Shown here one piece after another: positions 1 through 64,000 of a stretch of 64,000 bases of DNA; position 1 is the first letter of the stretch, and every line of letters starts with the position of its first letter. The notes under the pieces are model-generated. The model worked only from the letters and a program-made list of their open reading frames with translations. It ran no database searches and was not told the origin of the DNA. A program made the translations under genes and the position numbers. The DNA is from Eubacteriales bacterium (lineage in GTDB: Bacteria > Bacillota > Clostridia > Oscillospirales > CAG-382), in the NCBI GenBank assembly GCA_045533335.1, contig JAZSHQ010000021.1:2648-66647 (forward strand), in the 5' to 3' direction.

Positions 1-846
1 CGAAGGGATTTGACGGTAGGAAATATAAAGAGAATTCACATAGAAATTTTCTACGATTGCTTATCTGACGATGGATTATCTCCAAATTCAATTATAAGAT
101 ATCACGCGATAATGCGCAAAGCATTTAACCAAGCATTTAAAGATGAAGTTATCCTAAGCAATCCTTTTGATAAAGTGGACAGACCTCGCAAAAAGAGGTT
201 TATTGCCGATAACTATACCGAAAAGGAATGGAAACAAATATTAGAGATTACAAAAAACGATCCTATCTATCCCGCGATAGTATTAGCCGCATGTATGGGA
301 TTAAGAAGAAGCGAGGTATTGGGTGTGAGATGGTCGAGAATCAATTGGGATGATAACTCAATTCTCTTGGACACTAAAATTGCCGAATTTGATGAGCAAG
401 GTAAAAGAGTTATATCTGCTGTTGAAGAAATGAAAACCGAATCAAGTAGAAGAAAGCTCTATATGCCGCCTATGGTAGTCGATATGTTGAAGAATGAAAA
501 AGAAAAGCAAGAATTATATCGTGCTATGTTCAAAAGCGGATATTCGAAAGACTTTGAGGATTACGTATGTGTAAATCAATTGGGTGAGCTCTTAAAACCA
601 TCCTATGTAACAGGGCATTTTGCTACGTTATTGAAAAAGCACGGAATGCGACATATTCGTTTTCACGACTTACGCCATACCTTTGCGAGCATACTTATAA
701 ATAATCAAGTGCCTTTAATAAACGTATCTAATTTTCTTGGGCATTCTGATATATCAACCACGGCGAATATTTACTCGCATCTTGATATGAAAAGTATAAA
801 AAATGTTAGTGATGTAATTACTGCTGTTTTCGAGGGAGAGCTATGA
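1..846 (+). CDS. Tyrosine recombinase / phage-type integrase, 5'-truncated by the window edge
   Basis: The frame is open back to base 1 (the ORF track starts at TTG 10). Catalytic residues are readable: GLRRSEVLG (Arg), HDLRHTFAS (H-x-x-R), GHSDISTTANIYSH (His..Tyr nucleophile). Confidence 0.85.
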   Translation, partial: RRDLTVGNIKRIHIEIFYDCLSDDGLSPNSIIRYHAIMRKAFNQAFKDEVILSNPFDKVDRPRKKRFIADNYTEKEWKQILEITKNDPIYPAIVLAACMGLRRSEVLGVRWSRINWDDNSILLDTKIAEFDEQGKRVISAVEEMKTESSRRKLYMPPMVVDMLKNEKEKQELYRAMFKSGYSKDFEDYVCVNQLGELLKPSYVTGHFATLLKKHGMRHIRFHDLRHTFASILINNQVPLINVSNFLGHSDISTTANIYSHLDMKSIKNVSDVITAVFEGEL

Positions 847-1406
847 AAGTGAAACAAAAAAGTAATAAAGCATATTTAAGCGGTGAAGAACTGGCGAAAT
901 ATCTGCATATTTCAAAGAAAAAGATGAGATATCTATTAGAAAACAGATATATACCTGCGATAGATACGGGAAAGAAAACACATAGATATCAAATCGAAAA
1001 GAAGCATGCGCAAAAACTAAAGAAGCTTTTAGAACAAACCTATGTAACGCTTGCGTTAAAGGGAAAATTCGGCAGAATACCGCCTAAGGTGTCGATAGAG
1101 CCAACAGACGCTAACAGTATAAAATTCGGAGAATTTCTAACAAATAGGTGGAAAAACGAACCAGATGCCTTATATATACGAAGGGCATCGGAATTGACCG
1201 GTTTTGCTCGTCAGCGATTGGGTGAACTCTGTAATAAAGAAAAAATTCAATACGTAAAAGTGGGGCGACGGTTTGTATTGGTTAAGATAAGCTTTATCGA
1301 GTTTTGTTCTTCAAAAGAAATGTTATCTAAGATTCAAATCACTCCTGCGTTTCGAAAGCTTGCGAGTGATTTTTTGAAGACCACAAATGAAGAAAAATCA
1401 GATTAG
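843..1406 (+). CDS. Excisionase/MerR-like helix-turn-helix DNA-binding protein (putative Xis)
   Basis: ATGA overlap with the integrase stop. Two HTH-like stretches (LSGEELAKYLHISKKKMRYLLENRYIP; RRASELTGFARQRLGELCNKEKIQYVKVGRRFVL) resemble excisionase-family DNA binders. The gene sits beside the integrase. Confidence 0.55.
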   Translation: MKVKQKSNKAYLSGEELAKYLHISKKKMRYLLENRYIPAIDTGKKTHRYQIEKKHAQKLKKLLEQTYVTLALKGKFGRIPPKVSIEPTDANSIKFGEFLTNRWKNEPDALYIRRASELTGFARQRLGELCNKEKIQYVKVGRRFVLVKISFIEFCSSKEMLSKIQITPAFRKLASDFLKTTNEEKSD

Positions 1407-1413
1407 AGCTGTT

Positions 1414-1651
1414 GTTAGAATTGCTGTTTTTATTAGAACTCAAATTCCAAAAAAGTCAGAGATTTCAAGGGTTTTCGCTGTTAGAACTTCCAAAGTAACG
1501 ATATGTTTTTTGGTGATTGATCTATGACCGAATAACATGATTTTTTGAATCAGGTAAAATTCTAATAGATTTGATAGTATTACTTAATATAAATACCCCA
1601 AATCGATTGTGCCGCAAGGAGTTTCAAATGTGCGGTTCTAATTTTAGAATT
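1414..1651. repeat. Dispersed (G/A/T)TTAGAA(T/C)T repeats, candidate integrase arm-type sites
   Basis: GTTAGAATT 1414-1422, ATTAGAACT 1432-1440, GTTAGAACT 1480-1488 (the first and third are preceded by GCTGTT), TTTAGAATT 1643-1651. They lie between int/xis and the tRNA. The function is inferred only. Confidence 0.35.
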
Positions 1652-1699
1652 GATTTTTTATGTGTCGAAAAACTATCGTTCATGACCGAAACAAAAGAG

Positions 1700-1734
1700 A
1701 AAACCCTTGAAAACGTAGTGTTTTCAAGGGTTTT
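1700..1734 (-). terminator. Hairpin terminator directly 3' of tRNA-Ser
   Basis: Perfect 15-bp inverted repeat AAAACCCTTGAAAAC (1700-1714) / GTTTTCAAGGGTTTT (1720-1734) with a 5-nt loop. On the minus strand it is followed by CTCTTTTGTTT. Confidence 0.7.
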
Positions 1735-1823
1735 TGGCGCAGAGGGAGGGATTCGAACCCTCGTGTGGTTTCCCACAAACTGATTTCGAGTCAGCCCCGT
1801 TATGACCGCTTCGATACCTCTGC
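1735..1823 (-). tRNA. tRNA-Ser (anticodon CGA), class II, CCA encoded
   Basis: Read on the minus strand: acceptor GCAGAGG/CCTCTGC, anticodon loop CU-CGA-AA, long variable arm TTGTGGGAAACCACAC, T arm GAGGG-TTCGAAT-CCCTC, discriminator G plus CCA. Confidence 0.9.
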
Positions 1824-1878
1824 ATAGTTTATAGAATATTGAGTTGTAATTAAAATTTGGTAAACAATGCGGGTCTAC

Positions 1879-2022
1879 GCCCCGTTATGTCCGGTTTGCG
1901 GTGCCCGAAATTTTCTGTTCGCAAATCGCTCACAAAATTTCGACCGCTGCACGACGTCATCCTCGCTGTATCTGCCACAGGCAGCGCTCGGCTTCCGTCC
2001 CGCTTCGATACCTCTGCATAGT
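1879..2022 (-). pseudogene. Partial tRNA-Ser 5' copy (leader + nt 1-18 and nt ~19-33) split at the D-loop GG by a 106-nt insert
   Basis: 2000-2022 is 23/23 identical to 1806-1828 (tRNA 5' end plus leader ACTAT). 1879-1893 is 14/15 identical to 1794-1808. The two pieces are separated by 1894-1999 and each side carries CCG. No anticodon, T arm or 3' acceptor is present. Confidence 0.8.
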
Positions 2023-2235
2023 ATATAAGATATAGAGATGTTTTTTATAACGCACGGCGAATCACGCCGCGAGCACTATTGTATCACGGAAAAAGGTTTT
2101 TTGCAACAGTTTTTTGAAAAAATGTTTTAAAAATAGCGCGGTTGGGTGTCGATAATGCTTGATTTTGATTTTTTTGTATGTTAAACTTTAATTGTAAAGA
2201 GGCGATTACGTGTTTTTTTCGAAAGGTGATGCGGA

Positions 2236-2544
2236 ATGTGGCTTAAAATTCAAAAAATCTTGCGTTTTATCCCCGGAGTCAACCTTATAACTATGGTTGC
2301 GTGGTTTGTCGCGGGCGGAAAAAAGAAGCTTGGGTCGTATTATTTTGTGAAGAATATTGTAATAATGTTTGCCCTTGCGGCAATCGTTGTTATGATTGGG
2401 CGCGGAATTGCCACCTTTACCTCGAACATAGTGTATTCCAACGTAATGTTTTACCTTTCGTTGGTCGTATATTCCTATATTGTCGCCTTTATTTCGGTGA
2501 ACGAGCAGGAAAACATTATAAACGGAAAATACGACGCCGCTTAA
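2236..2544 (+). CDS. Small hypothetical membrane protein
   Basis: AAAGGTGA RBS about 8 nt upstream of the ATG. Two or three hydrophobic spans (ITMVAWFVAG, IVIMFALAAIVVMIG, VMFYLSLVVYSYIVAFISV). Followed by the 2625-2652 terminator. No recognisable family. Confidence 0.45.
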   Translation: MWLKIQKILRFIPGVNLITMVAWFVAGGKKKLGSYYFVKNIVIMFALAAIVVMIGRGIATFTSNIVYSNVMFYLSLVVYSYIVAFISVNEQENIINGKYDAA

Positions 2545-2624
2545 CACGCAGGAGGAACAAAAATAAAAACGCTATGAGCTGACGGCAGTATGGGCTGGCA
2601 AGATTGACTATAACATGGTAAAAA

Positions 2625-2652
2625 AGCTGTGTGGGTTAAAACTCACACAGCT
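2625..2652. terminator. Bidirectional hairpin terminator between convergent genes
   Basis: AGCTGTGTG (2625-2633) pairs with CACACAGCT (2644-2652). A-run upstream and T-run downstream. Confidence 0.65.
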
Positions 2653-2653
2653 T

Positions 2654-3058
2654 TTAATATTCCTCGCAATAGATCGAAACCGCAATAGCAAGCATACCGC
2701 CGTTGAATTCCTTTGCCTCCATATAGCAAAATACATCCAGCCCGCGCGAGATAAGCATATTCGGCAGGATCGAACACGAAAAAGGAAGCGAGCCTATTGC
2801 GGTACCGTCGGAACGCGTGGCTTCGAGCGTGGGGTTGAGCGACTTTTCGTTTCCGCGCACGAGCGAAAGCCTTTCGCCGAAGGTAAGGCTTTCGAAAAGC
2901 TCGCCCACCGAATCGCAAAGAAAAGAGCCTTGCAATTCACAAACGCCGATAAACGCACCCTTGTGCGGTGCAAGCTTTTTGAACAAATCGTGCACAAGCT
3001 CGCGATGGTCGGCAAGCAATTTTACAGTTATGGGATACAGCGACTTATCGATCTTCAT
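2654..3058 (-). CDS. Hypothetical protein, possibly HIRAN-like
   Basis: The track ORF (2654..3250) overlaps the 3' end of the giant gene. The internal ATG at 3058 (MKIDKSLYPI...) removes the overlap. The segment ERLSLVRGNEKSLNPTLEATRSDGTAIGSLP loosely resembles HIRAN domains, which is weak evidence. Confidence 0.4.
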   Translation of the reverse strand: MKIDKSLYPITVKLLADHRELVHDLFKKLAPHKGAFIGVCELQGSFLCDSVGELFESLTFGERLSLVRGNEKSLNPTLEATRSDGTAIGSLPFSCSILPNMLISRGLDVFCYMEAKEFNGGMLAIAVSIYCEEY

Positions 3059-3101
3059 TACGCACCTCGTAATGAGATTATAGCATCGATTTTGCGCTGT
3101 G

Positions 3102-6100
3102 TCAATCGTTAAGCGGGAGCATAAGCTTATGATTTCCGTCTGAAAGCGAAAGCGGGAAGGTTGCTTTGTTGCCGTCCAACTCCGCATATTCGGTTTCGCG
3201 CGCGGCCACAACGTGGATATGGGCGTTGCCGAGAGTGATATCGCACTCAAAGGCGATTACGGGCGAAGCGTCGAGCAGGGTTTGGTTTGCACCGAGCTTT
3301 AAGCCGAGGACCTGCTCGAGCATAATGCGGTAATACCACGAAGCCGCACCCGTATACCAGCTCCAACCGCCGCGTCCCGCAAAATCGCCGCCGTATATAT
3401 CCGCCGCAACGGCGTACGGCTCGGTTTTATAGCGCGAAGCCAGCTCCTTGTCGGCAGAGCGCGAAGCGGGGTTGGCGCAATCAAGAATAAGCAAGGCCTC
3501 CTCGGTCATTCCGCATTTCAAAAACCCAAGCGCGCCCCACAGCGCACCGTGGGTATATTGCCCGCCGTTTTCACGGATGCCCGCAACGTAGCCGCGTATA
3601 TAGCCAACGCGCGCATTGCCGTTGGTAAAGGGCGGCGAAAACAGCGAAAATATTCTGTTTTTGCGGTCATACAGCTTGGAAAATGCCGTATTTAGCGCGG
3701 TTTTTGTGCGTTCGGGGTCAAGCCCCGCGAGCGCGGCAAAGGCTTGCGACAGTATATCGATTTCGCATTCGCCGCAACCGTCGATACCCAATATTTTGCC
3801 GTCATCGCAGAATGCGCGCGCGTATCGGTCGCCGAAAAAGGCTTTTTCCTCGAGGTTTTTCTTAAAGCGTTCGATGCTTTCGCGGTAGTGTCGCGCCGTG
3901 TCCTTGTCCCCGCGGGAATCTATAAACGGCAAAAAGGCTGTTGCCGCGATAATAAACAGCATTGTCGAAAATACGCTTTCGCCGACCCCTTTCGCGCCGA
4001 CGAGTGAAAATGCATCGTTCCAATCGCAGGAGCCCATAAGAATAAGACCGTTTTTGCCGACACGCTCGGCGCAGGCGAGCGCGCGCAAACAATGGTGGTA
4101 AATGCTTTCTTTAATTTCGCTTCTTTCAGGGAGCTCGTAACGCTCGTTTTGCTTTCCGAGCGGGGGCGAGGTGAGATAATGCACCTCGATATCCAAAAGC
4201 GAGAAGTCGCCCGTTTTTTCGATATAATCGGCAATAACTATCGGCAGATAAAGCAGGTCGTCGGAGCATTTGCTTTTTATTCCGCTGTTAACGCGGTTTT
4301 GAACACGCGTGTGCCACCAATGCATAACGCTTCCGTCGAGATACTGATGAGCGCAACAACGGATAAGGTGTGTTCGCACGGTGCGGGGCGACGAATATAT
4401 AAGCGTAAGGCAATCCTGAAGCTGGTCGCGAAAGCCATAGGCACCGCCGCTTTGGTAAAACGAGCCGCGCGCATAAAAACGGCAGGCGGCAACCTGATAG
4501 GGAAGAAAGAAATTGAACATAAGGTTTTGCGCTTTGCTTTTTGTGGTCAGCTTTATTTTTGGAATAAAGGAATCGGCAAACGCCGCCGCTTCGGCAAGCG
4601 TCGAATCGAAAAAGGCGGTGTTAACGCGTGCGCAAATATTTTTTGCACCGCCTTCGGTCGTGCAGGCACCGATAAAAAAGAGCGTGCTGTTGCCGATATG
4701 AGAAAGACATTTTCTTTCTGCGTCGGCGGCACCGTTGCAAACACCCACAAAGCCGCGCCCCTCGGGGAAGGTAATACCGAAGCTGTTTTTGAACATAAGA
4801 CAGCTGTTTCCCGAAACGGCGGTTTGCATAATTTCGATACCGCTTTGCGGTGCAACGCCGTTGCCCATAACCAGCTCGATACAAAACCGCGTTTCGATAT
4901 CGCCTGCGGCGTATTCCACACGCATAAGCTTTATCGGGAATTTAGGATGGACGGTAACGGTAAGCGTGTAATCTGTTCCGTTTACGCTTCCGCAATAGAC
5001 CGCTTTGCCCGCTTCAAACCGCACGCTTTGCGAAATTGCGCAAAGGTCGTAGCGTTTGCCGTTGATAATCGCAAATATGCGTTCTCCGTTATCGAGCGAG
5101 CGCGCGTCGCCGTAAAACGAGCAAAGCCTGCGTTCGCGCGCGTTGTCGTAAAAGGTATAGCCGAGGCTCGATTGCGTAACGATGGTCGAAAACCTTTTTC
5201 CGGTAAGAACGAAGGAATAGGGCGCGTCGGGGAGCGTGCTTTTATCGACGGTAAAGCTTTTTTCGGTAAAAAAGCCGTAATTCGTTTTTAAAGCGCCGTT
5301 TGGCATAGTGAGCGCGCGGGTGACCGTCGGGCACGCGATTATCTCCTCGCCAAACGCGGTCAGCGGTTTATTGCTTTTGCGGTTTGATGAAAAATCGTAA
5401 TAAAAATCCGCTTTGCCTTTAAGCGCGGCAATAAATTCCTTGTCGGTTTCGCTTTCGCGCAGAATAAATATTCCGCCGTTCGCGCCTAAATACTGCGTTA
5501 GTCTGTTTGCGGCGCAACGCTCGCGCAGGGCCTTTTCGACAGGTCGGTTGTAGCCGTCGCTGTCCGAAACGATAAATATAAGCTCACAGCGTATGCAGGC
5601 GCGCACAAGTGCAACGTAGGCGTTCAATATCGCGTCGGTGCGGCTTATTGCCGTTTCGGAAATATGCACCAGCACTATCGGGTGGTCACCCGATATACCG
5701 CGCGCCCAAAGGTCGTTTATGCTGTATTTTGAAAGGGTATCGACCTTTTTGCCGCCCGAACGGTAAAGAATAGCGGGAAGCATTTTATCGAGCATTTCGC
5801 TTTGCAGTGAAAATCCGTATTCGCTTTTATCGGCGCGTGCAAGGCGAATGTTTTTTTCGCATTCGCTTTTGGTTTCGCCGCAGGCGATAAGAAAAACGGC
5901 ACGGCCGCCTTCTGCATTTTGGGCGCGAATAAGGCAAAGCGGGTCTATGCAAGCTCCCGTTTTGTTATCTGTTTCGAGCATTGCGTAATCGAAAACGTTT
6001 GTGACCGAGCTTGCCTTTAACGATTCGCGGCTCGTGATAAAGGAAATATCGGTATCTTTTTCGCGCGGGGCAACAGCGAGGGTAAAAATATGCCTGCCGT

Positions 6101-9100
6101 CAAGCCCGCTTCTTCGGTGGAAATAAAGTATACGCTTTTGCTTATCGTATTCGCTTTCGATAAAAAGGCGCGAAAAGGAGATATGCGAAAGATATTTTTT
6201 CGCACTTTCGAGCACCGGCTCAAAAGCAAGCGTTACCGAATATTTTTTGTTTGCCTCGGCGCGGGTGCTTATTATAAAGCAGGAGCAGTTTTTTGCCAAG
6301 GAATAGCGCACTCGCCCCGAAAACTCCTTGTTCGAAACGATATGCGACGCCCGCCCGTCGCCGCGTTCGAAGCCGTAGCTCCCTTCGCCGTATAGCGGAG
6401 CACATCCGAAATGGCGGTTTCCTCTTGTAAACACGACCGACGGCGAAAAGCGCATGGAAAATTGCGAAAATTCGGTATGGGCAAGCATTCTTTCGCCGCA
6501 GGTAAAACCGATATGACCGCTGCTCGTTATTACCGCGCTTAAGTCGCCGCGGGTGAGCAACGCCGCCAACGGGTCGAGCACCGACGAATTTTCGGTACGC
6601 ACACCGCGCGCGGCGGGGATATGGCTTTCGCGAGCCTCTCTGCCGAAAATTTTTTCGAAAATATGCGCGCCCGTGGGGATTTTTTCCTGCAAAAGCTCGC
6701 TGGCGGCAGACATACTTCTGTCGGACATAAATCGCTTTACAAAAACATTATCGTTTGTTGCGTTCATAACCGCAATAATGCTCATTCCGATATGGTGCGC
6801 CATATAGCTTTTAACGCATATCCCGCCGGAATCTCGATTTAAATCAAGCGCTTCGTAAAGACCGTATCTGCCGTACATCCCGCGGTTTTCAAAGGCTTTA
6901 AGGTTTTTTATTGCCGAATTGCCGAGCAGGCACAGCGAAAGATAGGTCGAATAGGGCGAAATCGTTTTTTCGTCCTGCGCTATGCGTCGCAAGGCAAGCG
7001 TCTGTATGCCGTTTGCCTTATATTGATAATGCATTTCGCTGTCGAACGAATAAAAGCCGCTTTCGCTAATGCCCCAAGGCTCGCATTCCGCGCGCTGAAG
7101 CATAAGCGAAAAGGCAATGCTTTCGTACATAAACGAATCGCGGTACAGCGGCAGAAACAGCTGGGGCATAAGGTATTCGAAAGCCGTGCCCGACCAGCTC
7201 ATCATACCGATATAGCCCTTGCTGTGGGTGAGCGTGCGGTTAAGCGAGCTCCAATGCTTTTTCGGCACCGCGTGCTTTGCGACCGCGTAATAGGCGGTCA
7301 TTCGCGCCTCGCTCATAAGCATATCGTAACAGCTTTTATCGCGTTCTCCGCTTTCGCCGTTTACGCCTATGCGGAACAGATTTTTGCGTTCGTCGTAAAA
7401 TACAGTGAGGTCGGTTTCGGTAATAATCGCTTCGATGCTTTTTATAAGCGGCTCGGTTTGCTCATCCTCGTCCGCATATTCGCGCAGACCCTCCTTAAGT
7501 GCGATGAGCATAACAAGAAAATTACCGCTGTCCACCGCCGAAACGTAGCCGTCGCCAATAACCGAAAGGCTTTTTATATCGTACCAATTATATAAATTGC
7601 CGTTGTATTTTTTAAGCTTTTCTATAACCCGAATACTTTCTGTAAGGCGCGTTCGAAGCGTTTGAGTGTCTATATCGCCGTTATCGCGTGCGGCAAGCAG
7701 GGAAATAAGGTAAAACCCGATATTCGTCGGGGAGGTGCGGTAGGCGGTATCGTACACCGGCGACATTTGAATATTGTCGGGCGGCAGGTGGTTGGTGGTG
7801 GAGTTGACGTTTTCAAGATAGAACTTTACCATATCCGAAGCCTGCGCCGAAAGCAGCTTTTTTTGTTTTTCGCTAAGATTGGGCTTTGCCTCTATTCCGC
7901 CGCCGAGCGGGCGCGAAAGCGAAAGTGCAACAAGCGGATAAACGAAATAAAGCAGCCCTGCAAGCCGAATAAACGGTGGGTATGCGAAGGCGAGCAAAGC
8001 AAGCCCGACCGCCGCCGAGGGCGCGCCGTCGAGCACGTATTTGCCAAGCGAGGAGGAAAGCTTTTCGGTTTGTGCGGCGGTGGTCCATTCGAGCGTCTTT
8101 TTACGGGTGTATAGCCTTATGCAGGCAAGCGCAAGCGCGTGCAAGGCAAGCAAGGCGCGACGTGCACTCGAGGATATTTCGAAGGACAGACGCATAAGCG
8201 TTTGTGCGAGCATCGAATATGCTTTCGAAAAGAAGCGAAGAGATGCAAACGGCGTACCGCTCAAGAAAAAGCATATAATCGCAAGCGCAGAAGGAAGCAG
8301 AGATTCGGAATATGCGAGCAGAAACAGCGCAAGTCCAAACCCCTTTGAAAACGCCGAAAACAGCACCGCGAGCAGAGAACACAGCGGCGATAAATGTCGA
8401 AGCGCGACAAGAAGCAACCGCCATTTTGAAAAAGCGTCCAATCTGTTTCCGAAAAGGAAATAAAGGTTTTGAAAATCGCCGCGCATCCAACGGTGCTGGC
8501 GTCGGAAAAACGAAACCGTGTTTGCGGGGGTGGAATCGGTAAATGTTATATCGGTTGCGGCAAGCGTTCGCATAATGCTTCCCTCGATAATATCGTGGCT
8601 CAAAACGAGGCCTTCGGGCAGCTTGCCGTTAACTGTTTTATCGAACAGCTCAACGTTTATAAGCCCTTTCCCGCAAAAGCTTCCGGTCCCGAAAAGCGTT
8701 TGCCTGCGCGAAAATTCGGCGTTTGAGTATGCGTCGGCTCCGCCCGTGCCCGAAATAAGACGCGAAAACGAGGTTTTGTACGCACTTTTAAGCGAGGTAT
8801 GCACCGACGGTTGAATGATTCCATAGCCGCGTACCGCTTTGCCGTTTTCGGTTTGCGGAGCATTTACGGGGTGAAGCGCGATAGATAAAAGCTCGTTCAC
8901 GCCCGAAAGCGAAAGGTTTGTATCGGAATCGAGGGTTAAAAGATATTTTATATCTCTTATAAAATCGCCTCCGTAATATTCGCTTTTTCCGCCGTGCACG
9001 ATATGGGTAACCAGCTCGCACACCGCCCCGCGCTTTCTTTCCCAACCGCCGTATCTGCCCTCGCTTTCATTCATCACGCGTTCGCGCAGAAAAAGGCAAA

Positions 9101-10148
9101 AATGGTTGCCGTGTAATCGGTTAAGCTCGTCAATGCACTTGCGCGCGTTCGAAATCAGCGAATTATCGTCGACGCGGTAGGGGCTGTCGCAATCGGGCAG
9201 GTCGGCAAGCAGGCAGAAATAAATATTATCGTCGGGATTCATATAGCGAAACCGCGCAAGCGATTCGAAAATTTCATCGTCCTTGCCGTTAAGGAGTGCC
9301 GCCACGGCAACGAGTGTTTTTGCGTTGCCGGGTATTTGCGCCAAATCAAGTCTCGGCGCACGGAACGCAGGCGCGAAGCGTGATATTATTTGGTCTGCCG
9401 CCGCGCTCGAAGCGATGGAGTAGGGAATGATCAAAAGCAAGGTTACCCACCCGACCGCATAAAAGGAAAAGGCGGTCAACAGCATTAAAATCGCCGCAAA
9501 AGCGGTTATCCACGCGAAGGTGTAGCTTTTTTGCGGAACGAAAAGATAGCTTCCGAGCGGAAGACTTTCGAGCCTTGCACGCTCGGTTAGTGCGCGCGCC
9601 GCCTCGGTTTCCGCCATACCGTTCCGCTTTGCGTAGTCGGCAAGCAATTTGCGGTACTGCTCTTTCGTTTCGCGGTCGAAAAGCGCATAGTCCTCCTCGA
9701 AGTGTGAAATTACCGATTCGGGCTCCCAAAGCTCGGGAAGAATATCGCCGTATTCGGGGTCGTCGAGCGATTGAAGCAGCTTTACCGCATTCGGTAGCAG
9801 ATATCCGCTTTTTTCGTCGCGCAGGGCTTCGCTTATGCAAACAATAGCGCAGACCGAAAGCAGGGTGGGCAGAGCGCAAAGCGTATAATAATCGAAGCTT
9901 TTTTCGCAGGACGCAAGAAAGGCTTTAAGCGTTTTCGGGGTGGCAAGGCAATCGCGCTCGGCGCAATAGCGTTTAAGCAAATAATAAAGCTCGCTTTGCG
10001 AAAGCGCATTACTGTCCGAAAGCGCCGTGCGGTAAAATTTGTCGATAATATAGAAATTATCGGTAAGCCACGCCGATACCTCGCGCGCGGAAAGGCTTTT
10101 TTGTATTACAGAATAGGAACGTTTAAGTCGTTTGCGAAGATCTTGCAT
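3102..10148 (-). CDS. Giant membrane glycosyltransferase / glycan phosphorylase fusion, cyclic beta-1,2-glucan synthase-like (GT84 + GH94-type)
   Basis: 2348-aa ORF. GT-type LTLDSDTNL and RRQHRWMRGD motifs are flanked by hydrophobic spans. The C-terminal region has GH94-style YGFRDQLQD and SCDWNDAF motifs. The architecture resembles Cgs/NdvB/ChvB. Confidence 0.75.
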   Translation of the reverse strand: MQDLRKRLKRSYSVIQKSLSAREVSAWLTDNFYIIDKFYRTALSDSNALSQSELYYLLKRYCAERDCLATPKTLKAFLASCEKSFDYYTLCALPTLLSVCAIVCISEALRDEKSGYLLPNAVKLLQSLDDPEYGDILPELWEPESVISHFEEDYALFDRETKEQYRKLLADYAKRNGMAETEAARALTERARLESLPLGSYLFVPQKSYTFAWITAFAAILMLLTAFSFYAVGWVTLLLIIPYSIASSAAADQIISRFAPAFRAPRLDLAQIPGNAKTLVAVAALLNGKDDEIFESLARFRYMNPDDNIYFCLLADLPDCDSPYRVDDNSLISNARKCIDELNRLHGNHFCLFLRERVMNESEGRYGGWERKRGAVCELVTHIVHGGKSEYYGGDFIRDIKYLLTLDSDTNLSLSGVNELLSIALHPVNAPQTENGKAVRGYGIIQPSVHTSLKSAYKTSFSRLISGTGGADAYSNAEFSRRQTLFGTGSFCGKGLINVELFDKTVNGKLPEGLVLSHDIIEGSIMRTLAATDITFTDSTPANTVSFFRRQHRWMRGDFQNLYFLFGNRLDAFSKWRLLLVALRHLSPLCSLLAVLFSAFSKGFGLALFLLAYSESLLPSALAIICFFLSGTPFASLRFFSKAYSMLAQTLMRLSFEISSSARRALLALHALALACIRLYTRKKTLEWTTAAQTEKLSSSLGKYVLDGAPSAAVGLALLAFAYPPFIRLAGLLYFVYPLVALSLSRPLGGGIEAKPNLSEKQKKLLSAQASDMVKFYLENVNSTTNHLPPDNIQMSPVYDTAYRTSPTNIGFYLISLLAARDNGDIDTQTLRTRLTESIRVIEKLKKYNGNLYNWYDIKSLSVIGDGYVSAVDSGNFLVMLIALKEGLREYADEDEQTEPLIKSIEAIITETDLTVFYDERKNLFRIGVNGESGERDKSCYDMLMSEARMTAYYAVAKHAVPKKHWSSLNRTLTHSKGYIGMMSWSGTAFEYLMPQLFLPLYRDSFMYESIAFSLMLQRAECEPWGISESGFYSFDSEMHYQYKANGIQTLALRRIAQDEKTISPYSTYLSLCLLGNSAIKNLKAFENRGMYGRYGLYEALDLNRDSGGICVKSYMAHHIGMSIIAVMNATNDNVFVKRFMSDRSMSAASELLQEKIPTGAHIFEKIFGREARESHIPAARGVRTENSSVLDPLAALLTRGDLSAVITSSGHIGFTCGERMLAHTEFSQFSMRFSPSVVFTRGNRHFGCAPLYGEGSYGFERGDGRASHIVSNKEFSGRVRYSLAKNCSCFIISTRAEANKKYSVTLAFEPVLESAKKYLSHISFSRLFIESEYDKQKRILYFHRRSGLDGRHIFTLAVAPREKDTDISFITSRESLKASSVTNVFDYAMLETDNKTGACIDPLCLIRAQNAEGGRAVFLIACGETKSECEKNIRLARADKSEYGFSLQSEMLDKMLPAILYRSGGKKVDTLSKYSINDLWARGISGDHPIVLVHISETAISRTDAILNAYVALVRACIRCELIFIVSDSDGYNRPVEKALRERCAANRLTQYLGANGGIFILRESETDKEFIAALKGKADFYYDFSSNRKSNKPLTAFGEEIIACPTVTRALTMPNGALKTNYGFFTEKSFTVDKSTLPDAPYSFVLTGKRFSTIVTQSSLGYTFYDNARERRLCSFYGDARSLDNGERIFAIINGKRYDLCAISQSVRFEAGKAVYCGSVNGTDYTLTVTVHPKFPIKLMRVEYAAGDIETRFCIELVMGNGVAPQSGIEIMQTAVSGNSCLMFKNSFGITFPEGRGFVGVCNGAADAERKCLSHIGNSTLFFIGACTTEGGAKNICARVNTAFFDSTLAEAAAFADSFIPKIKLTTKSKAQNLMFNFFLPYQVAACRFYARGSFYQSGGAYGFRDQLQDCLTLIYSSPRTVRTHLIRCCAHQYLDGSVMHWWHTRVQNRVNSGIKSKCSDDLLYLPIVIADYIEKTGDFSLLDIEVHYLTSPPLGKQNERYELPERSEIKESIYHHCLRALACAERVGKNGLILMGSCDWNDAFSLVGAKGVGESVFSTMLFIIAATAFLPFIDSRGDKDTARHYRESIERFKKNLEEKAFFGDRYARAFCDDGKILGIDGCGECEIDILSQAFAALAGLDPERTKTALNTAFSKLYDRKNRIFSLFSPPFTNGNARVGYIRGYVAGIRENGGQYTHGALWGALGFLKCGMTEEALLILDCANPASRSADKELASRYKTEPYAVAADIYGGDFAGRGGWSWYTGAASWYYRIMLEQVLGLKLGANQTLLDASPVIAFECDITLGNAHIHVVAARETEYAELDGNKATFPLSLSDGNHKLMLPLND

Positions 10149-10259
10149 AATTACTCCGAAATTACCAATTTTGAATTATTATCGGCAAATCAAGGTTTTT
10201 TATGCGAATATTCAAGCCAAAAGCCTGAAATAATAAGCAAAAAAGGATCGGATATAAAA

Positions 10260-10958
10260 ATGCAGGGCAGTTATAACTCCGAGCAGGAGAATTTTACGGA
10301 AGAAAACGAATATTGCGCCGCCTGCGCGAACGGAAACATTACCACCGTCGGCAACGGCGTTTGCATACATTCAATGGTGATAGCGGGGCAGGTCGAGGGA
10401 CATTTTGCCGCCGCACCTCAATGCAAATCGACAAAGTACGAACAATGCATTCCCACCTTGGTTGCCGTTGAGGAAAACGAAAGTATCGACGGGCTTTTAC
10501 TTCTTCTAAACACCGTCGGCGGAGATATCGAGGCGGGCCTTGCCATAGCCGAGCTGGTTTCGGGTATGACAAAGCCAACCGTTTCGATAGTTCTCGGCGG
10601 CGGACATTCGATTGGCGTGCCTTTGGCGGTGTCGGCAAAGCGTTCCTTTATCGTTCCGAGCGCTACGATGACTCTGCACCCCGTTCGGCTGAACGGTTTG
10701 GTTATCGGTGTGCCGCAGACCTTTGAAAACCTGCTTAAAATGCAGGAACGAATTATCGATTTTATCGTACGGAATTCGCGCGCCGACAGCGAAACGGTAA
10801 AACAGCTTATGACGGCGACTGACAGTATGACAACCGATATAGGCACGGTTATCGGCGGGCGCGAAGCGGTGGATTACGGCATAATCGACGCCGTGGGCGG
10901 CTTGGGCGACGCGGTAAGCGAGCTCAAAAGAATGATAAACGAGCGAAAAGGGCAATAA
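10260..10958 (+). CDS. ClpP/TepA-family (S14-like) protease homologue
   Basis: Start moved to the ATG at 10260 (MQGSYNSEQ...). The core LLLLNTVGGDIEAGLAIAELVSGMTKPTVSIVLGGGHSIGVPLAV...TMTLHPV matches the ClpP/TepA fold pattern. Confidence 0.65.
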   Translation: MQGSYNSEQENFTEENEYCAACANGNITTVGNGVCIHSMVIAGQVEGHFAAAPQCKSTKYEQCIPTLVAVEENESIDGLLLLLNTVGGDIEAGLAIAELVSGMTKPTVSIVLGGGHSIGVPLAVSAKRSFIVPSATMTLHPVRLNGLVIGVPQTFENLLKMQERIIDFIVRNSRADSETVKQLMTATDSMTTDIGTVIGGREAVDYGIIDAVGGLGDAVSELKRMINERKGQ

Positions 10959-10961
10959 AAA

Positions 10962-10983
10962 AGAGAGGTCGACAGACCTCTCT
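10962..10983. terminator. Bidirectional hairpin terminator
   Basis: AGAGAGGTC-GACA-GACCTCTCT, flanked by an A-run upstream and TTTT downstream, between convergent genes. Confidence 0.65.
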
Positions 10984-10993
10984 TTTAAGTTGG

Positions 10994-11305
10994 TTATTCA
11001 GCTTTTTTAAAAACGGTTGCTCCGCCGAAGCCCAAGGTGTCGTCATCGGCATTGTAGGTAAGAGTATCATAGGTGAAGGTCGAGCCCTCGTTCATCGTTA
11101 TTTTAATAACGTCCTCCTCTACCGTAAAGGTGCCGTAGGATTCAAAACCGCCCGTGGAGATTATAACGTCATCACCTTCGAAGGTGATTGTGATCAGTCC
11201 CGTGGCAACGTCCTCGTAAGTGCCGTCGGGTATGTTGCTTCTGCCGCAGGCGCAAAGCGAAACACACAAAACTACTGCCATAAGTGCAAACAGGATCCTT
11301 TTCAT
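10994..11305 (-). CDS. Small lipoprotein, hypothetical
   Basis: Signal peptide with a lipobox-like LCVSLCAC-G. No other motif. Confidence 0.55.
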   Translation of the reverse strand: MKRILFALMAVVLCVSLCACGRSNIPDGTYEDVATGLITITFEGDDVIISTGGFESYGTFTVEEDVIKITMNEGSTFTYDTLTYNADDDTLGFGGATVFKKAE

Positions 11306-11449
11306 AACTTACCTCCGATTATTTTATTGTCGAGATATGTAAATTTTTAACATCTCTTGTCTAAAGTATATATGAAAACTTTAACCTTGTCAAGTGTTTT
11401 TGCAACAAAAGACAAAAAGAGCGTGCGTTTGTGGTTGCACGCTCTTTGA

Positions 11450-12745
11450 TTATTGGAATCTTACAAGGAAAAAGGTGTCGCGGCCGTTGCTGTATGCCCA
11501 TATCGTATATTTGAATCTAACGCCGTTTGTATTAACGTTATTCAGCGCGTCACCGAGCGCCGACCAATCGAGATTTGCGCCAAGAACAACGGTTTGGTAT
11601 TCGTCGTTTCCGCCGTTTAAATACTCGTTTACTATCGATTCGGCAAGCATTTCTACGTTTTCAAATGCCTTTTCGTAGTAAAATTCGGTATTCTCGGCAT
11701 CGTTAAAGTAAAAATAGTTTTCGTCGGTTTTGTCGGCGATAGGGTAGTATTCCATTTCCTCGCCCCATTCGTATTCAAGGCACATATCGCGCCCTGCGTT
11801 GAAAAGGCGGTAAGAGGGTTGAACACCGACGGTATATACCACCGAATCGTCGAAGGTGACGTCGACGATATACCATTCGCCGTCGAGAAACACCGTGTTT
11901 GCAATATGCCAGCCGTCGGAATTGTAAACGTTCATACGCCCGACTTTAAATCCCGCCATCGTGGCGAGCAGATAAAATGCGTCGGTATAGCCTTGGCAGT
12001 TGGCTTTTTTATCGAGTAAAGCACCCACGGCGGTTAAATGCCGTGGCGGATTTTTCGCGTCGGGCACTTCGGTCGAGCCGTAAAAATAGGTAACGCGCTC
12101 GGCAATGGCATCGTGCAGTAAAAGTTCCAACTCAAATTCGCTGTCGGCTTCGGCTCTTGCGGCTTCAACGATCTTTTCGGCTTCCGCGAGCGTTCGTTTT
12201 TCGTCGTAGCTTAAGTCCGAGCTGTCGCCCGAAAAATAAGCGTCTGCGATTCTGTCGCCGGGGTATTCGTAAATAATTATTCTGTATTCGTTGCCGTTAT
12301 TAAGCCACCAAGTAATACAGCAAGCCGAGGTTATACGCGCGATCGTTTCGCCGTTTACCTCCTCGGGCGCGCCCGTGTATCTGAATTCAAGCTCGAACTC
12401 GCCGCTCGCCTTTTTGCCGTTCAAATAATCGCGAAGCTCTGTAAGGCTTGCAATATCGGGCATTTCGTTAGATTCCGATTCGAAACTTATATCCCCAAGG
12501 CTTTCCTCGGGAAGAGATATATCAAAGCTTTCCTCAACGCTTTCTGAAAAAATGCTTTGTTCGGAATTTTCGGTGCCGAATGCATCGGATAATTCCTGCT
12601 CACTGCTTTCGCCAAAGCCTTCGAACTCTTGCTCCAAAAAGCTTTCTATATCGTCGGGCAGGCCGAACGGGAAAAAGCAACCGCAAAAGGTGATCGAAAG
12701 GGCAAGCAGTAGCGCTAAAAAGGTTATTTTTTTCAATGCAAACAT
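11450..12745 (-). CDS. Secreted/lipoprotein transglutaminase-like (Cys-His-Asp core) protein
   Basis: N-terminal signal with Cys (SITFCGC), an acidic linker, then NCQGYTDAFYLLATMAGF...GWHIANTVFLDGEWYIVDVTFDD, which is a transglutaminase-core C/H/D pattern. Confidence 0.65.
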   Translation of the reverse strand: MFALKKITFLALLLALSITFCGCFFPFGLPDDIESFLEQEFEGFGESSEQELSDAFGTENSEQSIFSESVEESFDISLPEESLGDISFESESNEMPDIASLTELRDYLNGKKASGEFELEFRYTGAPEEVNGETIARITSACCITWWLNNGNEYRIIIYEYPGDRIADAYFSGDSSDLSYDEKRTLAEAEKIVEAARAEADSEFELELLLHDAIAERVTYFYGSTEVPDAKNPPRHLTAVGALLDKKANCQGYTDAFYLLATMAGFKVGRMNVYNSDGWHIANTVFLDGEWYIVDVTFDDSVVYTVGVQPSYRLFNAGRDMCLEYEWGEEMEYYPIADKTDENYFYFNDAENTEFYYEKAFENVEMLAESIVNEYLNGGNDEYQTVVLGANLDWSALGDALNNVNTNGVRFKYTIWAYSNGRDTFFLVRFQ

Positions 12746-12746
12746 C

Positions 12747-14342
12747 CTATAATTCTGTACGTTTTATTTCGTGCTCGTCGCCGACAAGACCGATCAACAG
12801 CCTGCGTATCTCGCCTTCATCAAAAAACCTTGCTCGCAGCACGACGGTATCGCCGACATAAAGCTTCTTTTCGCCGTCGTTGTCCATATCCTTGCGTTTT
12901 TCGTCGGCGCGGGTAATGCTTATAACCACCGAAGCCGAGGGCCACATAATATCGCGTACCGCCTTGCCGACAACAAAGGAATTGTGTGCCACCTTCATTT
13001 CGAAGCAGGCGATAACGGGTGTTTTGCCCGCATTTTGCGCGTGTTCCATATTTTCGAGCGCGTGGTCGTAAAAGGGCGTCTGGTTAAGCATTTCGGTTAT
13101 AAACGTAACCGCGAATATTACCAGCGCGACGAACAAAAGGTTTGAATATTGCCCCGTAAGCTCTATAAACAGCACAGACGAGGTAAGCGGAGCGCGCAGA
13201 GTGCCGCCGATAAAGGCGCACATACCCAAAAATACCGCTGTCGGGAAAAGTGATTCGTCCATTCCCATCGTCAAAAGCAATTTAGCAACGACCGCCGCAA
13301 ACGCCGCGCCTATTGCAAGCGTGGGTATAAATATACCGCCGGTAACGCCGCTGTCGGTAACAAAAAGCATCATAATAAGCCTTATCGCAAACAGCAACAG
13401 TAAAAACAGCACGGTTTTGTTGTTTATCATTACCTCTTCGATCGTGTGGTGACCGCTGTAAAGAGCATCGCCGAAGCTAAACGCCAATATACCGGTAATA
13501 ACGAAAATAAGCAAGAGTTTTATCGGTGCGGTGAGATATTTTTGTACTTTTTTAGTCAGCTTGCCGAAATAGGCGATAGACGAATCGAATATGCCCACGC
13601 CGATTGCGATAAGCGCGCCGAGCAAAAACAGATAGCCGATATGGGAAAGCTCGAATCCTTTAAGCGCGTCTATATGGAAAAGAGTTGCGCTTATGCCGAA
13701 CGCCGAGCAAAGAAGCTGGTTAACGTAGGTTGCCGAAACGACCGACATGGAAACCGTGAGCACGAGCATCGGAGTGAAACGCTTGTGTATCTCCTCAAGC
13801 GCGAAAAGTATGCCCGAAAGCGGTGCGCCCGTGGCAACGGCAAAGCCTGCACCCGCGCCGCCTGTCATAACGTATCTGTTCCAAGTAGATTTGTTTTTCG
13901 AAACTCTGCCGCACATCGCGCCGACAGACGTACCCATAAGCACGGCAGGACCTTCGCTGCCCAAGGGCAAACCGCAAAGAAAGCTTATCATACTTCCGAA
14001 GAAGGTAGAGAAAAGCGTTCTTAACCAGCGGAAATTAAGTACACCGCGCAGAACGCCTTCGCTTCGCGGGATACCGCCGCCCTTGCATTCGGGCGTTTTT
14101 TTGTGAAGCAGATACATAAGCATCGCCGCCACACAGAGCACCAAAAATGCAAGCGCGATATATAAAGGATTGCCTTTTGCCTGAGCGTACAAAAATCGGG
14201 ATATTTCTTCCGCCTTTTTCGCGGCTATTTTGAACAAAAATATAAGTGCGCCCGTGACCGCGCCGCAAAGCACGCCGTAGTACATACACGGAAAAACGTT
14301 TTGTATGTATTCTTTGTATTTGTAGTGTTTCATAAAAAACAC
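12747..14342 (-). CDS. ClC-family voltage-gated chloride channel / H+-Cl- antiporter with C-terminal TrkA-C-like domain
   Basis: Selectivity motifs GSEGP (LPLGSEGPAVLMG), GAGFAVATGAPLSG and GGIFIPTL. About 10 hydrophobic spans. The start could be the ATG at 14333 instead. Confidence 0.85.
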   Translation of the reverse strand: MFFMKHYKYKEYIQNVFPCMYYGVLCGAVTGALIFLFKIAAKKAEEISRFLYAQAKGNPLYIALAFLVLCVAAMLMYLLHKKTPECKGGGIPRSEGVLRGVLNFRWLRTLFSTFFGSMISFLCGLPLGSEGPAVLMGTSVGAMCGRVSKNKSTWNRYVMTGGAGAGFAVATGAPLSGILFALEEIHKRFTPMLVLTVSMSVVSATYVNQLLCSAFGISATLFHIDALKGFELSHIGYLFLLGALIAIGVGIFDSSIAYFGKLTKKVQKYLTAPIKLLLIFVITGILAFSFGDALYSGHHTIEEVMINNKTVLFLLLLFAIRLIMMLFVTDSGVTGGIFIPTLAIGAAFAAVVAKLLLTMGMDESLFPTAVFLGMCAFIGGTLRAPLTSSVLFIELTGQYSNLLFVALVIFAVTFITEMLNQTPFYDHALENMEHAQNAGKTPVIACFEMKVAHNSFVVGKAVRDIMWPSASVVISITRADEKRKDMDNDGEKKLYVGDTVVLRARFFDEGEIRRLLIGLVGDEHEIKRTEL

Positions 14343-14469
14343 CTTCTTCTTTGTTTTTTAATATCTGCATTATAAACCAAGTTTCGCGATTTGTCGATAT
14401 TTTTTGAATATTTTGTTTGAATTTGTTTGGGGGAAGAAAAAAAGACGGTGCAGACCGTCTTTTGATTTA

Positions 14470-15273
14470 TCACCCCAGCATAACGTCCAACAGCATCATA
14501 ACCGCAAATCCGCTAACTATTCCCATTGTTGCAAAATAGGGGTGCGCTTCTTGGTTTTTCTGACATTCGGGAATAAGTTCGTGCACAGCGACCAATATCA
14601 TCGCACCTGCGGCAAATGCGAGCGCGTAGGGCAACACCGTTTCGACGTAAACAACAAGCCACGCGCCGATAACGCCCGCTATCGGTTCAACCATACCCGA
14701 GGCCTGACCGTATAAAAAGCTCTTTTTCCGCGAAAACCCCTCACGCCGTAAGGGAACGGATACTGCAGCGCCCTCGGGGAAGTTTTGCAAGCCGATTCCC
14801 ATTGCAATGGTGATCGCGCCCATAAGATTTTCGGTGGAATATGCTCCGTTTTGGAGCGCGCCGAAAGCCACCCCGACTGCCAACCCTTCGGGAATATTGT
14901 GAAGCGTGATAGATAATATCAGCATTATAATTCTGCCGAAACGGGTATTTTCGTTTTGCGGCGTGTTGCTCACTCTGCGCTGTGTAAAGGTTACTATTTT
15001 GTCGCTCCCCCACATAAATAACGCCCCGAACAGAAACCCCGACGTCGCAACAAAATAAGCAGGCAGATTCGACGCAGATTCTGCGCGTTCTATGGCGGGC
15101 TGCAGCAGCGACCAAAAGCTTGCCGCAATCATTACGCCCGACGCGAATCCGAGCATAAGATTTAACGCTTTTGGGTTGGGGGATTTAAAAAAGACGACGG
15201 TCGCCGCACCCAATGCGGTCACAAACCACGTGCCGAGTGTCGCAATCAACGCCATTAATACAATATCGTCCAT
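14470..15273 (-). CDS. ZIP-family divalent metal (zinc) transporter, ZupT-like
   Basis: HNIPEGLAVGVAFG and LQNFPEGAAVSVPL motifs. Polytopic. A hairpin terminator (GACGGT..ACCGTC, about 14444-14459) follows. Confidence 0.8.
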   Translation of the reverse strand: MDDIVLMALIATLGTWFVTALGAATVVFFKSPNPKALNLMLGFASGVMIAASFWSLLQPAIERAESASNLPAYFVATSGFLFGALFMWGSDKIVTFTQRRVSNTPQNENTRFGRIIMLILSITLHNIPEGLAVGVAFGALQNGAYSTENLMGAITIAMGIGLQNFPEGAAVSVPLRREGFSRKKSFLYGQASGMVEPIAGVIGAWLVVYVETVLPYALAFAAGAMILVAVHELIPECQKNQEAHPYFATMGIVSGFAVMMLLDVMLG

Positions 15274-15374
15274 ATTGCACCTCCTATACCCATTATATTT
15301 TTTGTCGATATAAGTTGTGCAGTTTTTAATTTTGTCGGTAAAACAAAAAACGGCTCACGCCGTTTTAGTGTTTG

Positions 15375-15791
15375 CTATTTTTGCACGCGCAAATTCGGAG
15401 GAAGGATAACGTTTTGCTTTTCATCGTAAATAAACGCGCCGCATTCCGTGACATTTTCGAGAGTATCCAAAGAGTTTAAAAGCGATTCAAGCGTACCCTT
15501 GATAACCATAAAGCCTTGTCTGCCGGCGTTCATAAAATGTGCTTGGCAAAGCTTTGCGGAGGTGAATGCGGGATAAAAGGCATTGTCTATTTTTGGGTGA
15601 GTGATCAACCATAACCTCACCTTGCCCGAAGCGTCTTCGCCCGCAGGGGTGGAATAATACAACGGAAAGTCTGCATTGATATTCACAAAGTCCTGCTCGG
15701 TTATTTCCCCGTTCTTCGCCTGCTCCAACGTTTTATACCAAACTTCTTTGTTTTCGTCTTTTTTCTTCTTAAATATATCAAAAAGTCCCAT
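15375..15791 (-). CDS. Hypothetical protein (weak SseB-like resemblance)
   Basis: 138-aa ORF with a terminator hairpin (AACGGC-TCAC-GCCGTT) right after the stop. The AFTSAKLCQ region is only loosely SseB-like. Confidence 0.4.
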   Translation of the reverse strand: MGLFDIFKKKKDENKEVWYKTLEQAKNGEITEQDFVNINADFPLYYSTPAGEDASGKVRLWLITHPKIDNAFYPAFTSAKLCQAHFMNAGRQGFMVIKGTLESLLNSLDTLENVTECGAFIYDEKQNVILPPNLRVQK

Positions 15792-15871
15792 ATCTGTTCT
15801 CCGAAAATATTTTATGATTCATTGTACCATACAACGAAAAACTTGTCAATGTTTCCCTTGCATTCGAAGGA

Positions 15872-15925
15872 AAACAAAAAACGGCTCGCGCCGCTATAGT
15901 GTTTGTTATTTTTGAACGCGCAAAT
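15872..15925 (-). repeat. Orphan copy of the 3' end plus terminator of the 15375-15791 gene
   Basis: 15872-15925 aligns with 15341-15394 (terminator hairpin, stop codon and the last ~7 codons) with 7 mismatches by eye. No ORF is attached to the second copy. Confidence 0.6.
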
Positions 15926-15983
15926 CCCGTGTTCGTGCCCAATCGACCGCAGATTCAATCTTACGTAAAACGCAAAACAAAAA

Positions 15984-16000
15984 GACGGGCAACACCCGTC
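15984..16000 (-). terminator. Hairpin terminator 3' of tRNA-Pro
   Basis: GACGGG-CAACA-CCCGTC, followed on the minus strand by TTTTTGTTTT. Confidence 0.65.
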
Positions 16001-16009
16001 TTTTTGTTT

Positions 16010-16086
16010 TGGTCTGAGTGAGAGGATTTGAACCTCCGGCCTCTTGGTCCCGAACCAAGCGCTCTACCAAGCTGAGCCACACCCAG
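16010..16086 (-). tRNA. tRNA-Pro (anticodon CGG), CCA encoded
   Basis: Minus strand: acceptor CTGGGTG/CACTCAG, D arm GCTCAGCTTGGTAGAGC, anticodon arm CTTGG-TT-CGG-GA-CCAAG (G37), T arm GGAGG-TTCAAAT-CCTCT, A-CCA. Confidence 0.9.
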
Positions 16087-16120
16087 ATATTAAATTGTTA
16101 TTATTGATTGTCGCAAAACG

Positions 16121-16310
16121 CCAAGCGCTCTTCCTGTTGCGACTAAGGCTCTGTCTGCGTTCGCTTTTCCCTAAAAATGCACGCATTTTCAGGGGATCTA
16201 TATTCGTTGCTCACTTGCCAATCGCCAAGTCGCTGCCACTCGTTTTTGCTCGCTGTATCTGTCCCTGACAGCGCTCACAAAAACTCCCCAAGCTGAGCCA
16301 CACCCAGATA
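16121..16310 (-). pseudogene. Partial tRNA-Pro 5' copy (leader + nt 1-20 and nt ~22-32) split at the D-loop GG by a ~153-nt insert homologous to the tRNA-Ser insert
   Basis: 16288-16310 is 23/23 identical to 16067-16089. 16121-16134 is 13/14 identical to 16055-16068. The insert 16135-16287 is flanked by CC on both sides. The anticodon loop, T arm and 3' acceptor are missing. Confidence 0.8.
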
Positions 16311-16317
16311 CTCGGCT

Positions 16318-16346
16318 ATTATAACAAAACCGAGGTGCTTTGTCAA
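16318..16346 (-). promoter_or_regulatory. Consensus sigma-A-type promoter driving the split tRNA-Pro fragment and, by read-through, tRNA-Pro
   Basis: Minus strand reads TTGACA (16346-16341), a 17-nt spacer, TATAAT (16323-16318), then 7 nt, then the TAT leader and tRNA nt 1 at 16307. Confidence 0.7.
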
Positions 16347-16378
16347 TGCTTTTGTTTGAGAAAACACAAACCAAAATA

Positions 16379-16792
16379 TTATTTCCTATTTGAATCGAGG
16401 TAGGATTGCAAAATTATCTGCGCCGATAGGGCGTCGACGACATTTTTGCGCTTTTTGCCGTTAAAATCGGCGATATTCATATAGGTGTATGCCTCGACGG
16501 TAGATAACCGTTCGTCGACAAAAATCACCTCGAGCCCCGTTTCGGTGCCGATCATTTCGGCAAAGGCGCGCGATTTTTCGGCGCGGAAGGATTCGCTTCC
16601 GTCCATATTCTTCGGAAGCCCCAAAACTATCTTTGCGCCGTTAAGCTCTTTTATTTTCGCGGCGCATTTTTTGCAGGCATCGCGCATACCCGAAACGTTT
16701 ACCGTGCAAACCGTGCTTGCCAAAAATTCGGTTTCGTCGCTTACCGCGATACCGCAACGCGCGTCGCCGTAATCTATTCCTATAATTCTCAT
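16379..16792 (-). CDS. ruvX: Holliday-junction-resolvase-like YqgF/RuvX pre-16S rRNA nuclease
   Basis: MRIIGIDYGDARCGIAVSD N-terminus, ...GLPKNMDGSES..., ...VDERLST.... 137 aa, typical of YqgF. Confidence 0.85.
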   Translation of the reverse strand: MRIIGIDYGDARCGIAVSDETEFLASTVCTVNVSGMRDACKKCAAKIKELNGAKIVLGLPKNMDGSESFRAEKSRAFAEMIGTETGLEVIFVDERLSTVEAYTYMNIADFNGKKRKNVVDALSAQIILQSYLDSNRK

Positions 16793-16929
16793 AATCCCAT
16801 TCCTTTAAATCAGTTATTTTATTTTAAGATATTTTACAAAATTTGTCAACCGATATTACGTATTAAAAGCTTTGGCGCGGCAATAATAACATCGAACGAA
16901 AGAGATTCGTTCAGACAGGAGCATCAATT

Positions 16930-17154
16930 ATGGGAAAACGAAGAAAATACAGGTTTCCCAAAGGTATTAACGATGTAGATCGATATTATTATCCTCACCC
17001 TCTTGCGCCAAACTCAAATTATCCGACTAATCTCGTTACGGACCTATTCGGATTAAACAATATGGTACCCGAAATGAATACGGATGTTTTAGGCAGCTAT
17101 ACGGGAAGACCGTTCAATGATATTCGACCTATTCAGGATGCCGATGACCTGTAA
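16930..17154 (+). CDS. Small hypothetical protein
   Basis: 74-aa ORF with a GGAG-like RBS (caggagcatcaattATG). No motif recognised. Confidence 0.35.
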   Translation: MGKRRKYRFPKGINDVDRYYYPHPLAPNSNYPTNLVTDLFGLNNMVPEMNTDVLGSYTGRPFNDIRPIQDADDL

Positions 17155-17368
17155 TTAACGGAATCGCGAGATTCCAATAAGCGTTTCTGTATATAGGATT
17201 AAATAATTTTTTAACCTAAAACAGATTGCGACAGAATGTATAAAAGAACGACCGAAAGCGTTATATATTTAACGTTGCGGCAGTTTCCTTTAACCTCCTT
17301 CTGCCGCAAGGTCAAAAAGACATTCGCTTAACAAAAAAGTACCGTCGTATTAATTTACGACGGTATTT

Positions 17369-17728
17369 TTATTGGTTTATTTCGGGCATAAGCTTTAGTG
17401 CCTGCAGTGCAAGCCGCCTCATATTTTCCCAAAAAGGATGAGTTTTCATCGCTTCGTGCGTCCATATAGGATTGTCGGGAATATCGAAAGCCTTGTCGAA
17501 AATGTCGATGATTTCATAAAGCAGTGCTATGAGGTTTTCGGGGAAAAGATTGCTTTTCTTTAATATATCCACCGCTCCGAGCGCGTCTATCCATTCAAGC
17601 GCGGTTTCCTCGGGTAAATTCCAACGTACAAAGTCCTCCATATCTTCGTATTGAGTTTCGTAATCATTTTTTAAATTGTTTAACAAAAACTTAATCAACG
17701 AATATGAACCTTGTTCTTCGTATGTCAT
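17369..17728 (-). CDS. Hypothetical cytosolic protein
   Basis: 119-aa acidic ORF in an AT-rich patch, with its start 14 nt downstream of the stop of the next gene. No motif recognised. Confidence 0.45.
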   Translation of the reverse strand: MTYEEQGSYSLIKFLLNNLKNDYETQYEDMEDFVRWNLPEETALEWIDALGAVDILKKSNLFPENLIALLYEIIDIFDKAFDIPDNPIWTHEAMKTHPFWENMRRLALQALKLMPEINQ

Positions 17729-17742
17729 AATTTCACCTTCCG

Positions 17743-18186
17743 TTACGATAACAGAACTAATATGTTGAACATAATCATAGCGCCGATTACCGCACTCGTA
17801 ACTATTCGGCTGTATGTGTTGGATTTGCAGTCGGGGCTTGATAAATCGAGCTGTTGTTTATCAACTTTTGAATAACAATGAACGCAGGAAAACAGAATCA
17901 GCATTTTCAAAAGCAGATAGCCGATAACAAACGCAATCGCGGCAAATGCCAAAGCGAGAACTATTTTAACATAGGGTGTACCATCTATGAGCGAACGAAG
18001 AATGAACACAGAAAGACATATACTCAGTACGCCGCATAAAGCCGAAAGAGAATATAGCGTCGTTGTGTTCAGTGAGCCTATAAAGGTGCCATCGTATTTC
18101 GAAAAGATTTCTAATCTTGATTTCTGTGAATACATTTTGCAACCGTAAAAAAAGATACGCAAAAATTTGTTTTTGGGCGCTGTCAT
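17743..18186 (-). CDS. Hypothetical membrane protein
   Basis: Three or four hydrophobic spans (LSALCGVLSICLSVFIL, ALAFAAIAFVIGYLLLKMLILF, AVIGAMIMFNILVLL). No family recognised. Confidence 0.45.
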   Translation of the reverse strand: MTAPKNKFLRIFFYGCKMYSQKSRLEIFSKYDGTFIGSLNTTTLYSLSALCGVLSICLSVFILRSLIDGTPYVKIVLALAFAAIAFVIGYLLLKMLILFSCVHCYSKVDKQQLDLSSPDCKSNTYSRIVTSAVIGAMIMFNILVLLS

Positions 18187-18443
18187 ATTTTTCCCCTTTC
18201 CGAAGTGTCTTTGTCGATGCTTTGTGCTTATAGATTACAAAAATATGTTACCATATCGTTCCTTTCGTGTCAAGTGCGTCGACTCTGATAAAATAGTCGA
18301 AAATCCGAAAAAATGTTCGAAAATCGCACGCATTGTCCCGAATATGGGACAGACGGCGGGTTATAATACACTCGTAAGATAAAGAACGGAACGAAAAATA
18401 AGCGATTTCGGAAAGTTCAAAAAGCAGAACGGAGGATATTAAA

Positions 18444-18581
18444 ATGAAAGATTTCGTTACCTTGGCAAAGAAGACCGTAAGCGACCGCGACGGCTTTGTG
18501 AACGGATTTATTAAGGGCGTGATGGGATCGGCTTTGTTTATATCGATGCTAACGCTTTTTACCGCCTGCTTCGGCGGATGA
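18444..18581 (+). CDS. Unlisted 45-aa small membrane protein candidate
   Basis: ACGGAGGATATTAAA-ATG, a strong SD at about 8 nt. Translation by hand: MKDFVTLAKKTVSDRDGFVNGFIKGVMGSALFISMLTLFTACFGG*. It is below the ORF-track size cut-off and competes with the antisense 18248..18604 ORF. Confidence 0.4.
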   Translation: MKDFVTLAKKTVSDRDGFVNGFIKGVMGSALFISMLTLFTACFGG

Positions 18582-18708
18582 TTTTTAAAAATTTCCTGCT
18601 TCATAATATTTTCTTTTCCCGCAAAAAGCTCCGTTTTGGGGCTTTTTGTGTTGAATTTATATTAATTGTGTGGTATTATAAAGGCGTAAAAAAGCTTTAA
18701 GAAAGGCT

Positions 18709-20244
18709 ATGGATATGAATACTTTTAAAATATCTCACTACAACGGCGCACGCGACACGGATGAATTGGTTATATATAACGGCGGCGGTAAAACCGAAAC
18801 GAACGCATACGGTTACGAGGTTTGCGTGCTCGACGGACGCGTTGTTCGTTGCGGCAAGAACAATAACGATATTCCCGCAGGCGGCTACGTTGCATCGGGC
18901 CACGGTGCGGCGATGGAATTTTTGAGCAATAACGCAATAGTTGGCGCAAAGGCTGTTATCGATGAGGAAAACGGCACTTTCGGCATCGAAACCGACGAAA
19001 AGGCTTTGGAAATAAACGCCGAAGGCAAGATAGCGCTTATTCAAAGCCGCATTGACGAAAGAATTGCCGAAGGAAGCGATTTCGATAAAGAAAGCGCGCA
19101 AGCCCTTCTTGCCCAAGCGAAAAGCGCAAAGGAAAACGGCGAATTTGCACGCGTGGACGAGATTTGCGAGGAAGCGTATTACATAACGGCAAAATCGGTA
19201 AAGGGCGAGGTACGCGCGGTATGGCACCGCCCGCACGAAAAGAGCGACGAGGCGGTTTTGAAGACGGTTACGCGCCTAAAGGACGCGGGATTTAATTCTA
19301 TTCTTATCGAAACCAACTACGAAGGCTATGCAAACGCGCAGAAATGCGTGCACGATTTTCTTCCCATTCGCAAGGGGTACGAAAACGGATTCGACGTTAT
19401 CGATTCCTTTATTCGCATCTGCAAGCAGGAGGGTGTGAAGATACATTGTTGGTTTGAGGATTTCTTCTTCGGTGTAGAAGGTCACGGCTGTCCTATGGCA
19501 GAGGTACACCCCGAATATATGGCAAGACGCAAGGACGGAGGAATACTTCACGACGCGTTCGATAATTTCTATTTCCTCAACCCCGCGCTTCCCGAGGTCA
19601 GAACGCTTTTGCTTTCGTTGGTTAAGGAAATACTCGATAATTACGATTTCGACGGATTCCAGCTCGATTATATTCGCTATCCCGTTATTCACGGTGTCGA
19701 TTTTTCGGCGGGCTTTGATGAATACACGAAAAAGGAATTCCTTGCCGATACGGGCATAGATATCGATACCATTCCCGATACGAAATGCGATGATTGGAAA
19801 AAATTCCTCGATTGGCGCGCAGAAAAGGTAACCGAATATGTTCAAGCTGTGCGCGAGCTTATACTTGAATACCGCGCAAACGGCAGAAATATCGAGCTTT
19901 CGACGGCTGTTTTCGGCGACCCTGTCGAGGCAATAAACCTTAAATGCCAGAATTGGCAGTATTGGGTAAAGCAGGGCTGGCTGGACGCGATTTATCCGAT
20001 GGCGTACCTTAACGATGCCGAGGACGTTGGTAACGAGGTGCGTTATATGGTCGAAAAATACGGCGAAGCGCCCAACATTTCGGGTATTTCTCCGATGTAT
20101 AACAAGCTTCCGATTATCGAATCGACCAAGCAGGTCGAGGAATGCCGCAAGGCGGGCGCTATCGGCGTTGCGTTCTTCTGCGCGGGCAACTGCACCGATA
20201 TCCAGCTTGAAAAATTGAAGCTTGGTGTATTCAGAAATAAATAA
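18709..20244 (+). CDS. Glycoside-hydrolase-like family 10 (GHL10 / DUF187, YngK-type) protein
   Basis: VRAVWHRPHEKS...LKDAGFNSILIETNYEGYA...GFQLDYIRYP pattern, typical of proteins annotated as 'family 10 glycosylhydrolase'. The call is from memory of that family. Confidence 0.55.
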   Translation: MDMNTFKISHYNGARDTDELVIYNGGGKTETNAYGYEVCVLDGRVVRCGKNNNDIPAGGYVASGHGAAMEFLSNNAIVGAKAVIDEENGTFGIETDEKALEINAEGKIALIQSRIDERIAEGSDFDKESAQALLAQAKSAKENGEFARVDEICEEAYYITAKSVKGEVRAVWHRPHEKSDEAVLKTVTRLKDAGFNSILIETNYEGYANAQKCVHDFLPIRKGYENGFDVIDSFIRICKQEGVKIHCWFEDFFFGVEGHGCPMAEVHPEYMARRKDGGILHDAFDNFYFLNPALPEVRTLLLSLVKEILDNYDFDGFQLDYIRYPVIHGVDFSAGFDEYTKKEFLADTGIDIDTIPDTKCDDWKKFLDWRAEKVTEYVQAVRELILEYRANGRNIELSTAVFGDPVEAINLKCQNWQYWVKQGWLDAIYPMAYLNDAEDVGNEVRYMVEKYGEAPNISGISPMYNKLPIIESTKQVEECRKAGAIGVAFFCAGNCTDIQLEKLKLGVFRNK

Positions 20245-20259
20245 TATAACAAAAAACGC

Positions 20260-20288
20260 GAGAGAGGTTTTTACATCAAACCTCTCTC
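20260..20288. terminator. Bidirectional hairpin terminator
   Basis: GAGAGAGGTTT-TTACATC-AAACCTCTCTC between convergent genes, with an A-run before and TTTCGTTT after. Confidence 0.65.
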
Positions 20289-20300
20289 TTTCGTTTGGAA

Positions 20301-20735
20301 TTATATTTGGTTTTTTTCGTTTTCCTCTAACTTTTTATTTATCTTCTCTATATTTTTCTTTCTTCTGCGGTCGAGGATTATGAATAGGGGAACGCTGACT
20401 GCCAAATTTCCAGTTAGTCCGAGCACAAACGCAAATGCGATTTGTTCGGCGGTGTCGAAAACGCCGAAAGCAAAAAAAGACACCGTAATGCAGGTTATAT
20501 CAAACAGCGCGTTGATTATCCGCCTTGCCCACAGCTCAAAGGTATCCAAACCCTCGCGCAGTAACAATACCGTAACTGCGGCAACGGGAATAAACGATAC
20601 CGTTACCGAGGCAAGTGAAGTAACGAGCTCGTCATAACCTGTTAACGCATTTATTATGGTTATTAAAACTGAATAACCGCCCACGCCGCAGAAATACGAA
20701 ACGAGAAAGCCTATAAATCTGTTGTTGAACTTCAT
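20301..20735 (-). CDS. Small polytopic membrane protein (DUF3021-like partner of a LytTR regulator)
   Basis: Four hydrophobic spans. The start is 2 nt after the stop of the LytTR gene. This gene pairing is common in Firmicutes. Confidence 0.5.
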   Translation of the reverse strand: MKFNNRFIGFLVSYFCGVGGYSVLITIINALTGYDELVTSLASVTVSFIPVAAVTVLLLREGLDTFELWARRIINALFDITCITVSFFAFGVFDTAEQIAFAFVLGLTGNLAVSVPLFIILDRRRKKNIEKINKKLEENEKNQI

Positions 20736-20737
20736 CG

Positions 20738-21175
20738 CTATACCCCCAATTTTTCCTTGATGCAGTTAAGATACTGCCGCGAAACAATAACCTTTTCGCC
20801 GTTTAATAGCGTGGCACAAAGGCGGCTGTGTTTTTCGGTGTTGATAGAACGCACTTTTTTGAGGTTTACAAGCGCGGATTTCGATATGCGTGAAAACGGT
20901 GTGTTTATAAGCTTTTCTTCGATTTCGCTCAGCTTCATTTTCGTTTCGTAGGAAGCGCTTGCGGTATAGAAAAAGCATTTGCGGTCGACTGTTTCGAAAT
21001 ATAAAATATCCGAAAGCTTAATAAAATGTGTTTCGTTATTAAGATTACCTGCCATACGGTTGTCCGCAAGGCTTAAATAAGCCAAAACGTCCTCGAGCTC
21101 GCTGTCGAGAAAACCGTAGCTTACAACTATTTCGGGCTCTTTAATGTTTGGGTCGTGCTTGATGATAAGCTTCAT
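20738..21175 (-). CDS. LytTR-family DNA-binding protein
   Basis: FIKLSDILYFETVDRKCFFYTASASYETKMKLSEIEEKL..PFSRISKSALVNLKKVRSI matches the LytTR domain pattern. Confidence 0.75.
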   Translation of the reverse strand: MKLIIKHDPNIKEPEIVVSYGFLDSELEDVLAYLSLADNRMAGNLNNETHFIKLSDILYFETVDRKCFFYTASASYETKMKLSEIEEKLINTPFSRISKSALVNLKKVRSINTEKHSRLCATLLNGEKVIVSRQYLNCIKEKLGV

Positions 21176-21326
21176 ACCGTGCCCTCCTTTTGTATGTATG
21201 ATACATTATTTGTTTCGCGCTTTCAAGCGCTTTTGCTTGTCTTGCAGGTTTGGAGTATCGAAATGCAAAAAAGCCTCCGCTCAGGCGTTTCTTTAAATAG
21301 TATCGCGCCTAAGCGGAAGCCTTGAT

Positions 21327-22214
21327 TTAATGGTGATGATGGTGATGATGTCCCGAATGGGAACCGTGCTCGATACGGCAGGATTTTTCGCCGCAATTTT
21401 CGTCCTCGCTTTCCAATTCGAGCGTTGCGTGGACAATGCCGTGCTCGGAAAGCTCTTGTCTTACCTTTTGCTTGATTTCGGCGTGGCTGCCGTTTGCAAC
21501 GATATGCATTGTGGCATAGACGTTTTGCCCGTCGATACTGCGGATATGTATGTGGTGAACGTCGAGCACGCCTTCGATTTTTAAAAGATGCTCTTTTAAT
21601 TCGTTTATATCGACCGTGGCTTTTTCGAGAAAAATATCGATAATTTCTTTGAAATTCTTAATTGCGTTTACAAGGATGAACAGCGATACGCATATCGACA
21701 TAATCGGGTCGATAATCGCAATATCGGTAAAGCGCATAACTATCGCGCCGACAAGCACCACCGCCCAGCCGAGAACGTCCTCGAGCATATGCAGGTTGAC
21801 CGCTTTTTGGTTGAGCGAGCCTTCGCCGCGGGTGAAGAACGCCGCGCCGAAATTAACGCATACCCCCGCAACGGCGAAAATTATCATTCCGTTATAGTTT
21901 ATTTCGGCAGGGGTGATAATGCGGTTGATTGCGTTGTATATTACCGCAATCGAGCCGAGAAGCAGTATAAACGTTGTAATAACGCTTCCGATAACCGAAT
22001 AGCGGGCATAGCCGTAGGTGTATTTTTTGGCGGGCTGTTTTTTGCTTTTCTTTTCTAAAAAATAGGATATTCCGATACTTGCCGCATCGCCGATATCGTG
22101 CACCGCGTCCGAAACGATGGCGACGCTCCCTGTGAATATCCCGCCTATGAATTCGAATACCGAAAACGCTAAATTCAGCAAAAAGGCGATAAGAATGTTT
22201 CTTTCGGTCTTCAT
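21327..22214 (-). CDS. Cation diffusion facilitator (CzcD/ZitB-type) metal efflux transporter with C-terminal His tail
   Basis: AIVSDAVHDIGDA and HMLEDVLGWAVVLVG motifs, a C-terminal cytoplasmic domain, and an ending of HGSHSGHHHHHHH. Confidence 0.85.
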   Translation of the reverse strand: MKTERNILIAFLLNLAFSVFEFIGGIFTGSVAIVSDAVHDIGDAASIGISYFLEKKSKKQPAKKYTYGYARYSVIGSVITTFILLLGSIAVIYNAINRIITPAEINYNGMIIFAVAGVCVNFGAAFFTRGEGSLNQKAVNLHMLEDVLGWAVVLVGAIVMRFTDIAIIDPIMSICVSLFILVNAIKNFKEIIDIFLEKATVDINELKEHLLKIEGVLDVHHIHIRSIDGQNVYATMHIVANGSHAEIKQKVRQELSEHGIVHATLELESEDENCGEKSCRIEHGSHSGHHHHHHH

Positions 22215-22258
22215 AGCCCCCTCCGTTTTGCGATAGGTATTTTACAGTATATGCAGGA

Positions 22259-22792
22259 TTATTCCTGATATTCTGCAATATACGGCAGATTCCTGAATTG
22301 CTCGTTGCAATCGAGCCCATAGCCGACAGCGAAATAGTCGGGAATGGTGAACATCGAAATATCCGCCTTAAAATCGACAAGCCTGCGCGACGGTTTGTCG
22401 AGCAGGGTAATTACCTTTAACGAAAGCGGGTTGCGCGCTTTTAAATTTTCGACAACAAGGCTTAATGTTCTGCCCGTGTCGATAATATCCTCGACAAGAA
22501 TTACGTGGTAATTTTTTACGTCCTGCGCGAGGTCGAGGGTGATATTCACCTCGCCCGAGGAAACGGTACTGCTGTAATAGCTGCTTGCGCACATAAAGCC
22601 TATTTCGCAGGGAAGGGTTATTGCACGGCAAAGGTCCGCCAAAAAAATGAAGGCGCCCTTTAAAATGCTAACGAGTAATATCGGCTTGCCGTCGTAGGAC
22701 TCGCTTATTTCCTTGCCGACTCTTGCTATTTCTTTCTTTATTTCCTCTTCCGAAACCAGAATTCGTTTTATTTTGCCTTTTTTGTTTTCCAT
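22259..22792 (-). CDS. hpt: Hypoxanthine(-guanine) phosphoribosyltransferase
   Basis: PRPP-binding motif VILVEDIIDTGRTL. About 177 aa. The start abuts the pbuX stop. Confidence 0.9.
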   Translation of the reverse strand: MENKKGKIKRILVSEEEIKKEIARVGKEISESYDGKPILLVSILKGAFIFLADLCRAITLPCEIGFMCASSYYSSTVSSGEVNITLDLAQDVKNYHVILVEDIIDTGRTLSLVVENLKARNPLSLKVITLLDKPSRRLVDFKADISMFTIPDYFAVGYGLDCNEQFRNLPYIAEYQE

Positions 22793-24127
22793 TTATTCCG
22801 CAACCTCTTTTTTGTCTTTAGGCATTATAAGGTTAAGAATAATCGCTACAAGGAATACCACCGCTACACAGTTTTCGGCGAAGACGGTGTAAACGATATC
22901 GGGGAAAATGTTGAATATTGCGGGTACTTGGGTGAATCCGAGACCGATACCTAACGAAAGCGCGGTAATAGTGATATTGCGTTGTGTGAAACCACAGTTG
23001 CCAATCATCTGAAGACCTGATACGACTATGTTGCCGAACATCATAATGGTACATCCGCCGAGCACCGCTTCGGGCAGAGTTGCAAGCACAGCACCGAAGG
23101 CAGGGAAGATGCCTGCCAAAAGCATAATGCCGGCTCCGGTAGCGATGGTAAAGCGGTTGACAACCTTTGTCATTGCAAGCAAACCCACATTCTGCGAAAA
23201 CGAGGTTATAGGCATACAGCCGAAAACTGCGGAAAGTGAGCTTACAAAGCCGTCGCAGGCGAGCGAGCCCGAAATTTCGGCGTTGGTAACGTCTCTGCCG
23301 AGTGCAGAACTAGTCATAGCCGAGGTGTCGCCAATCGTTTCGGTTGCCGAAACGAGGAATATCATCGTAATGGATATTATTGCGTTAACATTGAACGTGG
23401 GAGCATAGGGCATTATCTTCGGGAGCGAAACGATTTTCACGCCCTTGAGTGCCGAAAAATCCACCACACCCATACAAAGCGCCACGATATATCCGACAAC
23501 AAGCCCGAACAGGACCGACAATTGCTTTATCGGACCTTTGGCAAAAATGTTGAAAAGAATACAGCAAACGAGAGTTATTCCGCCGAGCGTCCAATTTTGC
23601 CACGAGCCAAAATCTGCCGCGCTGTTTCCGCCTGCAAAGGAATTTGCACCGACAGAAAGGAGCGAAAAGCCGATAGCCGTTACGACACACGCCGCAACGA
23701 TTGGCGAAATTATTTTGCGCCAGTATTTTGCAAAAAAGCCGAGCAGACCTTCGATAATACCGCCGACTAAAATACCGCCGATAATCGCACCGTAGCCCCA
23801 ATTAAGGCCTACGTAACAGAAAACCGATACAAATGTGAAGCTTATACCCATAACTATCGGGAGTCGAGCGCCGATTTTCCATACCGCGAAAAGCTGTATC
23901 ATAGTACCGATGCCCGCCATTATCATCGCCGTTTGAATAAGCGACGCGGTATCCTGCGGCGAAAGTCCGCAGGTGCCCGCAACGATCATTATCGGTGCGA
24001 TATTTGCGACGAACATCGCCAATACGTGCTGAAGTCCGAAGGGAATTGATTTTAAAAACGGAACCTTGCCGTTCAGAGTATAGATATTGTTGATATCCGC
24101 TTTTGTGTTACTTTTTGTGACTTTCAT
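22793..24127 (-). CDS. pbuX: NCS2-family xanthine/uracil permease
   Basis: Start moved to the ATG at 24127 (MKVTKSNT...), giving a TAATG overlap with the xpt stop. NCS2 motifs (ATETIGD, SFSQNVGL). Classic xpt-pbuX pairing. Confidence 0.8.
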   Translation of the reverse strand: MKVTKSNTKADINNIYTLNGKVPFLKSIPFGLQHVLAMFVANIAPIMIVAGTCGLSPQDTASLIQTAMIMAGIGTMIQLFAVWKIGARLPIVMGISFTFVSVFCYVGLNWGYGAIIGGILVGGIIEGLLGFFAKYWRKIISPIVAACVVTAIGFSLLSVGANSFAGGNSAADFGSWQNWTLGGITLVCCILFNIFAKGPIKQLSVLFGLVVGYIVALCMGVVDFSALKGVKIVSLPKIMPYAPTFNVNAIISITMIFLVSATETIGDTSAMTSSALGRDVTNAEISGSLACDGFVSSLSAVFGCMPITSFSQNVGLLAMTKVVNRFTIATGAGIMLLAGIFPAFGAVLATLPEAVLGGCTIMMFGNIVVSGLQMIGNCGFTQRNITITALSLGIGLGFTQVPAIFNIFPDIVYTVFAENCVAVVFLVAIILNLIMPKDKKEVAE

Positions 24128-24717
24128 TATACCGCCGCCGTTTCTCTGAATTGAACAGTACCCTTTTCGCAATCCATTGAATCGACTATTGCCAGCGATT
24201 CCAAACGGTAACCGAGGTTGCGGAGCACCTTTCCGCCTATTTGGAAGCCTTTTTCGATAGCGATGCCCAAGCCGACCACCGTCGCGCCTGCGCTTTCTGT
24301 TATCGATATAAGTCCCTGCATAGCGCAACCGTTAGCGAGAAAATCATCGACAATAAGCACTCTGTCGTTTTCGTTCAAGAATTTTTTTGATACTATTACG
24401 TTGTTTATGTTTTTGTGGGTAAAGGATTCGACCTCGGCGATATACATTTCGCCGTCGATATTAATGCTTTTCGATTTTTTGGCAAAAACCACGGGCGCCT
24501 TGAAGTACCGTGCGACCGAGCAGGCTATTGCAATACCCGAAGCTTCGATAGTGAGCACCTTTGTTACGCCGCAATCCTTAAATCGATTGTAAAATTCTTC
24601 GCCGATACGGTCCATAAGCTCAATATCCATTTGGTGGTTTAAAAAGCTGTCGACCTTCAAAACGTTATCCGGCTTGATCACGCCGTCTTTTATAATTCTT
24701 TCCTCGAGAAAATTCAT
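24127..24717 (-). CDS. xpt: Xanthine phosphoribosyltransferase
   Basis: MNFLEERIIKDGVIKPDNVLKVDSFLNHQMD... and VLIVDDFLANGCA (PRPP motif), typical of Xpt. Confidence 0.9.
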   Translation of the reverse strand: MNFLEERIIKDGVIKPDNVLKVDSFLNHQMDIELMDRIGEEFYNRFKDCGVTKVLTIEASGIAIACSVARYFKAPVVFAKKSKSINIDGEMYIAEVESFTHKNINNVIVSKKFLNENDRVLIVDDFLANGCAMQGLISITESAGATVVGLGIAIEKGFQIGGKVLRNLGYRLESLAIVDSMDCEKGTVQFRETAAV

Positions 24718-24739
24718 ATCTAAATCCTCCGTTTGCGTT

Positions 24740-24768
24740 ATTATAGCATATAAAAATCGATTTGTCAG
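24740..24768 (-). promoter_or_regulatory. Candidate sigma-A promoter of xpt-pbuX-hpt
   Basis: Minus strand: CTGACA (24768-24763), 17 nt, TATAAT (24745-24740). GGAGG RBS follows. The leader is too short for a riboswitch. Confidence 0.5.
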
Positions 24769-24863
24769 CGTTTTTGCAAAATAATCTCGAAAAAGTATCG
24801 GCTTCGTCTATTGATTTTTGCGTCGTCGGGTGATATAATCGGCAAAAAGGGAGGCGCGGAATT

Positions 24864-25628
24864 ATGATACTTGCAATCGATGTCGGCAATACCAATATAT
24901 CCGTCGGCGGTTTTTGCGGCGAAAAGCCTTCGTTTGTTGCGCGGATATCCTCAGATGCGCACAAAACGAGCGACGAATATGCAAGCATTTTATTGAACAC
25001 CCTTTTGCTGTATAATGTAAAGTGCGAAGATATCAAGGGCGCAATAATCTCCTCGGTCGTTCCGCCGCTTACAAACGTTATAAAAAACGCCGTTCGTTTT
25101 ATTTGCGGAGCGGAGGCTTTGGTGGTCGGTCCGGGAATAAAAACGGGAATGAACATTCATTGCGACGACCCTTCTTCTGTCGGAGCAGACCTTATATGCG
25201 CCTGCGTTGCGGCGAATAAGATATACGGAAGCCCCGCTTTGATAATCGATATGGGCACGGCAACAAAAATGACGGTTACCGACAAAAACGGTGCGTTTAT
25301 CGGTGTTTCTATAATTCCCGGTGTTAATATGGGATTAAAGGCACTTTCGGAAGGAACGGCACAGCTTCCGCAGGTGAGCCTTGAAGAGCCGCGCTCGGTT
25401 TTGGGCAAAAATACGGTTGAATGTATGCGCTCGGGCATTCTTTTCGGTAACGCAAGTATGCTCGACGGCATGGTAGAACGCTTTAACGCGTGCGTCGGAT
25501 ACGATTTGCCGGTTTATGCCACGGGCGGCTTGGCAAGCACCGTGATAAAGCATTGTAAACATAAAATCACGCTCGATGAAGAGCTTGTATTGAAGGGTTT
25601 GTATATCCTTTATAATAAAAACAATTAA
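24864..25628 (+). CDS. coaX: Type III pantothenate kinase
   Basis: MILAIDVGNTNI N-terminus, ...IIDMGTATK..., ...ATGG.... About 254 aa. Confidence 0.9.
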   Translation: MILAIDVGNTNISVGGFCGEKPSFVARISSDAHKTSDEYASILLNTLLLYNVKCEDIKGAIISSVVPPLTNVIKNAVRFICGAEALVVGPGIKTGMNIHCDDPSSVGADLICACVAANKIYGSPALIIDMGTATKMTVTDKNGAFIGVSIIPGVNMGLKALSEGTAQLPQVSLEEPRSVLGKNTVECMRSGILFGNASMLDGMVERFNACVGYDLPVYATGGLASTVIKHCKHKITLDEELVLKGLYILYNKNN

Positions 25629-25707
25629 ATATGCTCCCGAAAGGGTCATATAAATTCAATGCGTTGCATCGCCGTGGAGGCGAGCGACAGCAAGGAGGAA
25701 ATTTTTT

Positions 25708-26292
25708 ATGAACTTAAAAAAAGGGATGTCGACAAAGACTATTGCCATAGGCGCAATAATGACAGCGATAGTAATCGTTGTTCAATGTCTTGCGACATAC
25801 ACGACGTTCTTCGGTCCGTTTTCAACGGCGATCGCGTTGATACCTATCGTTATCGGTGCGGCTATGTGCGGTCCGTTGGTTGGCGCTTGGCTCGGGTTTG
25901 TGTTTGGCATTGTCGTGATTGCCACGGGCGGCGCCGCTTTGTTCTTTGAATTCAGCATTCCGGGAACTATCGTAACCGTAATTTTCAAAGGCACTCTGTG
26001 CGGCTTCTTTGCGGGACTTGTGTATAAGCTGATCGAAAAGCACAATCTAACGGTTGCGGCAATCGCGTCGGCGCTTATCGCTCCGCTCGTTAATACGGGA
26101 GTTTTCCTATTGGGAAGCGCGATCTTCTTTCTTCCCAAAGCAGATATGATTGCAGAGAAATTAAGTCTTGGTGTTTCGGGAATGGATGTGTTTATCGCAT
26201 TGGCGGGAGCAAATTTCCTTTTTGAATTGGGAATGTGTATCGTTTTGAGCCCCGTTATCGTAAGATTACTTAATATTAAAAAGAAAGCCTAA
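25708..26292 (+). CDS. ECF-transporter S (substrate-capture) component, possibly pantothenate-related
   Basis: About 194 aa with six hydrophobic spans and an AGGAGG RBS. It lies downstream of coaX. The substrate assignment is inference only. Confidence 0.55.
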   Translation: MNLKKGMSTKTIAIGAIMTAIVIVVQCLATYTTFFGPFSTAIALIPIVIGAAMCGPLVGAWLGFVFGIVVIATGGAALFFEFSIPGTIVTVIFKGTLCGFFAGLVYKLIEKHNLTVAAIASALIAPLVNTGVFLLGSAIFFLPKADMIAEKLSLGVSGMDVFIALAGANFLFELGMCIVLSPVIVRLLNIKKKA

Positions 26293-26346
26293 AAACAAAA
26301 AAACGCTGTCGTAATTTTGCTCGCGACAGCGTTTTTTGTTGCTTAT

Positions 26347-27648
26347 TTATTTAACCTCTTCGAAAAATTCTTTACCCTTTTTGCAAAGCGGGCAGGTGAA
26401 ATCATCTGGCATTTCGCCTTCGTGGATATATCCGCATATCTTGCAAACGTACTTTTTGCCGCCTGCGGCTTCCTGCTCGGGCAGAGTAACCGCAACGCCG
26501 CCGCAAAGCTCGTCGGCAAGCGCGTTTAACTGTTTTTCACTTTCTGCGTTAAGTGAAGACATAATTTTAACGTCGTTTTGTGCAAGGGTAAGGTTTTTGC
26601 TCTTTGCAAGCATTTCCTTCATCACCTTTGCGGCGAGCGGTGCCCAGCTTCCGTTTTCGATAAAGCCGACAAAGCGGTTTTGGAAGTTGCGCTCGGTAAG
26701 GTGGTTGATAAATTCCTTCATAAACGGGAAGACGTCTGCGTTGTAGGTCGTGGTTGCAAGCACGAGTTTGCTGTAACGGAACGCGTCTTCGACCGCCTCT
26801 GCCATATCACAGCGCGCAAGATCGTTTACCGCAACCTTCATACCCTTGCTTTCAAGAATTTCGGCAAGCTTCATTACCGCCTTTTTGGTGTTGCCGTAAA
26901 CAGAGGTGTAGGCGATAACCACGCCCTCTTCCTCGGGGCGGTAGCTCGACCAGATGTCGTAAAGATTGATGTAATAACCGAGATTTTCGTTAAGAATCGG
27001 GCCGTGAAGCGGGCAGATGATTGCGATGTCGAGCGTTGTTGCCTTTTTAAGCAGAGCCTGCACCTGCATTCCGTATTTGCCGACAATGCCGATATAATAG
27101 CGTCTTGCCTCGCACGCCCATTCCTCCTCGGCATCGAGCGCGCCGAATTTGCCGAATCCGTCGGCAGAAAAGAGTATTTTATCAAAGCTGTCGTAGGTAA
27201 CGATAACCTCCGGCCAATGCACCATAGGCGCGGTGACAAAGGTAAGCTCGTGTCTGCCGAGCGAAAGGGTACTGCCCTCGCCGACTACTATCTGCTTTTC
27301 GGCAAAATCGGTGCCGAAAAAGTTTTTCATCATCGCAAACGCCTTTGCAGACGAAACTATCTTCGCTTCGGGGTAGGCTTCTGCAAACACCGCGATATTC
27401 GCCGAATGGTCGGGCTCCATATGCTGTACCACAAGATAATCGGGCATTCTGCCGTCGAGCGCGTTTTTTATGTTTTCGAGCCATTCGCCGCCAAAACGCG
27501 CGTCTACCGTGTCCATAATTGCGATTTTTTCGTCGATTATCGCATAAGAATTGTAAGCCATTCCGTTGGGGACGATATACTGCCCCTCGAAAAGGTCGAT
27601 GCTTTTATCGTTTACTCCTATGTATTTAACGTCATTTGTGATATTCAT
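26347..27648 (-). CDS. Flavodiiron protein (FprA-type) with C-terminal rubredoxin domain
   Basis: Di-iron motif HMEPDHSAN, a flavodoxin-like VIAYTSVYGNTKKA, and a C-terminal KYVCKICGY...CPLCKKGK rubredoxin CxxC pair. Confidence 0.85.
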   Translation of the reverse strand: MNITNDVKYIGVNDKSIDLFEGQYIVPNGMAYNSYAIIDEKIAIMDTVDARFGGEWLENIKNALDGRMPDYLVVQHMEPDHSANIAVFAEAYPEAKIVSSAKAFAMMKNFFGTDFAEKQIVVGEGSTLSLGRHELTFVTAPMVHWPEVIVTYDSFDKILFSADGFGKFGALDAEEEWACEARRYYIGIVGKYGMQVQALLKKATTLDIAIICPLHGPILNENLGYYINLYDIWSSYRPEEEGVVIAYTSVYGNTKKAVMKLAEILESKGMKVAVNDLARCDMAEAVEDAFRYSKLVLATTTYNADVFPFMKEFINHLTERNFQNRFVGFIENGSWAPLAAKVMKEMLAKSKNLTLAQNDVKIMSSLNAESEKQLNALADELCGGVAVTLPEQEAAGGKKYVCKICGYIHEGEMPDDFTCPLCKKGKEFFEEVK

Positions 27649-27663
27649 AAGTTTTTACCTTTC

Positions 27664-28299
27664 TTACTGTTTTTTGCTGTGCTTGATAAAAGGGAAAATT
27701 TTTATTTTAAGCTTTTGCGGCTTTCCTTCGCAGATAAACAGCTTTGCCGTTACAATGCAGGCGATAAGGAGATAGCCGATATATATCGCCGCGTCGTGCT
27801 GGAATATCGGCATTATCAACGCCGCGAGAATAAAGCTTATCAGCGTTCGTGCGGAATTCGGGCTTATTTTTGCCATTATCGAAAACACGATAAAAATAAT
27901 ACCCAAAACCCTAACGCTTGTCAAGTCGGGGGTGAGCCCCAAAAGACTGCCGAAGGATACCGAAATGCCTTTTCCGCCCTTAAATTTGTGAAAAATAGGG
28001 AAACAATGTCCCAAAGCGGGTGCGGCAAGCACCGTAACGATGCCCCAAGGGGAGGTTGCGAAAAAGTGGCGGTATATAAATATCGGCAAAAAGCCTTTAA
28101 GAATATCGCAAGTAGCCGTGGCACAACCGCAGGCGATTCCGCCGTGCAGGAATGCGTTGTAGGCACCGGGGTTTTTATCGTCGCTTTGGCTTATTATGTC
28201 TTTTTTTGCAAAAAGCGAGCCGAAGTATTTCGCGAAAAGCAGGCTGCCGCAAAAATATCCGATTGTCGTAAAAATCAATGCCGAAATCAATCGACGCAC
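27664..28299 (-). CDS. plsY: Glycerol-3-phosphate acyltransferase PlsY
   Basis: GAYNAFLHGG and LGHCFPIFHKFKGGKGISVSFG motifs. The track ORF start (28410) overlaps the upstream gene, so a GTG at 28299 or TTG at 28290 (RBS GAAGGTG) is more plausible. Confidence 0.8.
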   Translation of the reverse strand: MRRLISALIFTTIGYFCGSLLFAKYFGSLFAKKDIISQSDDKNPGAYNAFLHGGIACGCATATCDILKGFLPIFIYRHFFATSPWGIVTVLAAPALGHCFPIFHKFKGGKGISVSFGSLLGLTPDLTSVRVLGIIFIVFSIMAKISPNSARTLISFILAALIMPIFQHDAAIYIGYLLIACIVTAKLFICEGKPQKLKIKIFPFIKHSKKQ

Positions 28300-28346
28300 C
28301 TTCTTTTCAAAACTTACGGGGCCGCCTTGCGGCAACCCCTTTAAGC

Positions 28347-29150
28347 TTAAATATTGTTTCTCCAGCTTTCGTCGCGTTCTATGCGCGATTGACGCGAGCG
28401 CATTTCGCATTCTATGCGGTGCTTGCTTCCGCGCGCAAAAAGGTTGACCTTGGTGTCTTCGCCAAAGGATTGCTGAAGAATATTTTCGACAGTTCCGTTC
28501 GAAAGGAAGCTGCAGGAAAAGATATCGATGTTTGCTATACGCTCCGCAATCGAATAGTGGAAGGCGATATGGCTTTGCGCCACCACTAACAGACCCGAAA
28601 TGTGTTCGGGGTTTTGGAGCTTGTCGTAGATTACGTAAGGGCGCGAGATCGCCTGCATATTGATGCGCGGTGCAACGTTATCGAGCCATTTGAAAATGCT
28701 TTCGAAATTCGCATCGATATTTTCTGCCGTTATCATATAGTGCGGGCCGAAATCGTTGCCGGTGTCGATATTACCGCTTATTCCTTCGAACACGCGGCGG
28801 TCGACGACGTTCGTGCTAATCGTGCTTGCGTAGATCTGGTTGCGGATAAGTGTCGTTACCTCGTCTTCGCTGAAGAATTGGTCGGTAAGTATATCGACAA
28901 AATAGCAGGAACGGTAGGGGAAGGTATGTATGGTAATGTGCGAGCCGTTGGCACAGATACAAAACGCGCTCACACCCACGTCCTCGGATTCCTTGCAGTA
29001 ATAGTAGGGAACGAGGAACGGAGGCATAACCGGTTTCATATTAAGGCTGTTCGACAGCTGTACCAACAGATCGTTTACGACCATAATGCTGTTGGATTGC
29101 TCTACAAAGCAACCGTAGGCATCCAACATATAGTGTCTGTTTGCAAGCAT
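28347..29150 (-). CDS. Tandem-duplicated S-adenosylmethionine-decarboxylase-like (pyruvoyl-enzyme fold) protein; last gene of the TIR operon
   Basis: Two modules follow the bacterial AdoMetDC pattern: NRHYMLDAYGC...GVSAFCICANGSHITIHTFPYRSCYFVDILTD and PHYMITAENID...ISGLLVVAQSHIAFHYSIAERIANIDIFSCS. Compare SpeD: GRHVISELWGC...[27 protein letters not shown]. Confidence 0.6.
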   Translation of the reverse strand: MLANRHYMLDAYGCFVEQSNSIMVVNDLLVQLSNSLNMKPVMPPFLVPYYYCKESEDVGVSAFCICANGSHITIHTFPYRSCYFVDILTDQFFSEDEVTTLIRNQIYASTISTNVVDRRVFEGISGNIDTGNDFGPHYMITAENIDANFESIFKWLDNVAPRINMQAISRPYVIYDKLQNPEHISGLLVVAQSHIAFHYSIAERIANIDIFSCSFLSNGTVENILQQSFGEDTKVNLFARGSKHRIECEMRSRQSRIERDESWRNNI

Positions 29151-29159
29151 TTTGCTCTC

Positions 29160-31415
29160 CTAATCTACGAATATCTCGTTGAAATCCTTGAAGTTGATAA
29201 GCACGGGATCTATCCACCATGTGTTGCTTGTGCGAAGCACGTTCGGCAGACAGTAGAAAACGTTGCTCAGGTTATATGAAAATTCCGAAAGCACCTTTAT
29301 TTCTTTCGCTTCGGGGTTGGCGTCGCCGTCTAAATCGTAGTTTAGCGAGAAGGTTACCGTTTTATAGCCGTCGTAGTTTTCGTTGCCGCTGTTGCAGGTC
29401 GCGGTGTAGGGATATATCGCACGCGAGGGGTTGTCGTTGCTCAATTCAAATGTACCGTTTCTTAAATATTCAAGAATATGGAACGCGAAGCTTATCCATT
29501 CGTTGACGTTGCTTTCGTTAAGCGCTTTTAAGCTCTTGGCATATCCGAGAGTGTATTTCTTGAATTCTGCGGTGTTTAAAAGCTCGTATTTTCCGATGGC
29601 AGAATAGAGCGCACGGCGTGCGCTTTCCGATGAATTCGAGCCCGAACCGCACATTTCGCAAAGCTCGATAAAACGGTGCATAAGCGAAATCATATCTTCG
29701 AAATTGCTTGCGTTGAATTCTTTAAGCGTATCCGCTTCTTCCTTTGCGGCAGAAAGGAAACGCTCGTGCAGAGCCTTTTGGTCCTTTGCAATATCTGCTT
29801 CCGAAAGGCAGGAAAGACTCGATTTTACGTCAAATTCCGACTTTCTTTCACCGTACGCAAGAAGCCCCTTGTAGAAGCATATTATATGGCGGAAGGTTTC
29901 GCTTAAGATTATGCAGACATATTTTGCACGTTGCTCGGGTGTCATAGAGGTCTTCATTTTTTCGAGCAGCGCCATATTGTCGTAGATATTACCCGCACAA
30001 ATCGATTTTTCAACGGTTTCCTCTTCGTGCACCGCCGAAAGCGACGAAATTATCAGCATTGCCATCGCTCTTGCGCGCAAACGCTTGTTGTTTGCGTTCG
30101 GCACCTTGCCGAAACCGCTCGCTTCGCCGAATATCAGCTTTTCCTTTATTATTCGGTCGATTTCCTGCATAAGCTCGCGCTTGTTGCGTCCGCGGATATA
30201 CATTTTGGGGTTATCTATGCGCTTGCAAAGGTTGCGCGCGATGTCGACAAAGTTCTTTTCGTTCAAGAACAAAACCTCAAGCACGCTCGAGGGGCTGTAC
30301 TCGATAAGAAGCATAACGATTATGCTGTCCCAGTCAAGCTTTTGCGATTCTATATTTTCGCTTGGATTCGATTCGCCGAAGATGTCGTCGCCTTCGCGTT
30401 TGTAAAAAGCATCGTAAAGCGCCGCCTTCGAGCCGATGTTTATGTCGATGGTATCGGATATCGCCAAAGCGAGATTTTTAATGTATTTGTAGTTAATCGT
30501 GTGGACCTGATGTATCAGGTTGTTTTTTTTTGATTCCGGTTCATTTTCCTCGGACCACGGAACGAGTGCGATTTCCGAATACACTTCTTCGGGAACGCGG
30601 TTTATGGTGTTTTCGTCTTCGGAATCGGATTCGAATACCGTGAAGCTGACGGTTTGCGAGTTCTTTTCGCAGATATACTTCAGTTCGAGCTTATGACCGT
30701 TTTCGCTTTCGCTTTTTTCTATACTGAAGAGCGAGAACATATCGAGATAACGGTCCTCGTTGAAATAAAGAAGATACATTGCGGGGATATAGCGGTAATC
30801 CTCGGATTCGCGCGGGTTTTTGGAAACGAACACGAAATTGCCGTCTTCGTCCTGGACCAGATCGTAATCCTGCAGAAATGCTATGTTTTCGAGCAGATCG
30901 AGGAACATCGCCGAAAGTTCGAGCGTATCCATATTAAAGCGCGCGGGCGCGACACGCCATTCTGCGATGAGCTTGAAATACTTGATCAGCGTGAAATCAC
31001 GGGAGCCGAAGGAGGAGAGCCTTTTGAAAATATCGTAAAGTTCGCTGTCCTCGTCCTGAAGCATTTCGAACTGAATATCGGTAAGCACGAACTGCACTAG
31101 CTCGGGAGTTACCGGATATTGCGAATAGGCCTTTTTTAAGCTGTTTATAATGCGAAGCGAGCTTTGCGACGAAACGTTTTCGCTTATCGATTCGCCGCTG
31201 TTTATATCGCATTTAAGACTTCCGTATGCAAAAATGAACGAAAGCGTGAGAATGTTATTTATAAAAACTACGTAAGAGGAGGATTTGCAGTATTTTTTAA
31301 CGTTCGTTCCGCCCAATATAAAGTTTTTCATATTGTCGCAGACCTTGTCGTTGAAAAATTCCAAAATACTGTTTCGGGTGGCTTCCTCCAAAGATTTTTT
31401 GGAACGCTCGTCCAT
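29160..31415 (-). CDS. 751-aa orphan protein (no recognisable motif); fourth gene of the TIR operon
   Basis: Long uninterrupted ORF. AGGAGG RBS 7 nt upstream. 18-nt gap from the ATPase gene and 9-nt gap to the next gene. No P-loop, nuclease or HEPN motif found by eye. Confidence 0.75.
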   Translation of the reverse strand: MDERSKKSLEEATRNSILEFFNDKVCDNMKNFILGGTNVKKYCKSSSYVVFINNILTLSFIFAYGSLKCDINSGESISENVSSQSSLRIINSLKKAYSQYPVTPELVQFVLTDIQFEMLQDEDSELYDIFKRLSSFGSRDFTLIKYFKLIAEWRVAPARFNMDTLELSAMFLDLLENIAFLQDYDLVQDEDGNFVFVSKNPRESEDYRYIPAMYLLYFNEDRYLDMFSLFSIEKSESENGHKLELKYICEKNSQTVSFTVFESDSEDENTINRVPEEVYSEIALVPWSEENEPESKKNNLIHQVHTINYKYIKNLALAISDTIDINIGSKAALYDAFYKREGDDIFGESNPSENIESQKLDWDSIIVMLLIEYSPSSVLEVLFLNEKNFVDIARNLCKRIDNPKMYIRGRNKRELMQEIDRIIKEKLIFGEASGFGKVPNANNKRLRARAMAMLIISSLSAVHEEETVEKSICAGNIYDNMALLEKMKTSMTPEQRAKYVCIILSETFRHIICFYKGLLAYGERKSEFDVKSSLSCLSEADIAKDQKALHERFLSAAKEEADTLKEFNASNFEDMISLMHRFIELCEMCGSGSNSSESARRALYSAIGKYELLNTAEFKKYTLGYAKSLKALNESNVNEWISFAFHILEYLRNGTFELSNDNPSRAIYPYTATCNSGNENYDGYKTVTFSLNYDLDGDANPEAKEIKVLSEFSYNLSNVFYCLPNVLRTSNTWWIDPVLINFKDFNEIFVD

Positions 31416-31433
31416 AATGACGCCTCCTGATAA

Positions 31434-32366
31434 CTAATCGATTTCTACCTCGTCGATGATTCTTGCCAGCTTTTTGTATCTTTCAAGAGCTACCTTTTCG
31501 TCATCCATAAGCTTGTCTTTGTCGATAGCGAAGAGCTGGTCCTCCTGCCACATAAAGCGGTCTACTGCTGGAATGCCGAATTCTTCACGGTCAAGCATAT
31601 CAAGAATATAGTTGTGACGGAGATCGTCACCGCCGAAAGAAGATTCAAAGTTATTGTTGATCTTATCTACCGCAAATCCGGGGTACTGAACTCCGTTTAT
31701 TGTGGTGCTGTACTTCGGGATAACGTTAGGTACGAAGATAACGGTCTTTTCTTCGCCGATGCTCTTATCGCCGTCTTCGACAGCGGTAAAGAAACGGCGG
31801 GTACCGTTAACGAACTGAATGGTGGGACGCATACAGCATACCACGACGTTTGCCGCGTAGTTGGAAATATTCGCGGTCGCGGTGTTACCCACGGAGGAGT
31901 CGAGAACTATTGCCGGAACGTCGAAACGGCGTTCGCAAACGTTAATAAAGCTGTTCAGCTTTTCGAAGAAGGAATTGTTTGTATCGGAATAGTTGGATTT
32001 TGCATCCTTATCGATATTCTTGTTATCCTTTGCAGGAAGCAGAAGAATAGCTTCGTTTATACCGTAGCCGAACGCATTGCCCACGGGGATAAGCTGACCG
32101 AGGAAGGGGTGGTCGGAAATCGAATCGTAGTTTTTGGTATCGATTCCGTTGTGAAGAAGATACTGAAGGCAGTTTGTGTCGGTAACCTTGTCCTCTGCGC
32201 GGAGAAGATAAGACATACCGCAGCTGTCTACGTCGGTATCGACGACGATCATAGGACTTTCGGCAGTCGGTTTGATATGGTTGGCTGCCAAAAGGGGAAT
32301 AACGTTATATGCGAGCGTGCTTCTGCCCGCGCCGCCTTTATACGAAAAGAAGGATATTACTTTCAT
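31434..32366 (-). CDS. ParA/MinD-superfamily ATPase with variant Walker A (KGGAGR)
   Basis: MKVISFFSYKGGAGRSTLAYNV (deviant Walker A, with Arg where the P-loop Lys normally sits), MIVVDTDVDSCGMSYLL, and a Walker-B-like PAIVLDSSVGNT. AGGAGAAA RBS. Confidence 0.7.
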   Translation of the reverse strand: MKVISFFSYKGGAGRSTLAYNVIPLLAANHIKPTAESPMIVVDTDVDSCGMSYLLRAEDKVTDTNCLQYLLHNGIDTKNYDSISDHPFLGQLIPVGNAFGYGINEAILLLPAKDNKNIDKDAKSNYSDTNNSFFEKLNSFINVCERRFDVPAIVLDSSVGNTATANISNYAANVVVCCMRPTIQFVNGTRRFFTAVEDGDKSIGEEKTVIFVPNVIPKYSTTINGVQYPGFAVDKINNNFESSFGGDDLRHNYILDMLDREEFGIPAVDRFMWQEDQLFAIDKDKLMDDEKVALERYKKLARIIDEVEID

Positions 32367-32392
32367 TTCTTGCGTTTCTCCTGACTGTAATA

Positions 32393-34597
32393 TTATTCAA
32401 ACAGCGAGCTTTCGTGATCGCCGGAGTTCTTGATGCGTGCGATATAGTTGCCGACAAGAAGCCGTACGTCTTTTCTGATATAGCCTTGGAAGCGTTCGAG
32501 CTCTTTTTTGTTTTCCTCGAAGGATGCCTTTGAGGATTTCGATGCGGAATACACCCTATCGCTGAGAAGCGACATAACGAATGCACCCATCGCGGTTTCG
32601 AAAGCCTTGCTCGATTCGTTAAGCTCTTCTGCGCCCATAACCGATGCTGTGATGTTTTCGGCAACCGATGCGATAAAGCCGCTGATAAGCTCGGGGAACA
32701 TATACTTAATTTCGCGCTTCAGAATGTCTACAACAGCATCCTCGACAGGTCTTTCAACGTGATCAAGCTGGTTTTGCAACTCGATATTTTTGTTTTGAAG
32801 CTTTTCGATTTCTTTTTCCTTGTCATCGATAACCTGATTAAGCTTGCCGATAGCGCCGTCGGGAAGTTCGTCCTGACGTTTTTGCTCGGCAAGGATCGCT
32901 TCACGCTGGGATTTGTTTTTGTTGTAGTTTTCTATATATTCGCTTTCGTATCTTTCGTAATAGAAATAGAATTCTCCCAAAGCGGAAATATAGTAATAGT
33001 TACTGCAACTGAAGAAGCCGTCCTTTTCCCATATCCACTTGACCGAAGTGCCTTTTTCGTAACGGTTTTCAAGGATATAGCCAAGGTATTTACGCATATT
33101 GTGCTGGGGATATTTAATAAGATATTCGCTTATCGCGTTGTTGGTACGTATAAGCAGCGGCATAAGCGAGAACACACGCATACGGCGCTTTCTGAGCTCT
33201 TTTATAATAACCTTGTGGCGGGTGAATCTTTCGTTGAAACCGATAAGGAACTGATCAACGATATAGTCCTTGCCGTCGTTTTTAAGCTTTTCATAGGTAC
33301 GGAACGCCTTTTGTACCGCGAGCTGGCAGGAGTCGAGCATATCGTTATACTCGCGCAGTGCCTTTTCAAGCTGTTCCTCGTCGGTTGCAAATGCGCGCTG
33401 AACATCGAGATCTTCGTCCACACCGGCATCGAGCATAATGTTTATCATATACACCGTGTTGAACAGTGCGTCGGACGTGGTCGCCATCGAGATATCATCT
33501 TCGGTGAGGGTGGTATGAAGGTCGTTGTAATAAAATGCATCTGCGAGCTTATCCTTGGAAAGACGCCATATTTCGTGCGCAACCGCTTTGCAGTTTTCTT
33601 CCAAAAGACCGTATTCGCCGCTTATTTTGTCGATTCCGCCGTTTATTTCGATAAAGCGGAGCCTTAATTCGTTGTAGGGGTCGTATTTAGATGTTTGGCG
33701 AGATTCGCTATCGACAACAGCTTCGCTTTCGCCGCTTGTCGCCGCGTTTATTTCCTCGTATTCCTCGAGATGCTTTTGATATTCTTCTTGGAGTGTCTTA
33801 AAGGTATCGGTGGTGGTGTTATAGCGCTCGCAATTACGTTCTTCCTTGAGATAGTTCAAATATTCTTCGAAGGTTTTGAACATTTCCACAAGACATTCGC
33901 AAACCGTAAAGGTGTAGTAAAGAGAGGGCTCTTCACAGCCCTTGGTGAAGTTCCAGCCGATTTCAAGCTTTTTAGATTCACCGCGCTCGCTTTCACCTTC
34001 GATAAAGCTGTCGTTAATATAACGCATACCGTAGGATATTGCGGCAACCAGCCTTTCCTGGCGTCTGCATTTTTCACGTATGCTTGCGTGGTATTTAAGT
34101 ATCTGCAAAAAGCAGGATACAACCCAGGTAATAGCTTCTATGTTGGAGATTTCAACGTTGAAATGAGCGGTTTCGTAAGGCGAAGCGTCGAAAACGTATT
34201 CGTCGGGATTTTCCGTTTCGATTCTTGCAAGGACGTCGTCCATAACGATGTCCATTATTTCACGAATGGTGAGGTTTTTCTTGTCCTTTAATATTTCGTC
34301 ATCGTCGAAATCGAGTTTGAAGGACGAAGCTAAAAGCATAAGTGCCTGAAGCGAGTGGCACTGCGAAAGCAGACCTACCGCGCGGGTATCGTCCATAAAA
34401 AAGCCGATATCGCCTTTTTTGGGATCGCTGTTAAAGCGCGAATAAAGCTCTTCAAATATTTTTTTGCCGATCTTGATCTTTGATCTGTACTGATAGAAAA
34501 CCTGCGAATCGTCGTTTTTCGAGGCGAAGTCGACGATATCTGCAAGGTTACCGTATCGTGCGCGTCTGTCGATTGTAGAAGTAGTGTGATCTGCCAT
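32393..34597 (-). CDS. 734-aa orphan protein, predicted mostly helical with C-terminal coiled coil; second gene of the TIR operon
   Basis: Long ORF 12 nt downstream of the TIR gene stop. Heptad-like KEKEIEKLQNKNIELQNQLD and an acidic linker EEINAATSGESEAVVDSESRQ. No catalytic motif recognised. Confidence 0.75.
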   Translation of the reverse strand: MADHTTSTIDRRARYGNLADIVDFASKNDDSQVFYQYRSKIKIGKKIFEELYSRFNSDPKKGDIGFFMDDTRAVGLLSQCHSLQALMLLASSFKLDFDDDEILKDKKNLTIREIMDIVMDDVLARIETENPDEYVFDASPYETAHFNVEISNIEAITWVVSCFLQILKYHASIREKCRRQERLVAAISYGMRYINDSFIEGESERGESKKLEIGWNFTKGCEEPSLYYTFTVCECLVEMFKTFEEYLNYLKEERNCERYNTTTDTFKTLQEEYQKHLEEYEEINAATSGESEAVVDSESRQTSKYDPYNELRLRFIEINGGIDKISGEYGLLEENCKAVAHEIWRLSKDKLADAFYYNDLHTTLTEDDISMATTSDALFNTVYMINIMLDAGVDEDLDVQRAFATDEEQLEKALREYNDMLDSCQLAVQKAFRTYEKLKNDGKDYIVDQFLIGFNERFTRHKVIIKELRKRRMRVFSLMPLLIRTNNAISEYLIKYPQHNMRKYLGYILENRYEKGTSVKWIWEKDGFFSCSNYYYISALGEFYFYYERYESEYIENYNKNKSQREAILAEQKRQDELPDGAIGKLNQVIDDKEKEIEKLQNKNIELQNQLDHVERPVEDAVVDILKREIKYMFPELISGFIASVAENITASVMGAEELNESSKAFETAMGAFVMSLLSDRVYSASKSSKASFEENKKELERFQGYIRKDVRLLVGNYIARIKNSGDHESSLFE

Positions 34598-34609
34598 TTC
34601 GTTCTCCGA

Positions 34610-35764
34610 TTAATTATTTTTTATTTTTAAAAAATCTTCTTTGTGTATTTCTATTACGGGGCGTACGCCCGATTTTGCGGCTCGGGAATTGTAGCCGCTT
34701 TTATAAACCGTGCCGTTTTTTCTTATTACCTTTTGCAGTGCGCCCATAGCCATATCGGCAATCCACCAATGCGATTCGGTATCGTCAGGGAAGGCGAATG
34801 CTTCTTCGGACGTGTTGCTGCATTTTTGCATATCCTCGCAGGAAAGCAATCTTATTTTACGTATGCAGGCGCGTTCGTTTTCGGTAAAAGCAAGCTCGGA
34901 AAATCCGGTTTCCAGCCATTTGTTAAGCTCTTTTCCGCCGCAACGCGTGTCCACCGCGCATTCCGAAAGAAGAACGTAAACGTCGTTTTCCAAATAAAGG
35001 AAACGCCATTCGATGCTTTTTGTCGAATACCCCTTGCCGTCCTGAACGATAAACCTTTCGCCGTGTTCGGTAAAGGTCTGGTCTGCTTGCAGGCGGTAAG
35101 AAGGAATTGAAGTTTCGGGCCTGTCTTTGCATATACCGAGCGAAAGTATCGTGCCTTCTTCCTCGCTGACCCGCGCTTCTATCTTTTTCATTTGCAGATA
35201 ATCGGTGTCGATCGCTTCGGGTATTTTGCTTTTAACGGCAAGTGCAAGATTTTCTATACATTCTTCGGTGTTTCTGTAATCGGCGAATATCACGTTGTCG
35301 CTGAAAAGCGAGGTGATGACCGCGAGATTTTCAAGCGGGAAGTTTTTGGCAAGCGTTCTTTCATCCGCTTCGAGAGAATCGAACGCTTTTTTTATAATCA
35401 TAAGATTAGATTCTCCGTCGGCGTGGGCGGGGAAGATGTAAAACGGTCTGCCGCGCTCTTTTTCGGCTTGGAACTTTTCTAGCGTCCAACGGCGTTCCTT
35501 GTGTACGGCGTCCGCCAAAAACGCCTGAACGTTATTGAAGAAAATTACGCCTCGGCAGTTTTCGTGCTTGATAAGCGATTCGGCTTCTTCGGTCCATCTG
35601 TCGCCGTTTACAAAATCCACGTCGTACCATACGCGCACACCCTTTTCGAGAAGTCCCGTAAAGACGGTTTGCAGTATTTCCGCTTCTTTGTCGCGTGCGT
35701 GCTTATAGCTTATGAACAGAAAATCCTTATCTGTTATTTCTTGCTTCGTATAGTGCTCGCCCAT
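34610..35764 (-). CDS. TIR-domain protein fused to a C-terminal W-R-x-L / WW / GVRP module (DUF6273-like); first gene of the operon
   Basis: N-terminus: DFLFISYKHARDKE..LLEKGVRVWYD..NGDRW..RGVIFFNN..AVHKE (TIR beta-A/alpha-A, W-x-D and Glu pattern). C-terminus: IEWRFLYLENDVYVLLSE...HWWIADM...SGVRPVIEI. Confidence 0.7.
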   Translation of the reverse strand: MGEHYTKQEITDKDFLFISYKHARDKEAEILQTVFTGLLEKGVRVWYDVDFVNGDRWTEEAESLIKHENCRGVIFFNNVQAFLADAVHKERRWTLEKFQAEKERGRPFYIFPAHADGESNLMIIKKAFDSLEADERTLAKNFPLENLAVITSLFSDNVIFADYRNTEECIENLALAVKSKIPEAIDTDYLQMKKIEARVSEEEGTILSLGICKDRPETSIPSYRLQADQTFTEHGERFIVQDGKGYSTKSIEWRFLYLENDVYVLLSECAVDTRCGGKELNKWLETGFSELAFTENERACIRKIRLLSCEDMQKCSNTSEEAFAFPDDTESHWWIADMAMGALQKVIRKNGTVYKSGYNSRAAKSGVRPVIEIHKEDFLKIKNN

Positions 35765-35844
35765 AGCTGCATCCTTCCGAAAAATGAATGGAATTTTGTG
35801 ATATCCGTGAAATAATTCGCCAAAAATATTTACAATTATTTAAT

Positions 35845-35873
35845 ATTATACAATATATGCGCTTTTTAGTCAA
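35845..35873 (-). promoter_or_regulatory. Near-consensus sigma-A promoter of the TIR operon
   Basis: Minus strand: TTGACT (35873-35868), 17-nt spacer, TATAAT (35850-35845). About 80 nt upstream of the ATG at 35764, and directly after the galT terminator. Confidence 0.65.
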
Positions 35874-35894
35874 TAGTATTTTCATAATAAAAAA

Positions 35895-35919
35895 GGAACG
35901 CATTAAATCAATGCGTTCC
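35895..35919 (-). terminator. galT rho-independent terminator
   Basis: GGAACGCATT (35895-35904) / AATGCGTTCC (35910-35919), a 10-bp stem with a 5-nt loop. On the minus strand it is followed by TTTTTTATTATG. Confidence 0.8.
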
Positions 35920-35935
35920 TTTTCGGGATGTGATT

Positions 35936-37426
35936 TTAAAGATCCGAAACGAAGCGCAGGAAGGCTTGTTTTCCTTCATTTGTGCGCTTGAAAACGCCCG
36001 CGTCCTCAAGCACGTTAAGGAACACCTTGCCGATTTCGGCTTCGAGTATTTTTCGTATATTCGTTTCGTTCATTTCGGGATGCGCCGTTTTTATTTTCCG
36101 CGCCCATTCGGCGTGGGGAGCAAGCTGCTCGGACGCATAAAGGTCGCTTCCGTTCAGCAATGCGTTTTCGAGCAGTACGATTTCGTTTGCAAGCCTTGCG
36201 GGGAGCACAGCGAGCCCCATTACCTCGATAAGTCCGATATTTTCCTTTTTTATGTGGTGTAGGCTCGGGTTGGGGTGGTAAACACCGAGCGGGCGTTCGT
36301 CGGTTGTTATGTTATTGCGGAGAACCAGGTCTATTTCGAACTCGTTGCCGTTTTTCCGTGCTATGGGGGTTATCGTGTTGTGCGGAATACCTTCGGTGTC
36401 GGCAAACACAAAAGCTTCTTTATCGGTGTAGTTGCGCCATTTTTTAAGTATATGGGCACAGCATTCGGCAAGATTTATGCGGTTTTCCGAAGAAACGCGT
36501 ATTACCGACATAGGCCATTTGATTATACCGGCTTTTACATTGGGGAATTCGGGCAGAGAAAATTCGGTTTCTATACCCGCTTTTGCCATCGCAAAGGTGT
36601 AGTTGCCGCCCTGAAAATGCTCGTGCGAGAGTATCGAGCCGCCGACTATCGGCAAATCTGCGTTCGAGCCGATAAAATAATGGGGGAGATAATCGATAAT
36701 ATCAAGCATTTTGTTGAATACCGCCGAATCTATCTTCATCGGGATATGCTTGGTATTAAAGGCGATGCAATGCTCGTGATAATAGCCGTAGGGCGAATAT
36801 TGAAGCTGCCATTCTTCACCGTTGACCGTCATCGATATCGGGCGCAGATTCTGGCGTGCGGGGTGGGTGGCGTGCCCTGCAAAGCCTGCATTTTCGGCGC
36901 AAAGCTGACATTTGGGATAGCTTGCCGATTTTGCGTTTCTCGCCGCGGCGATGTCACGCGGGTCCTTTTCGGGCTTGGAACGGTTTATGGTTATATCCAA
37001 AATGCCGTAATCGCAAGGGTATTCCCACTTTAAATCCTTGGCGATTCTGCCCGCGCGGACGTAATTTAGCTTTTTGCTGAAATCGAAATACCAATCGGTT
37101 GCTTGCTTGGGGTTTTGCGCGTATCTTGCTGCAAATTCGCGGTTGACCTCACGCGGCATAGGGGTAAATATGCCCATTATTTTCGTATCGAAAAGATCGC
37201 GCGTGTTTGCTGTATCGGCAATAATGCCTTTTTCAACGGCGTATTCGATTATCGGCGCTAAAAGCGTGTCGATGTCCTCACCGTTCCAAATAGTTTGGGT
37301 TTCCTGCCAATCCGAAAGGTCGAGCGATTGCATAAGCATATTGCGTATAACGTAAACATCCGCCTTTTCGCTAAGACCGCATTTTTCGGCATAGTCGGTA
37401 AGTTTATTAAGTGCTTCGAATATCAT
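35936..37426 (-). CDS. galT: Galactose-1-phosphate uridylyltransferase, type 2 (Firmicutes-type GalT)
   Basis: About 496 aa. ...LPIVGGSILSHEHFQGG... matches the type-2 GalT signature, and the N-terminus is typical of the family. Confidence 0.85.
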   Translation of the reverse strand: MIFEALNKLTDYAEKCGLSEKADVYVIRNMLMQSLDLSDWQETQTIWNGEDIDTLLAPIIEYAVEKGIIADTANTRDLFDTKIMGIFTPMPREVNREFAARYAQNPKQATDWYFDFSKKLNYVRAGRIAKDLKWEYPCDYGILDITINRSKPEKDPRDIAAARNAKSASYPKCQLCAENAGFAGHATHPARQNLRPISMTVNGEEWQLQYSPYGYYHEHCIAFNTKHIPMKIDSAVFNKMLDIIDYLPHYFIGSNADLPIVGGSILSHEHFQGGNYTFAMAKAGIETEFSLPEFPNVKAGIIKWPMSVIRVSSENRINLAECCAHILKKWRNYTDKEAFVFADTEGIPHNTITPIARKNGNEFEIDLVLRNNITTDERPLGVYHPNPSLHHIKKENIGLIEVMGLAVLPARLANEIVLLENALLNGSDLYASEQLAPHAEWARKIKTAHPEMNETNIRKILEAEIGKVFLNVLEDAGVFKRTNEGKQAFLRFVSDL

Positions 37427-37438
37427 TTTAAATCTCCG

Positions 37439-38023
37439 TTATATAAGACTGCTTACGAATATTTCAATGCCTATAAAAATAAGTATCGCACCGCCCAGAA
37501 TTCCCGCCTTGCCCGCAAGACGCGTGCCTGCCTTTTTGCCGATAAATATACCGCCAAGGCAGATACCGAAGGTGGTAAGCGCGATTATCGATGCCGAAAT
37601 CAATGCTTCGTAAATCCCGTATTCCGAAATGGTAAAGCCTACCGAAAGCGCATCGATAGAGGTGGCAACGCCCTGTACGAGCAAAGCACCGAGAGTTAAA
37701 CGCTTGCAATCGCATTCATCGCAATCACAATGTATTCCCTCGTAAAGCATTTTTCCGCCGATTATCACAAGCAAAACAAGTGCTACTATCGGAATATATC
37801 TTTCGAGCGCGCTGAAATATTCAACGACCGTGTGTACGCACACCCAGCCGAGAAGCGGCATAAGTGCCTGAAAAAAGGCGAAAATGCCTGCAACAAGCAG
37901 CATTTTACTTCGCTTCATTCGTGGCTCGTTCAAGCCGTTCGCGAGCGATACCGAAAATGCGTCCATAGCAAGTCCGATGCCCAAAAGTATGCTGTTGAAG
38001 AAAAAAGTAAAACCGAGCGACAT
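37439..38023 (-). CDS. mntP: Manganese efflux pump MntP family
   Basis: GLAMDAFSVSLANG and ATSIDALSVGFT duplicated motifs. About 194 aa with six spans. Confidence 0.8.
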   Translation of the reverse strand: MSLGFTFFFNSILLGIGLAMDAFSVSLANGLNEPRMKRSKMLLVAGIFAFFQALMPLLGWVCVHTVVEYFSALERYIPIVALVLLVIIGGKMLYEGIHCDCDECDCKRLTLGALLVQGVATSIDALSVGFTISEYGIYEALISASIIALTTFGICLGGIFIGKKAGTRLAGKAGILGGAILIFIGIEIFVSSLI

Positions 38024-38144
38024 ACACCGTTTCCTTTGAAATAATATCGAAATGTGAAAAAATTATATATCAAATCCTATGCAAAGTCAAGGACAAAGAA
38101 TGCTCAATCAGCGCCGAAATTAAAGAATAAAGTAACAAATATAA

Positions 38145-38164
38145 GAGCCGCGCGAACACGGCTC
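38145..38164 (-). terminator. glgB terminator hairpin
   Basis: Minus strand GAGCCG-TGTTCGCG-CGGCTC, followed by TTATATTTGTT. Confidence 0.55.
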
Positions 38165-38172
38165 CTTGCTGT

Positions 38173-40161
38173 TTATTGCTTTTTAAAGACTATCGCGCTT
38201 CTGTTCGGGAGATAGCAGAAAAATCCAAGCCTGCCGTCGAGCGTTCTTTCGGCTTTGTATTTATAAGCCTTGTCCACTCTGTCAAAGCCGCCGAAGGTGC
38301 TGTCGTCGGTCGAGAGGACAACGCTGTAAACGCCTTCCTCCTCAACGGGCACGAAGTAGTTCGTAAACGAGCGTTCGGGGTGGAAGTTAAAGGCAAAGGC
38401 AACGCTTTTTTTGGTGTAAATAAGTACCTTGTCGCCTTGGTCTATCCATTGGCTCTGCGGTTTTTTCGGCATAAGGCGTTCGCTTTTTAAAAGCTTAAGC
38501 ATGGCCATATCGAAATCGCGCAGATATTCGTATTTTAATTGCTTGTTGTCCGCGAGACTCCATTGTCTGCGGCAGTAATGATAGCTCCAGCCGTTACCCT
38601 CACGCGGGAAGTCTATCCATTCGGGATGCCCGAATTCGTTGCCCATAAAGTTTAAATACCCTTCGCCTACGGTAGTTGCGGTAATAAGGCGTATCATCTT
38701 GTGCAGGGCAATACCTCTGTCGATAATCGCGCTTTCGCCGTCCTTGTTCATCTTCCAATACATTTCGGAATCGCAAAGGCGGAAGATTATCGTTTTGTCG
38801 CCGACAAGTGCTTGGTCGTGCGATTCGCAATATCCGATAGCCTTTTCGTTCACACGGCGAGAGGTAAGCTCGTGCCAGAGCTTGAACATATCCCAATCGT
38901 TATCGCGATATTCCTTTATCATCTTTATCCAAAGGTCGGGAATACCCATCGAAAGACGGAAATCAAACCCTATACCGCCGTCCTTTATCGGAACGCACAT
39001 ACCAGGCATGCCCGACATATCCTCGGCAATTGTTATGGCCTTCGGGTTGATCTCGTGTATAAGCTCGTTTGCGAGCATAAGGTAGGTCACCGCTTCGGTG
39101 TCGGTGTTCATCGAGAAATACATAGAGTAATCGGTAAACGCGCTGCCCAATCCGTGGTCGTGATAAAGCATCGAGGTTACGCCGTCGAAGCGGAAGCCGT
39201 CGAAGTGGAATATCTTCATCCAATATTTAAGGTTGGAAAGCAGGAAATGAATAACCTCGTTTTTATCGTAATTAAAGAGCATCGTGTCCCACGCGGGGTG
39301 ATAGCCGCGTGCGCCCTCGTGGAAATACTGATAATGAGTGCCGTCGAAATAATTGAGTCCGTCGCCGCCGTTTTTCACCGCGTGGGAATGCACCACGTCG
39401 AGCAGAACGGTTATGCCCATTTTGTGCGCGGTGTTTATAAGGCGTTTAAGCTCTTTTGCCTTGCCGTAGCGCGAGCTTACCCCGAAAAAGTTCGAAACCT
39501 GATAACCGAACGAGCCGTAATAGGGATGCTCCATTATCGCCATTATCTGAACGGTGTTGTAGCCGAGCTTTTTAATGCGGGGAAGTATGTTTTCGGTAAA
39601 CTCGTTAAAAGTGCCGATTCTGCCCTCCTCCTGCGCCATACCGATATGGCATTCGTAAATATAGGGCGTTTTTTGGGGCTTAAAATCCCCATCCGTCCAT
39701 TCGAAATTATCGAAAAGAATATCGTCGACCTCGGCGCAGAAATTATAGGTTACGGGGTCCTGCACAACGCGCGTCGCATAAGCGGGTACGCGGCGCATAA
39801 ATTCGCGGTTGCGAATAACTATGGCTTGCACCTTCTGGCCGACGCGTAAAGCGTCCTTGCCATCGAGATATATCTCGAAAACGCCGTTTTCGATTTTCTT
39901 CATCGGGTAGGCTCTGCAATTCCAATTCGCAAAATCGCCGGTAAAATACATTTCGTCCGCACCGGGCGCCCATTCGCGGTAAACCCAGCCGTTTTCGGTT
40001 TTGTGAATGCCGAAATATTCGTAACCGTTTGCAAAATCGGTTAATTTTTCGTTTTCCCTTATAAGCTCGTTCCGCTTTGCTTTGTATGAATCAACGCGTA
40101 AATTAAGGTCCTTTTCAAACGGCGCAAGATACGGGTCGGCTTTTATAATTCCGAGTGCCAT
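38173..40161 (-). CDS. glgB: 1,4-alpha-glucan branching enzyme (GH13)
   Basis: GH13 regions DVVHSH, GFRFDGVTSM, IAEDMSG and CESHDQ. Start moved to the ATG at 40161 (MALGIIKADPYL...) with a GGAGG RBS. Confidence 0.85.
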   Translation of the reverse strand: MALGIIKADPYLAPFEKDLNLRVDSYKAKRNELIRENEKLTDFANGYEYFGIHKTENGWVYREWAPGADEMYFTGDFANWNCRAYPMKKIENGVFEIYLDGKDALRVGQKVQAIVIRNREFMRRVPAYATRVVQDPVTYNFCAEVDDILFDNFEWTDGDFKPQKTPYIYECHIGMAQEEGRIGTFNEFTENILPRIKKLGYNTVQIMAIMEHPYYGSFGYQVSNFFGVSSRYGKAKELKRLINTAHKMGITVLLDVVHSHAVKNGGDGLNYFDGTHYQYFHEGARGYHPAWDTMLFNYDKNEVIHFLLSNLKYWMKIFHFDGFRFDGVTSMLYHDHGLGSAFTDYSMYFSMNTDTEAVTYLMLANELIHEINPKAITIAEDMSGMPGMCVPIKDGGIGFDFRLSMGIPDLWIKMIKEYRDNDWDMFKLWHELTSRRVNEKAIGYCESHDQALVGDKTIIFRLCDSEMYWKMNKDGESAIIDRGIALHKMIRLITATTVGEGYLNFMGNEFGHPEWIDFPREGNGWSYHYCRRQWSLADNKQLKYEYLRDFDMAMLKLLKSERLMPKKPQSQWIDQGDKVLIYTKKSVAFAFNFHPERSFTNYFVPVEEEGVYSVVLSTDDSTFGGFDRVDKAYKYKAERTLDGRLGFFCYLPNRSAIVFKKQ

Positions 40162-40279
40162 AATTAAACCTCCGAAATGTTCTGCTCTTATTATATTACA
40201 AAACTTTTCATTAATCAAGGGTTGAAAAATCGTTTTATCGGTGGTACAATCCGAATATAATATTTTTTTGGTGATAATT

Positions 40280-40777
40280 ATGCTTCATATTGTACTTTAC
40301 GAGCCCGAAATACCGCAAAACACGGGGAATATATCGCGCACCTGCGCTGTTACGGGGGCGCACCTTCATCTTATCGAGCCGCTCGGATTCGAGCTTTCCG
40401 ACCGTACCATTCGCCGCGCGGGGCTTGATTATTGGCAGTATTTAACCGTTTCGCGCTATGTTAATTGGGATGAATTCAAATCGAAAAACCCCAACGGCGA
40501 ATTCTATTTTTGCTCGACCAAGGGGCAAAAATGCCATTCCGAGGTCGAATATCCCGAGGATAAGGATATTTATCTCGTTTTCGGTAAAGAATCGCACGGC
40601 TTGCCCGAGCCCTTGCTCGAAGCGAATTACGACCGCTGTATCCGCATTCCGATGCTCGGCTTTGTGCGTTCGTTAAACCTTTCGAATGCCGTCGCAGTGT
40701 GCGCTTACGAGGTCCTTCGCCAGCTTGGTTACCCCAACCTTTCGGATGAAGGGCATTTGACCGGCAGACCCGATTAA
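40280..40777 (+). CDS. trmL: SpoU-family tRNA (cytidine/uridine-2'-O)-methyltransferase TrmL
   Basis: MLHIVLYEPEIPQNTGNISRTCA..., ...FGKESHGLP..., ...RSLNLSNAVAVCAYE.... Start moved to the ATG at 40280. Confidence 0.8.
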   Translation: MLHIVLYEPEIPQNTGNISRTCAVTGAHLHLIEPLGFELSDRTIRRAGLDYWQYLTVSRYVNWDEFKSKNPNGEFYFCSTKGQKCHSEVEYPEDKDIYLVFGKESHGLPEPLLEANYDRCIRIPMLGFVRSLNLSNAVAVCAYEVLRQLGYPNLSDEGHLTGRPD

Positions 40778-40788
40778 GGAGCGTTAAA

Positions 40789-41322
40789 ATGTTTAAACTT
40801 TTTAAGTCGAAAAAATTCGATCCCCAAAAGATAATAAAAGCAAAAGACGCAAAAGCGCTTTGCAAGCTTAACAGCGAGGATTTTAAAGAACTTGCAATCG
40901 CCTTGGTGTATGACTATTACCTCGATATGCCGTTTGAATCGCTTAACGCGGATCAGAAAACGCTCTTTTTGTGTATGTCGGTCGAGGATTCTTGCCAAGC
41001 AGACGGCATTTTGTCGTTGCTTGAAAATGAAAATGTTTTTTTCGCTCTGCCCGAAGCAGTAGACGAGTTGTTTAAAATTTCTTCCCCGATAACCGCAAAG
41101 GCACTTGATAAATTTATTGATCTTATGCCCAAGGGCACCTTTGAAAACCGCGTTATGCCCGAGTATGAATGGTTTTCCGAAAACGCCGAGAGGGAAGAAG
41201 CGGCAGAAAATATCGAAGCCGAAATTACCGAATACCCCGACGGCTACACGGGCGAATTGCTTTGGAAATATTTCGCATCAAGCATCGACCGTGCAAAATC
41301 GCTTTTGGAAGTAATGAAATAG
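40789..41322 (+). CDS. Hypothetical protein
   Basis: 177-aa ORF 12 nt after trmL. The resemblance to DUF4375-type proteins is vague and I do not assert it. Confidence 0.45.
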   Translation: MFKLFKSKKFDPQKIIKAKDAKALCKLNSEDFKELAIALVYDYYLDMPFESLNADQKTLFLCMSVEDSCQADGILSLLENENVFFALPEAVDELFKISSPITAKALDKFIDLMPKGTFENRVMPEYEWFSENAEREEAAENIEAEITEYPDGYTGELLWKYFASSIDRAKSLLEVMK

Positions 41323-41443
41323 AAAACAAAAAGCAAGGATTAAATCCCTTGCCTCGGACCGAAGACAAATGGGTAAGATACCCCAAAAATGTAAGCGTTT
41401 TCGCGGAACCTGACTTATGCCCTTGAAACACTCATATACTACA

Positions 41444-41478
41444 AAAGTGTACTTTCGACAAAATTGAAAGTACACTTT
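41444..41478 (-). terminator. 13-bp perfect inverted repeat 3' of the DeoR-family gene (terminator or operator)
   Basis: AAAGTGTACTTTC (41444-41456) / GAAAGTACACTTT (41466-41478). On the minus strand it is followed by TGTAGT, so the U-tract is poor. Confidence 0.45.
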
Positions 41479-41490
41479 ACGTTTTTTGCT

Positions 41491-42267
41491 TTATTCTTTT
41501 TCGACAATATCGATATTTATTCCGAGCTCGTCGAATTCCGCGAGGTCTTCTTCGAGCGCGTCCCAGTCGGTGATCAATGTGTTCAGCCTGCTCGCAGGGC
41601 AAATGCTTACAATAGAATCAACACCTATTTTTTCGGTGGGGTAAAGCCCTATTGCCTGCTTCGAACTGTCGATAACCGCGTTCCAAAAACTTATCGCTTG
41701 GGATTTTTGTATCGAAAGTCCGAATTTTGCCGAAATTGCGGCAGAGGTAAGAAAGCATTTGTCGAAGCGTAGTTTTTTAATGGTTTCGATAGCAAACGCA
41801 TCGTAGCAATTGCCCTTTGCGTCCATTTCGCCGCCAAGCATAATTACCGAAATATTCGGCTTCTTACGAAGTTCATCGGCAATAATTATCGAATTTGTTA
41901 CCGCGCGTATTTTTAAATCGTCGGGCAGGTTTTGCGCCATTAAATAGCCCACGGATGCCGACGTAATAAATACGGCGTCGTTATTATTTATCATCGAAAC
42001 CGCGCGTTTCGCGATGGCAAGGTAATTTTCATTGACCTCGTCAAAATCCTTGCAGGTAACGTCCGAGGGCTTGCCCGCGCCTATCTGGCGAATAGCTATC
42101 GCGCCGCCGTGGGTGCGTTTAAGAAGCCCTTTTTCTTCCAAAATTCTTAAATCGCGCTTTGCCGAATCGTACCCAACGCTGAATTTGCGCTGTATTTCAG
42201 CAGTGCTTATACTGCCCTTTGTTTCCAAAATTTCAAGTATTTTCTGATGCCGTTCTTCAATAAACAT
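41491..42267 (-). CDS. DeoR/GlpR-family transcriptional regulator
   Basis: N-terminal HTH (RHQKILEILETKGSISTAEIQRKFSVGYDSAKRDLRILEEKGLLKRTHGGA) plus a sugar-phosphate-binding C-terminal domain. Confidence 0.85.
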   Translation of the reverse strand: MFIEERHQKILEILETKGSISTAEIQRKFSVGYDSAKRDLRILEEKGLLKRTHGGAIAIRQIGAGKPSDVTCKDFDEVNENYLAIAKRAVSMINNNDAVFITSASVGYLMAQNLPDDLKIRAVTNSIIIADELRKKPNISVIMLGGEMDAKGNCYDAFAIETIKKLRFDKCFLTSAAISAKFGLSIQKSQAISFWNAVIDSSKQAIGLYPTEKIGVDSIVSICPASRLNTLITDWDALEEDLAEFDELGINIDIVEKE

Positions 42268-42331
42268 TGTTTATGTCCTTTCGTGTCAGTCAAATCGGTT
42301 TCGTGTCGCCCCGTTCCCGCTTTGCATTAAC

Positions 42332-42382
42332 ACTATACCACATTTGTTCCTGTTTGTCAATAGAAAAACGGGAACAAATGTG
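42332..42382 (-). promoter_or_regulatory. DeoR-gene promoter with -35 box in the loop and right arm in the spacer of a 12-bp perfect inverted repeat (candidate operator)
   Basis: Minus strand: TTGACA (42360-42355), 17 nt, TATAGT (42337-42332). Arms CACATTTGTTCC (42339-42350) / GGAACAAATGTG (42371-42382) bracket the -35 box. Confidence 0.55.
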
Positions 42383-42418
42383 AATTTTCTTCGATAAACA
42401 TTCACGGTTTTGCGTTTT

Positions 42419-42835
42419 TTATTCCTCAACTATAATCGGTTGCCAAGCGAAAGGAAGCAAGTCGCGTGCACTAACTTTTATCAGTTTTCCGTTTTCGTCG
42501 TTAACGATAACCTTTATATCGGGGCAGTATTCGAACATCATCTGTCTGCAGTTTCCGCAAGGGGGAATGACGAAATTAATGTGCTTGTCGTGTACCGCGA
42601 CGATTGTATCGAATTCGCGCTCGCCTGCGGATATGGCGATTCCCATTGTAATGTATTCCGCGCAAGAGCCGTGAATGCCGTCGCAATTCACGCCCTTATA
42701 GATATTGCCGTTCTTGCAAAGCAACGCACAGCCTACGGTGTGGTTGTAAACACCGTCATCAAAATTTTGTTTTAAAACCTCTAACCCGATTTCGATTAAC
42801 TTTTTATCGGTTTCGGTAATTTCATATCTTGTCAT
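42419..42835 (-). CDS. Cytidine-deaminase-fold zinc enzyme (Cdd / blasticidin-S-deaminase-like)
   Basis: Zinc ligand motifs SCAEY and PCGNCRQ. About 138 aa, homotetramer-type size. Confidence 0.75.
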   Translation of the reverse strand: MTRYEITETDKKLIEIGLEVLKQNFDDGVYNHTVGCALLCKNGNIYKGVNCDGIHGSCAEYITMGIAISAGEREFDTIVAVHDKHINFVIPPCGNCRQMMFEYCPDIKVIVNDENGKLIKVSARDLLPFAWQPIIVEE

Positions 42836-43263
42836 ATTTTTCTTTCCGTATTCTTTCTTGCATATTCATATAAAACAGGCTGGATCATCGGATAAGTTAA
42901 ATTATCGGGGATCGAATCGAACATAGCGATTTCGCCTATTTCGCTGTCGGCAGACAGGTCGCCAAGTTCAGTTACTTCTGCAAAGAAAAGCACACCATAA
43001 GTTTTTTCTCCGTCTTTTTCAACGCAATAAACAGTAAGCGGAGTAATATTAAACTCTTTCGCACCTGTTTCTTCAATCAATTCACGTCTTGCAGTTTCTT
43101 CGATAGCTTCGTCTATTTCGCGATGTCCGCCGGGAATTTCCCAGGTTGTTCGTTGCTTGTGTCTGCAAAAAATCCACTTTTCTTTATGTTTAGCGCAAAT
43201 AACAGCGTATTTGAACTCTTTGTCGGGGATTTCGGTTTGCTTGTTAAAGGTTACTTTTATCAA
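42832..43263 (-). CDS. NUDIX hydrolase
   Basis: Nudix box GGHREIDEAIEETARRELIEETG. 4-nt overlap with the deaminase gene. Confidence 0.85.
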   Translation of the reverse strand: MIKVTFNKQTEIPDKEFKYAVICAKHKEKWIFCRHKQRTTWEIPGGHREIDEAIEETARRELIEETGAKEFNITPLTVYCVEKDGEKTYGVLFFAEVTELGDLSADSEIGEIAMFDSIPDNLTYPMIQPVLYEYARKNTERKI

Positions 43264-43266
43264 AAT

Positions 43267-44367
43267 TTATTCCTCGAATTCGATCTTTTTCAAATTACAC
43301 CAAAGCCGTTCCGCTTCGGCGGTGATCGCTTTTTTATTCCTTGCGCCGACACGCTCGAAGAGGGTAAGAGTTAGCTTTGAATTCTTCTTTTTCCATTTGC
43401 CGATTACCCGTCCGTCCAGCAAGATCGGCGGCATAACGATACCCGCAAGGTTGAAAATGCCCCTCAAATGCTCCTGCGGTAGGAAAATACTTTCCTTCTT
43501 TTGGTAGCCGAGCATAAGCTGGTCAAACCCCGCAAGGAAGATGCATTTAGGAATATCTTCACCGTAACTTTTACTGTTTTCTATGTAAAAATAGGTGTTG
43601 CCTTCAACAACTGCATTTTCAACGGGAAGTTGTGATATCCATTCCTTTACCTCGGTTTGTGTTGCCCCGAGAAAATATGCGGCATCGCGGACTGTTGCGG
43701 GGGCAAAATTTGTAAAATAGCGACGCGCGATTTCCGTTTTTGCTTCTTTATCGGGAATGGGGGTGAATTCGGGTGATAAGCAATATGCCTTCTTTTCCTG
43801 CACTACATAGTTCATAAACCCGCGTTTACAAAGCTCGGCTATTCCGCCGCCCCAAGGCTCGAACATACAGCTTTCCTCGGCGTGCTCCATACCTTTTTCG
43901 CGGCATATTGCCTTTAATTCGTCGCGCGTTTTTGCACCGCTTTCGAGAGATGAAAGTATAACCTCCGAAAGATACTTTTGCCGTTCGGGCGATAGTGCCC
44001 ATTTGTCGCGCTGATTCCAAAAAGTATATCCGTTCCATTCGTTTTTGCGGTAATCGTTCCCGTTGTTACAGCGTATGAACAGCGGCAGGTCCCGTTCCGA
44101 AAACACGTGAACGGTACTGCGAACAGTCCAATTTTTCACCAAGCCGTCCTTGACGGTTGCTTCGTTAAAATCCGAGCAACGGATTTTAAGCGAGTGAATC
44201 GCGTTCGCCAAAAACTGCGATTGCACACCGCAAAGGTCGCGCACAACCTGTTCTTTTTTACCTTTATTTATAAGATATTGGTTTGTAAGTCTGCGTATTT
44301 TTATTTCTTCGAGTGTCATAGGCAACTCCTTTTTGCCATTATAACACTTCGAACAAATGTTTGTCAA
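43267..44367 (-). CDS. Winged-helix YcaQ/AlkZ-family protein (DNA interstrand-crosslink glycosylase family)
   Basis: IRRLTNQYL....VVRDLCGVQSQ N-terminal pattern and the size fit the YcaQ/AlkZ (DUF1006) family. The true start may be the ATG at 44319 (MTLEEIK...). Confidence 0.6.
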   Translation of the reverse strand: MTNICSKCYNGKKELPMTLEEIKIRRLTNQYLINKGKKEQVVRDLCGVQSQFLANAIHSLKIRCSDFNEATVKDGLVKNWTVRSTVHVFSERDLPLFIRCNNGNDYRKNEWNGYTFWNQRDKWALSPERQKYLSEVILSSLESGAKTRDELKAICREKGMEHAEESCMFEPWGGGIAELCKRGFMNYVVQEKKAYCLSPEFTPIPDKEAKTEIARRYFTNFAPATVRDAAYFLGATQTEVKEWISQLPVENAVVEGNTYFYIENSKSYGEDIPKCIFLAGFDQLMLGYQKKESIFLPQEHLRGIFNLAGIVMPPILLDGRVIGKWKKKNSKLTLTLFERVGARNKKAITAEAERLWCNLKKIEFEE

Positions 44368-44444
44368 GAGATGGGCAGAAATACTTGAAAAATGTCGTGA
44401 ATTGTAGTATAATCCTTTTCATACGTTAAAAAGGAAGTAACACT

Positions 44445-45302
44445 ATGCTTAAATCGTTAAAAGAAAGCCGCGGGGCAAGCTTTGTTGCCGTTGCGGTTGT
44501 TTACATACTTGCTGCGGCTTGCGGTGTGGCCGTTTATAAAATGCTTGATTACGAATGGTGGCTGAATTTGCTTATCGCCGATATTGCGGCCACGGTGCTC
44601 ACGTTTGCATTCAGCGTTATATTCAAAAACGCGTCGGTATACGACCCTTATTGGAGCGTTCAGCCGATAGTTATACTTTTTGCGTTCGCTTTCGGGCGCA
44701 CACTTACTTTAACGCGTCTTTTGTTTCTTGCCGTTGTTTGCTTTTGGGGCGTTCGCTTAACCTTGAATTGGGCATACACCTTTAAAAATCTTTATCATCA
44801 GGATTGGCGTTACACGATGCTTAAGGAGCAGACGGGTTTCTTTTATCCTCTTGTGAACTTTACGGGAATTCATTTAGTGCCCACGCTTATAGTTTACTGC
44901 TGTACGCTGCCCGCGGTTTACGTGTTTATCAACGACGGAATCGCAAGCGCGATTACACTTGCCTTTTTGCTCATCTCGGTCGCCGCGGTGCTGCTTCAGG
45001 GCACGGCAGACTACCAAATGCACCGATTCCGCAAGAACAAAAACGGAAACTTCATAAGAAACGGGCTTTGGCGTTATTCGCGCCACCCGAATTATTTCGG
45101 CGAGATATTAATGTGGTGGGGTATCGCGCTTGCCGCGGTGTCGGTTTTCCCGAACGCGCGTTATTTGTGCGCAGGCGCTTTGGCGAATACGCTGTTGTTC
45201 CTTTTTGTAAGTATTCCGATGGCAGATAAACGCCAATCGCGCAAGGAGGGATTTGAGGAATACAAATCCGAAACGCGTATGCTTTTTCCGATAAAAAAAT
45301 AA
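44445..45302 (+). CDS. DUF1295 / steroid-5-alpha-reductase-like membrane protein
   Basis: Polytopic. LWRYSRHPNYFGEILMWWG motif. Confidence 0.7.
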   Translation: MLKSLKESRGASFVAVAVVYILAAACGVAVYKMLDYEWWLNLLIADIAATVLTFAFSVIFKNASVYDPYWSVQPIVILFAFAFGRTLTLTRLLFLAVVCFWGVRLTLNWAYTFKNLYHQDWRYTMLKEQTGFFYPLVNFTGIHLVPTLIVYCCTLPAVYVFINDGIASAITLAFLLISVAAVLLQGTADYQMHRFRKNKNGNFIRNGLWRYSRHPNYFGEILMWWGIALAAVSVFPNARYLCAGALANTLLFLFVSIPMADKRQSRKEGFEEYKSETRMLFPIKK

Positions 45303-45307
45303 ACCTA

Positions 45308-45342
45308 AAGCAGAGTTTTGAAATTTTCAAAAAACTCTGCTT
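45308..45342 (+). terminator. Rho-independent terminator
   Basis: AAGCAGAGTTTT (45308-45319) / AAAACTCTGCTT (45331-45342), followed by a T-run. Confidence 0.8.
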
Positions 45343-45348
45343 TTTTTG

Positions 45349-45408
45349 TTGACAAACGCATATTCTGTTGTTATAATACAGTTGACACAGATAATACAGA
45401 TAATACAG
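45349..45408 (+). promoter_or_regulatory. Consensus promoter plus phased TAATACAG repeats (candidate YtrA-type operator)
   Basis: TTGACA (45349-45354), 17 nt, TATAAT (45372-45377). TAATACAG occurs at 45374, 45392 and 45401, so the spacings are 18 and 9 nt. A GGAGG RBS follows. Confidence 0.6.
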
Positions 45409-45425
45409 ATTAAGGAGGCGGGATA

Positions 45426-45788
45426 ATGCCAAAGGGCTTCACAGGGAAGCGCGACGTTTATATCGAGGTCGCCGAACGTTATGAAAAATACATCCGCTTG
45501 GGCGTTCTGCGCGATGGCGACAAGCTGCCGAGCGTGCGTGTTGCGGCGAACGATTTGGGCGTTAACCCCAACACGGTGCAAAGGGCTTACGTTTTGCTCG
45601 AGGAAAAGGGGCTTATCTGCTCTTTGCCGAAAAAGGGCGCGTTCGTTACCTTTTCGCAAGGCGAAAGTAAAGGCGGCGGCAATCACCGCGCGGAAATAAT
45701 AAAGCTGCTCACCGAGCTTAAGGAAAAGGGAATCACCCGCGACGAGATAGCGGAGCTTTTAACGGAGGTATATGATGATAGAGATTAA
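45426..45788 (+). CDS. GntR-family (YtrA-subfamily) transcriptional regulator
   Basis: 120 aa. DGDKLPSVRVAANDLGVNPNTVQRAYVLLEEKGLI winged-HTH with a short C-terminal tail. Confidence 0.85.
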   Translation: MPKGFTGKRDVYIEVAERYEKYIRLGVLRDGDKLPSVRVAANDLGVNPNTVQRAYVLLEEKGLICSLPKKGAFVTFSQGESKGGGNHRAEIIKLLTELKEKGITRDEIAELLTEVYDDRD

Positions 45789-46650
45789 GGGACTTACACA
45801 TTCATTCGGCACAAAGCTTGTGCTTAACAATATCGAGCTTACGATACCCGACGGCACGGTGCTCGGAATTGTCGGTATAAACGGCGCGGGTAAATCGACG
45901 CTTTTGCGTCTGCTTTCGGGGGTTTACGATTCGAAAAATTGCGTGCTTTACGACGGCAAAAGTCCTACCCTTGCCGAAACAAGGCGCGATATTTTCTTCC
46001 TGCCCGACGACCCATACTATACCGCAACGAGCACGCCGAACAAGATGTTCGAATTTTACAAGACGTTTTACGGCAATATCGACAGAGAGGTATTCGATAA
46101 GCTTCTTTCGAAATATGAGCTCGACCCAAAGCAGAATCTGCGTAATTTTTCGAAAGGTATGCGGCGGCAGGTATTTATCGCGCTGGCGCTTGCCGTAAAG
46201 CCGAAATATATGCTTCTCGACGAGGCATTCGACGGGCTGGACCCGTTGTCGCGTAAAATTTTCAAGGATGCAATAATAAAGCTTGTCGAGGAAGAAAACA
46301 TAACGGTGCTTATTTCCAGCCATTCTTTGCGCGAGCTCGAGGATTTCTGCGATAAATTCGTGCTTATCGACGACAATATTATTAAAACTCACGGCGATAT
46401 TGCCGAGCACGTCGGCAGTATGTGCAAGTTCGAGCTTGCCTTTATGAACGAAATAAACAAAAGCATCTTCGAAGGACTTCCCATAGTTTCGCTCGAAATA
46501 AAGGGCCGCTTCGCCACGGTTGTGCTAAAAGGCGAAAGCGGAGATATGTACGCCTGCTTGGAGCAGTTAAAGCCTGCGGTTATGGATGAACTGCCGCTCG
46601 ATTTCGAGGAGGCATTTATCCACGACGTCGAATCGGGAAGGGGAGAATGA
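45772..46650 (+). CDS. ABC transporter ATP-binding protein
   Basis: Walker A GINGAGKSTLLRLL, signature FSKGMRRQ, Walker B MLLDEAFDGLD. 17-nt overlap with the regulator gene. Confidence 0.9.
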   Translation: MMIEIKGLTHSFGTKLVLNNIELTIPDGTVLGIVGINGAGKSTLLRLLSGVYDSKNCVLYDGKSPTLAETRRDIFFLPDDPYYTATSTPNKMFEFYKTFYGNIDREVFDKLLSKYELDPKQNLRNFSKGMRRQVFIALALAVKPKYMLLDEAFDGLDPLSRKIFKDAIIKLVEEENITVLISSHSLRELEDFCDKFVLIDDNIIKTHGDIAEHVGSMCKFELAFMNEINKSIFEGLPIVSLEIKGRFATVVLKGESGDMYACLEQLKPAVMDELPLDFEEAFIHDVESGRGE

Positions 46651-46651
46651 G

Positions 46652-47938
46652 ATGAAGGCTTATTTCAAACATCAGCTCAAAACCAACGCAAGGGCGATTA
46701 TAATACTAACCGTGCTTTCGATGCTTATATGCTTTTTCGTCGCGATAGATTCGATGGAACGCGTGCGAAGCGTTTCCTATGTTGTAAAGGACGGAGAATA
46801 TTATCTTGTTACAGGTTACAATAACGGGAATCCGGAATCCTATTACGGCGACACGCTCGCTCAGGAGATATTCATTACCGACGAAGAAATAGTTAAGGTG
46901 GAATACCGCGACCTTTCGCTTGCATACTCTATGGCTGTTCTTATGGGGCTTGCTGTCGGCGTGCCGGTGTGGATGTTTGCGTTTTTAAAGAAAAAGAGAA
47001 ATTTAGATTGCTGTTATGCTTTGCCGATAACGAGAAGAGGAATAGGGATAACGCAGTATTTGGTAGGGCTTATCGCGGTATATACGCCGTTTATATGCTC
47101 GTATATACTCACGCTTATAACAAACGCCTCGTTCGGCTTGTTCGGAGCGCTTGGGCATAGTTATCTTATATCGCATTTCGGCGTTTGTCTGCTTGCGGGG
47201 TTTGTTATCTATTCGCTTTCGGTATTCGTTTTCGAAAAGGCTAATTCGGTTATCGACGGTGTCGTTTTCGTTGCGGCGTATATGATCGTGCTGTATATAC
47301 TCGTTTACGATACTCAGAATATTATTAACGAAATAGGTCTGCTTCGTGCAAAATACGTTTACAACGAAAGCATAAAAAACGTCGCGCCGGGCGATCTGGT
47401 TTATTTCGATCCGTTTTATTTTAACATAAGCGAGGACAGCGGTATCCCCTTCGTGTTCTTTATCTCTTTGCTTGAGGATCTGGAATATTCCGCCGAAACG
47501 GTTTACGGTGCTCGTATGGAACGATTCTTTAGCGATACCGAAAATATCGTGTGGCTTGTGTTCTGGACGGTTGTCGGTATTATGTCGGCAGTCGGCGCGG
47601 TTTGGGGATTTGATAAAAAAAGTGCACAGGCGGCAGAGGAAATATCGAACAGCATTTTCGGATATAAGCTGCTTATCCCGCTTGTCGGATTCAGCTATAT
47701 CGTACCGTACGGTGTTTTCAATTCCGATACAACTTCTTGCCTTGCAATGACGGTTGCCTGCGCGGTCGGCTATACCGTTTACCGCCGCGGCGTGAAGTAT
47801 AAAAAGAGCGATTATATTATAATCGGCATAATGCTCGCGCTTACCGTCTGCTCGCTGTTTGCCTATGACGCGATAGAAGGAATCTTCGATATTCGTCCTT
47901 CCGATTACTATTACAACAGCGTGCTATATGCGCCTTAG
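46652..47938 (+). CDS. Polytopic membrane protein, putative ABC-2-type permease partner
   Basis: Start moved to the ATG at 46652, 1 nt after the ABC stop. Shares RNLDxxxAxPIxR and SNSIFGY(K/N)(L/I)LIP blocks with the 48394-49449 product. Confidence 0.6.
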   Translation: MKAYFKHQLKTNARAIIILTVLSMLICFFVAIDSMERVRSVSYVVKDGEYYLVTGYNNGNPESYYGDTLAQEIFITDEEIVKVEYRDLSLAYSMAVLMGLAVGVPVWMFAFLKKKRNLDCCYALPITRRGIGITQYLVGLIAVYTPFICSYILTLITNASFGLFGALGHSYLISHFGVCLLAGFVIYSLSVFVFEKANSVIDGVVFVAAYMIVLYILVYDTQNIINEIGLLRAKYVYNESIKNVAPGDLVYFDPFYFNISEDSGIPFVFFISLLEDLEYSAETVYGARMERFFSDTENIVWLVFWTVVGIMSAVGAVWGFDKKSAQAAEEISNSIFGYKLLIPLVGFSYIVPYGVFNSDTTSCLAMTVACAVGYTVYRRGVKYKKSDYIIIGIMLALTVCSLFAYDAIEGIFDIRPSDYYYNSVLYAP

Positions 47939-47948
47939 GAGGGCAGAA

Positions 47949-48410
47949 ATGAAAAGATTAATATTATTCCTTCTTTTGGGTTGTTTGCTTTTTTGCGCCT
48001 GCGCGCAGGGTGAACCGATTACTTCGCAAGAGTTCTCGGCAGTAATGGCGGAAAAAGGCTTTACCGTCGAAGACCACACCGAATATCTCGATCCGCCGAG
48101 GACCGAAAACGCTGATACAGAGCAGCTTCTGGCACGCGGAAAATTTTTCGTCAGCTTCGATAAATTCGCAGACAGCAAAGAAGCAGAGAATGTTTTCAAA
48201 GCGTTTGTGAACTATTACAGTTCGGGCGAAGATTGCGAAGTCAAATACAAAAGCGGCAGATATTTGCAGGTGCAATACCTCGATTACAACGGTGAAGAGA
48301 AGGTGTTTATCGTTTCACGCGCGGAAAACACTCTTATCGATGTGTCCGCGAATATCGAATTTGCCGAAGAAGCGAAGCAGCTTTTAGAGGAGCTTGGCTA
48401 TGGCAGGTAA
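47949..48410 (+). CDS. Lipoprotein, hypothetical
   Basis: MKRLILFLLLGCLLFCAC-AQ signal with lipobox. Start moved to the ATG at 47949. Confidence 0.55.
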   Translation: MKRLILFLLLGCLLFCACAQGEPITSQEFSAVMAEKGFTVEDHTEYLDPPRTENADTEQLLARGKFFVSFDKFADSKEAENVFKAFVNYYSSGEDCEVKYKSGRYLQVQYLDYNGEEKVFIVSRAENTLIDVSANIEFAEEAKQLLEELGYGR

Positions 48411-49449
48411 AAACGCGTCTTTAAGCTATTTTGCAAAGCTGATAAGAGATAACCGATTCGCTATTCTGCTTTTGTGTCTGCTTGCCGCAATTATTGCGGG
48501 TATCTCCTCGGTAAACATAAGCACCTATGAAATGACGTTGGGACAAACGGGAGAATTTGTGCAAAACGCAAGCCGTTTGAGCCTTGACGTGCCCGCGTAT
48601 ATCGGCTTATATGCGGCGATGCTTTCGGCAATATTTTCGTTCGTTCGGTTTAAGCAAAGGCGCAATCTGGATATGCTTCTTGCGATGCCGATAAGCCGAA
48701 AATCTGTCGGCAGGGTGCATTATCTCTTCGGGCTTTTAACCACGCTCGCACCGTTGCTAACAGCGTATGCCTGCAATATTGCGGCGGTTTTAATCAAAAC
48801 CGATATCGAAACAGTCGATTTCGGCTGGTACGCACTTCATTTCGGCGTCACCGTCCTTTATTCTTTATTGTTCTACACGATGTACGTTTTCGTATTTAAC
48901 GAGGCGAACACGGTTTTCGACGGCTGTGCATTTGTTCTTCTGTGGCACAATGCGTTTTATTGGGTTATGTATGCACGCGCAAAGGATTCGACAAACGCGC
49001 GCCTGCTTTCGCCCGAAAGATTTTTGGAAAGAATTACAAGGGCGATCGAAATGCCCGCAGGCGGCAGAAACGATGATGAATTTTATTGGCTGTTCAGGGA
49101 TCCCGAGGTAGTCGCCGCTATATTCGGCTGGGTGTTTTTGGGAATATTGGCGGGCGTGCTTTTTGCGGCACGCTTCGGCAAACGGCAATACGAGCGCGCA
49201 GGCGAGGTTTCGAACAGTATCTTCGGATATAATATTCTTATACCTATCTATACGGTTTTGGGCTCGCTGTTCGGGTATAGCAGTACGCCCGCCGACGAAT
49301 TGGGTTATCCGTTGGAAATTTTATCCTTATTTGTCGGCGCGTTTGCGCTTTATGCGCTCTTCCGCCGCGGTATAAAGTTTAAAATCACCGATTACGTCAC
49401 GCTCGGCGTTTTGGCTCTGCTCGCCGTGACGAGTATGTTGATTCGGTAG
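48394..49449 (+). CDS. Polytopic membrane protein, paralogue of 46652-47938
   Basis: KQRRNLDMLLAMPISRKSVG and EVSNSIFGYNILIPI blocks shared with the upstream paralogue. Six or more hydrophobic spans. Confidence 0.6.
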   Translation: MAMAGKNASLSYFAKLIRDNRFAILLLCLLAAIIAGISSVNISTYEMTLGQTGEFVQNASRLSLDVPAYIGLYAAMLSAIFSFVRFKQRRNLDMLLAMPISRKSVGRVHYLFGLLTTLAPLLTAYACNIAAVLIKTDIETVDFGWYALHFGVTVLYSLLFYTMYVFVFNEANTVFDGCAFVLLWHNAFYWVMYARAKDSTNARLLSPERFLERITRAIEMPAGGRNDDEFYWLFRDPEVVAAIFGWVFLGILAGVLFAARFGKRQYERAGEVSNSIFGYNILIPIYTVLGSLFGYSSTPADELGYPLEILSLFVGAFALYALFRRGIKFKITDYVTLGVLALLAVTSMLIR

Positions 49450-49497
49450 AGTTTAACGTTTGAAAAACTCGAATTTAAAAAAATTTAAATAGAACAA

Positions 49498-49529
49498 GAG
49501 AGAGGAACTTTAAAAAAAGTTCCTCTCTC
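49498..49529. terminator. Bidirectional hairpin terminator
   Basis: GAGAGAGGAAC (49498-49508) / GTTCCTCTCTC (49519-49529), an 11-bp stem between convergent genes. Confidence 0.7.
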
Positions 49530-49537
49530 GTAATTTT

Positions 49538-50635
49538 TTAACCGTTCCCTCGGAGAATTCCTGCAAGCTGGGTGATAACGTCACCGTTGCCGCTTAAGTT
49601 GATATTGCCGACGTTTTCGCAGATACGCTCGATATATTCAAGCTCCTTGAGCTTGTAAAGCGTCGCGTTTTCCTCCATCAGCTTGGCGGTGTTAAGCAAC
49701 GACCTTGTCGATGCAACCTCCTCGCGGCGGGTGATAACGTTCGCCTGCGCACGCTTTTCGGCAACAAGCACGGTGTTCATAATGTCGCGAATCTCGCCGG
49801 GGAGGATAATATCCTTCACGTCGGCGTCGGTTACCTCGACAAAGATGCCGCTTTGCTTTTCTTTAAGCCTTGCGAAAACGTACTCGGACATTTCCTTTTT
49901 GCTTTCGAGTATTTCGTCGAGCCTGTGAGTACCGACGTATTCGCGAAGCGCAAGCTGTGCCGCAACGTAAAGCTGGTAGGAGTAGTTGCCTATCTCGGTA
50001 ATCGCTTTTATGTAATCGGTTACACGGTAGTTGCAAACAAAGTTCACACGGAGCGTCACCTTATCACGCGTGAGCATTTCCTGTCCCGAAATGTCAAGGG
50101 GTTGAAGTCTTGTGTCGACATATTCGGTTGTGATTTTGACATTGTTCTTCCAGAAATAGTAGCTGCCCGCATCGAGCAGGCGTTCAAATCTGCCGTCAAA
50201 GAAGAGCAGAGCCTTTTGGAAGTGCGAAACCTCGATTTTCGAAATGGTGCTCGTCGGCATTTTCGCAAGCACCGCTTCGGGCACGCCTTCGATATAAGGG
50301 GTGCTGATATCTATGATATCCACTCTGCGCTCGTCGGGAGAGTTAAAGTAGGCGTAACTGCCGCGGGGAAGCACGGAGGCAAACCTGCCGTTTACGTACT
50401 GCAAGCCGAGCTCACCGTCGCCGATTTCGTAAAGCGTGACTCTGCTTTTAAAATCCTCGCTTTCCAAAAGTCGGTTAAGCGTGCTGTATTTGCTTTGAAC
50501 GGGTATTTCGGTGCGGATAACCTCAACGGTCGTGCCGAATCCGATTCTGTGCTTGCCCGCCTCAAGCACGCGCAGGAATTTGCCGTGCTTAAAGAGGAGC
50601 GCTCTTTCGTTTTCGTTGATTACTAACTTTTTCAT
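49538..50635 (-). CDS. SPFH / band-7 (slipin-like) domain protein, no obvious TM anchor
   Basis: SPFH core (...TRDKVTLRVNFVCNYRV.D...VAAQLALREYVG...ILPGEIRDIMN..LVAEKRAQANVI..REE). The N-terminal beta-rich segment is duplicated (ERALLFKHGKFLRVLEAG / QKALLFFDGRFERLLDAG). Confidence 0.7.
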   Translation of the reverse strand: MKKLVINENERALLFKHGKFLRVLEAGKHRIGFGTTVEVIRTEIPVQSKYSTLNRLLESEDFKSRVTLYEIGDGELGLQYVNGRFASVLPRGSYAYFNSPDERRVDIIDISTPYIEGVPEAVLAKMPTSTISKIEVSHFQKALLFFDGRFERLLDAGSYYFWKNNVKITTEYVDTRLQPLDISGQEMLTRDKVTLRVNFVCNYRVTDYIKAITEIGNYSYQLYVAAQLALREYVGTHRLDEILESKKEMSEYVFARLKEKQSGIFVEVTDADVKDIILPGEIRDIMNTVLVAEKRAQANVITRREEVASTRSLLNTAKLMEENATLYKLKELEYIERICENVGNINLSGNGDVITQLAGILRGNG

Positions 50636-50905
50636 ATATGTTACCTCCTATAAAGAGAAAATAATGGCGTCCCAAGACCGTCACGCAAAGAAAGCGGCTG
50701 TGAGTTGATAAATTTGGCGGCGTGCGCGGTGAACGTCTTCGCAAAAACGCTTATGGCGCAGGCTTTTAAATCTATTACCCGTCACAGACAAGGCTTTTTT
50801 CGCGCTTGCTTTGCCCTTGCGCGCGTGGCGCAACGGAAAAGCCGACGGTCGAGCGGATTTGTTAAGATCGAATAATGTAAAAAAATTCTAACCAAATCCA
50901 CCTGG

Positions 50906-51052
50906 CGTACCCCGCGGGGGATACGGCGGGATTCGAACCCGCGAAATAGAGAGCTGTGCGCTCGTTGGGGAGTTGAACCCCATCGATCCTTTACGCCTTA
51001 GAAATCGGCGCAATTTTCGATTGCCGTTGCAGAGTCGTTTTTTACGCTCTGC
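50906..51052 (-). other. Cluster of tRNA-like T-arm hairpins and GC hairpins; unassigned structured element or fossil tRNA/tmRNA 3' fragments
   Basis: Minus strand: GGGG-TTCAACT-CCCC (50981-50967). 24 nt later, GCGGG-TTCGAAT-CCCGC (50942-50926). That abuts an 8-bp hairpin CGTATCCC-CCGC-GGGGTACG (50925-50906). There is also GCAGAGCG-TAAAAAA-CGACTCTGC (51052-51029). No full cloverleaf can be drawn. Confidence 0.35.
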
Positions 51053-51295
51053 ATAACAAAGTCTTTTCTCGAATACGCTTCGGGATACCCTTGCGTACGG
51101 CGGTGAAAGAAAACACCTGCGTGAATCGACCCTGCGAGCAGATTCTACCAAATTCTGCATAAATAATCACGGAAAAAAAGCTGCGAAAACAAAAATAGAA
51201 CAAAAAACACGTTGCGTATATCCTTCGACTCGCTTTGCACGCTTAAGGCTGACAGTGCCCACAAAAAAAGAGTCGCCCGAAAGCAACTCTTTTTG

Positions 51296-52207
51296 TTAAA
51301 TTTCAAACCGTGCTTGACGTGTAAGCCGTTCTTTTATAAGCCCAACAAACCTTGCGGGTGATTCGACCTTAACCATCGGCCCGAACGAGAGAATGCGGAT
51401 AATAAGCTCGGTTTCGTCGTCGATGTCGTATTTAAGCGTAAGGCGATAGCGGTTTTCGTCGATACGCTCTGCCTGCTTTTCGAAATGCGCGAAATGAAGC
51501 ATAACGCGCTCAAGTGCGTTGCGCTCGTCTGTAAGGGTCAAAGTTACCTCTCGCATTGTATCGCGCGGCTTGGGGCGCGAAAAACCGTTTGCGTCGTTTT
51601 CGCAAAACTCGCATTCGGTCACCCTGCCGAGATTTATAACGCTTACCTGTCGAAAGCCTTCGGCAATAAGACGGAATTTATCGTCCTTTTCCGAAAATTC
51701 AAGCTTTTTCGGCATAACGGTAAGCCGCATTTTTACACCGCGGCGGTTTACCATAGTTATCGCAATACGGCGTTGCCCGCGCAAAGCGGCAAGCACGGTT
51801 TTAAAACGTGCGATATATCCCTCGTCGCAATAATCGTCGCCGTCTGCATATTTGTCGTAAACGCAGTAATCTTCCTCGGTAAAAAGCGGGGTAACGTCCT
51901 CCAACCCCTTGTCCTCTATGCCGAACAAACGTATACGCTTGTCGCAAAGCAAAGCCTTTAACCAACGCTTTTGAAGCAGAGTAAGCGGCATTGTCGGGCG
52001 GTGCTTTATCGGGGTGGAAAGGTCGGCGTGAAGCAACTGCCATTTTTGCTTTTTTAAAGCGGGCAGAATGGTAAGCGCGCTTTCGGTGAAGGCGTTTTCG
52101 CGTACTGTTGCGGCAAGCTCCTTTTCGGTAAGCGCGTTATCGGCAGCCTTGCAAAGTATTTTTGCCACCGTATTATAGTATGCGGAATAAAGCTCGCTGA
52201 AAATCAT
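51296..52207 (-). CDS. WYL-like-domain putative transcriptional regulator (partner B)
   Basis: 303 aa. The segment KFRLIAEGFRQVSVINLGRVTECEF fits the WYL-domain core pattern (x-Y/R-L-x-A...R-hydrophobic). 4-nt overlap with the upstream gene. Confidence 0.5.
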   Translation of the reverse strand: MIFSELYSAYYNTVAKILCKAADNALTEKELAATVRENAFTESALTILPALKKQKWQLLHADLSTPIKHRPTMPLTLLQKRWLKALLCDKRIRLFGIEDKGLEDVTPLFTEEDYCVYDKYADGDDYCDEGYIARFKTVLAALRGQRRIAITMVNRRGVKMRLTVMPKKLEFSEKDDKFRLIAEGFRQVSVINLGRVTECEFCENDANGFSRPKPRDTMREVTLTLTDERNALERVMLHFAHFEKQAERIDENRYRLTLKYDIDDETELIIRILSFGPMVKVESPARFVGLIKERLTRQARFEI

Positions 52208-53448
52208 CGTTCATCACCGCCTATTCCGTAAAGATCATACATTTTTTTGATATCGAGTTTGAAACAGTTTTCCACCGCGCGGTTAGAGCATTTGAACTCG
52301 GTTATGCGGCAGATAAACGTTCTTATCCACGGTATAAGCTCGCTTGAATCGAAAACCGATACCGAAAAGCGGTAATGCGTTTCATCGACCTGTGTCACCT
52401 CACCAACGCGTTTTTCGCGGTAAAGGCGCTGAACTATATGGTCCTCGGCGGGGCGGGCTTCTATTGTAAATTCGATTGTTTCAAGCCCCTTTGCGCTCGG
52501 TCGGCAGGAAACGCCCCACATATTTTTGCGGGTCTGTTCAAGGCGTGCGCGGTATTCGTCGAAAAATTCGCATTCCTCGCAAATTTCGACATCAGAGATA
52601 TAATCAATGCGCATTGAGGTAAAGTTGCGGAACTTCGGGTGGTATGCCAAAAGATGCTGTCTGCCGCTTTGCGCACTGATAAAAATGCGAAGCGGGAGTA
52701 GCTTGTGGGTGTGCGCTTCGCTCGAGTTTCGGCTTAAATTTTTAAGCTTAACAAAGCATTTTTGGCTCATCGCATCGAACAGTGTTGCAAGCACGCCGCT
52801 GTCGAGCGTGCCGGTTATATAGTGGTGCTTAAAGCCGAAAAGACTTTCGCTTTCGGTGTATTTATCGAGCAGGAACGAGCCGATAACACCGCAGGGGAGT
52901 ATTTCCGAAAAGTAATCGAGCGCCTCCTTGGAAATAAGCGCATTTTTGTCGTCGGCACGGCGATAGATAACCTTTTTGCCCTGCTTTTCGGATATAATAA
53001 TCCCTTCGTCGGTATATTCCTTAAGCTTTTTGCGCACGGTCGATTCGTCGAAGGTAAGCGGAGCATCGAAGCCGACAAGATACTCGTCGGCAAGCTTGGT
53101 GATTTCGGGGAGCGAAAGCGCGGTTTCGGTGCTGTGAAAAATATCGAAAAGTATAAAATGCAGAGTTATGTCCTTGTCGGTAAAACTTTTCGCCTTCCAA
53201 GCCTTGTAAAGCGGGTTGTGGGGGTTTTTGCGGCTGTCGATGGATATAAAGGTGATTTTACCCTCGGCGTTGCGTATAAAACGCATATTGTCGGGCATCC
53301 AGCTTTCAAATCGGCGGCGCTCGTTATCATAAGAGCGCGCGCTTTTGCGGTCGTATTCCTCGCGGCTTTTAAAGCCGTAAATATAAAAATCGCGCATATA
53401 GGCACGCACGCGTTCGAAATTTTTTATAAGCTCGCTGTACGAGGACAT
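52204..53448 (-). CDS. HTH + WYL-like-domain putative transcriptional regulator (partner A)
   Basis: Start moved to the ATG at 53448 (MSSYSELIKNF..., RBS GGGGGTGA). RAYMRDFYIYGFKSREEY..KSARSYDNERRR N-terminus and GRQHLLAYHPKFRNFTSMRIDYISDVEI WYL-type core. Confidence 0.5.
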   Translation of the reverse strand: MSSYSELIKNFERVRAYMRDFYIYGFKSREEYDRKSARSYDNERRRFESWMPDNMRFIRNAEGKITFISIDSRKNPHNPLYKAWKAKSFTDKDITLHFILFDIFHSTETALSLPEITKLADEYLVGFDAPLTFDESTVRKKLKEYTDEGIIISEKQGKKVIYRRADDKNALISKEALDYFSEILPCGVIGSFLLDKYTESESLFGFKHHYITGTLDSGVLATLFDAMSQKCFVKLKNLSRNSSEAHTHKLLPLRIFISAQSGRQHLLAYHPKFRNFTSMRIDYISDVEICEECEFFDEYRARLEQTRKNMWGVSCRPSAKGLETIEFTIEARPAEDHIVQRLYREKRVGEVTQVDETHYRFSVSVFDSSELIPWIRTFICRITEFKCSNRAVENCFKLDIKKMYDLYGIGGDER

Positions 53449-53516
53449 CGCTTCACCCCCTTTTTTCTTAATTATAACAGAAATTCCAATATTTGCAACC
53501 AATATACAAAAAACAG

Positions 53517-53545
53517 TTTACTTTTTTGCGTTAGCGTGTTATAAT
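53517..53545 (+). promoter_or_regulatory. Candidate extended -10 promoter of the dockerin protein gene
   Basis: TTTACT (53517-53522), 17 nt, TGtTATAAT (53537-53545). Confidence 0.45.
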
Positions 53546-53575
53546 GGAGTGGCATACAAACAAGGAGGTTTACAA

Positions 53576-55987
53576 GTGAAGCGATTTTATTCATTTATTC
53601 TTGCAATTATATTCGTTTTTTGTGTCTGTGTTCAAACACTCACGGTTTTCGCGACGGATACGCCTACTACTGTAACCGTAACCTTTGTGGGCGATGAAGC
53701 CGAAAAAGCGGGCTTTATGCAAAGCACAATAAGCATCGTCCCCGGCGACGGTGCCGCGCTTGACGGATATTATCTTATATACTACACCGACGGCAGTAAG
53801 ACCCTTTCGAATTACGATGAACTTGCGAGCGTTGCTGTTGCCGACGGCAGTACGGTAAGCGTTAATATAAAGGACGGCATTATGATACCGCCCGAAGCAA
53901 AGGGTATTGCGGTTTTCGAAAGCAGCACCCGCTTTGTCGACAACGCGCCCGATATTAAAAACGCGGTTGCAAAGGCCACTATCCCTGCAAGCAAGCGATT
54001 AACACTCGGCACGCCCGAAGCGAGCTTCGGTGCGGCTTCCGACGTTCATATGAATTATGAGCAATACGACCGCGGGGCATATCAAAAATGGGCAAACGCG
54101 CTTGAATTTTTTGCCGAAGAGGGAATGGAGCAGGTCATTGTCGCGGGCGATATGACGGGTGACCGCGGCGAAACCCCCGATTTGGAGGAGCAGTACGCAA
54201 AATACGTTGAAATAGTAAATAAATCGGATATTCCCCTTTCGAGTATTTACGAATGTATCGGCAACCATGGCAACACCTCTGCCGACAGACCGATTTTTAA
54301 CGAATATCTTACGGGAAGCGACGAGGTGCACCCCTATAACGGCTCGCCCTATTACCACGTGCTGAAAAAGGGAAAAACGCGCGACAATCTTTTTATCTTT
54401 ATGTGTCAGGAGATCGAGGCAACGGGCGAAAGCTCCACAAAAGATAATTTTTCGAAGGCGCAGATAGATTGGCTTGCGGGTCTGCTTACGCAATACGGCA
54501 ACACAAAAACCAATATTTTCCTTGTGATTCACTCGCCGTTTCTTAATTACGGCGCGGGCGACCGTAAAAACGGCGGATATACCGCGCTTATCACATTTAA
54601 AGAGGAATATACTCAAACAATGCGCCTTAAGGGCCTTTTGGAAACCCATAAGGACATTATCGTTATGTCGGGACACACCCACGTTTCGCTTTACGACAAT
54701 GTGAACTATTCCGACGAATACAATTCCTTCGCACGTACCGTGCATATCGGCTCGACCTCGCAGCCCTGCGCTTACGGCGGAGGCGCGGACTATACCCGTA
54801 ATACCGACGGCAGATACGAGGTCAGCACCACTTACGGAAGCGAAGCCTATACCGTAAAGATTTATTCCGATTATATCGTTTATACCGGCTATAACCTCGC
54901 AACCGGCAAAATAATTCCTGCGGCGTGCCTGCTTATTCCCGTAAAGGCTTACGGCGGCGCGGGCAACCCCAACCTGCCCAAGGACCCGAGCGAGGTGTTC
55001 GAAGGCTCGGGCACGGTCGGCGACCCCTATCTTATAGCCTCTCCCGACGATTTTATGGCACTTACCGCGGGCTTTAACGCTTGCAATACCACTGTCGAAA
55101 GCGAAATGTACGGTTACGGCAAATACTTTCTGCAGACCGCGGATATCGATATGACCGATTATTACGGATATTGCGGTACCGAGGCAAACGGAAACGCAAA
55201 AGCCTTTTTCGCGGGGGTATATAACGGCGACGGACGCACGCTTACCGTTAATATCAACGGCACAAACCAGCGTTCGGTATTCCCCTACGTTTACGGCGTT
55301 ATTGCCAATCTGCACGTAAAGGGAAGCATTACCACCGAGGTAAGCGCACAGCCCGTGCGTACCCTTTACGGCAGTATAATAAACTGCATTTTCGATATAG
55401 ACCTTTATTCGAACGACCGTGCAAACGGTTTGCTTTATTCGAATTACGGTTACGTTTACAACGTTTACACGCTAGGCGTGTTAAAGGGCACGAACTATAA
55501 CGATCCTGTTTCCGCGAACGACACCTCGACGACCTATCACAACGTTTATCACTACCGTAAAAACACAAGCGGAAGCCTTATTGCCGATGCATACGGCACG
55601 CAGTCTTCGAATATAGCGGGCATAGTAAGCGCATTTAACAATACTTCGGCGGCACAGTATGCAACCGCACTTGCAAAATTGGGCGGATTGCCGATTGTTT
55701 CGGTGCGTGAAAACAATTCGATGCTTGCCTTCGAAAGCAAGGCATCGCCCGACCCCGACCCTGATCCCGACCCCGATCCCGACCCCGAAACAAAGCTCGG
55801 CGACGTAAATAACGACGGCAGTATAAATCAGTACGATTACATTCTTATAAAGCGTCATTACTTCGAAACGCGTATTCTTACATCGAGCGAAATGACTCGC
55901 GCTGACGTTAACCGCGATAACAACGTCGATCAGTTCGACTATATCCTCGTTGCGCGCCATTATTTCGGAACTTATATAATAAAATAA
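53576..55987 (+). CDS. Secreted calcineurin-like metallophosphoesterase with (PD)n linker and C-terminal type-I dockerin
   Basis: GTG start at 53576 (AAGGAGG + 7 nt) and a signal peptide. MPE motifs GDMTGD, CIGNHGN and SGHTHV. SPDPDPDPDPDPDPE linker. Duplicated dockerin segments GDVNNDGSINQYDYILIKRHYF / ADVNRDNNVDQFDYILVARHYF. Confidence 0.8.
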   Translation: MKRFYSFILAIIFVFCVCVQTLTVFATDTPTTVTVTFVGDEAEKAGFMQSTISIVPGDGAALDGYYLIYYTDGSKTLSNYDELASVAVADGSTVSVNIKDGIMIPPEAKGIAVFESSTRFVDNAPDIKNAVAKATIPASKRLTLGTPEASFGAASDVHMNYEQYDRGAYQKWANALEFFAEEGMEQVIVAGDMTGDRGETPDLEEQYAKYVEIVNKSDIPLSSIYECIGNHGNTSADRPIFNEYLTGSDEVHPYNGSPYYHVLKKGKTRDNLFIFMCQEIEATGESSTKDNFSKAQIDWLAGLLTQYGNTKTNIFLVIHSPFLNYGAGDRKNGGYTALITFKEEYTQTMRLKGLLETHKDIIVMSGHTHVSLYDNVNYSDEYNSFARTVHIGSTSQPCAYGGGADYTRNTDGRYEVSTTYGSEAYTVKIYSDYIVYTGYNLATGKIIPAACLLIPVKAYGGAGNPNLPKDPSEVFEGSGTVGDPYLIASPDDFMALTAGFNACNTTVESEMYGYGKYFLQTADIDMTDYYGYCGTEANGNAKAFFAGVYNGDGRTLTVNINGTNQRSVFPYVYGVIANLHVKGSITTEVSAQPVRTLYGSIINCIFDIDLYSNDRANGLLYSNYGYVYNVYTLGVLKGTNYNDPVSANDTSTTYHNVYHYRKNTSGSLIADAYGTQSSNIAGIVSAFNNTSAAQYATALAKLGGLPIVSVRENNSMLAFESKASPDPDPDPDPDPDPETKLGDVNNDGSINQYDYILIKRHYFETRILTSSEMTRADVNRDNNVDQFDYILVARHYFGTYIIK

Positions 55988-56009
55988 AAACAAATAAAGG
56001 AGAAGCAAA

Positions 56010-56552
56010 ATGGAAAACGAATTCATCTACTGCAAAAATTGCGGAGCACAGCTCGATAAAGAAGCGTTCTTCTGCAATTCCTGCGGCACATTCACGCAAA
56101 ACGCCGCAAATCTCGAAAACCCCGTTCAGCCCGAACAGCCCCAACAGCCGAGTGTTGACCCCAACATCACCAAGAAGGAGTATTACAACAAATATGCTCC
56201 CGCTTCGATAAAAAAGGCGATACGTAACGCGGCTATATGGTGCTACGTATGCGGCGGTCTTACCGTTCTTTCGGCTATACTTATGAATCCGCTCGGAATT
56301 ATCGACGGCTTGGTATTCATCGGTCTCGGCTTGGGCGTTCATCTCGGCCAAAGCAAGGCTTGCGCTATAATCGCACTCGTTCTTGCCTGCCTCGAGGTTG
56401 TGCTTGCACTTGCACTTACGGGTATGCTTTCCGGCTGGCTCTGGATAGTTGCGGGTATTTGCTGTGTTATCGCCGTTAATAAGCTCGATAAGAGCTATAA
56501 GCAGTTCAAGCAGGGTCTTGTTTCCAACACCCAATATCAGAATTTCAACTGA
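56010..56552 (+). CDS. Zinc-ribbon membrane protein
   Basis: N-terminal YCKNCGAQL..FCNSCG zinc ribbon, a Pro/Gln linker, and four hydrophobic spans. Confidence 0.65.
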   Translation: MENEFIYCKNCGAQLDKEAFFCNSCGTFTQNAANLENPVQPEQPQQPSVDPNITKKEYYNKYAPASIKKAIRNAAIWCYVCGGLTVLSAILMNPLGIIDGLVFIGLGLGVHLGQSKACAIIALVLACLEVVLALALTGMLSGWLWIVAGICCVIAVNKLDKSYKQFKQGLVSNTQYQNFN

Positions 56553-56610
56553 TAAATGGCAGTATGTAAAAAATAACCGACCGAGGTTTTCGCGCCTCGG
56601 TCGGTGTTTT

Positions 56611-57663
56611 TTATTCTTCGTTTTCTTCCTCGGTAATTTCCGCTTTTTTACGCCAGCCGGTTACCGAGCGTATTTTTTTGTAAAGCTGGTTGCTTGCGCG
56701 AATGCCTGCGCGGACGTTCGGGTGTCCGTTCGCGCCGGTTTCGGCGGGGTTGCCGAACACGGTGTCGACAAAAAGGAAGTGCACCTTTTTATCGGTTTTG
56801 TTTACCTCGCGTATGGTATCGCGCAGAACGTCGCGGTAAAGCTGGCTCATCATACCGTACATCCATACGATTTGTGCTTCGGGATAGCGCGCGCGCACCT
56901 TGGCAATAAGGTCCTTTGCCGCTTCGGAAAATTCATCGTCGGGCGCGGGACCGCCGCAATCGTTCGTGCCGATGTTTATTACCACCACGTCGGCTATCCA
57001 GCCGTCATCGCAGATACCGCCCGTGCGGGATTGCATTTCGTAGTATTCGCCCGCCTTTATATCGCTTCTGTCGCCGTTGCAGTTGCAAACTATGCCCTTG
57101 CCCGAAATCGCGATAAAGCGCGCATCCGCACCGAAACGTTCGGCGGTAAGATATGCGTAGCCTCTTGTGCCGTCCTGCTGATAGGTAAGATAGCTCGGGT
57201 CGGTATGCAAGCCGAGCACGCCGTAGCCGCAGGTTATGGAATCGCCGATAAATTCGATCCTGCGTGAGCTGTTGAAGGGGGGATTGCGCAGAGCAGCGCC
57301 GTTACCGAGCAGGGTAAGGGTATCGAATTTAAGCTTCGGCTCGCCTTCGGTAATCTTCAAAACCTCTATGCGGTGGCGTTTGTCCGCAAGACCTTCGACA
57401 ATAAGCTTTTCGCTTCCGTTCACGACGGCGTAGCGGCGTTTATCCTTGCCGTCGATGCATATTCTTACGTAAGCGGGAGCGTCGGCAATATACGGACCGA
57501 GCGAAATAATAAAGCCGGTGCCGACAAAGTTAAAGGCAAAGCCGCTGTTCGTCCAGTCAAACGCGAGATAATCGTTCGAAATCGAGTATCTGCCGCGTAT
57601 GCGTATTGCATCACAGTCGGAAAGTCTTATCGGTTCATTTAAATATATAAGATTTTTATCCAT
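56611..57663 (-). CDS. SGNH/GDSL hydrolase with N-terminal beta-sandwich, CE2-type acetyl esterase-like
   Basis: Block I FIGDSITCGYG, block III INIGTNDCG, and a C-terminal GHPN. The N-terminal ~120 aa precede the SGNH domain as in CE2. No signal peptide. Confidence 0.7.
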   Translation of the reverse strand: MDKNLIYLNEPIRLSDCDAIRIRGRYSISNDYLAFDWTNSGFAFNFVGTGFIISLGPYIADAPAYVRICIDGKDKRRYAVVNGSEKLIVEGLADKRHRIEVLKITEGEPKLKFDTLTLLGNGAALRNPPFNSSRRIEFIGDSITCGYGVLGLHTDPSYLTYQQDGTRGYAYLTAERFGADARFIAISGKGIVCNCNGDRSDIKAGEYYEMQSRTGGICDDGWIADVVVINIGTNDCGGPAPDDEFSEAAKDLIAKVRARYPEAQIVWMYGMMSQLYRDVLRDTIREVNKTDKKVHFLFVDTVFGNPAETGANGHPNVRAGIRASNQLYKKIRSVTGWRKKAEITEEENEE

Positions 57664-57724
57664 TTTTTATTTCCTCCGATTTTTTGTAATTCTAAAATAC
57701 TTTATATTTGTTAATGATTATCGA

Positions 57725-60202
57725 TTAATGTGTTAAGCGTTTGTAAACTTCGCAAATAAGCAGAGGGCAAACGGCAAGCAAAAGCGATATTGCCCATTCG
57801 CCCGCGGTAAGCGCGGTTAATCCGAAAAGCGTTGCGGCGGCAGGGATAAGTATTACCGATGACTGAAGCGCAAGGCAAAAGACGAAGGAAATCCAAACGA
57901 ATGGGTTTTTCTTTACCTTATGCGAAAAAACGCTTTTTTCGCTGCGCAAATTAAAGGAATGAAAAAGCTGTGAAGTTCCGAGCACGAGAAAGCACATCGT
58001 TCTGCCCGCGCCGACAGCGCGCGTGTTCACACCGATAACGAATGCGGTTATGGCAAGCGTGCCGATAAGTATGCCCTCGAACAGCATTCTTGCAATACGT
58101 TTGCCTCCGAAAAGGGGCGAATTCGGTTTTATCGGCGGACGCTCCATTACCTCGTCGGACGCGCGTTCCAGCCCGAGCGCGATAGCGGGTAGCGAATCGG
58201 TGGTAAGGTTTACCCATAAAAGCTGTATTGCTGAAAGCGGAGAGGGAAGCGAAAGTATTATCGCGGCAAATACCGTGAACAGTTCGCCTATATTGCAGGA
58301 AAGGAGAAAATGAACGGCGCGCCGTATGTTTTCGTAAATTCCTCTGCCCTCTTTTACCGCGGCAACGACGGTCGAAAAATTATCGTCGGTGAGTATCATA
58401 TCGGCGGATTCCTTCGCCACCTCCGTGCCGCTAATGCCCATAGCACAGCCAATGTCTGCCTTTTTAAGAGCGGGGGCGTCGTTCACGCCGTCGCCCGTCA
58501 TCGCAACCACGTAACCCTTCGAGCGCAAAGCCGAAACGATTCTTAGTTTAAAGCTCGGCGTTACCCGCGCAAACACGTTACAGCCTTCTGCCGCGCGGGT
58601 AAATTCGCGGTCGTTAAGGCTTGCAAGCTCGCGCTCGGTATAAACCTTGCCGTTTTGCGGAATTATGCCCAGCCTTGCGGCTATCGCTTTTGCGGTATCG
58701 GGGTGGTCGCCGGTTATCATCACCGTGCGAATTCCCGCCTTTTTGCAAAGCGTTACCGCCTCCTTCGCCTCGGGGCGGGGCGGGTCGCTTATTCCGCAAA
58801 GCCCCAAAAATTCAAACCTGCCCGATAAAAGCGAATCGGGAAGTATTTCGGCTTCGTATTTTGCAAATCCGATTACGCGTAACGCCTTTTCGGTCATTTT
58901 CGCAGTTTGCGCGGCGATGTTTTCCTGCTGTGACGGGCAGTATTTTGCAATAATATCGGGTGCGCCCTTTATATACACGCAATATCGGTTGCCGAATCGG
59001 TTTGCTGTCAGCATATACTTTTTTGCCGAATCAAAGGGTATTTCGGCAACGCGCGGATGGTTTTTGCGTATTTCCTCGCGGTTTTCGCAGTAAGCGGTTA
59101 GGGCAAGCTCTGTCGGAGAAGAATCGTTGTTGCAGAGTGCGAAGGCATTCATAAGCTCGCGATGTTCGCCGTGAATTTCCTCGACAGTCATTCTGTTGCA
59201 GGTAAGCGTGCCGGTTTTATCCGAGCATATTACCTGCGCACAACCGAGCGTTTCGACAGCGGGCAACCGCTTAACCACAGCCTTGCGCCGCGCCATAGTT
59301 TGCACCCCCGCCGAAAGCACCACCGTTACTATCGCGGGGAGTCCTTCGGGTATCGCGGCGACCGAAAGCGATACCGAGGTCATAAACATTTCGCCGACGT
59401 CCATGCCTTTTATAAGCGAAAAAACGAATATAATTACGCAGATGCCGATAGTCACGTTGCCGAGAAGCGAGCTTAGTTTCGCAAGCCGTTTTTGAAGCGG
59501 CGTTTTTTCGTTTTCGCCGCTTATCATACCCGCAATCTCGCCCACGCAGGTCGACATTCCGGTTTTTACCGCGATTGCGCGTGCTCTGCCCGAAATTACG
59601 TGCGACGAGGTGAATACCGAATTTGCCGCTTCGGAAATTGGCGAGCCCGCTTTCGGGAGCGCGCGGCTGTCCTTTTGCACGCCCGCTGATTCGCCCGTTA
59701 ACGCCGATTCGTCGATAACAAGCTCGTTTGCTTCTATAAGCCTCGCGTCGCAGGGGACGATGTCGCCCTTTTCGAGCAGAAACACGTCACCGGGAACGAT
59801 AGCCGAGCTCGGCAGACGCACGGCAACCCCATCGCGCAGGACGGTGCTTTCGGGCGAGGTCATTTTTTTCAGCGCGGCGAGTGCTTTTTCCGCCTTGCTT
59901 TCCTGAAAGGCGGCGATAAGTCCGTTTATGAGCACGATAAGCAATATAATTATCGGGTCGGCGTATCCCTCGCCCGAAATGTAAGAGGTTGCAAAGGATA
60001 TTGCCGAGGCAACAAGCAATACTACCGTCATTCTGTCGCAAAGCGAATTAAAAAAACGCCTGAAAAAGCTAATGCGTTTAGGCTCGGCGAGCAGGTTTGC
60101 GCCGTAACTGTCGAGCCGCTTTAACGCGTCTGCCGAGTCGAGCCCGTTTGCGTTGCTTTTCAGCTCGGAATAAATGCTTTTCAGTTCTTTAACGTACCAC
60201 AT
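57725..60202 (-). CDS. P-type cation-transporting ATPase (P2-type, Ca2+/Mg2+-like)
   Basis: PEGLPAIVT, ICSDKTGTLT and MTGDGVNDAPALKKADIG motifs. 825 aa. Confidence 0.9.
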   Translation of the reverse strand: MWYVKELKSIYSELKSNANGLDSADALKRLDSYGANLLAEPKRISFFRRFFNSLCDRMTVVLLVASAISFATSYISGEGYADPIIILLIVLINGLIAAFQESKAEKALAALKKMTSPESTVLRDGVAVRLPSSAIVPGDVFLLEKGDIVPCDARLIEANELVIDESALTGESAGVQKDSRALPKAGSPISEAANSVFTSSHVISGRARAIAVKTGMSTCVGEIAGMISGENEKTPLQKRLAKLSSLLGNVTIGICVIIFVFSLIKGMDVGEMFMTSVSLSVAAIPEGLPAIVTVVLSAGVQTMARRKAVVKRLPAVETLGCAQVICSDKTGTLTCNRMTVEEIHGEHRELMNAFALCNNDSSPTELALTAYCENREEIRKNHPRVAEIPFDSAKKYMLTANRFGNRYCVYIKGAPDIIAKYCPSQQENIAAQTAKMTEKALRVIGFAKYEAEILPDSLLSGRFEFLGLCGISDPPRPEAKEAVTLCKKAGIRTVMITGDHPDTAKAIAARLGIIPQNGKVYTERELASLNDREFTRAAEGCNVFARVTPSFKLRIVSALRSKGYVVAMTGDGVNDAPALKKADIGCAMGISGTEVAKESADMILTDDNFSTVVAAVKEGRGIYENIRRAVHFLLSCNIGELFTVFAAIILSLPSPLSAIQLLWVNLTTDSLPAIALGLERASDEVMERPPIKPNSPLFGGKRIARMLFEGILIGTLAITAFVIGVNTRAVGAGRTMCFLVLGTSQLFHSFNLRSEKSVFSHKVKKNPFVWISFVFCLALQSSVILIPAAATLFGLTALTAGEWAISLLLAVCPLLICEVYKRLTH

Positions 60203-60205
60203 TCG

Positions 60206-61477
60206 TCATTCCATCCTTTCGATCTCGCTTCTGCATAAAAACAGCAGGAACAGATTGGGAAACATCATTAATGCGTTAAAAATATCCGCCGCGGCAAACG
60301 CCGCCTCGCCCGATATAAAAACACCTAAAAACGAACAAAGGGCAAAGCAGGTGCGGTATAGAAAAAACACGAATTTACCGTTCGGGAAGGCATAGGCTAT
60401 ACAGCATTCGGCGTAATAGCACCAGCTTATCACCGAGGCAAAGGCGAACACTGCGGTAAGAAGCGCAAAGCCGTAAATGCCGATACTTCCGAAGGCTCTT
60501 CCGAACATATCCGAAACACTTACGTCCCCGCACGAAAGCAGGCAGAGCGCGGTAATCGTCGAAACAACAAAGCTGTCGAAGAATACCTCGAATATGCCCC
60601 ACCTTGCCTGAATTTCGTTTTCCTCGGTTTCAGCGGTGGCGTGGGCAAGCGGGGAAGAGCCCATACCCGCCTCGTTCGAAAAAAGGCTTCGCGCAAAGCC
60701 CTCGCGCAGAGTGTGCGCCAGCAACGCGCCCGAAAATCCGCCGTAAAGCGAATCAAATCCGAACGCCTCGCGGAATATACTGCCAAAGGAAGAAATTATC
60801 CCGCGGTGGTTGATAATAAGAATAAATATGCAGGCAAGCAGATATACAAGCGACGCCGCAGGAACAAGAAGAGAATTAACAGCCGCTATGCGTTTTCTTC
60901 CGCCGAACACGGCGAGAGCGACCGCGCAAAAGCAGATTATCCCGCTTGTTGCACCGCTCGCTCCGATACCGCGCAGCGATAAAGCCACCGCCCCCGTTTG
61001 GGTAATATTTCCCGTGCAGAACGAGGCGAGTAGGCAGGCAATACAGAAAAAACAGGCGATTTTCGGGTAACCGAGTGTGCCCAAACGGAACGGTGCGCCG
61101 CCGCTGGTTATTCCGCCCGCGCTTTTTCTGCCGTTCAAAGCGATCTTCACCTCGGCGTATTTAAGTCCCGTGCCCAAGAAGGAGCAGACCCACATCCAAA
61201 ATATGCTCCCCGCACCGCCGACCGAAAGTGCGTAGCCGACTCCGATTATACTTCCGACCCCGACTGTTCCCCCGAGCGCCGTCGCGACTGCCGCTATCGG
61301 CGAAACGCCGTTGCCTTTTTCTTTATTAAGCGAGCCGAGCAGGCCTTTTGCGGTCGAAAGCAACGCGCGCGGGCGGTAAAAACCGCTTTTGAGCGAAAAA
61401 TATACCCCGAAAACAAGCAACAAAGCGAGCGTGGGCACTCCCCATAGGGCGTTTCTTATGCTTTCTATTCTCTTCAC
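60206..61477 (-). CDS. Alanine/glycine:cation symporter (AGCS) family transporter
   Basis: Polytopic 423-aa protein. The N-terminus LWGVPTLALLLVFGVYFSLKSGF and FSNEAGMGSSP resemble AGCS. 3-nt gap to the ATPase gene. Confidence 0.65.
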   Translation of the reverse strand: MKRIESIRNALWGVPTLALLLVFGVYFSLKSGFYRPRALLSTAKGLLGSLNKEKGNGVSPIAAVATALGGTVGVGSIIGVGYALSVGGAGSIFWMWVCSFLGTGLKYAEVKIALNGRKSAGGITSGGAPFRLGTLGYPKIACFFCIACLLASFCTGNITQTGAVALSLRGIGASGATSGIICFCAVALAVFGGRKRIAAVNSLLVPAASLVYLLACIFILIINHRGIISSFGSIFREAFGFDSLYGGFSGALLAHTLREGFARSLFSNEAGMGSSPLAHATAETEENEIQARWGIFEVFFDSFVVSTITALCLLSCGDVSVSDMFGRAFGSIGIYGFALLTAVFAFASVISWCYYAECCIAYAFPNGKFVFFLYRTCFALCSFLGVFISGEAAFAAADIFNALMMFPNLFLLFLCRSEIERME

Positions 61478-61534
61478 TCTCCTTCAAATGTTGACATTTT
61501 CTTTGCGCTGTGATATATTATAAGTAACTGTAAT

Positions 61535-62122
61535 TTGCGAAAGGCCGAGGTGGATATTTTGACAGAAACAGTTTTCAAACGAACATTCAAGGGCTACGAT
61601 CCCCAGCAGGTCGATGAATTTATTATCAGCCTGAGCGATACCTATTCTCAAAACGAAGCAGAGCTTACCGATAAGCTTCGTGCCGCCGAGGCAGAAAACG
61701 AAAGACTTAAGCAAGAAATTGCAAAGCTTAAAGCCGAAGCCGAAGCACGCGAGTTTGAACACGCCGCTTCTCTTGCCGAAACCAAGCGCGAAACCGACGC
61801 TATGTGTGCCGAGATAGGCGAAAAAATGGTGGTTGCAGATAAGCGCGCCGCCGAAATAATAAGAAACGCCGAAAAGGAAGCAGCAATAATTCTTACCGAC
61901 GCACGCCGCGGAAGCGAAAACGAGGCAAAGGCGATACGTGCCCGCGCCGAGGAGGAAGCTACCAAGCTGGTTGACGAGACCAAACGTAAATGCGAAAGCA
62001 TTACCGCCGCGGCAGAGGAATTCCGCGCGCGCCAGAACGAAATGAACAAATCGCTTATCGAATCCGAAAACCGTTTCAACACGGCGCTCAATAAGCTTCG
62101 CGAGGATATAGGAGAAAACTGA
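61535..62122 (+). CDS. DivIVA-domain protein
   Basis: FKRTFKGYDPQQVDEFI N-terminal DivIVA motif followed by a coiled coil. The true start is probably the TTG at 61559 or GTG at 61550 (RBS GAGGTG). Confidence 0.75.
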   Translation: MRKAEVDILTETVFKRTFKGYDPQQVDEFIISLSDTYSQNEAELTDKLRAAEAENERLKQEIAKLKAEAEAREFEHAASLAETKRETDAMCAEIGEKMVVADKRAAEIIRNAEKEAAIILTDARRGSENEAKAIRARAEEEATKLVDETKRKCESITAAAEEFRARQNEMNKSLIESENRFNTALNKLREDIGEN

Positions 62123-62125
62123 AAT

Positions 62126-63502
62126 ATGAATATATACGAGCAGGCAAGGGAGTATTTTGCAAACCCCGAAATAAGAGCTCAGGCGGTAAGCGATCTTGCC
62201 GAAATAATTAAGATTCCCTCTGTCGCAGGCGAAAGAGAGGGAATATACCCCTACGGTAAGGTCTGCGCAGAAGCACTCGATTGCGCCGCTCGCCTTGCCC
62301 AAAAATACGGCTTTACCGTTGAAAATCACGAATATCACTGTATGAGCATATTATACGGCGAAGGCGAAAACGAGGTAGGCATTGTTTGCCATCTCGACGT
62401 TGTCCCTGCGGGCGACGGCTGGAGCGTTCCCCCTTACGAGCTTACCGTGAACGAAAATCTGCTTATGGGCAGAGGTACTCACGACGATAAGGGTCCCTTT
62501 ATTCAAAGCCTTTATACCCTTCGCTTTTTCAAGGAAAACGGTATTAAGCTCCCCTTTGCGGTGCGTCTTATTTTGGGCAGCGACGAAGAGGTGGGCAGTA
62601 CCGACCTTGAATATTTCGTAACCGTGCGCAAGCCCCCGATGTTTTCCTTCACTCCCGATTCGGAATTTCCCGTTTGTATCGGTGAAAAAGGTATTCTTAC
62701 GGTGGAATGCGATTTTTCGGGACTTTGCGGCGATATTACCGAGCTTTGCGGCGGTACAGTTTCGAACGCAGTCCCCGGCGCGGCTTACGCGATAGTTGCA
62801 AAAACAGGTCTTCCCGAAGCAGAGGGCATTACCCTTACCGAATGCGAAAACGGCACAAGGGTCGAAGCCGTGGGCAAATCGGCGCACGCCGCTATGCCGG
62901 AATCGGGCGTCAACGCGATAAACCGACTTATCGCTTATCTTATCGAAAATAACCTTGCCGAACGCGAAGGCGCGCTTGCGCTTATTTGCGATTCAACAGC
63001 CGAATATCTCGGCAAAACGCTCGGTATCAACGCCGAAAATGAAGATTTCGGTTATCTTACCTGCGTCGGCGGTGTTATAAAAGCCGATAAAAACGCAATC
63101 ATTCAATCCTATAACATACGCTATCTGCCCGAAACGCCTTATGCCGAAATAGTTGCGGCTATCGAGCGTGCGGTATCGCCGTTCGGCGGAGCTGTGCGCG
63201 TTTGCGGTCAGTCCGACGGATATTTCGTTTCTGCCGACGATAAAAAGATAAAGGCATTAACGACCGCCTGCGAAAGCGTGCTCGGTATGGAATGCAAGCC
63301 CTACACAATGGGCGGCGGCACTTATGCGCGTTGGCTTCCCAATACGGTGGCGTTCGGCTCGGCGATAGAAAGCGAACGCAGATATTTGGGCGACGAGCGC
63401 GGCGGGCCTCACCAGCGCGACGAATATATTTCGGAACGCGAATTCTTCGACGGTATGCTTATCTATTCGCTTTCTATTAAGAATCTGTCGGATATTTTAT
63501 AA
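62126..63502 (+). CDS. pepV: M20-family dipeptidase (PepV/Sapep-like)
   Basis: GIVCHLDVVPAGDGW, GRGTHDDKGP and GSDEE metal-ligand motifs. 458 aa. Confidence 0.8.
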   Translation: MNIYEQAREYFANPEIRAQAVSDLAEIIKIPSVAGEREGIYPYGKVCAEALDCAARLAQKYGFTVENHEYHCMSILYGEGENEVGIVCHLDVVPAGDGWSVPPYELTVNENLLMGRGTHDDKGPFIQSLYTLRFFKENGIKLPFAVRLILGSDEEVGSTDLEYFVTVRKPPMFSFTPDSEFPVCIGEKGILTVECDFSGLCGDITELCGGTVSNAVPGAAYAIVAKTGLPEAEGITLTECENGTRVEAVGKSAHAAMPESGVNAINRLIAYLIENNLAEREGALALICDSTAEYLGKTLGINAENEDFGYLTCVGGVIKADKNAIIQSYNIRYLPETPYAEIVAAIERAVSPFGGAVRVCGQSDGYFVSADDKKIKALTTACESVLGMECKPYTMGGGTYARWLPNTVAFGSAIESERRYLGDERGGPHQRDEYISEREFFDGMLIYSLSIKNLSDIL

Positions 63503-64000
63503 TTTCAAAGGGTATCTCCCTTGCAATATTGCGCTTTACCAAGGCGTCTGCTTTAAGAAGGCAGACGCCCTTTTTATCGTCGAAATAAATTTCGCTTTTG
63601 CATTCAAGTATCTCGCAATCAAGCTCGGCAAGTCGGTCGTCGAGTGCGTCGCGGGCAAAAAGCGTTGCTTCTTCTTTATCTATATCGCTGTAAAGCGGGG
63701 TATATTCATCATAAGTCACGCGGTAAATACGAATGGGCAGTTCGATAAACCCGAAAAGCTTTATATCGCGCTCGGTGGCAACGGCATCGAAATATTCGTA
63801 ATCACATTCAAGCCCGCGAAACGAAGGAAGCTCTTTACCGAGCACGCGGCAGACCTGCCTTACCGTGCGGTTACCGGTATAGACCTTGGTAAGCCTTTTC
63901 ATCGGTATTTCGATCGCGATTTTTTCCTCGACAGCGGCGTAAACGATACCGCGGGCGTGGGTGGGAGTAAAGGAGCCGTTTCTGCCCTCGATAAAGGAAT
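63477..64000 (-). CDS. yqfD: Sporulation protein YqfD-like, C-terminal part (5' end beyond the window)
   Basis: The frame stays open upstream of the listed ATG to base 64000 (...SFIEGRNGSFTPTHARGIVYAAVEEKIAIEIPMKRLTKVYTG...), which is a YqfD-like pattern. Converges on and overlaps the pepV end by 26 nt. Confidence 0.5.
   Translation of the reverse strand, partial: SFIEGRNGSFTPTHARGIVYAAVEEKIAIEIPMKRLTKVYTGNRTVRQVCRVLGKELPSFRGLECDYEYFDAVATERDIKLFGFIELPIRIYRVTYDEYTPLYSDIDKEEATLFARDALDDRLAELDCEILECKSEIYFDDKKGVCLLKADALVKRNIAREIPFEIIKYPTDS

Follow-up and report, generated by a model that had tools for sequence, protein, structure and literature searches.

A tandem AdoMetDC-fold protein at the end of a TIR operon in gut Clostridia suggests an enzymatic arm of a bacterial conflict system

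Introduction

In known bacterial TIR systems the outcome is depletion of NAD or the activation, by a signal, of nucleases, pores, SIR2 enzymes or proteases. Described TIR defence systems include Thoeris ThsB, TIR-STING and TIR-SAVED, in which the TIR domain is accompanied by ThsA-like, SLOG, Macro-TM, SAVED or other known signal-receptor effectors. Inactive MinD/ParA-like domains have also been noted in NTP-dependent conflict systems (Kaur et al., 2020, PMC7159879).

Pyruvoyl-dependent AdoMetDC is described in a different setting, that of polyamine synthesis. Class-1b AdoMetDC (SpeD), represented by the T. maritima (1TLU/1VR7) and A. aeolicus (2III) structures, is a homodimer. The active site of AdoMetDC is composite, with Ser and Cys coming from one half of the sandwich and His and a ribose-binding Glu from the other; this Glu holds the ribose hydroxyls of SAM, and the active site of the eukaryotic class-2 enzyme is likewise built from both of its halves (PMC1282579). 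Fusions of two SpeD homologues, termed SpeD1-SpeD2 or SpeD-SpeDC, are known from Desulfotignum phosphitoxidans, Ca. Omnitrophica and Victivallis vadensis (Li et al., 2023, PMC10407285). In these published fusions the N-terminal module is a bona fide AdoMetDC and the C-terminal module is an ornithine decarboxylase or degraded, and their genes lie immediately upstream of speE (PMC10407285). One module of the V. vadensis fusion is degraded and only one cleavage takes place, and SpeD fusions have been proposed to explain the eukaryotic class 2 AdoMetDC (PMC10407285).

Here, we describe a tandem AdoMetDC-fold protein from gut Clostridia, whose gene is the last of a five-gene operon that begins with a TIR-domain gene. 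The locus lies in a 64-kb stretch of DNA, which is referred to below as the window.

Two SpeD modules in a single polypeptide

The product of gene 5 (Table 1) is a single-chain pseudo-dimer of the class-1b AdoMetDC (SpeD) fold. The PF02675 (AdoMet_dc) model, which has a gathering score of 25 bits, matches the whole protein in two stretches (E=2.7e-22, 79.6 bits), and each half passes the gathering score when it is searched alone (residues 1-123, 48.6 bits, E=1.1e-12; residues 124-267, 35.2 bits, E=1.7e-08). The profiles of the two modules also align to each other in hhalign with a probability of 94% (E=1.3e-07), pairing Ser70, His75, Asp86 and Asp90 of module 1 with Ser193, His198, Asp209 and Cys213 of module 2, respectively. 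No other AdoMet_dc ORF occurs in the 64-kb window.

The AF2 model of the protein (pLDDT 83.7, pTM 0.84) is consistent with this assignment. In a Foldseek search of the PDB, it matches 2iii, 1tlu, 1tmi and 1vr7 at E values of about 1e-06 and TMt values of 0.77-0.80, each over one half of the protein, and the human two-lobed AdoMetDC (1jl0_B) is aligned across 302 columns with a TMq of 0.49. The model is also similar to the AdoMetDC-like domain of human spermine synthase (3c6k). Each module thus shares the fold of class-1b AdoMetDC (TMt ~0.8), whereas the two modules that are separate chains in the class-1b homodimer are here joined in one. A preliminary description of this DNA, made from its letters, had proposed that both halves are AdoMetDC-like and that the protein is a fused pseudo-dimer, to be checked by alignment to the PF02675 HMM and by comparison of an AlphaFold model with AdoMetDC structures; both checks gave the expected result.

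One live and one degenerate active site

Residue conservation was counted over 87 species-level loci, comprising 70 Clostridia members and 17 others. In an alignment with the T. maritima (Tm) and A. aeolicus enzymes, Tm E62-S63 corresponds to Q192-S193 of module 2 and G69-S70 of module 1, Tm H68 to H198 and H75, and Tm C83 to C213 and D90. The x-S-H...H...D...C pattern of module 2 matches Tm E62, S63, H64, H68, D79 and C83 residue for residue, and Ser193, His194, His198, Asp209, Ser212 and Cys213 are unchanged in 87/87 loci. Module 2 therefore combines the xSH pyruvoyl-precursor motif (Q192-S193-H194) with the processing His (H198) and the catalytic Cys (C213). The residue before the Ser, which is Glu in class-1b AdoMetDC, is Gln in 70/70 of the Clostridia members, which are TIR-linked, and Glu in 17/17 of the others.

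From these residues, module 2 is predicted to self-cleave between Gln192 and Ser193, which the AF2 model places in the turn that joins strands 183-190 and 193-200. Ser193 would then become the pyruvoyl cofactor, with Cys213 donating the proton, and the predicted cleavage products are fragments of 21.8 kDa (residues 1-192) and 8.8 kDa (residues 193-267).

In contrast to module 2, module 1 lacks the xSH motif in most relatives, which have Gly at the position of the Ser. In 5-gene cassettes position 70 is occupied by Ser in 32, Gly in 21 and Ala in 2 members, and in the other clades it is Gly throughout (13/13 and 17/17). Position 90, which is Asp in the present protein, is Cys in none of the cassette-clade members, and of the processing His and the catalytic Cys only the former (H75) is kept. 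Because there is no conserved Ser and no Cys, module 1 is most likely unable to process, and its Gly69-Ser70 is read as a dead site. As the two modules are fused in one chain, the protein therefore has a single potential pyruvoyl site. The motif correspondence given in the preliminary description holds in the alignment, and so do its claims that the Cys is kept in module 2 and absent from module 1, and that one site is live and the other degenerate. Its suggestion of two non-canonical processing sites stands for the Gln-Ser of module 2 but not for the NGSH of module 1, in which the Ser itself varies.

Some residues of module 1 are conserved. Asp10, Ser61, His71, His75 and Asp86 are invariant, and Tyr12 and Cys82 are invariant with them within the cassette clades; position 12 is Phe in 12/17 non-cassette loci. 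If the T. maritima dimer and the human two-lobed enzyme are taken as guides, Ser61 and His75 of module 1 may supply the partner residues of a composite active site centred on module 2.

The position of the ribose-binding Glu, Tm Glu72 (human Glu247, in the HTWPE motif), is taken by Tyr79 in module 1 and Ala202 in module 2, so that neither module has an equivalent. Across the family the position is Y, F, R or Q in module 1 and K, A or E in module 2, and the Glu is also missing from many of the nearest single-domain relatives. Unlike class-1b AdoMetDC, the tandem protein scores below the cutoff of the NCBIfam SpeD equivalog TIGR03330 (58.5 bits vs 75.65) and has no polyamine context. Because the ribose-binding Glu is missing, the substrate may be SAM in an altered binding mode or another metabolite that carries an alpha-amino acid.

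Organization of the five-gene operon

The operon extends from a promoter-like site to a terminator-like hairpin, and its elements are listed in Table 1. The number of promoter-like sites in the region is no higher than the shuffled expectation. The position of the ribosome-binding site of gene 5 suggests that the decarboxylase gene is translationally coupled to gene 4, and the hairpin probably marks the end of the operon. An apparent 64-nt overlap with plsY was dismissed as an ORF-calling artefact.

Table 1. Features of the operon and of the tandem decarboxylase gene (positions in the window)
Feature	Position	Strand	Remarks
Promoter-like site TTGACT-17-TATAAT, 11/12	35845..35873	-	~80 nt upstream of TIR gene; consensus match only
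Gene 1, TIR-domain protein, 384 aa	34610..35764	-	PF13676 E=1.8e-07
Gene 2, 734-aa orphan protein	32393..34597	-	Coiled-coil segment at ~residues 545-630
Gene 3, ParA/MinD-like P-loop protein, 310 aa	31434..32366	-	Variant Walker A S-Y-K-G-G-x-G-R
Gene 4, 751-aa orphan protein	29160..31415	-	Helical with two beta-rich regions; AF2 pLDDT 81.1, pTM 0.77
Ribosome-binding site AGGAGA	29156..29161	-	5 nt before decarboxylase ATG; overlaps TAG stop of gene 4
Gene 5, tandem AdoMetDC/SpeD-fold protein	28347..29150	-	267 aa; PF02675 and AF2 model
Module 1, degenerate AdoMetDC half	28776..29150	-	Residues 1-125
Module 2, predicted catalytically intact AdoMetDC half	28401..28754	-	Residues 133-250
Gln192-Ser193 codons CAA-AGC, predicted self-cleavage site and pyruvoyl precursor	28572..28577	-	Aligns with Tm E62-S63
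Cys213 codon TGC, counterpart of catalytic proton-donor Cys83 of T. maritima AdoMetDC	28512..28514	-	Alignment
Terminator-like hairpin	28318..28339	-	9-bp stem with 7 G-C pairs, T-rich tail; 8 nt past stop codon

In the N-terminal TIR domain of the gene 1 product, the putative catalytic Glu90 is invariant in 47 orthologues. The C-terminal domain of about 190 aa is variable: it is DUF6273-like, below threshold (E 0.006-0.017), in two 5-gene orthologues, and it is replaced by LRR_5 in the 7-gene clade described below and in locus L030. With a mean identity of 31.9%, the TIR protein is the most divergent of the cassette proteins. The tandem decarboxylase is the most conserved of them in 51/51 loci (mean identity 61.5%).

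Gene 3 resembles the NCBIfam family NF047398 ('KGGVGR-motif variant AAA ATPase'), with E=3e-17 and a score of 63.6 that lies below the cutoff of 90. It also has a weak match to PADLOC PDC-M28B (E=4.4e-09), which is the B component of PDC-M28 only. Instead of the KGGxGK[ST] P-loop, it has K-G-G-A-G-R-S, in which Arg15 stands in place of the canonical catalytic Lys, and S8, Y9, K10, G11, G12 and R15 are invariant in 40 orthologues. Its similarity to ParF/ParA structures is limited to the P-loop, and a homologue search returned only relatives from within the cassette. The TIR and ParA-like neighbours named in the preliminary description are thus real, the former by PF13676 and the latter by its likeness to NF047398.

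The two large proteins of the operon are orphans and are not paralogues of each other. The 734-aa protein of gene 2 is conserved in 66 loci and matches none of the Pfam, NCBIfam or PADLOC families; the 46 orthologues scanned are likewise free of Pfam domains. Neither its single sequence nor its profile has a relative in the PDB, the profile returning coiled-coil noise only. The 751-aa protein of gene 4 has 114 homologues, and none of the 60 orthologues scanned has a Pfam domain. A Foldseek search of the PDB with its AF2 model gave no fold match (best E 0.04), and sequence searches of the PDB with the single sequence or a profile gave no match.

Distribution and genomic context

The cassette is patchily distributed, being present in about 163/185,579 species representatives. 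The 734-aa, ParA-like and 751-aa proteins occur together with the decarboxylase in 68/68 Clostridia loci that have enough flanking DNA, and a TIR gene was found in 62 of these, in 50 by tblastn with the TIR protein of the window and in 12 as TIR-LRR_5; in the remaining 6 loci the TIR position is beyond the contig end or outside the set examined. Even the most divergent homologue of the 751-aa protein is located in the same kind of operon. This co-occurrence bears out the proposal of the preliminary description that the decarboxylase has been recruited to a TIR operon. A 7-gene variant is found in 13 loci, where genes for a variant radical-SAM enzyme and a PEP-synthase/Rph/PigC-like enzyme lie directly downstream of the decarboxylase gene.

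The flanks of the cassette are heterogeneous, the 45 upstream neighbours falling into 36 gene families and the 50 downstream neighbours into 40, and the five-gene cassette is judged from these flanks to be mobile. In the window it is flanked by housekeeping genes and not by a defence island, and some other loci adjoin STAND NTPase, Macro-domain, MACPF or tubulin-type conflict genes. No polyamine genes (speE, speB) are present among the neighbours in the window or in the loci examined, as the preliminary description had noted for this locus. Homologues lying routinely in polyamine operons, which it had said would count against its reading, were thus not seen among the loci examined.

The distant Glu-Ser branch of the tandem family has no TIR partners and lies beside outer-membrane and lipoprotein genes; the fold thus has no inherent link to TIR. 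Weakly recurrent neighbours of this branch are LolA-like proteins, TonB-dependent/outer-membrane barrel proteins and an uncharacterised protein of about 510-570 aa, in a neighbour clustering that is confounded by antisense ORFs in these high-GC genomes.

A phage origin was considered and rejected. The phage database contains only single-domain SpeD genes, at about 32% identity, no relatives were found in the IMG/VR viral contigs, and a search of a viral fold library returned single-domain SpeD-like proteins, a 357-aa proenzyme from a Bacillus phage and nothing else.

Comparison with tandem and two-lobed AdoMetDCs

Like the tandem protein, the SpeD-SpeDC fusions contain two SpeD homologues in one ORF, with a length of about 270-320 aa. 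In those fusions, however, the N-terminal module is live and the gene stands beside speE, whereas in the present protein the N-terminal module appears dead, the C-terminal module is intact in its residues, and the gene closes a TIR operon. The tandem family therefore differs from the published tandem SpeD fusions in its reversed polarity, with the presumed live module C-terminal, and in its TIR context, and it appears to have arisen by an independent fusion.

The eukaryotic class-2 AdoMetDC (human 1JL0/1I7B) is likewise a single-chain alpha-beta-beta-alpha pseudo-dimer, in which one half carries the only pyruvoyl site and the other does not process. Its pyruvoyl Ser and Cys are in the N-terminal half, whereas their counterparts in the tandem protein are in the C-terminal half, and the two proteins have no significant sequence similarity and a different biological context.

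Comparison with TIR defence and conflict systems

The cassette has several features in common with TIR defence systems, namely a TIR_2 domain whose putative catalytic Glu is invariant, the fusion of this domain to a variable, sensor-like one, an operon form and a patchy, probably mobile distribution. It differs from them in that the known signal-receptor effectors listed in the Introduction are absent. Although a TIR domain with a putative catalytic Glu is present, as in Thoeris, the cassette has neither a known-effector partner nor a match to a Thoeris HMM, and PADLOC identified neither Thoeris nor any other named system. In the PADLOC search the decarboxylase and the 734-aa protein had no hits, 3/5 cassette proteins had none below E=0.01, and the TIR protein matched the SAVED_TIR model weakly (E=1.4e-04). 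NCBIfam models gave nothing specific to known defence systems, and no classical effector (nuclease, pore or protease) is recognisable among the five proteins.

The ParA-like protein resembles those of NF047398, PDC-M28B and the conflict systems of Kaur et al. (2020, PMC7159879), which likewise have a variant Walker A motif with Lys replaced by Arg in a putative conflict operon, but their partner genes differ from those of the cassette. In full-text literature searches we found no paper that links the AdoMetDC fold to TIR systems, nor one that describes the combination of TIR, ParA-like, two orphan and pyruvoyl-type decarboxylase genes.

Possible roles of the tandem decarboxylase

The tandem protein is probably a self-processing, single-site decarboxylase that gives a TIR conflict or defence cassette its enzymatic output. 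According to this model, the operon would be a conflict or anti-phage cassette in which the fast-evolving TIR-X protein, perhaps together with the orphan proteins, senses or signals. The conserved chemical output would come from the decarboxylase, which would either use up SAM or produce or mature a small molecule. The 7-gene variant, with its radical-SAM and PEP-synthase-like enzymes right after the decarboxylase, fits a small-molecule pathway.

It is highly improbable that the protein is an ordinary polyamine SpeD-SpeD fusion that supplies spermidine synthesis with dcSAM, with or without putrescine, and is no more than a neighbour of a TIR operon. Membership of PF02675 and the intact Ser/His/Cys set in one module would agree with such a function, and fusions of two SpeD modules are known that act as AdoMetDC with one module degraded (PMC10407285); however, those fusions are N-terminal-active and upstream of speE, whereas the present protein would be C-terminal-active and has neither speE nor speB nearby. 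Moreover, its gene stands at the end of the operon, apparently in translational coupling with the 751-aa gene, and its cassette partners accompany it in 68/68 Clostridia loci despite unrelated flanks. A polyamine role is rejected because of this genomic context, the score under the SpeD equivalog cutoff and the missing ribose-binding Glu. The protein could instead be a non-catalytic subunit, either a sensor of SAM or an adenosine signal or a structural partner of the 751-aa protein. The N-terminal AdoMetDC-like domain of spermine synthase, which the AF2 model resembles, is a non-catalytic precedent, module 1 is strongly conserved (D10, Y12, S61, H71, H75, C82 and D86) in spite of being non-catalytic, and the apparent translational coupling to the 751-aa gene would suit a partner of its product. 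We regard this explanation as improbable, since the retention of Ser193, Cys213 and His198 in 87/87 loci, among clades that share only 32-35% identity, is difficult to account for if the protein neither processes nor catalyses, and such residues are normally lost in binding-only descendants, as they have been in module 1.

A non-immune function in biosynthesis or cell biology deserves some weight, even if it is unlikely. The decarboxylase, together with the radical-SAM and PEP-synthase-like enzymes of the 7-gene form, would then make a SAM-derived metabolite that the ParA-like and orphan proteins organise or export, with TIR acting as an NAD-consuming enzyme or a regulator. The presence of two further small-molecule enzymes in the 7-gene variant, the lack of a match to any known defence effector or PADLOC system, the housekeeping flanks in the window and the absence of the cassette from viral contigs are all compatible with a metabolic module of this kind. 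However, the TIR-X protein is the fastest evolving of the set and has swappable LRR_5 or DUF6273-like C-terminal domains, the cassette is restricted to about 163 of the 185,579 species representatives and is located differently in nearly every genome, and some loci adjoin STAND NTPase, Macro, MACPF or tubulin-type conflict genes; these features are hallmarks of a conflict system rather than of a metabolic cluster.

Within the favoured model of a conflict cassette with a decarboxylase output, a more specific proposal, which we consider rather doubtful, is that the two lobes split the work of an immune effector, such that the retained pocket of the dead site binds a TIR signal and activates the pyruvoyl site. 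The pocket would consist of D10, Y12, H71 and D86 of module 1 and S185 and H198 of module 2, all of which are invariant with the exception of Y12, and its ligand would be a signal that contains adenosine and that the TIR protein produces from NAD. The live site would decarboxylate SAM, which would cause SAM depletion and a build-up of dcSAM, or an amino-acid-nucleotide conjugate; in the 7-gene form, the radical-SAM enzyme and the phosphotransferase would elaborate the product into an antiviral small molecule.

Significance

A pyruvoyl-type decarboxylase that is the best-conserved member of a TIR operon would add a new chemistry, the decarboxylation of SAM or of an amino acid, to immune or conflict systems, and this chemistry might feed a radical-SAM and phosphotransferase pathway. 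If the two lobes do divide the work of an effector, the protein would be the first case in which an immune output relies on a pyruvoyl-dependent decarboxylation. The apparently independent pseudo-dimer parallels, with reversed polarity, both the origin of the eukaryotic AdoMetDC and the SpeD-SpeDC fusions reported in 2023, and the cassette brings with it two sizeable orphan protein families, one of which has no fold match, and a ParA-like protein with Arg for Lys in its P-loop. The place of the tandem decarboxylase in a presumably mobile TIR operon, and not in polyamine synthesis, suggests that a bacterial conflict system has here an enzymatic arm not described so far.

Duplicated Fold of the Decarboxylase

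By its HMM match, its fold and its motifs, the decarboxylase belongs to the AdoMetDC superfamily. PF02675 (AdoMet_dc) matches it in two stretches (Pfam, E=2.7e-22), and either half scored singly exceeds the gathering score of 25 bits (residues 1-123, 48.6 bits; residues 124-267, 35.2 bits). In a half-against-half alignment of profiles based on 118 homologues (hhalign probability 94%, E=1.3e-07), Ser70, His71, His75, Asp86 and Asp90 of the N-terminal module 1 pair with Ser193, His194, His198, Asp209 and Cys213 of the C-terminal module 2. An AlphaFold2 model (pLDDT 83.7, pTM 0.84; 94-sequence alignment) is matched best in the PDB by class-1b AdoMetDCs, 2iii from A. aeolicus and 1tlu, 1tmi and 1vr7 from T. 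maritima. Each spans one half of the model with a TM-score of approximately 0.8 relative to the target, and human 1jl0, which has two lobes, aligns over 302 columns (TMq 0.49). Therefore, the internal duplication is real and far beyond chance, and the HMM and structural comparisons bear out the fused pseudo-dimer proposed in the preliminary description. No second AdoMet_dc ORF was found in the window.

Module 2 is followed by a tail (residues 243-267, 28347-28421) of low model confidence with a predicted helix at 253-265. Arg240-Gly241-x-Lys243 and Trp263 are invariant in the C-terminal region, and the tail may be a partner-binding element.

A Predicted Live Site and a Dead Site

Residue equivalences were mapped by pairwise alignment to the T. 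maritima and A. aeolicus AdoMetDCs, and the residues were compared in 118 close homologues, approximately 40 full-length distant relatives retrieved by an exhaustive search with a profile, and 87 loci, which are mostly GTDB species representatives (nine are from metagenome contigs, duplicates included).

Residues of the two modules equivalent to positions of T. maritima AdoMetDC
T. maritima	Module 2	Module 1
S55	S185	S61
E62	Q192	G69
S63	S193	S70
H68	H198	H75
E72	A202	Y79
D79	D209	D86
C83	C213	D90

Module 2 Ser193, His194, His198, Asp209, Ser212 and Cys213 are unchanged in 87/87 loci. Ser193 is preceded by Gln in each of the 70 Clostridia members and by Glu, the canonical residue, in each of the 17 from Myxococcota, Desulfobacterota, Aminicenantes and others. 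Module 2 thus holds every residue required for serinolysis and catalysis, and position -1 has changed from Glu to Gln in one clade. The AlphaFold2 model places Ser193 in the turn joining strands 183-190 and 193-200, the same kind of turn that contains the cleavage site of AdoMetDCs, and the predicted cleavage products are of 21.8 and 8.8 kDa. That Ser, His and Cys stay fixed across clades with only about one-third of their residues in common speaks for a functional pyruvoyl enzyme and against a scaffold.

Ser occupies position 70 of module 1 in only 32 of the 55 five-gene cassettes described below (Gly in 21, Ala in 2); in all 13 seven-gene cassettes and all 17 remaining members, the residue is Gly. 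Because this Ser is mostly replaced in relatives and position 90 is never Cys within the cassette clades, module 1 is a dead site. One plausible and one degenerate site had been expected from the first reading of the sequence, which agrees with these data; of the two non-canonical processing sites then suggested, the Gln-Ser site of module 2 stands, and that of module 1 belongs to the dead half.

Both halves of the human AdoMetDC sandwich contribute to the active site, one providing the pyruvoyl Ser and the Cys and the other the processing His and ribose-binding Glu; prokaryotic protomers each unite both sets (PMC1282579). By the same logic, the live site would be built from both modules, with Ser193 and Cys213 supplied by module 2 and Ser61 and His75 by module 1, and all four residues are invariant. 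The dead site is lined by D10, H71 and D86 of module 1 and by S185 and H198 of module 2, none of which varies, and by Y12, which is replaced by Phe only; this conservation leaves room for a ligand-binding role.

Where the ribose-binding Glu would stand, module 1 has Tyr, Phe, Arg or Gln across loci and module 2 is variable, and the NCBI SpeD equivalog score (58.5 bits) is under the 75.65-bit cutoff. SAM is therefore not a safe assignment, and is considered here as a rather tentative candidate substrate.

The TIR Cassette and Its Recurrence

The decarboxylase gene is the last of five co-directional genes, and its ribosome-binding site, AGGAGA, overlaps the gene 4 stop codon. The 64-nt overlap with the downstream plsY ORF (27664-28410, minus strand) is an ORF-calling artefact, because the terminal hairpin falls inside the extension and a GTG at approximately 28299, after AAGAAGG, gives a normal PlsY N-terminus. 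Elsewhere in the window, and unrelated to the decarboxylase, a 2348-aa ORF (3102-10148, minus strand) resembles a synthase or phosphorylase of cyclic beta-1,2-glucan; its domains are of the GH94, supersandwich and glucoamylase-like types.

Features of the operon in the window
Feature	Positions	Strand	Remarks
Promoter-like site	35873-35845	-	start of the five genes
Gene 1, TIR protein		-	384 aa; PF13676
Gene 2, orphan protein	32393-34597	-	734 aa; coiled-coil segment
Gene 3, ParA/MinD-like protein	31434-32366	-	310 aa
Gene 4, orphan protein	29160-31415	-	751 aa
Gene 5, decarboxylase	28347-29150	-	267 aa
Strong hairpin	28339-28318	-	begins 8 nt past decarboxylase stop codon; operon end

Glu90 of the TIR protein is invariant across 47 orthologues. 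The C-terminal domain (approximately 190 aa) is weakly DUF6273-like in orthologues. The ParA-like protein has a below-cutoff match to NCBIfam NF047398 ('KGGVGR-motif variant AAA ATPase') and also matches the PADLOC candidate PDC-M28B; in its Walker A motif (S-Y-K-G-G-x-G-R-S/T) an invariant Arg replaces the P-loop Lys and the 'signature' Lys10 is retained, which suggests that ATP hydrolysis is altered or lost. No orthologue of either orphan protein contains a Pfam domain, and the 751-aa protein has no PDB fold match despite a confident AF2 model (pLDDT 81); both orphan families appear confined to the cassette.

With each GTDB species represented by one genome, a scan gave 163 relatives, and 78 loci were retrieved; the five window proteins were compared by tblastn with 87 loci; one, L026, is a 1.9-kb contig that offers no context. 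A locus of 99% identity (L024) is from a yak-gut Eubacteriales MAG. Decarboxylase homologues of 53-70% identity lie on unrelated contigs within an identical five-gene layout, and this order recurs in 55 Clostridia loci, with decarboxylase identity as low as 42%. The window's TIR protein has a match in 49 of these; among the other six, five contigs end inside the cassette and the sixth, L058, has no match. A seven-gene form in 13 Clostridia loci (36-43% identity; L058-L070, e.g., L066:2657-13943) encodes, in order, TIR-LRR_5 (confirmed in 12; the L064 contig ends upstream), approximately 884-aa, ParA-like and approximately 841-aa proteins, which are homologues of window genes 2-4, the decarboxylase, a variant, MSMEG_0568-like radical-SAM enzyme (65-77% identical among loci), and a PEP-synthase/rifampicin-phosphotransferase/PigC-like enzyme. 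In a reverse check, the most divergent 751-aa homologue is flanked by TIR, gene-2 homologue, ParA-like and AdoMet_dc genes.

The decarboxylase is the most conserved cassette protein in 51/51 loci (mean identity 61.5%; TIR 31.9%, 734-aa protein 40.2%, ParA-like 49.6%, 751-aa protein 38.5%). The gene directly upstream of the cassette belongs to 36 families in 45 loci and that directly downstream to 40 families in 50 loci. No polyamine gene was present among the flanking genes examined, and no relatives were found in viral contigs. Recruitment to a TIR operon rather than to polyamine synthesis, as initially described, is supported.

In a single case, L030:7162-13292, a reduced set lacking the ParA-like and orphan genes comprises TIR-LRR_5 (558 aa), a CitMHS-family membrane protein and a decarboxylase of 59% identity with a Q-S site and a Glu at position 79, directly followed by the methionine synthase gene metH.

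The 17 Glu-Ser members (L071-L087; Myxococcota, Desulfobacterota, Aminicenantes and other MAGs) form a distant tandem branch of 32-35% identity with Gly at the module 1 site. No cassette partners occur near them, and the neighbours checked include no speE; among them are LolA-like, FadL/TonB-dependent outer-membrane, lipoprotein, TPR and 5'-nucleotidase genes.

Relation to Known Systems and Possible Role

Tandem SpeD fusions have already been described (Li et al., 2023; PMC10407285); these join a genuine AdoMetDC at the N-terminus to a C-terminal module that is either degraded or an ornithine decarboxylase, and their genes lie upstream of speE. Because the polarity of the window family is reversed and its genomic context is different, it is an independent fusion. 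The live half is likewise N-terminal in eukaryotic AdoMetDC, whereas it would be C-terminal here. The protein also departs from bona fide SpeD in equivalog score, ribose-binding Glu and polyamine linkage. With Thoeris-like systems the cassette shares a catalytic-type TIR, without a known effector or PADLOC match. In the literature searched, outside which most subscription-journal papers lie, no paper was found that describes proteins of the AdoMetDC fold as part of TIR or defence systems. The decarboxylase and its cassette are a real, well-conserved and apparently undescribed feature.

A candidate role in conflict or defence fits several features of the cassette. The TIR-X protein evolves rapidly and has exchangeable domains (LRR_5 or DUF6273-like), the distribution is patchy and mobile, the ParA-like protein is of the 'inactive MinD/ParA' kind noted in conflict systems (PMC7159879), and some neighbours are of a conflict-island type. 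Loci L007-L009 carry upstream (1-2651) a 1430-aa STAND-type NTPase with weak-to-faint DUF4062, AAA_16 and NACHT matches and downstream (11021-12037) a 338-aa O-acetyl-ADP-ribose deacetylase-like Macro-domain protein; both are typical of defence islands and bear on ADP-ribose chemistry. Giant proteins are encoded immediately downstream of other cassettes: in L001 (11128-20819), proteins of 777 and 875 aa and then a Tubulin_2 protein of 1165 aa, and in L088 (11105-13984), a 959-aa protein with a weak MACPF match.

The decarboxylase, controlled by the TIR protein and its partners, would be the conserved chemical output of the cassette, a candidate role that we consider somewhat probable, and would act either by consuming SAM or by making or maturing a small molecule. 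The small-molecule pathway is favoured because radical-SAM and phosphotransferase genes directly follow the decarboxylase in the seven-gene form. The finding extends two known kinds, the SpeD-fusion protein and the TIR conflict operon.
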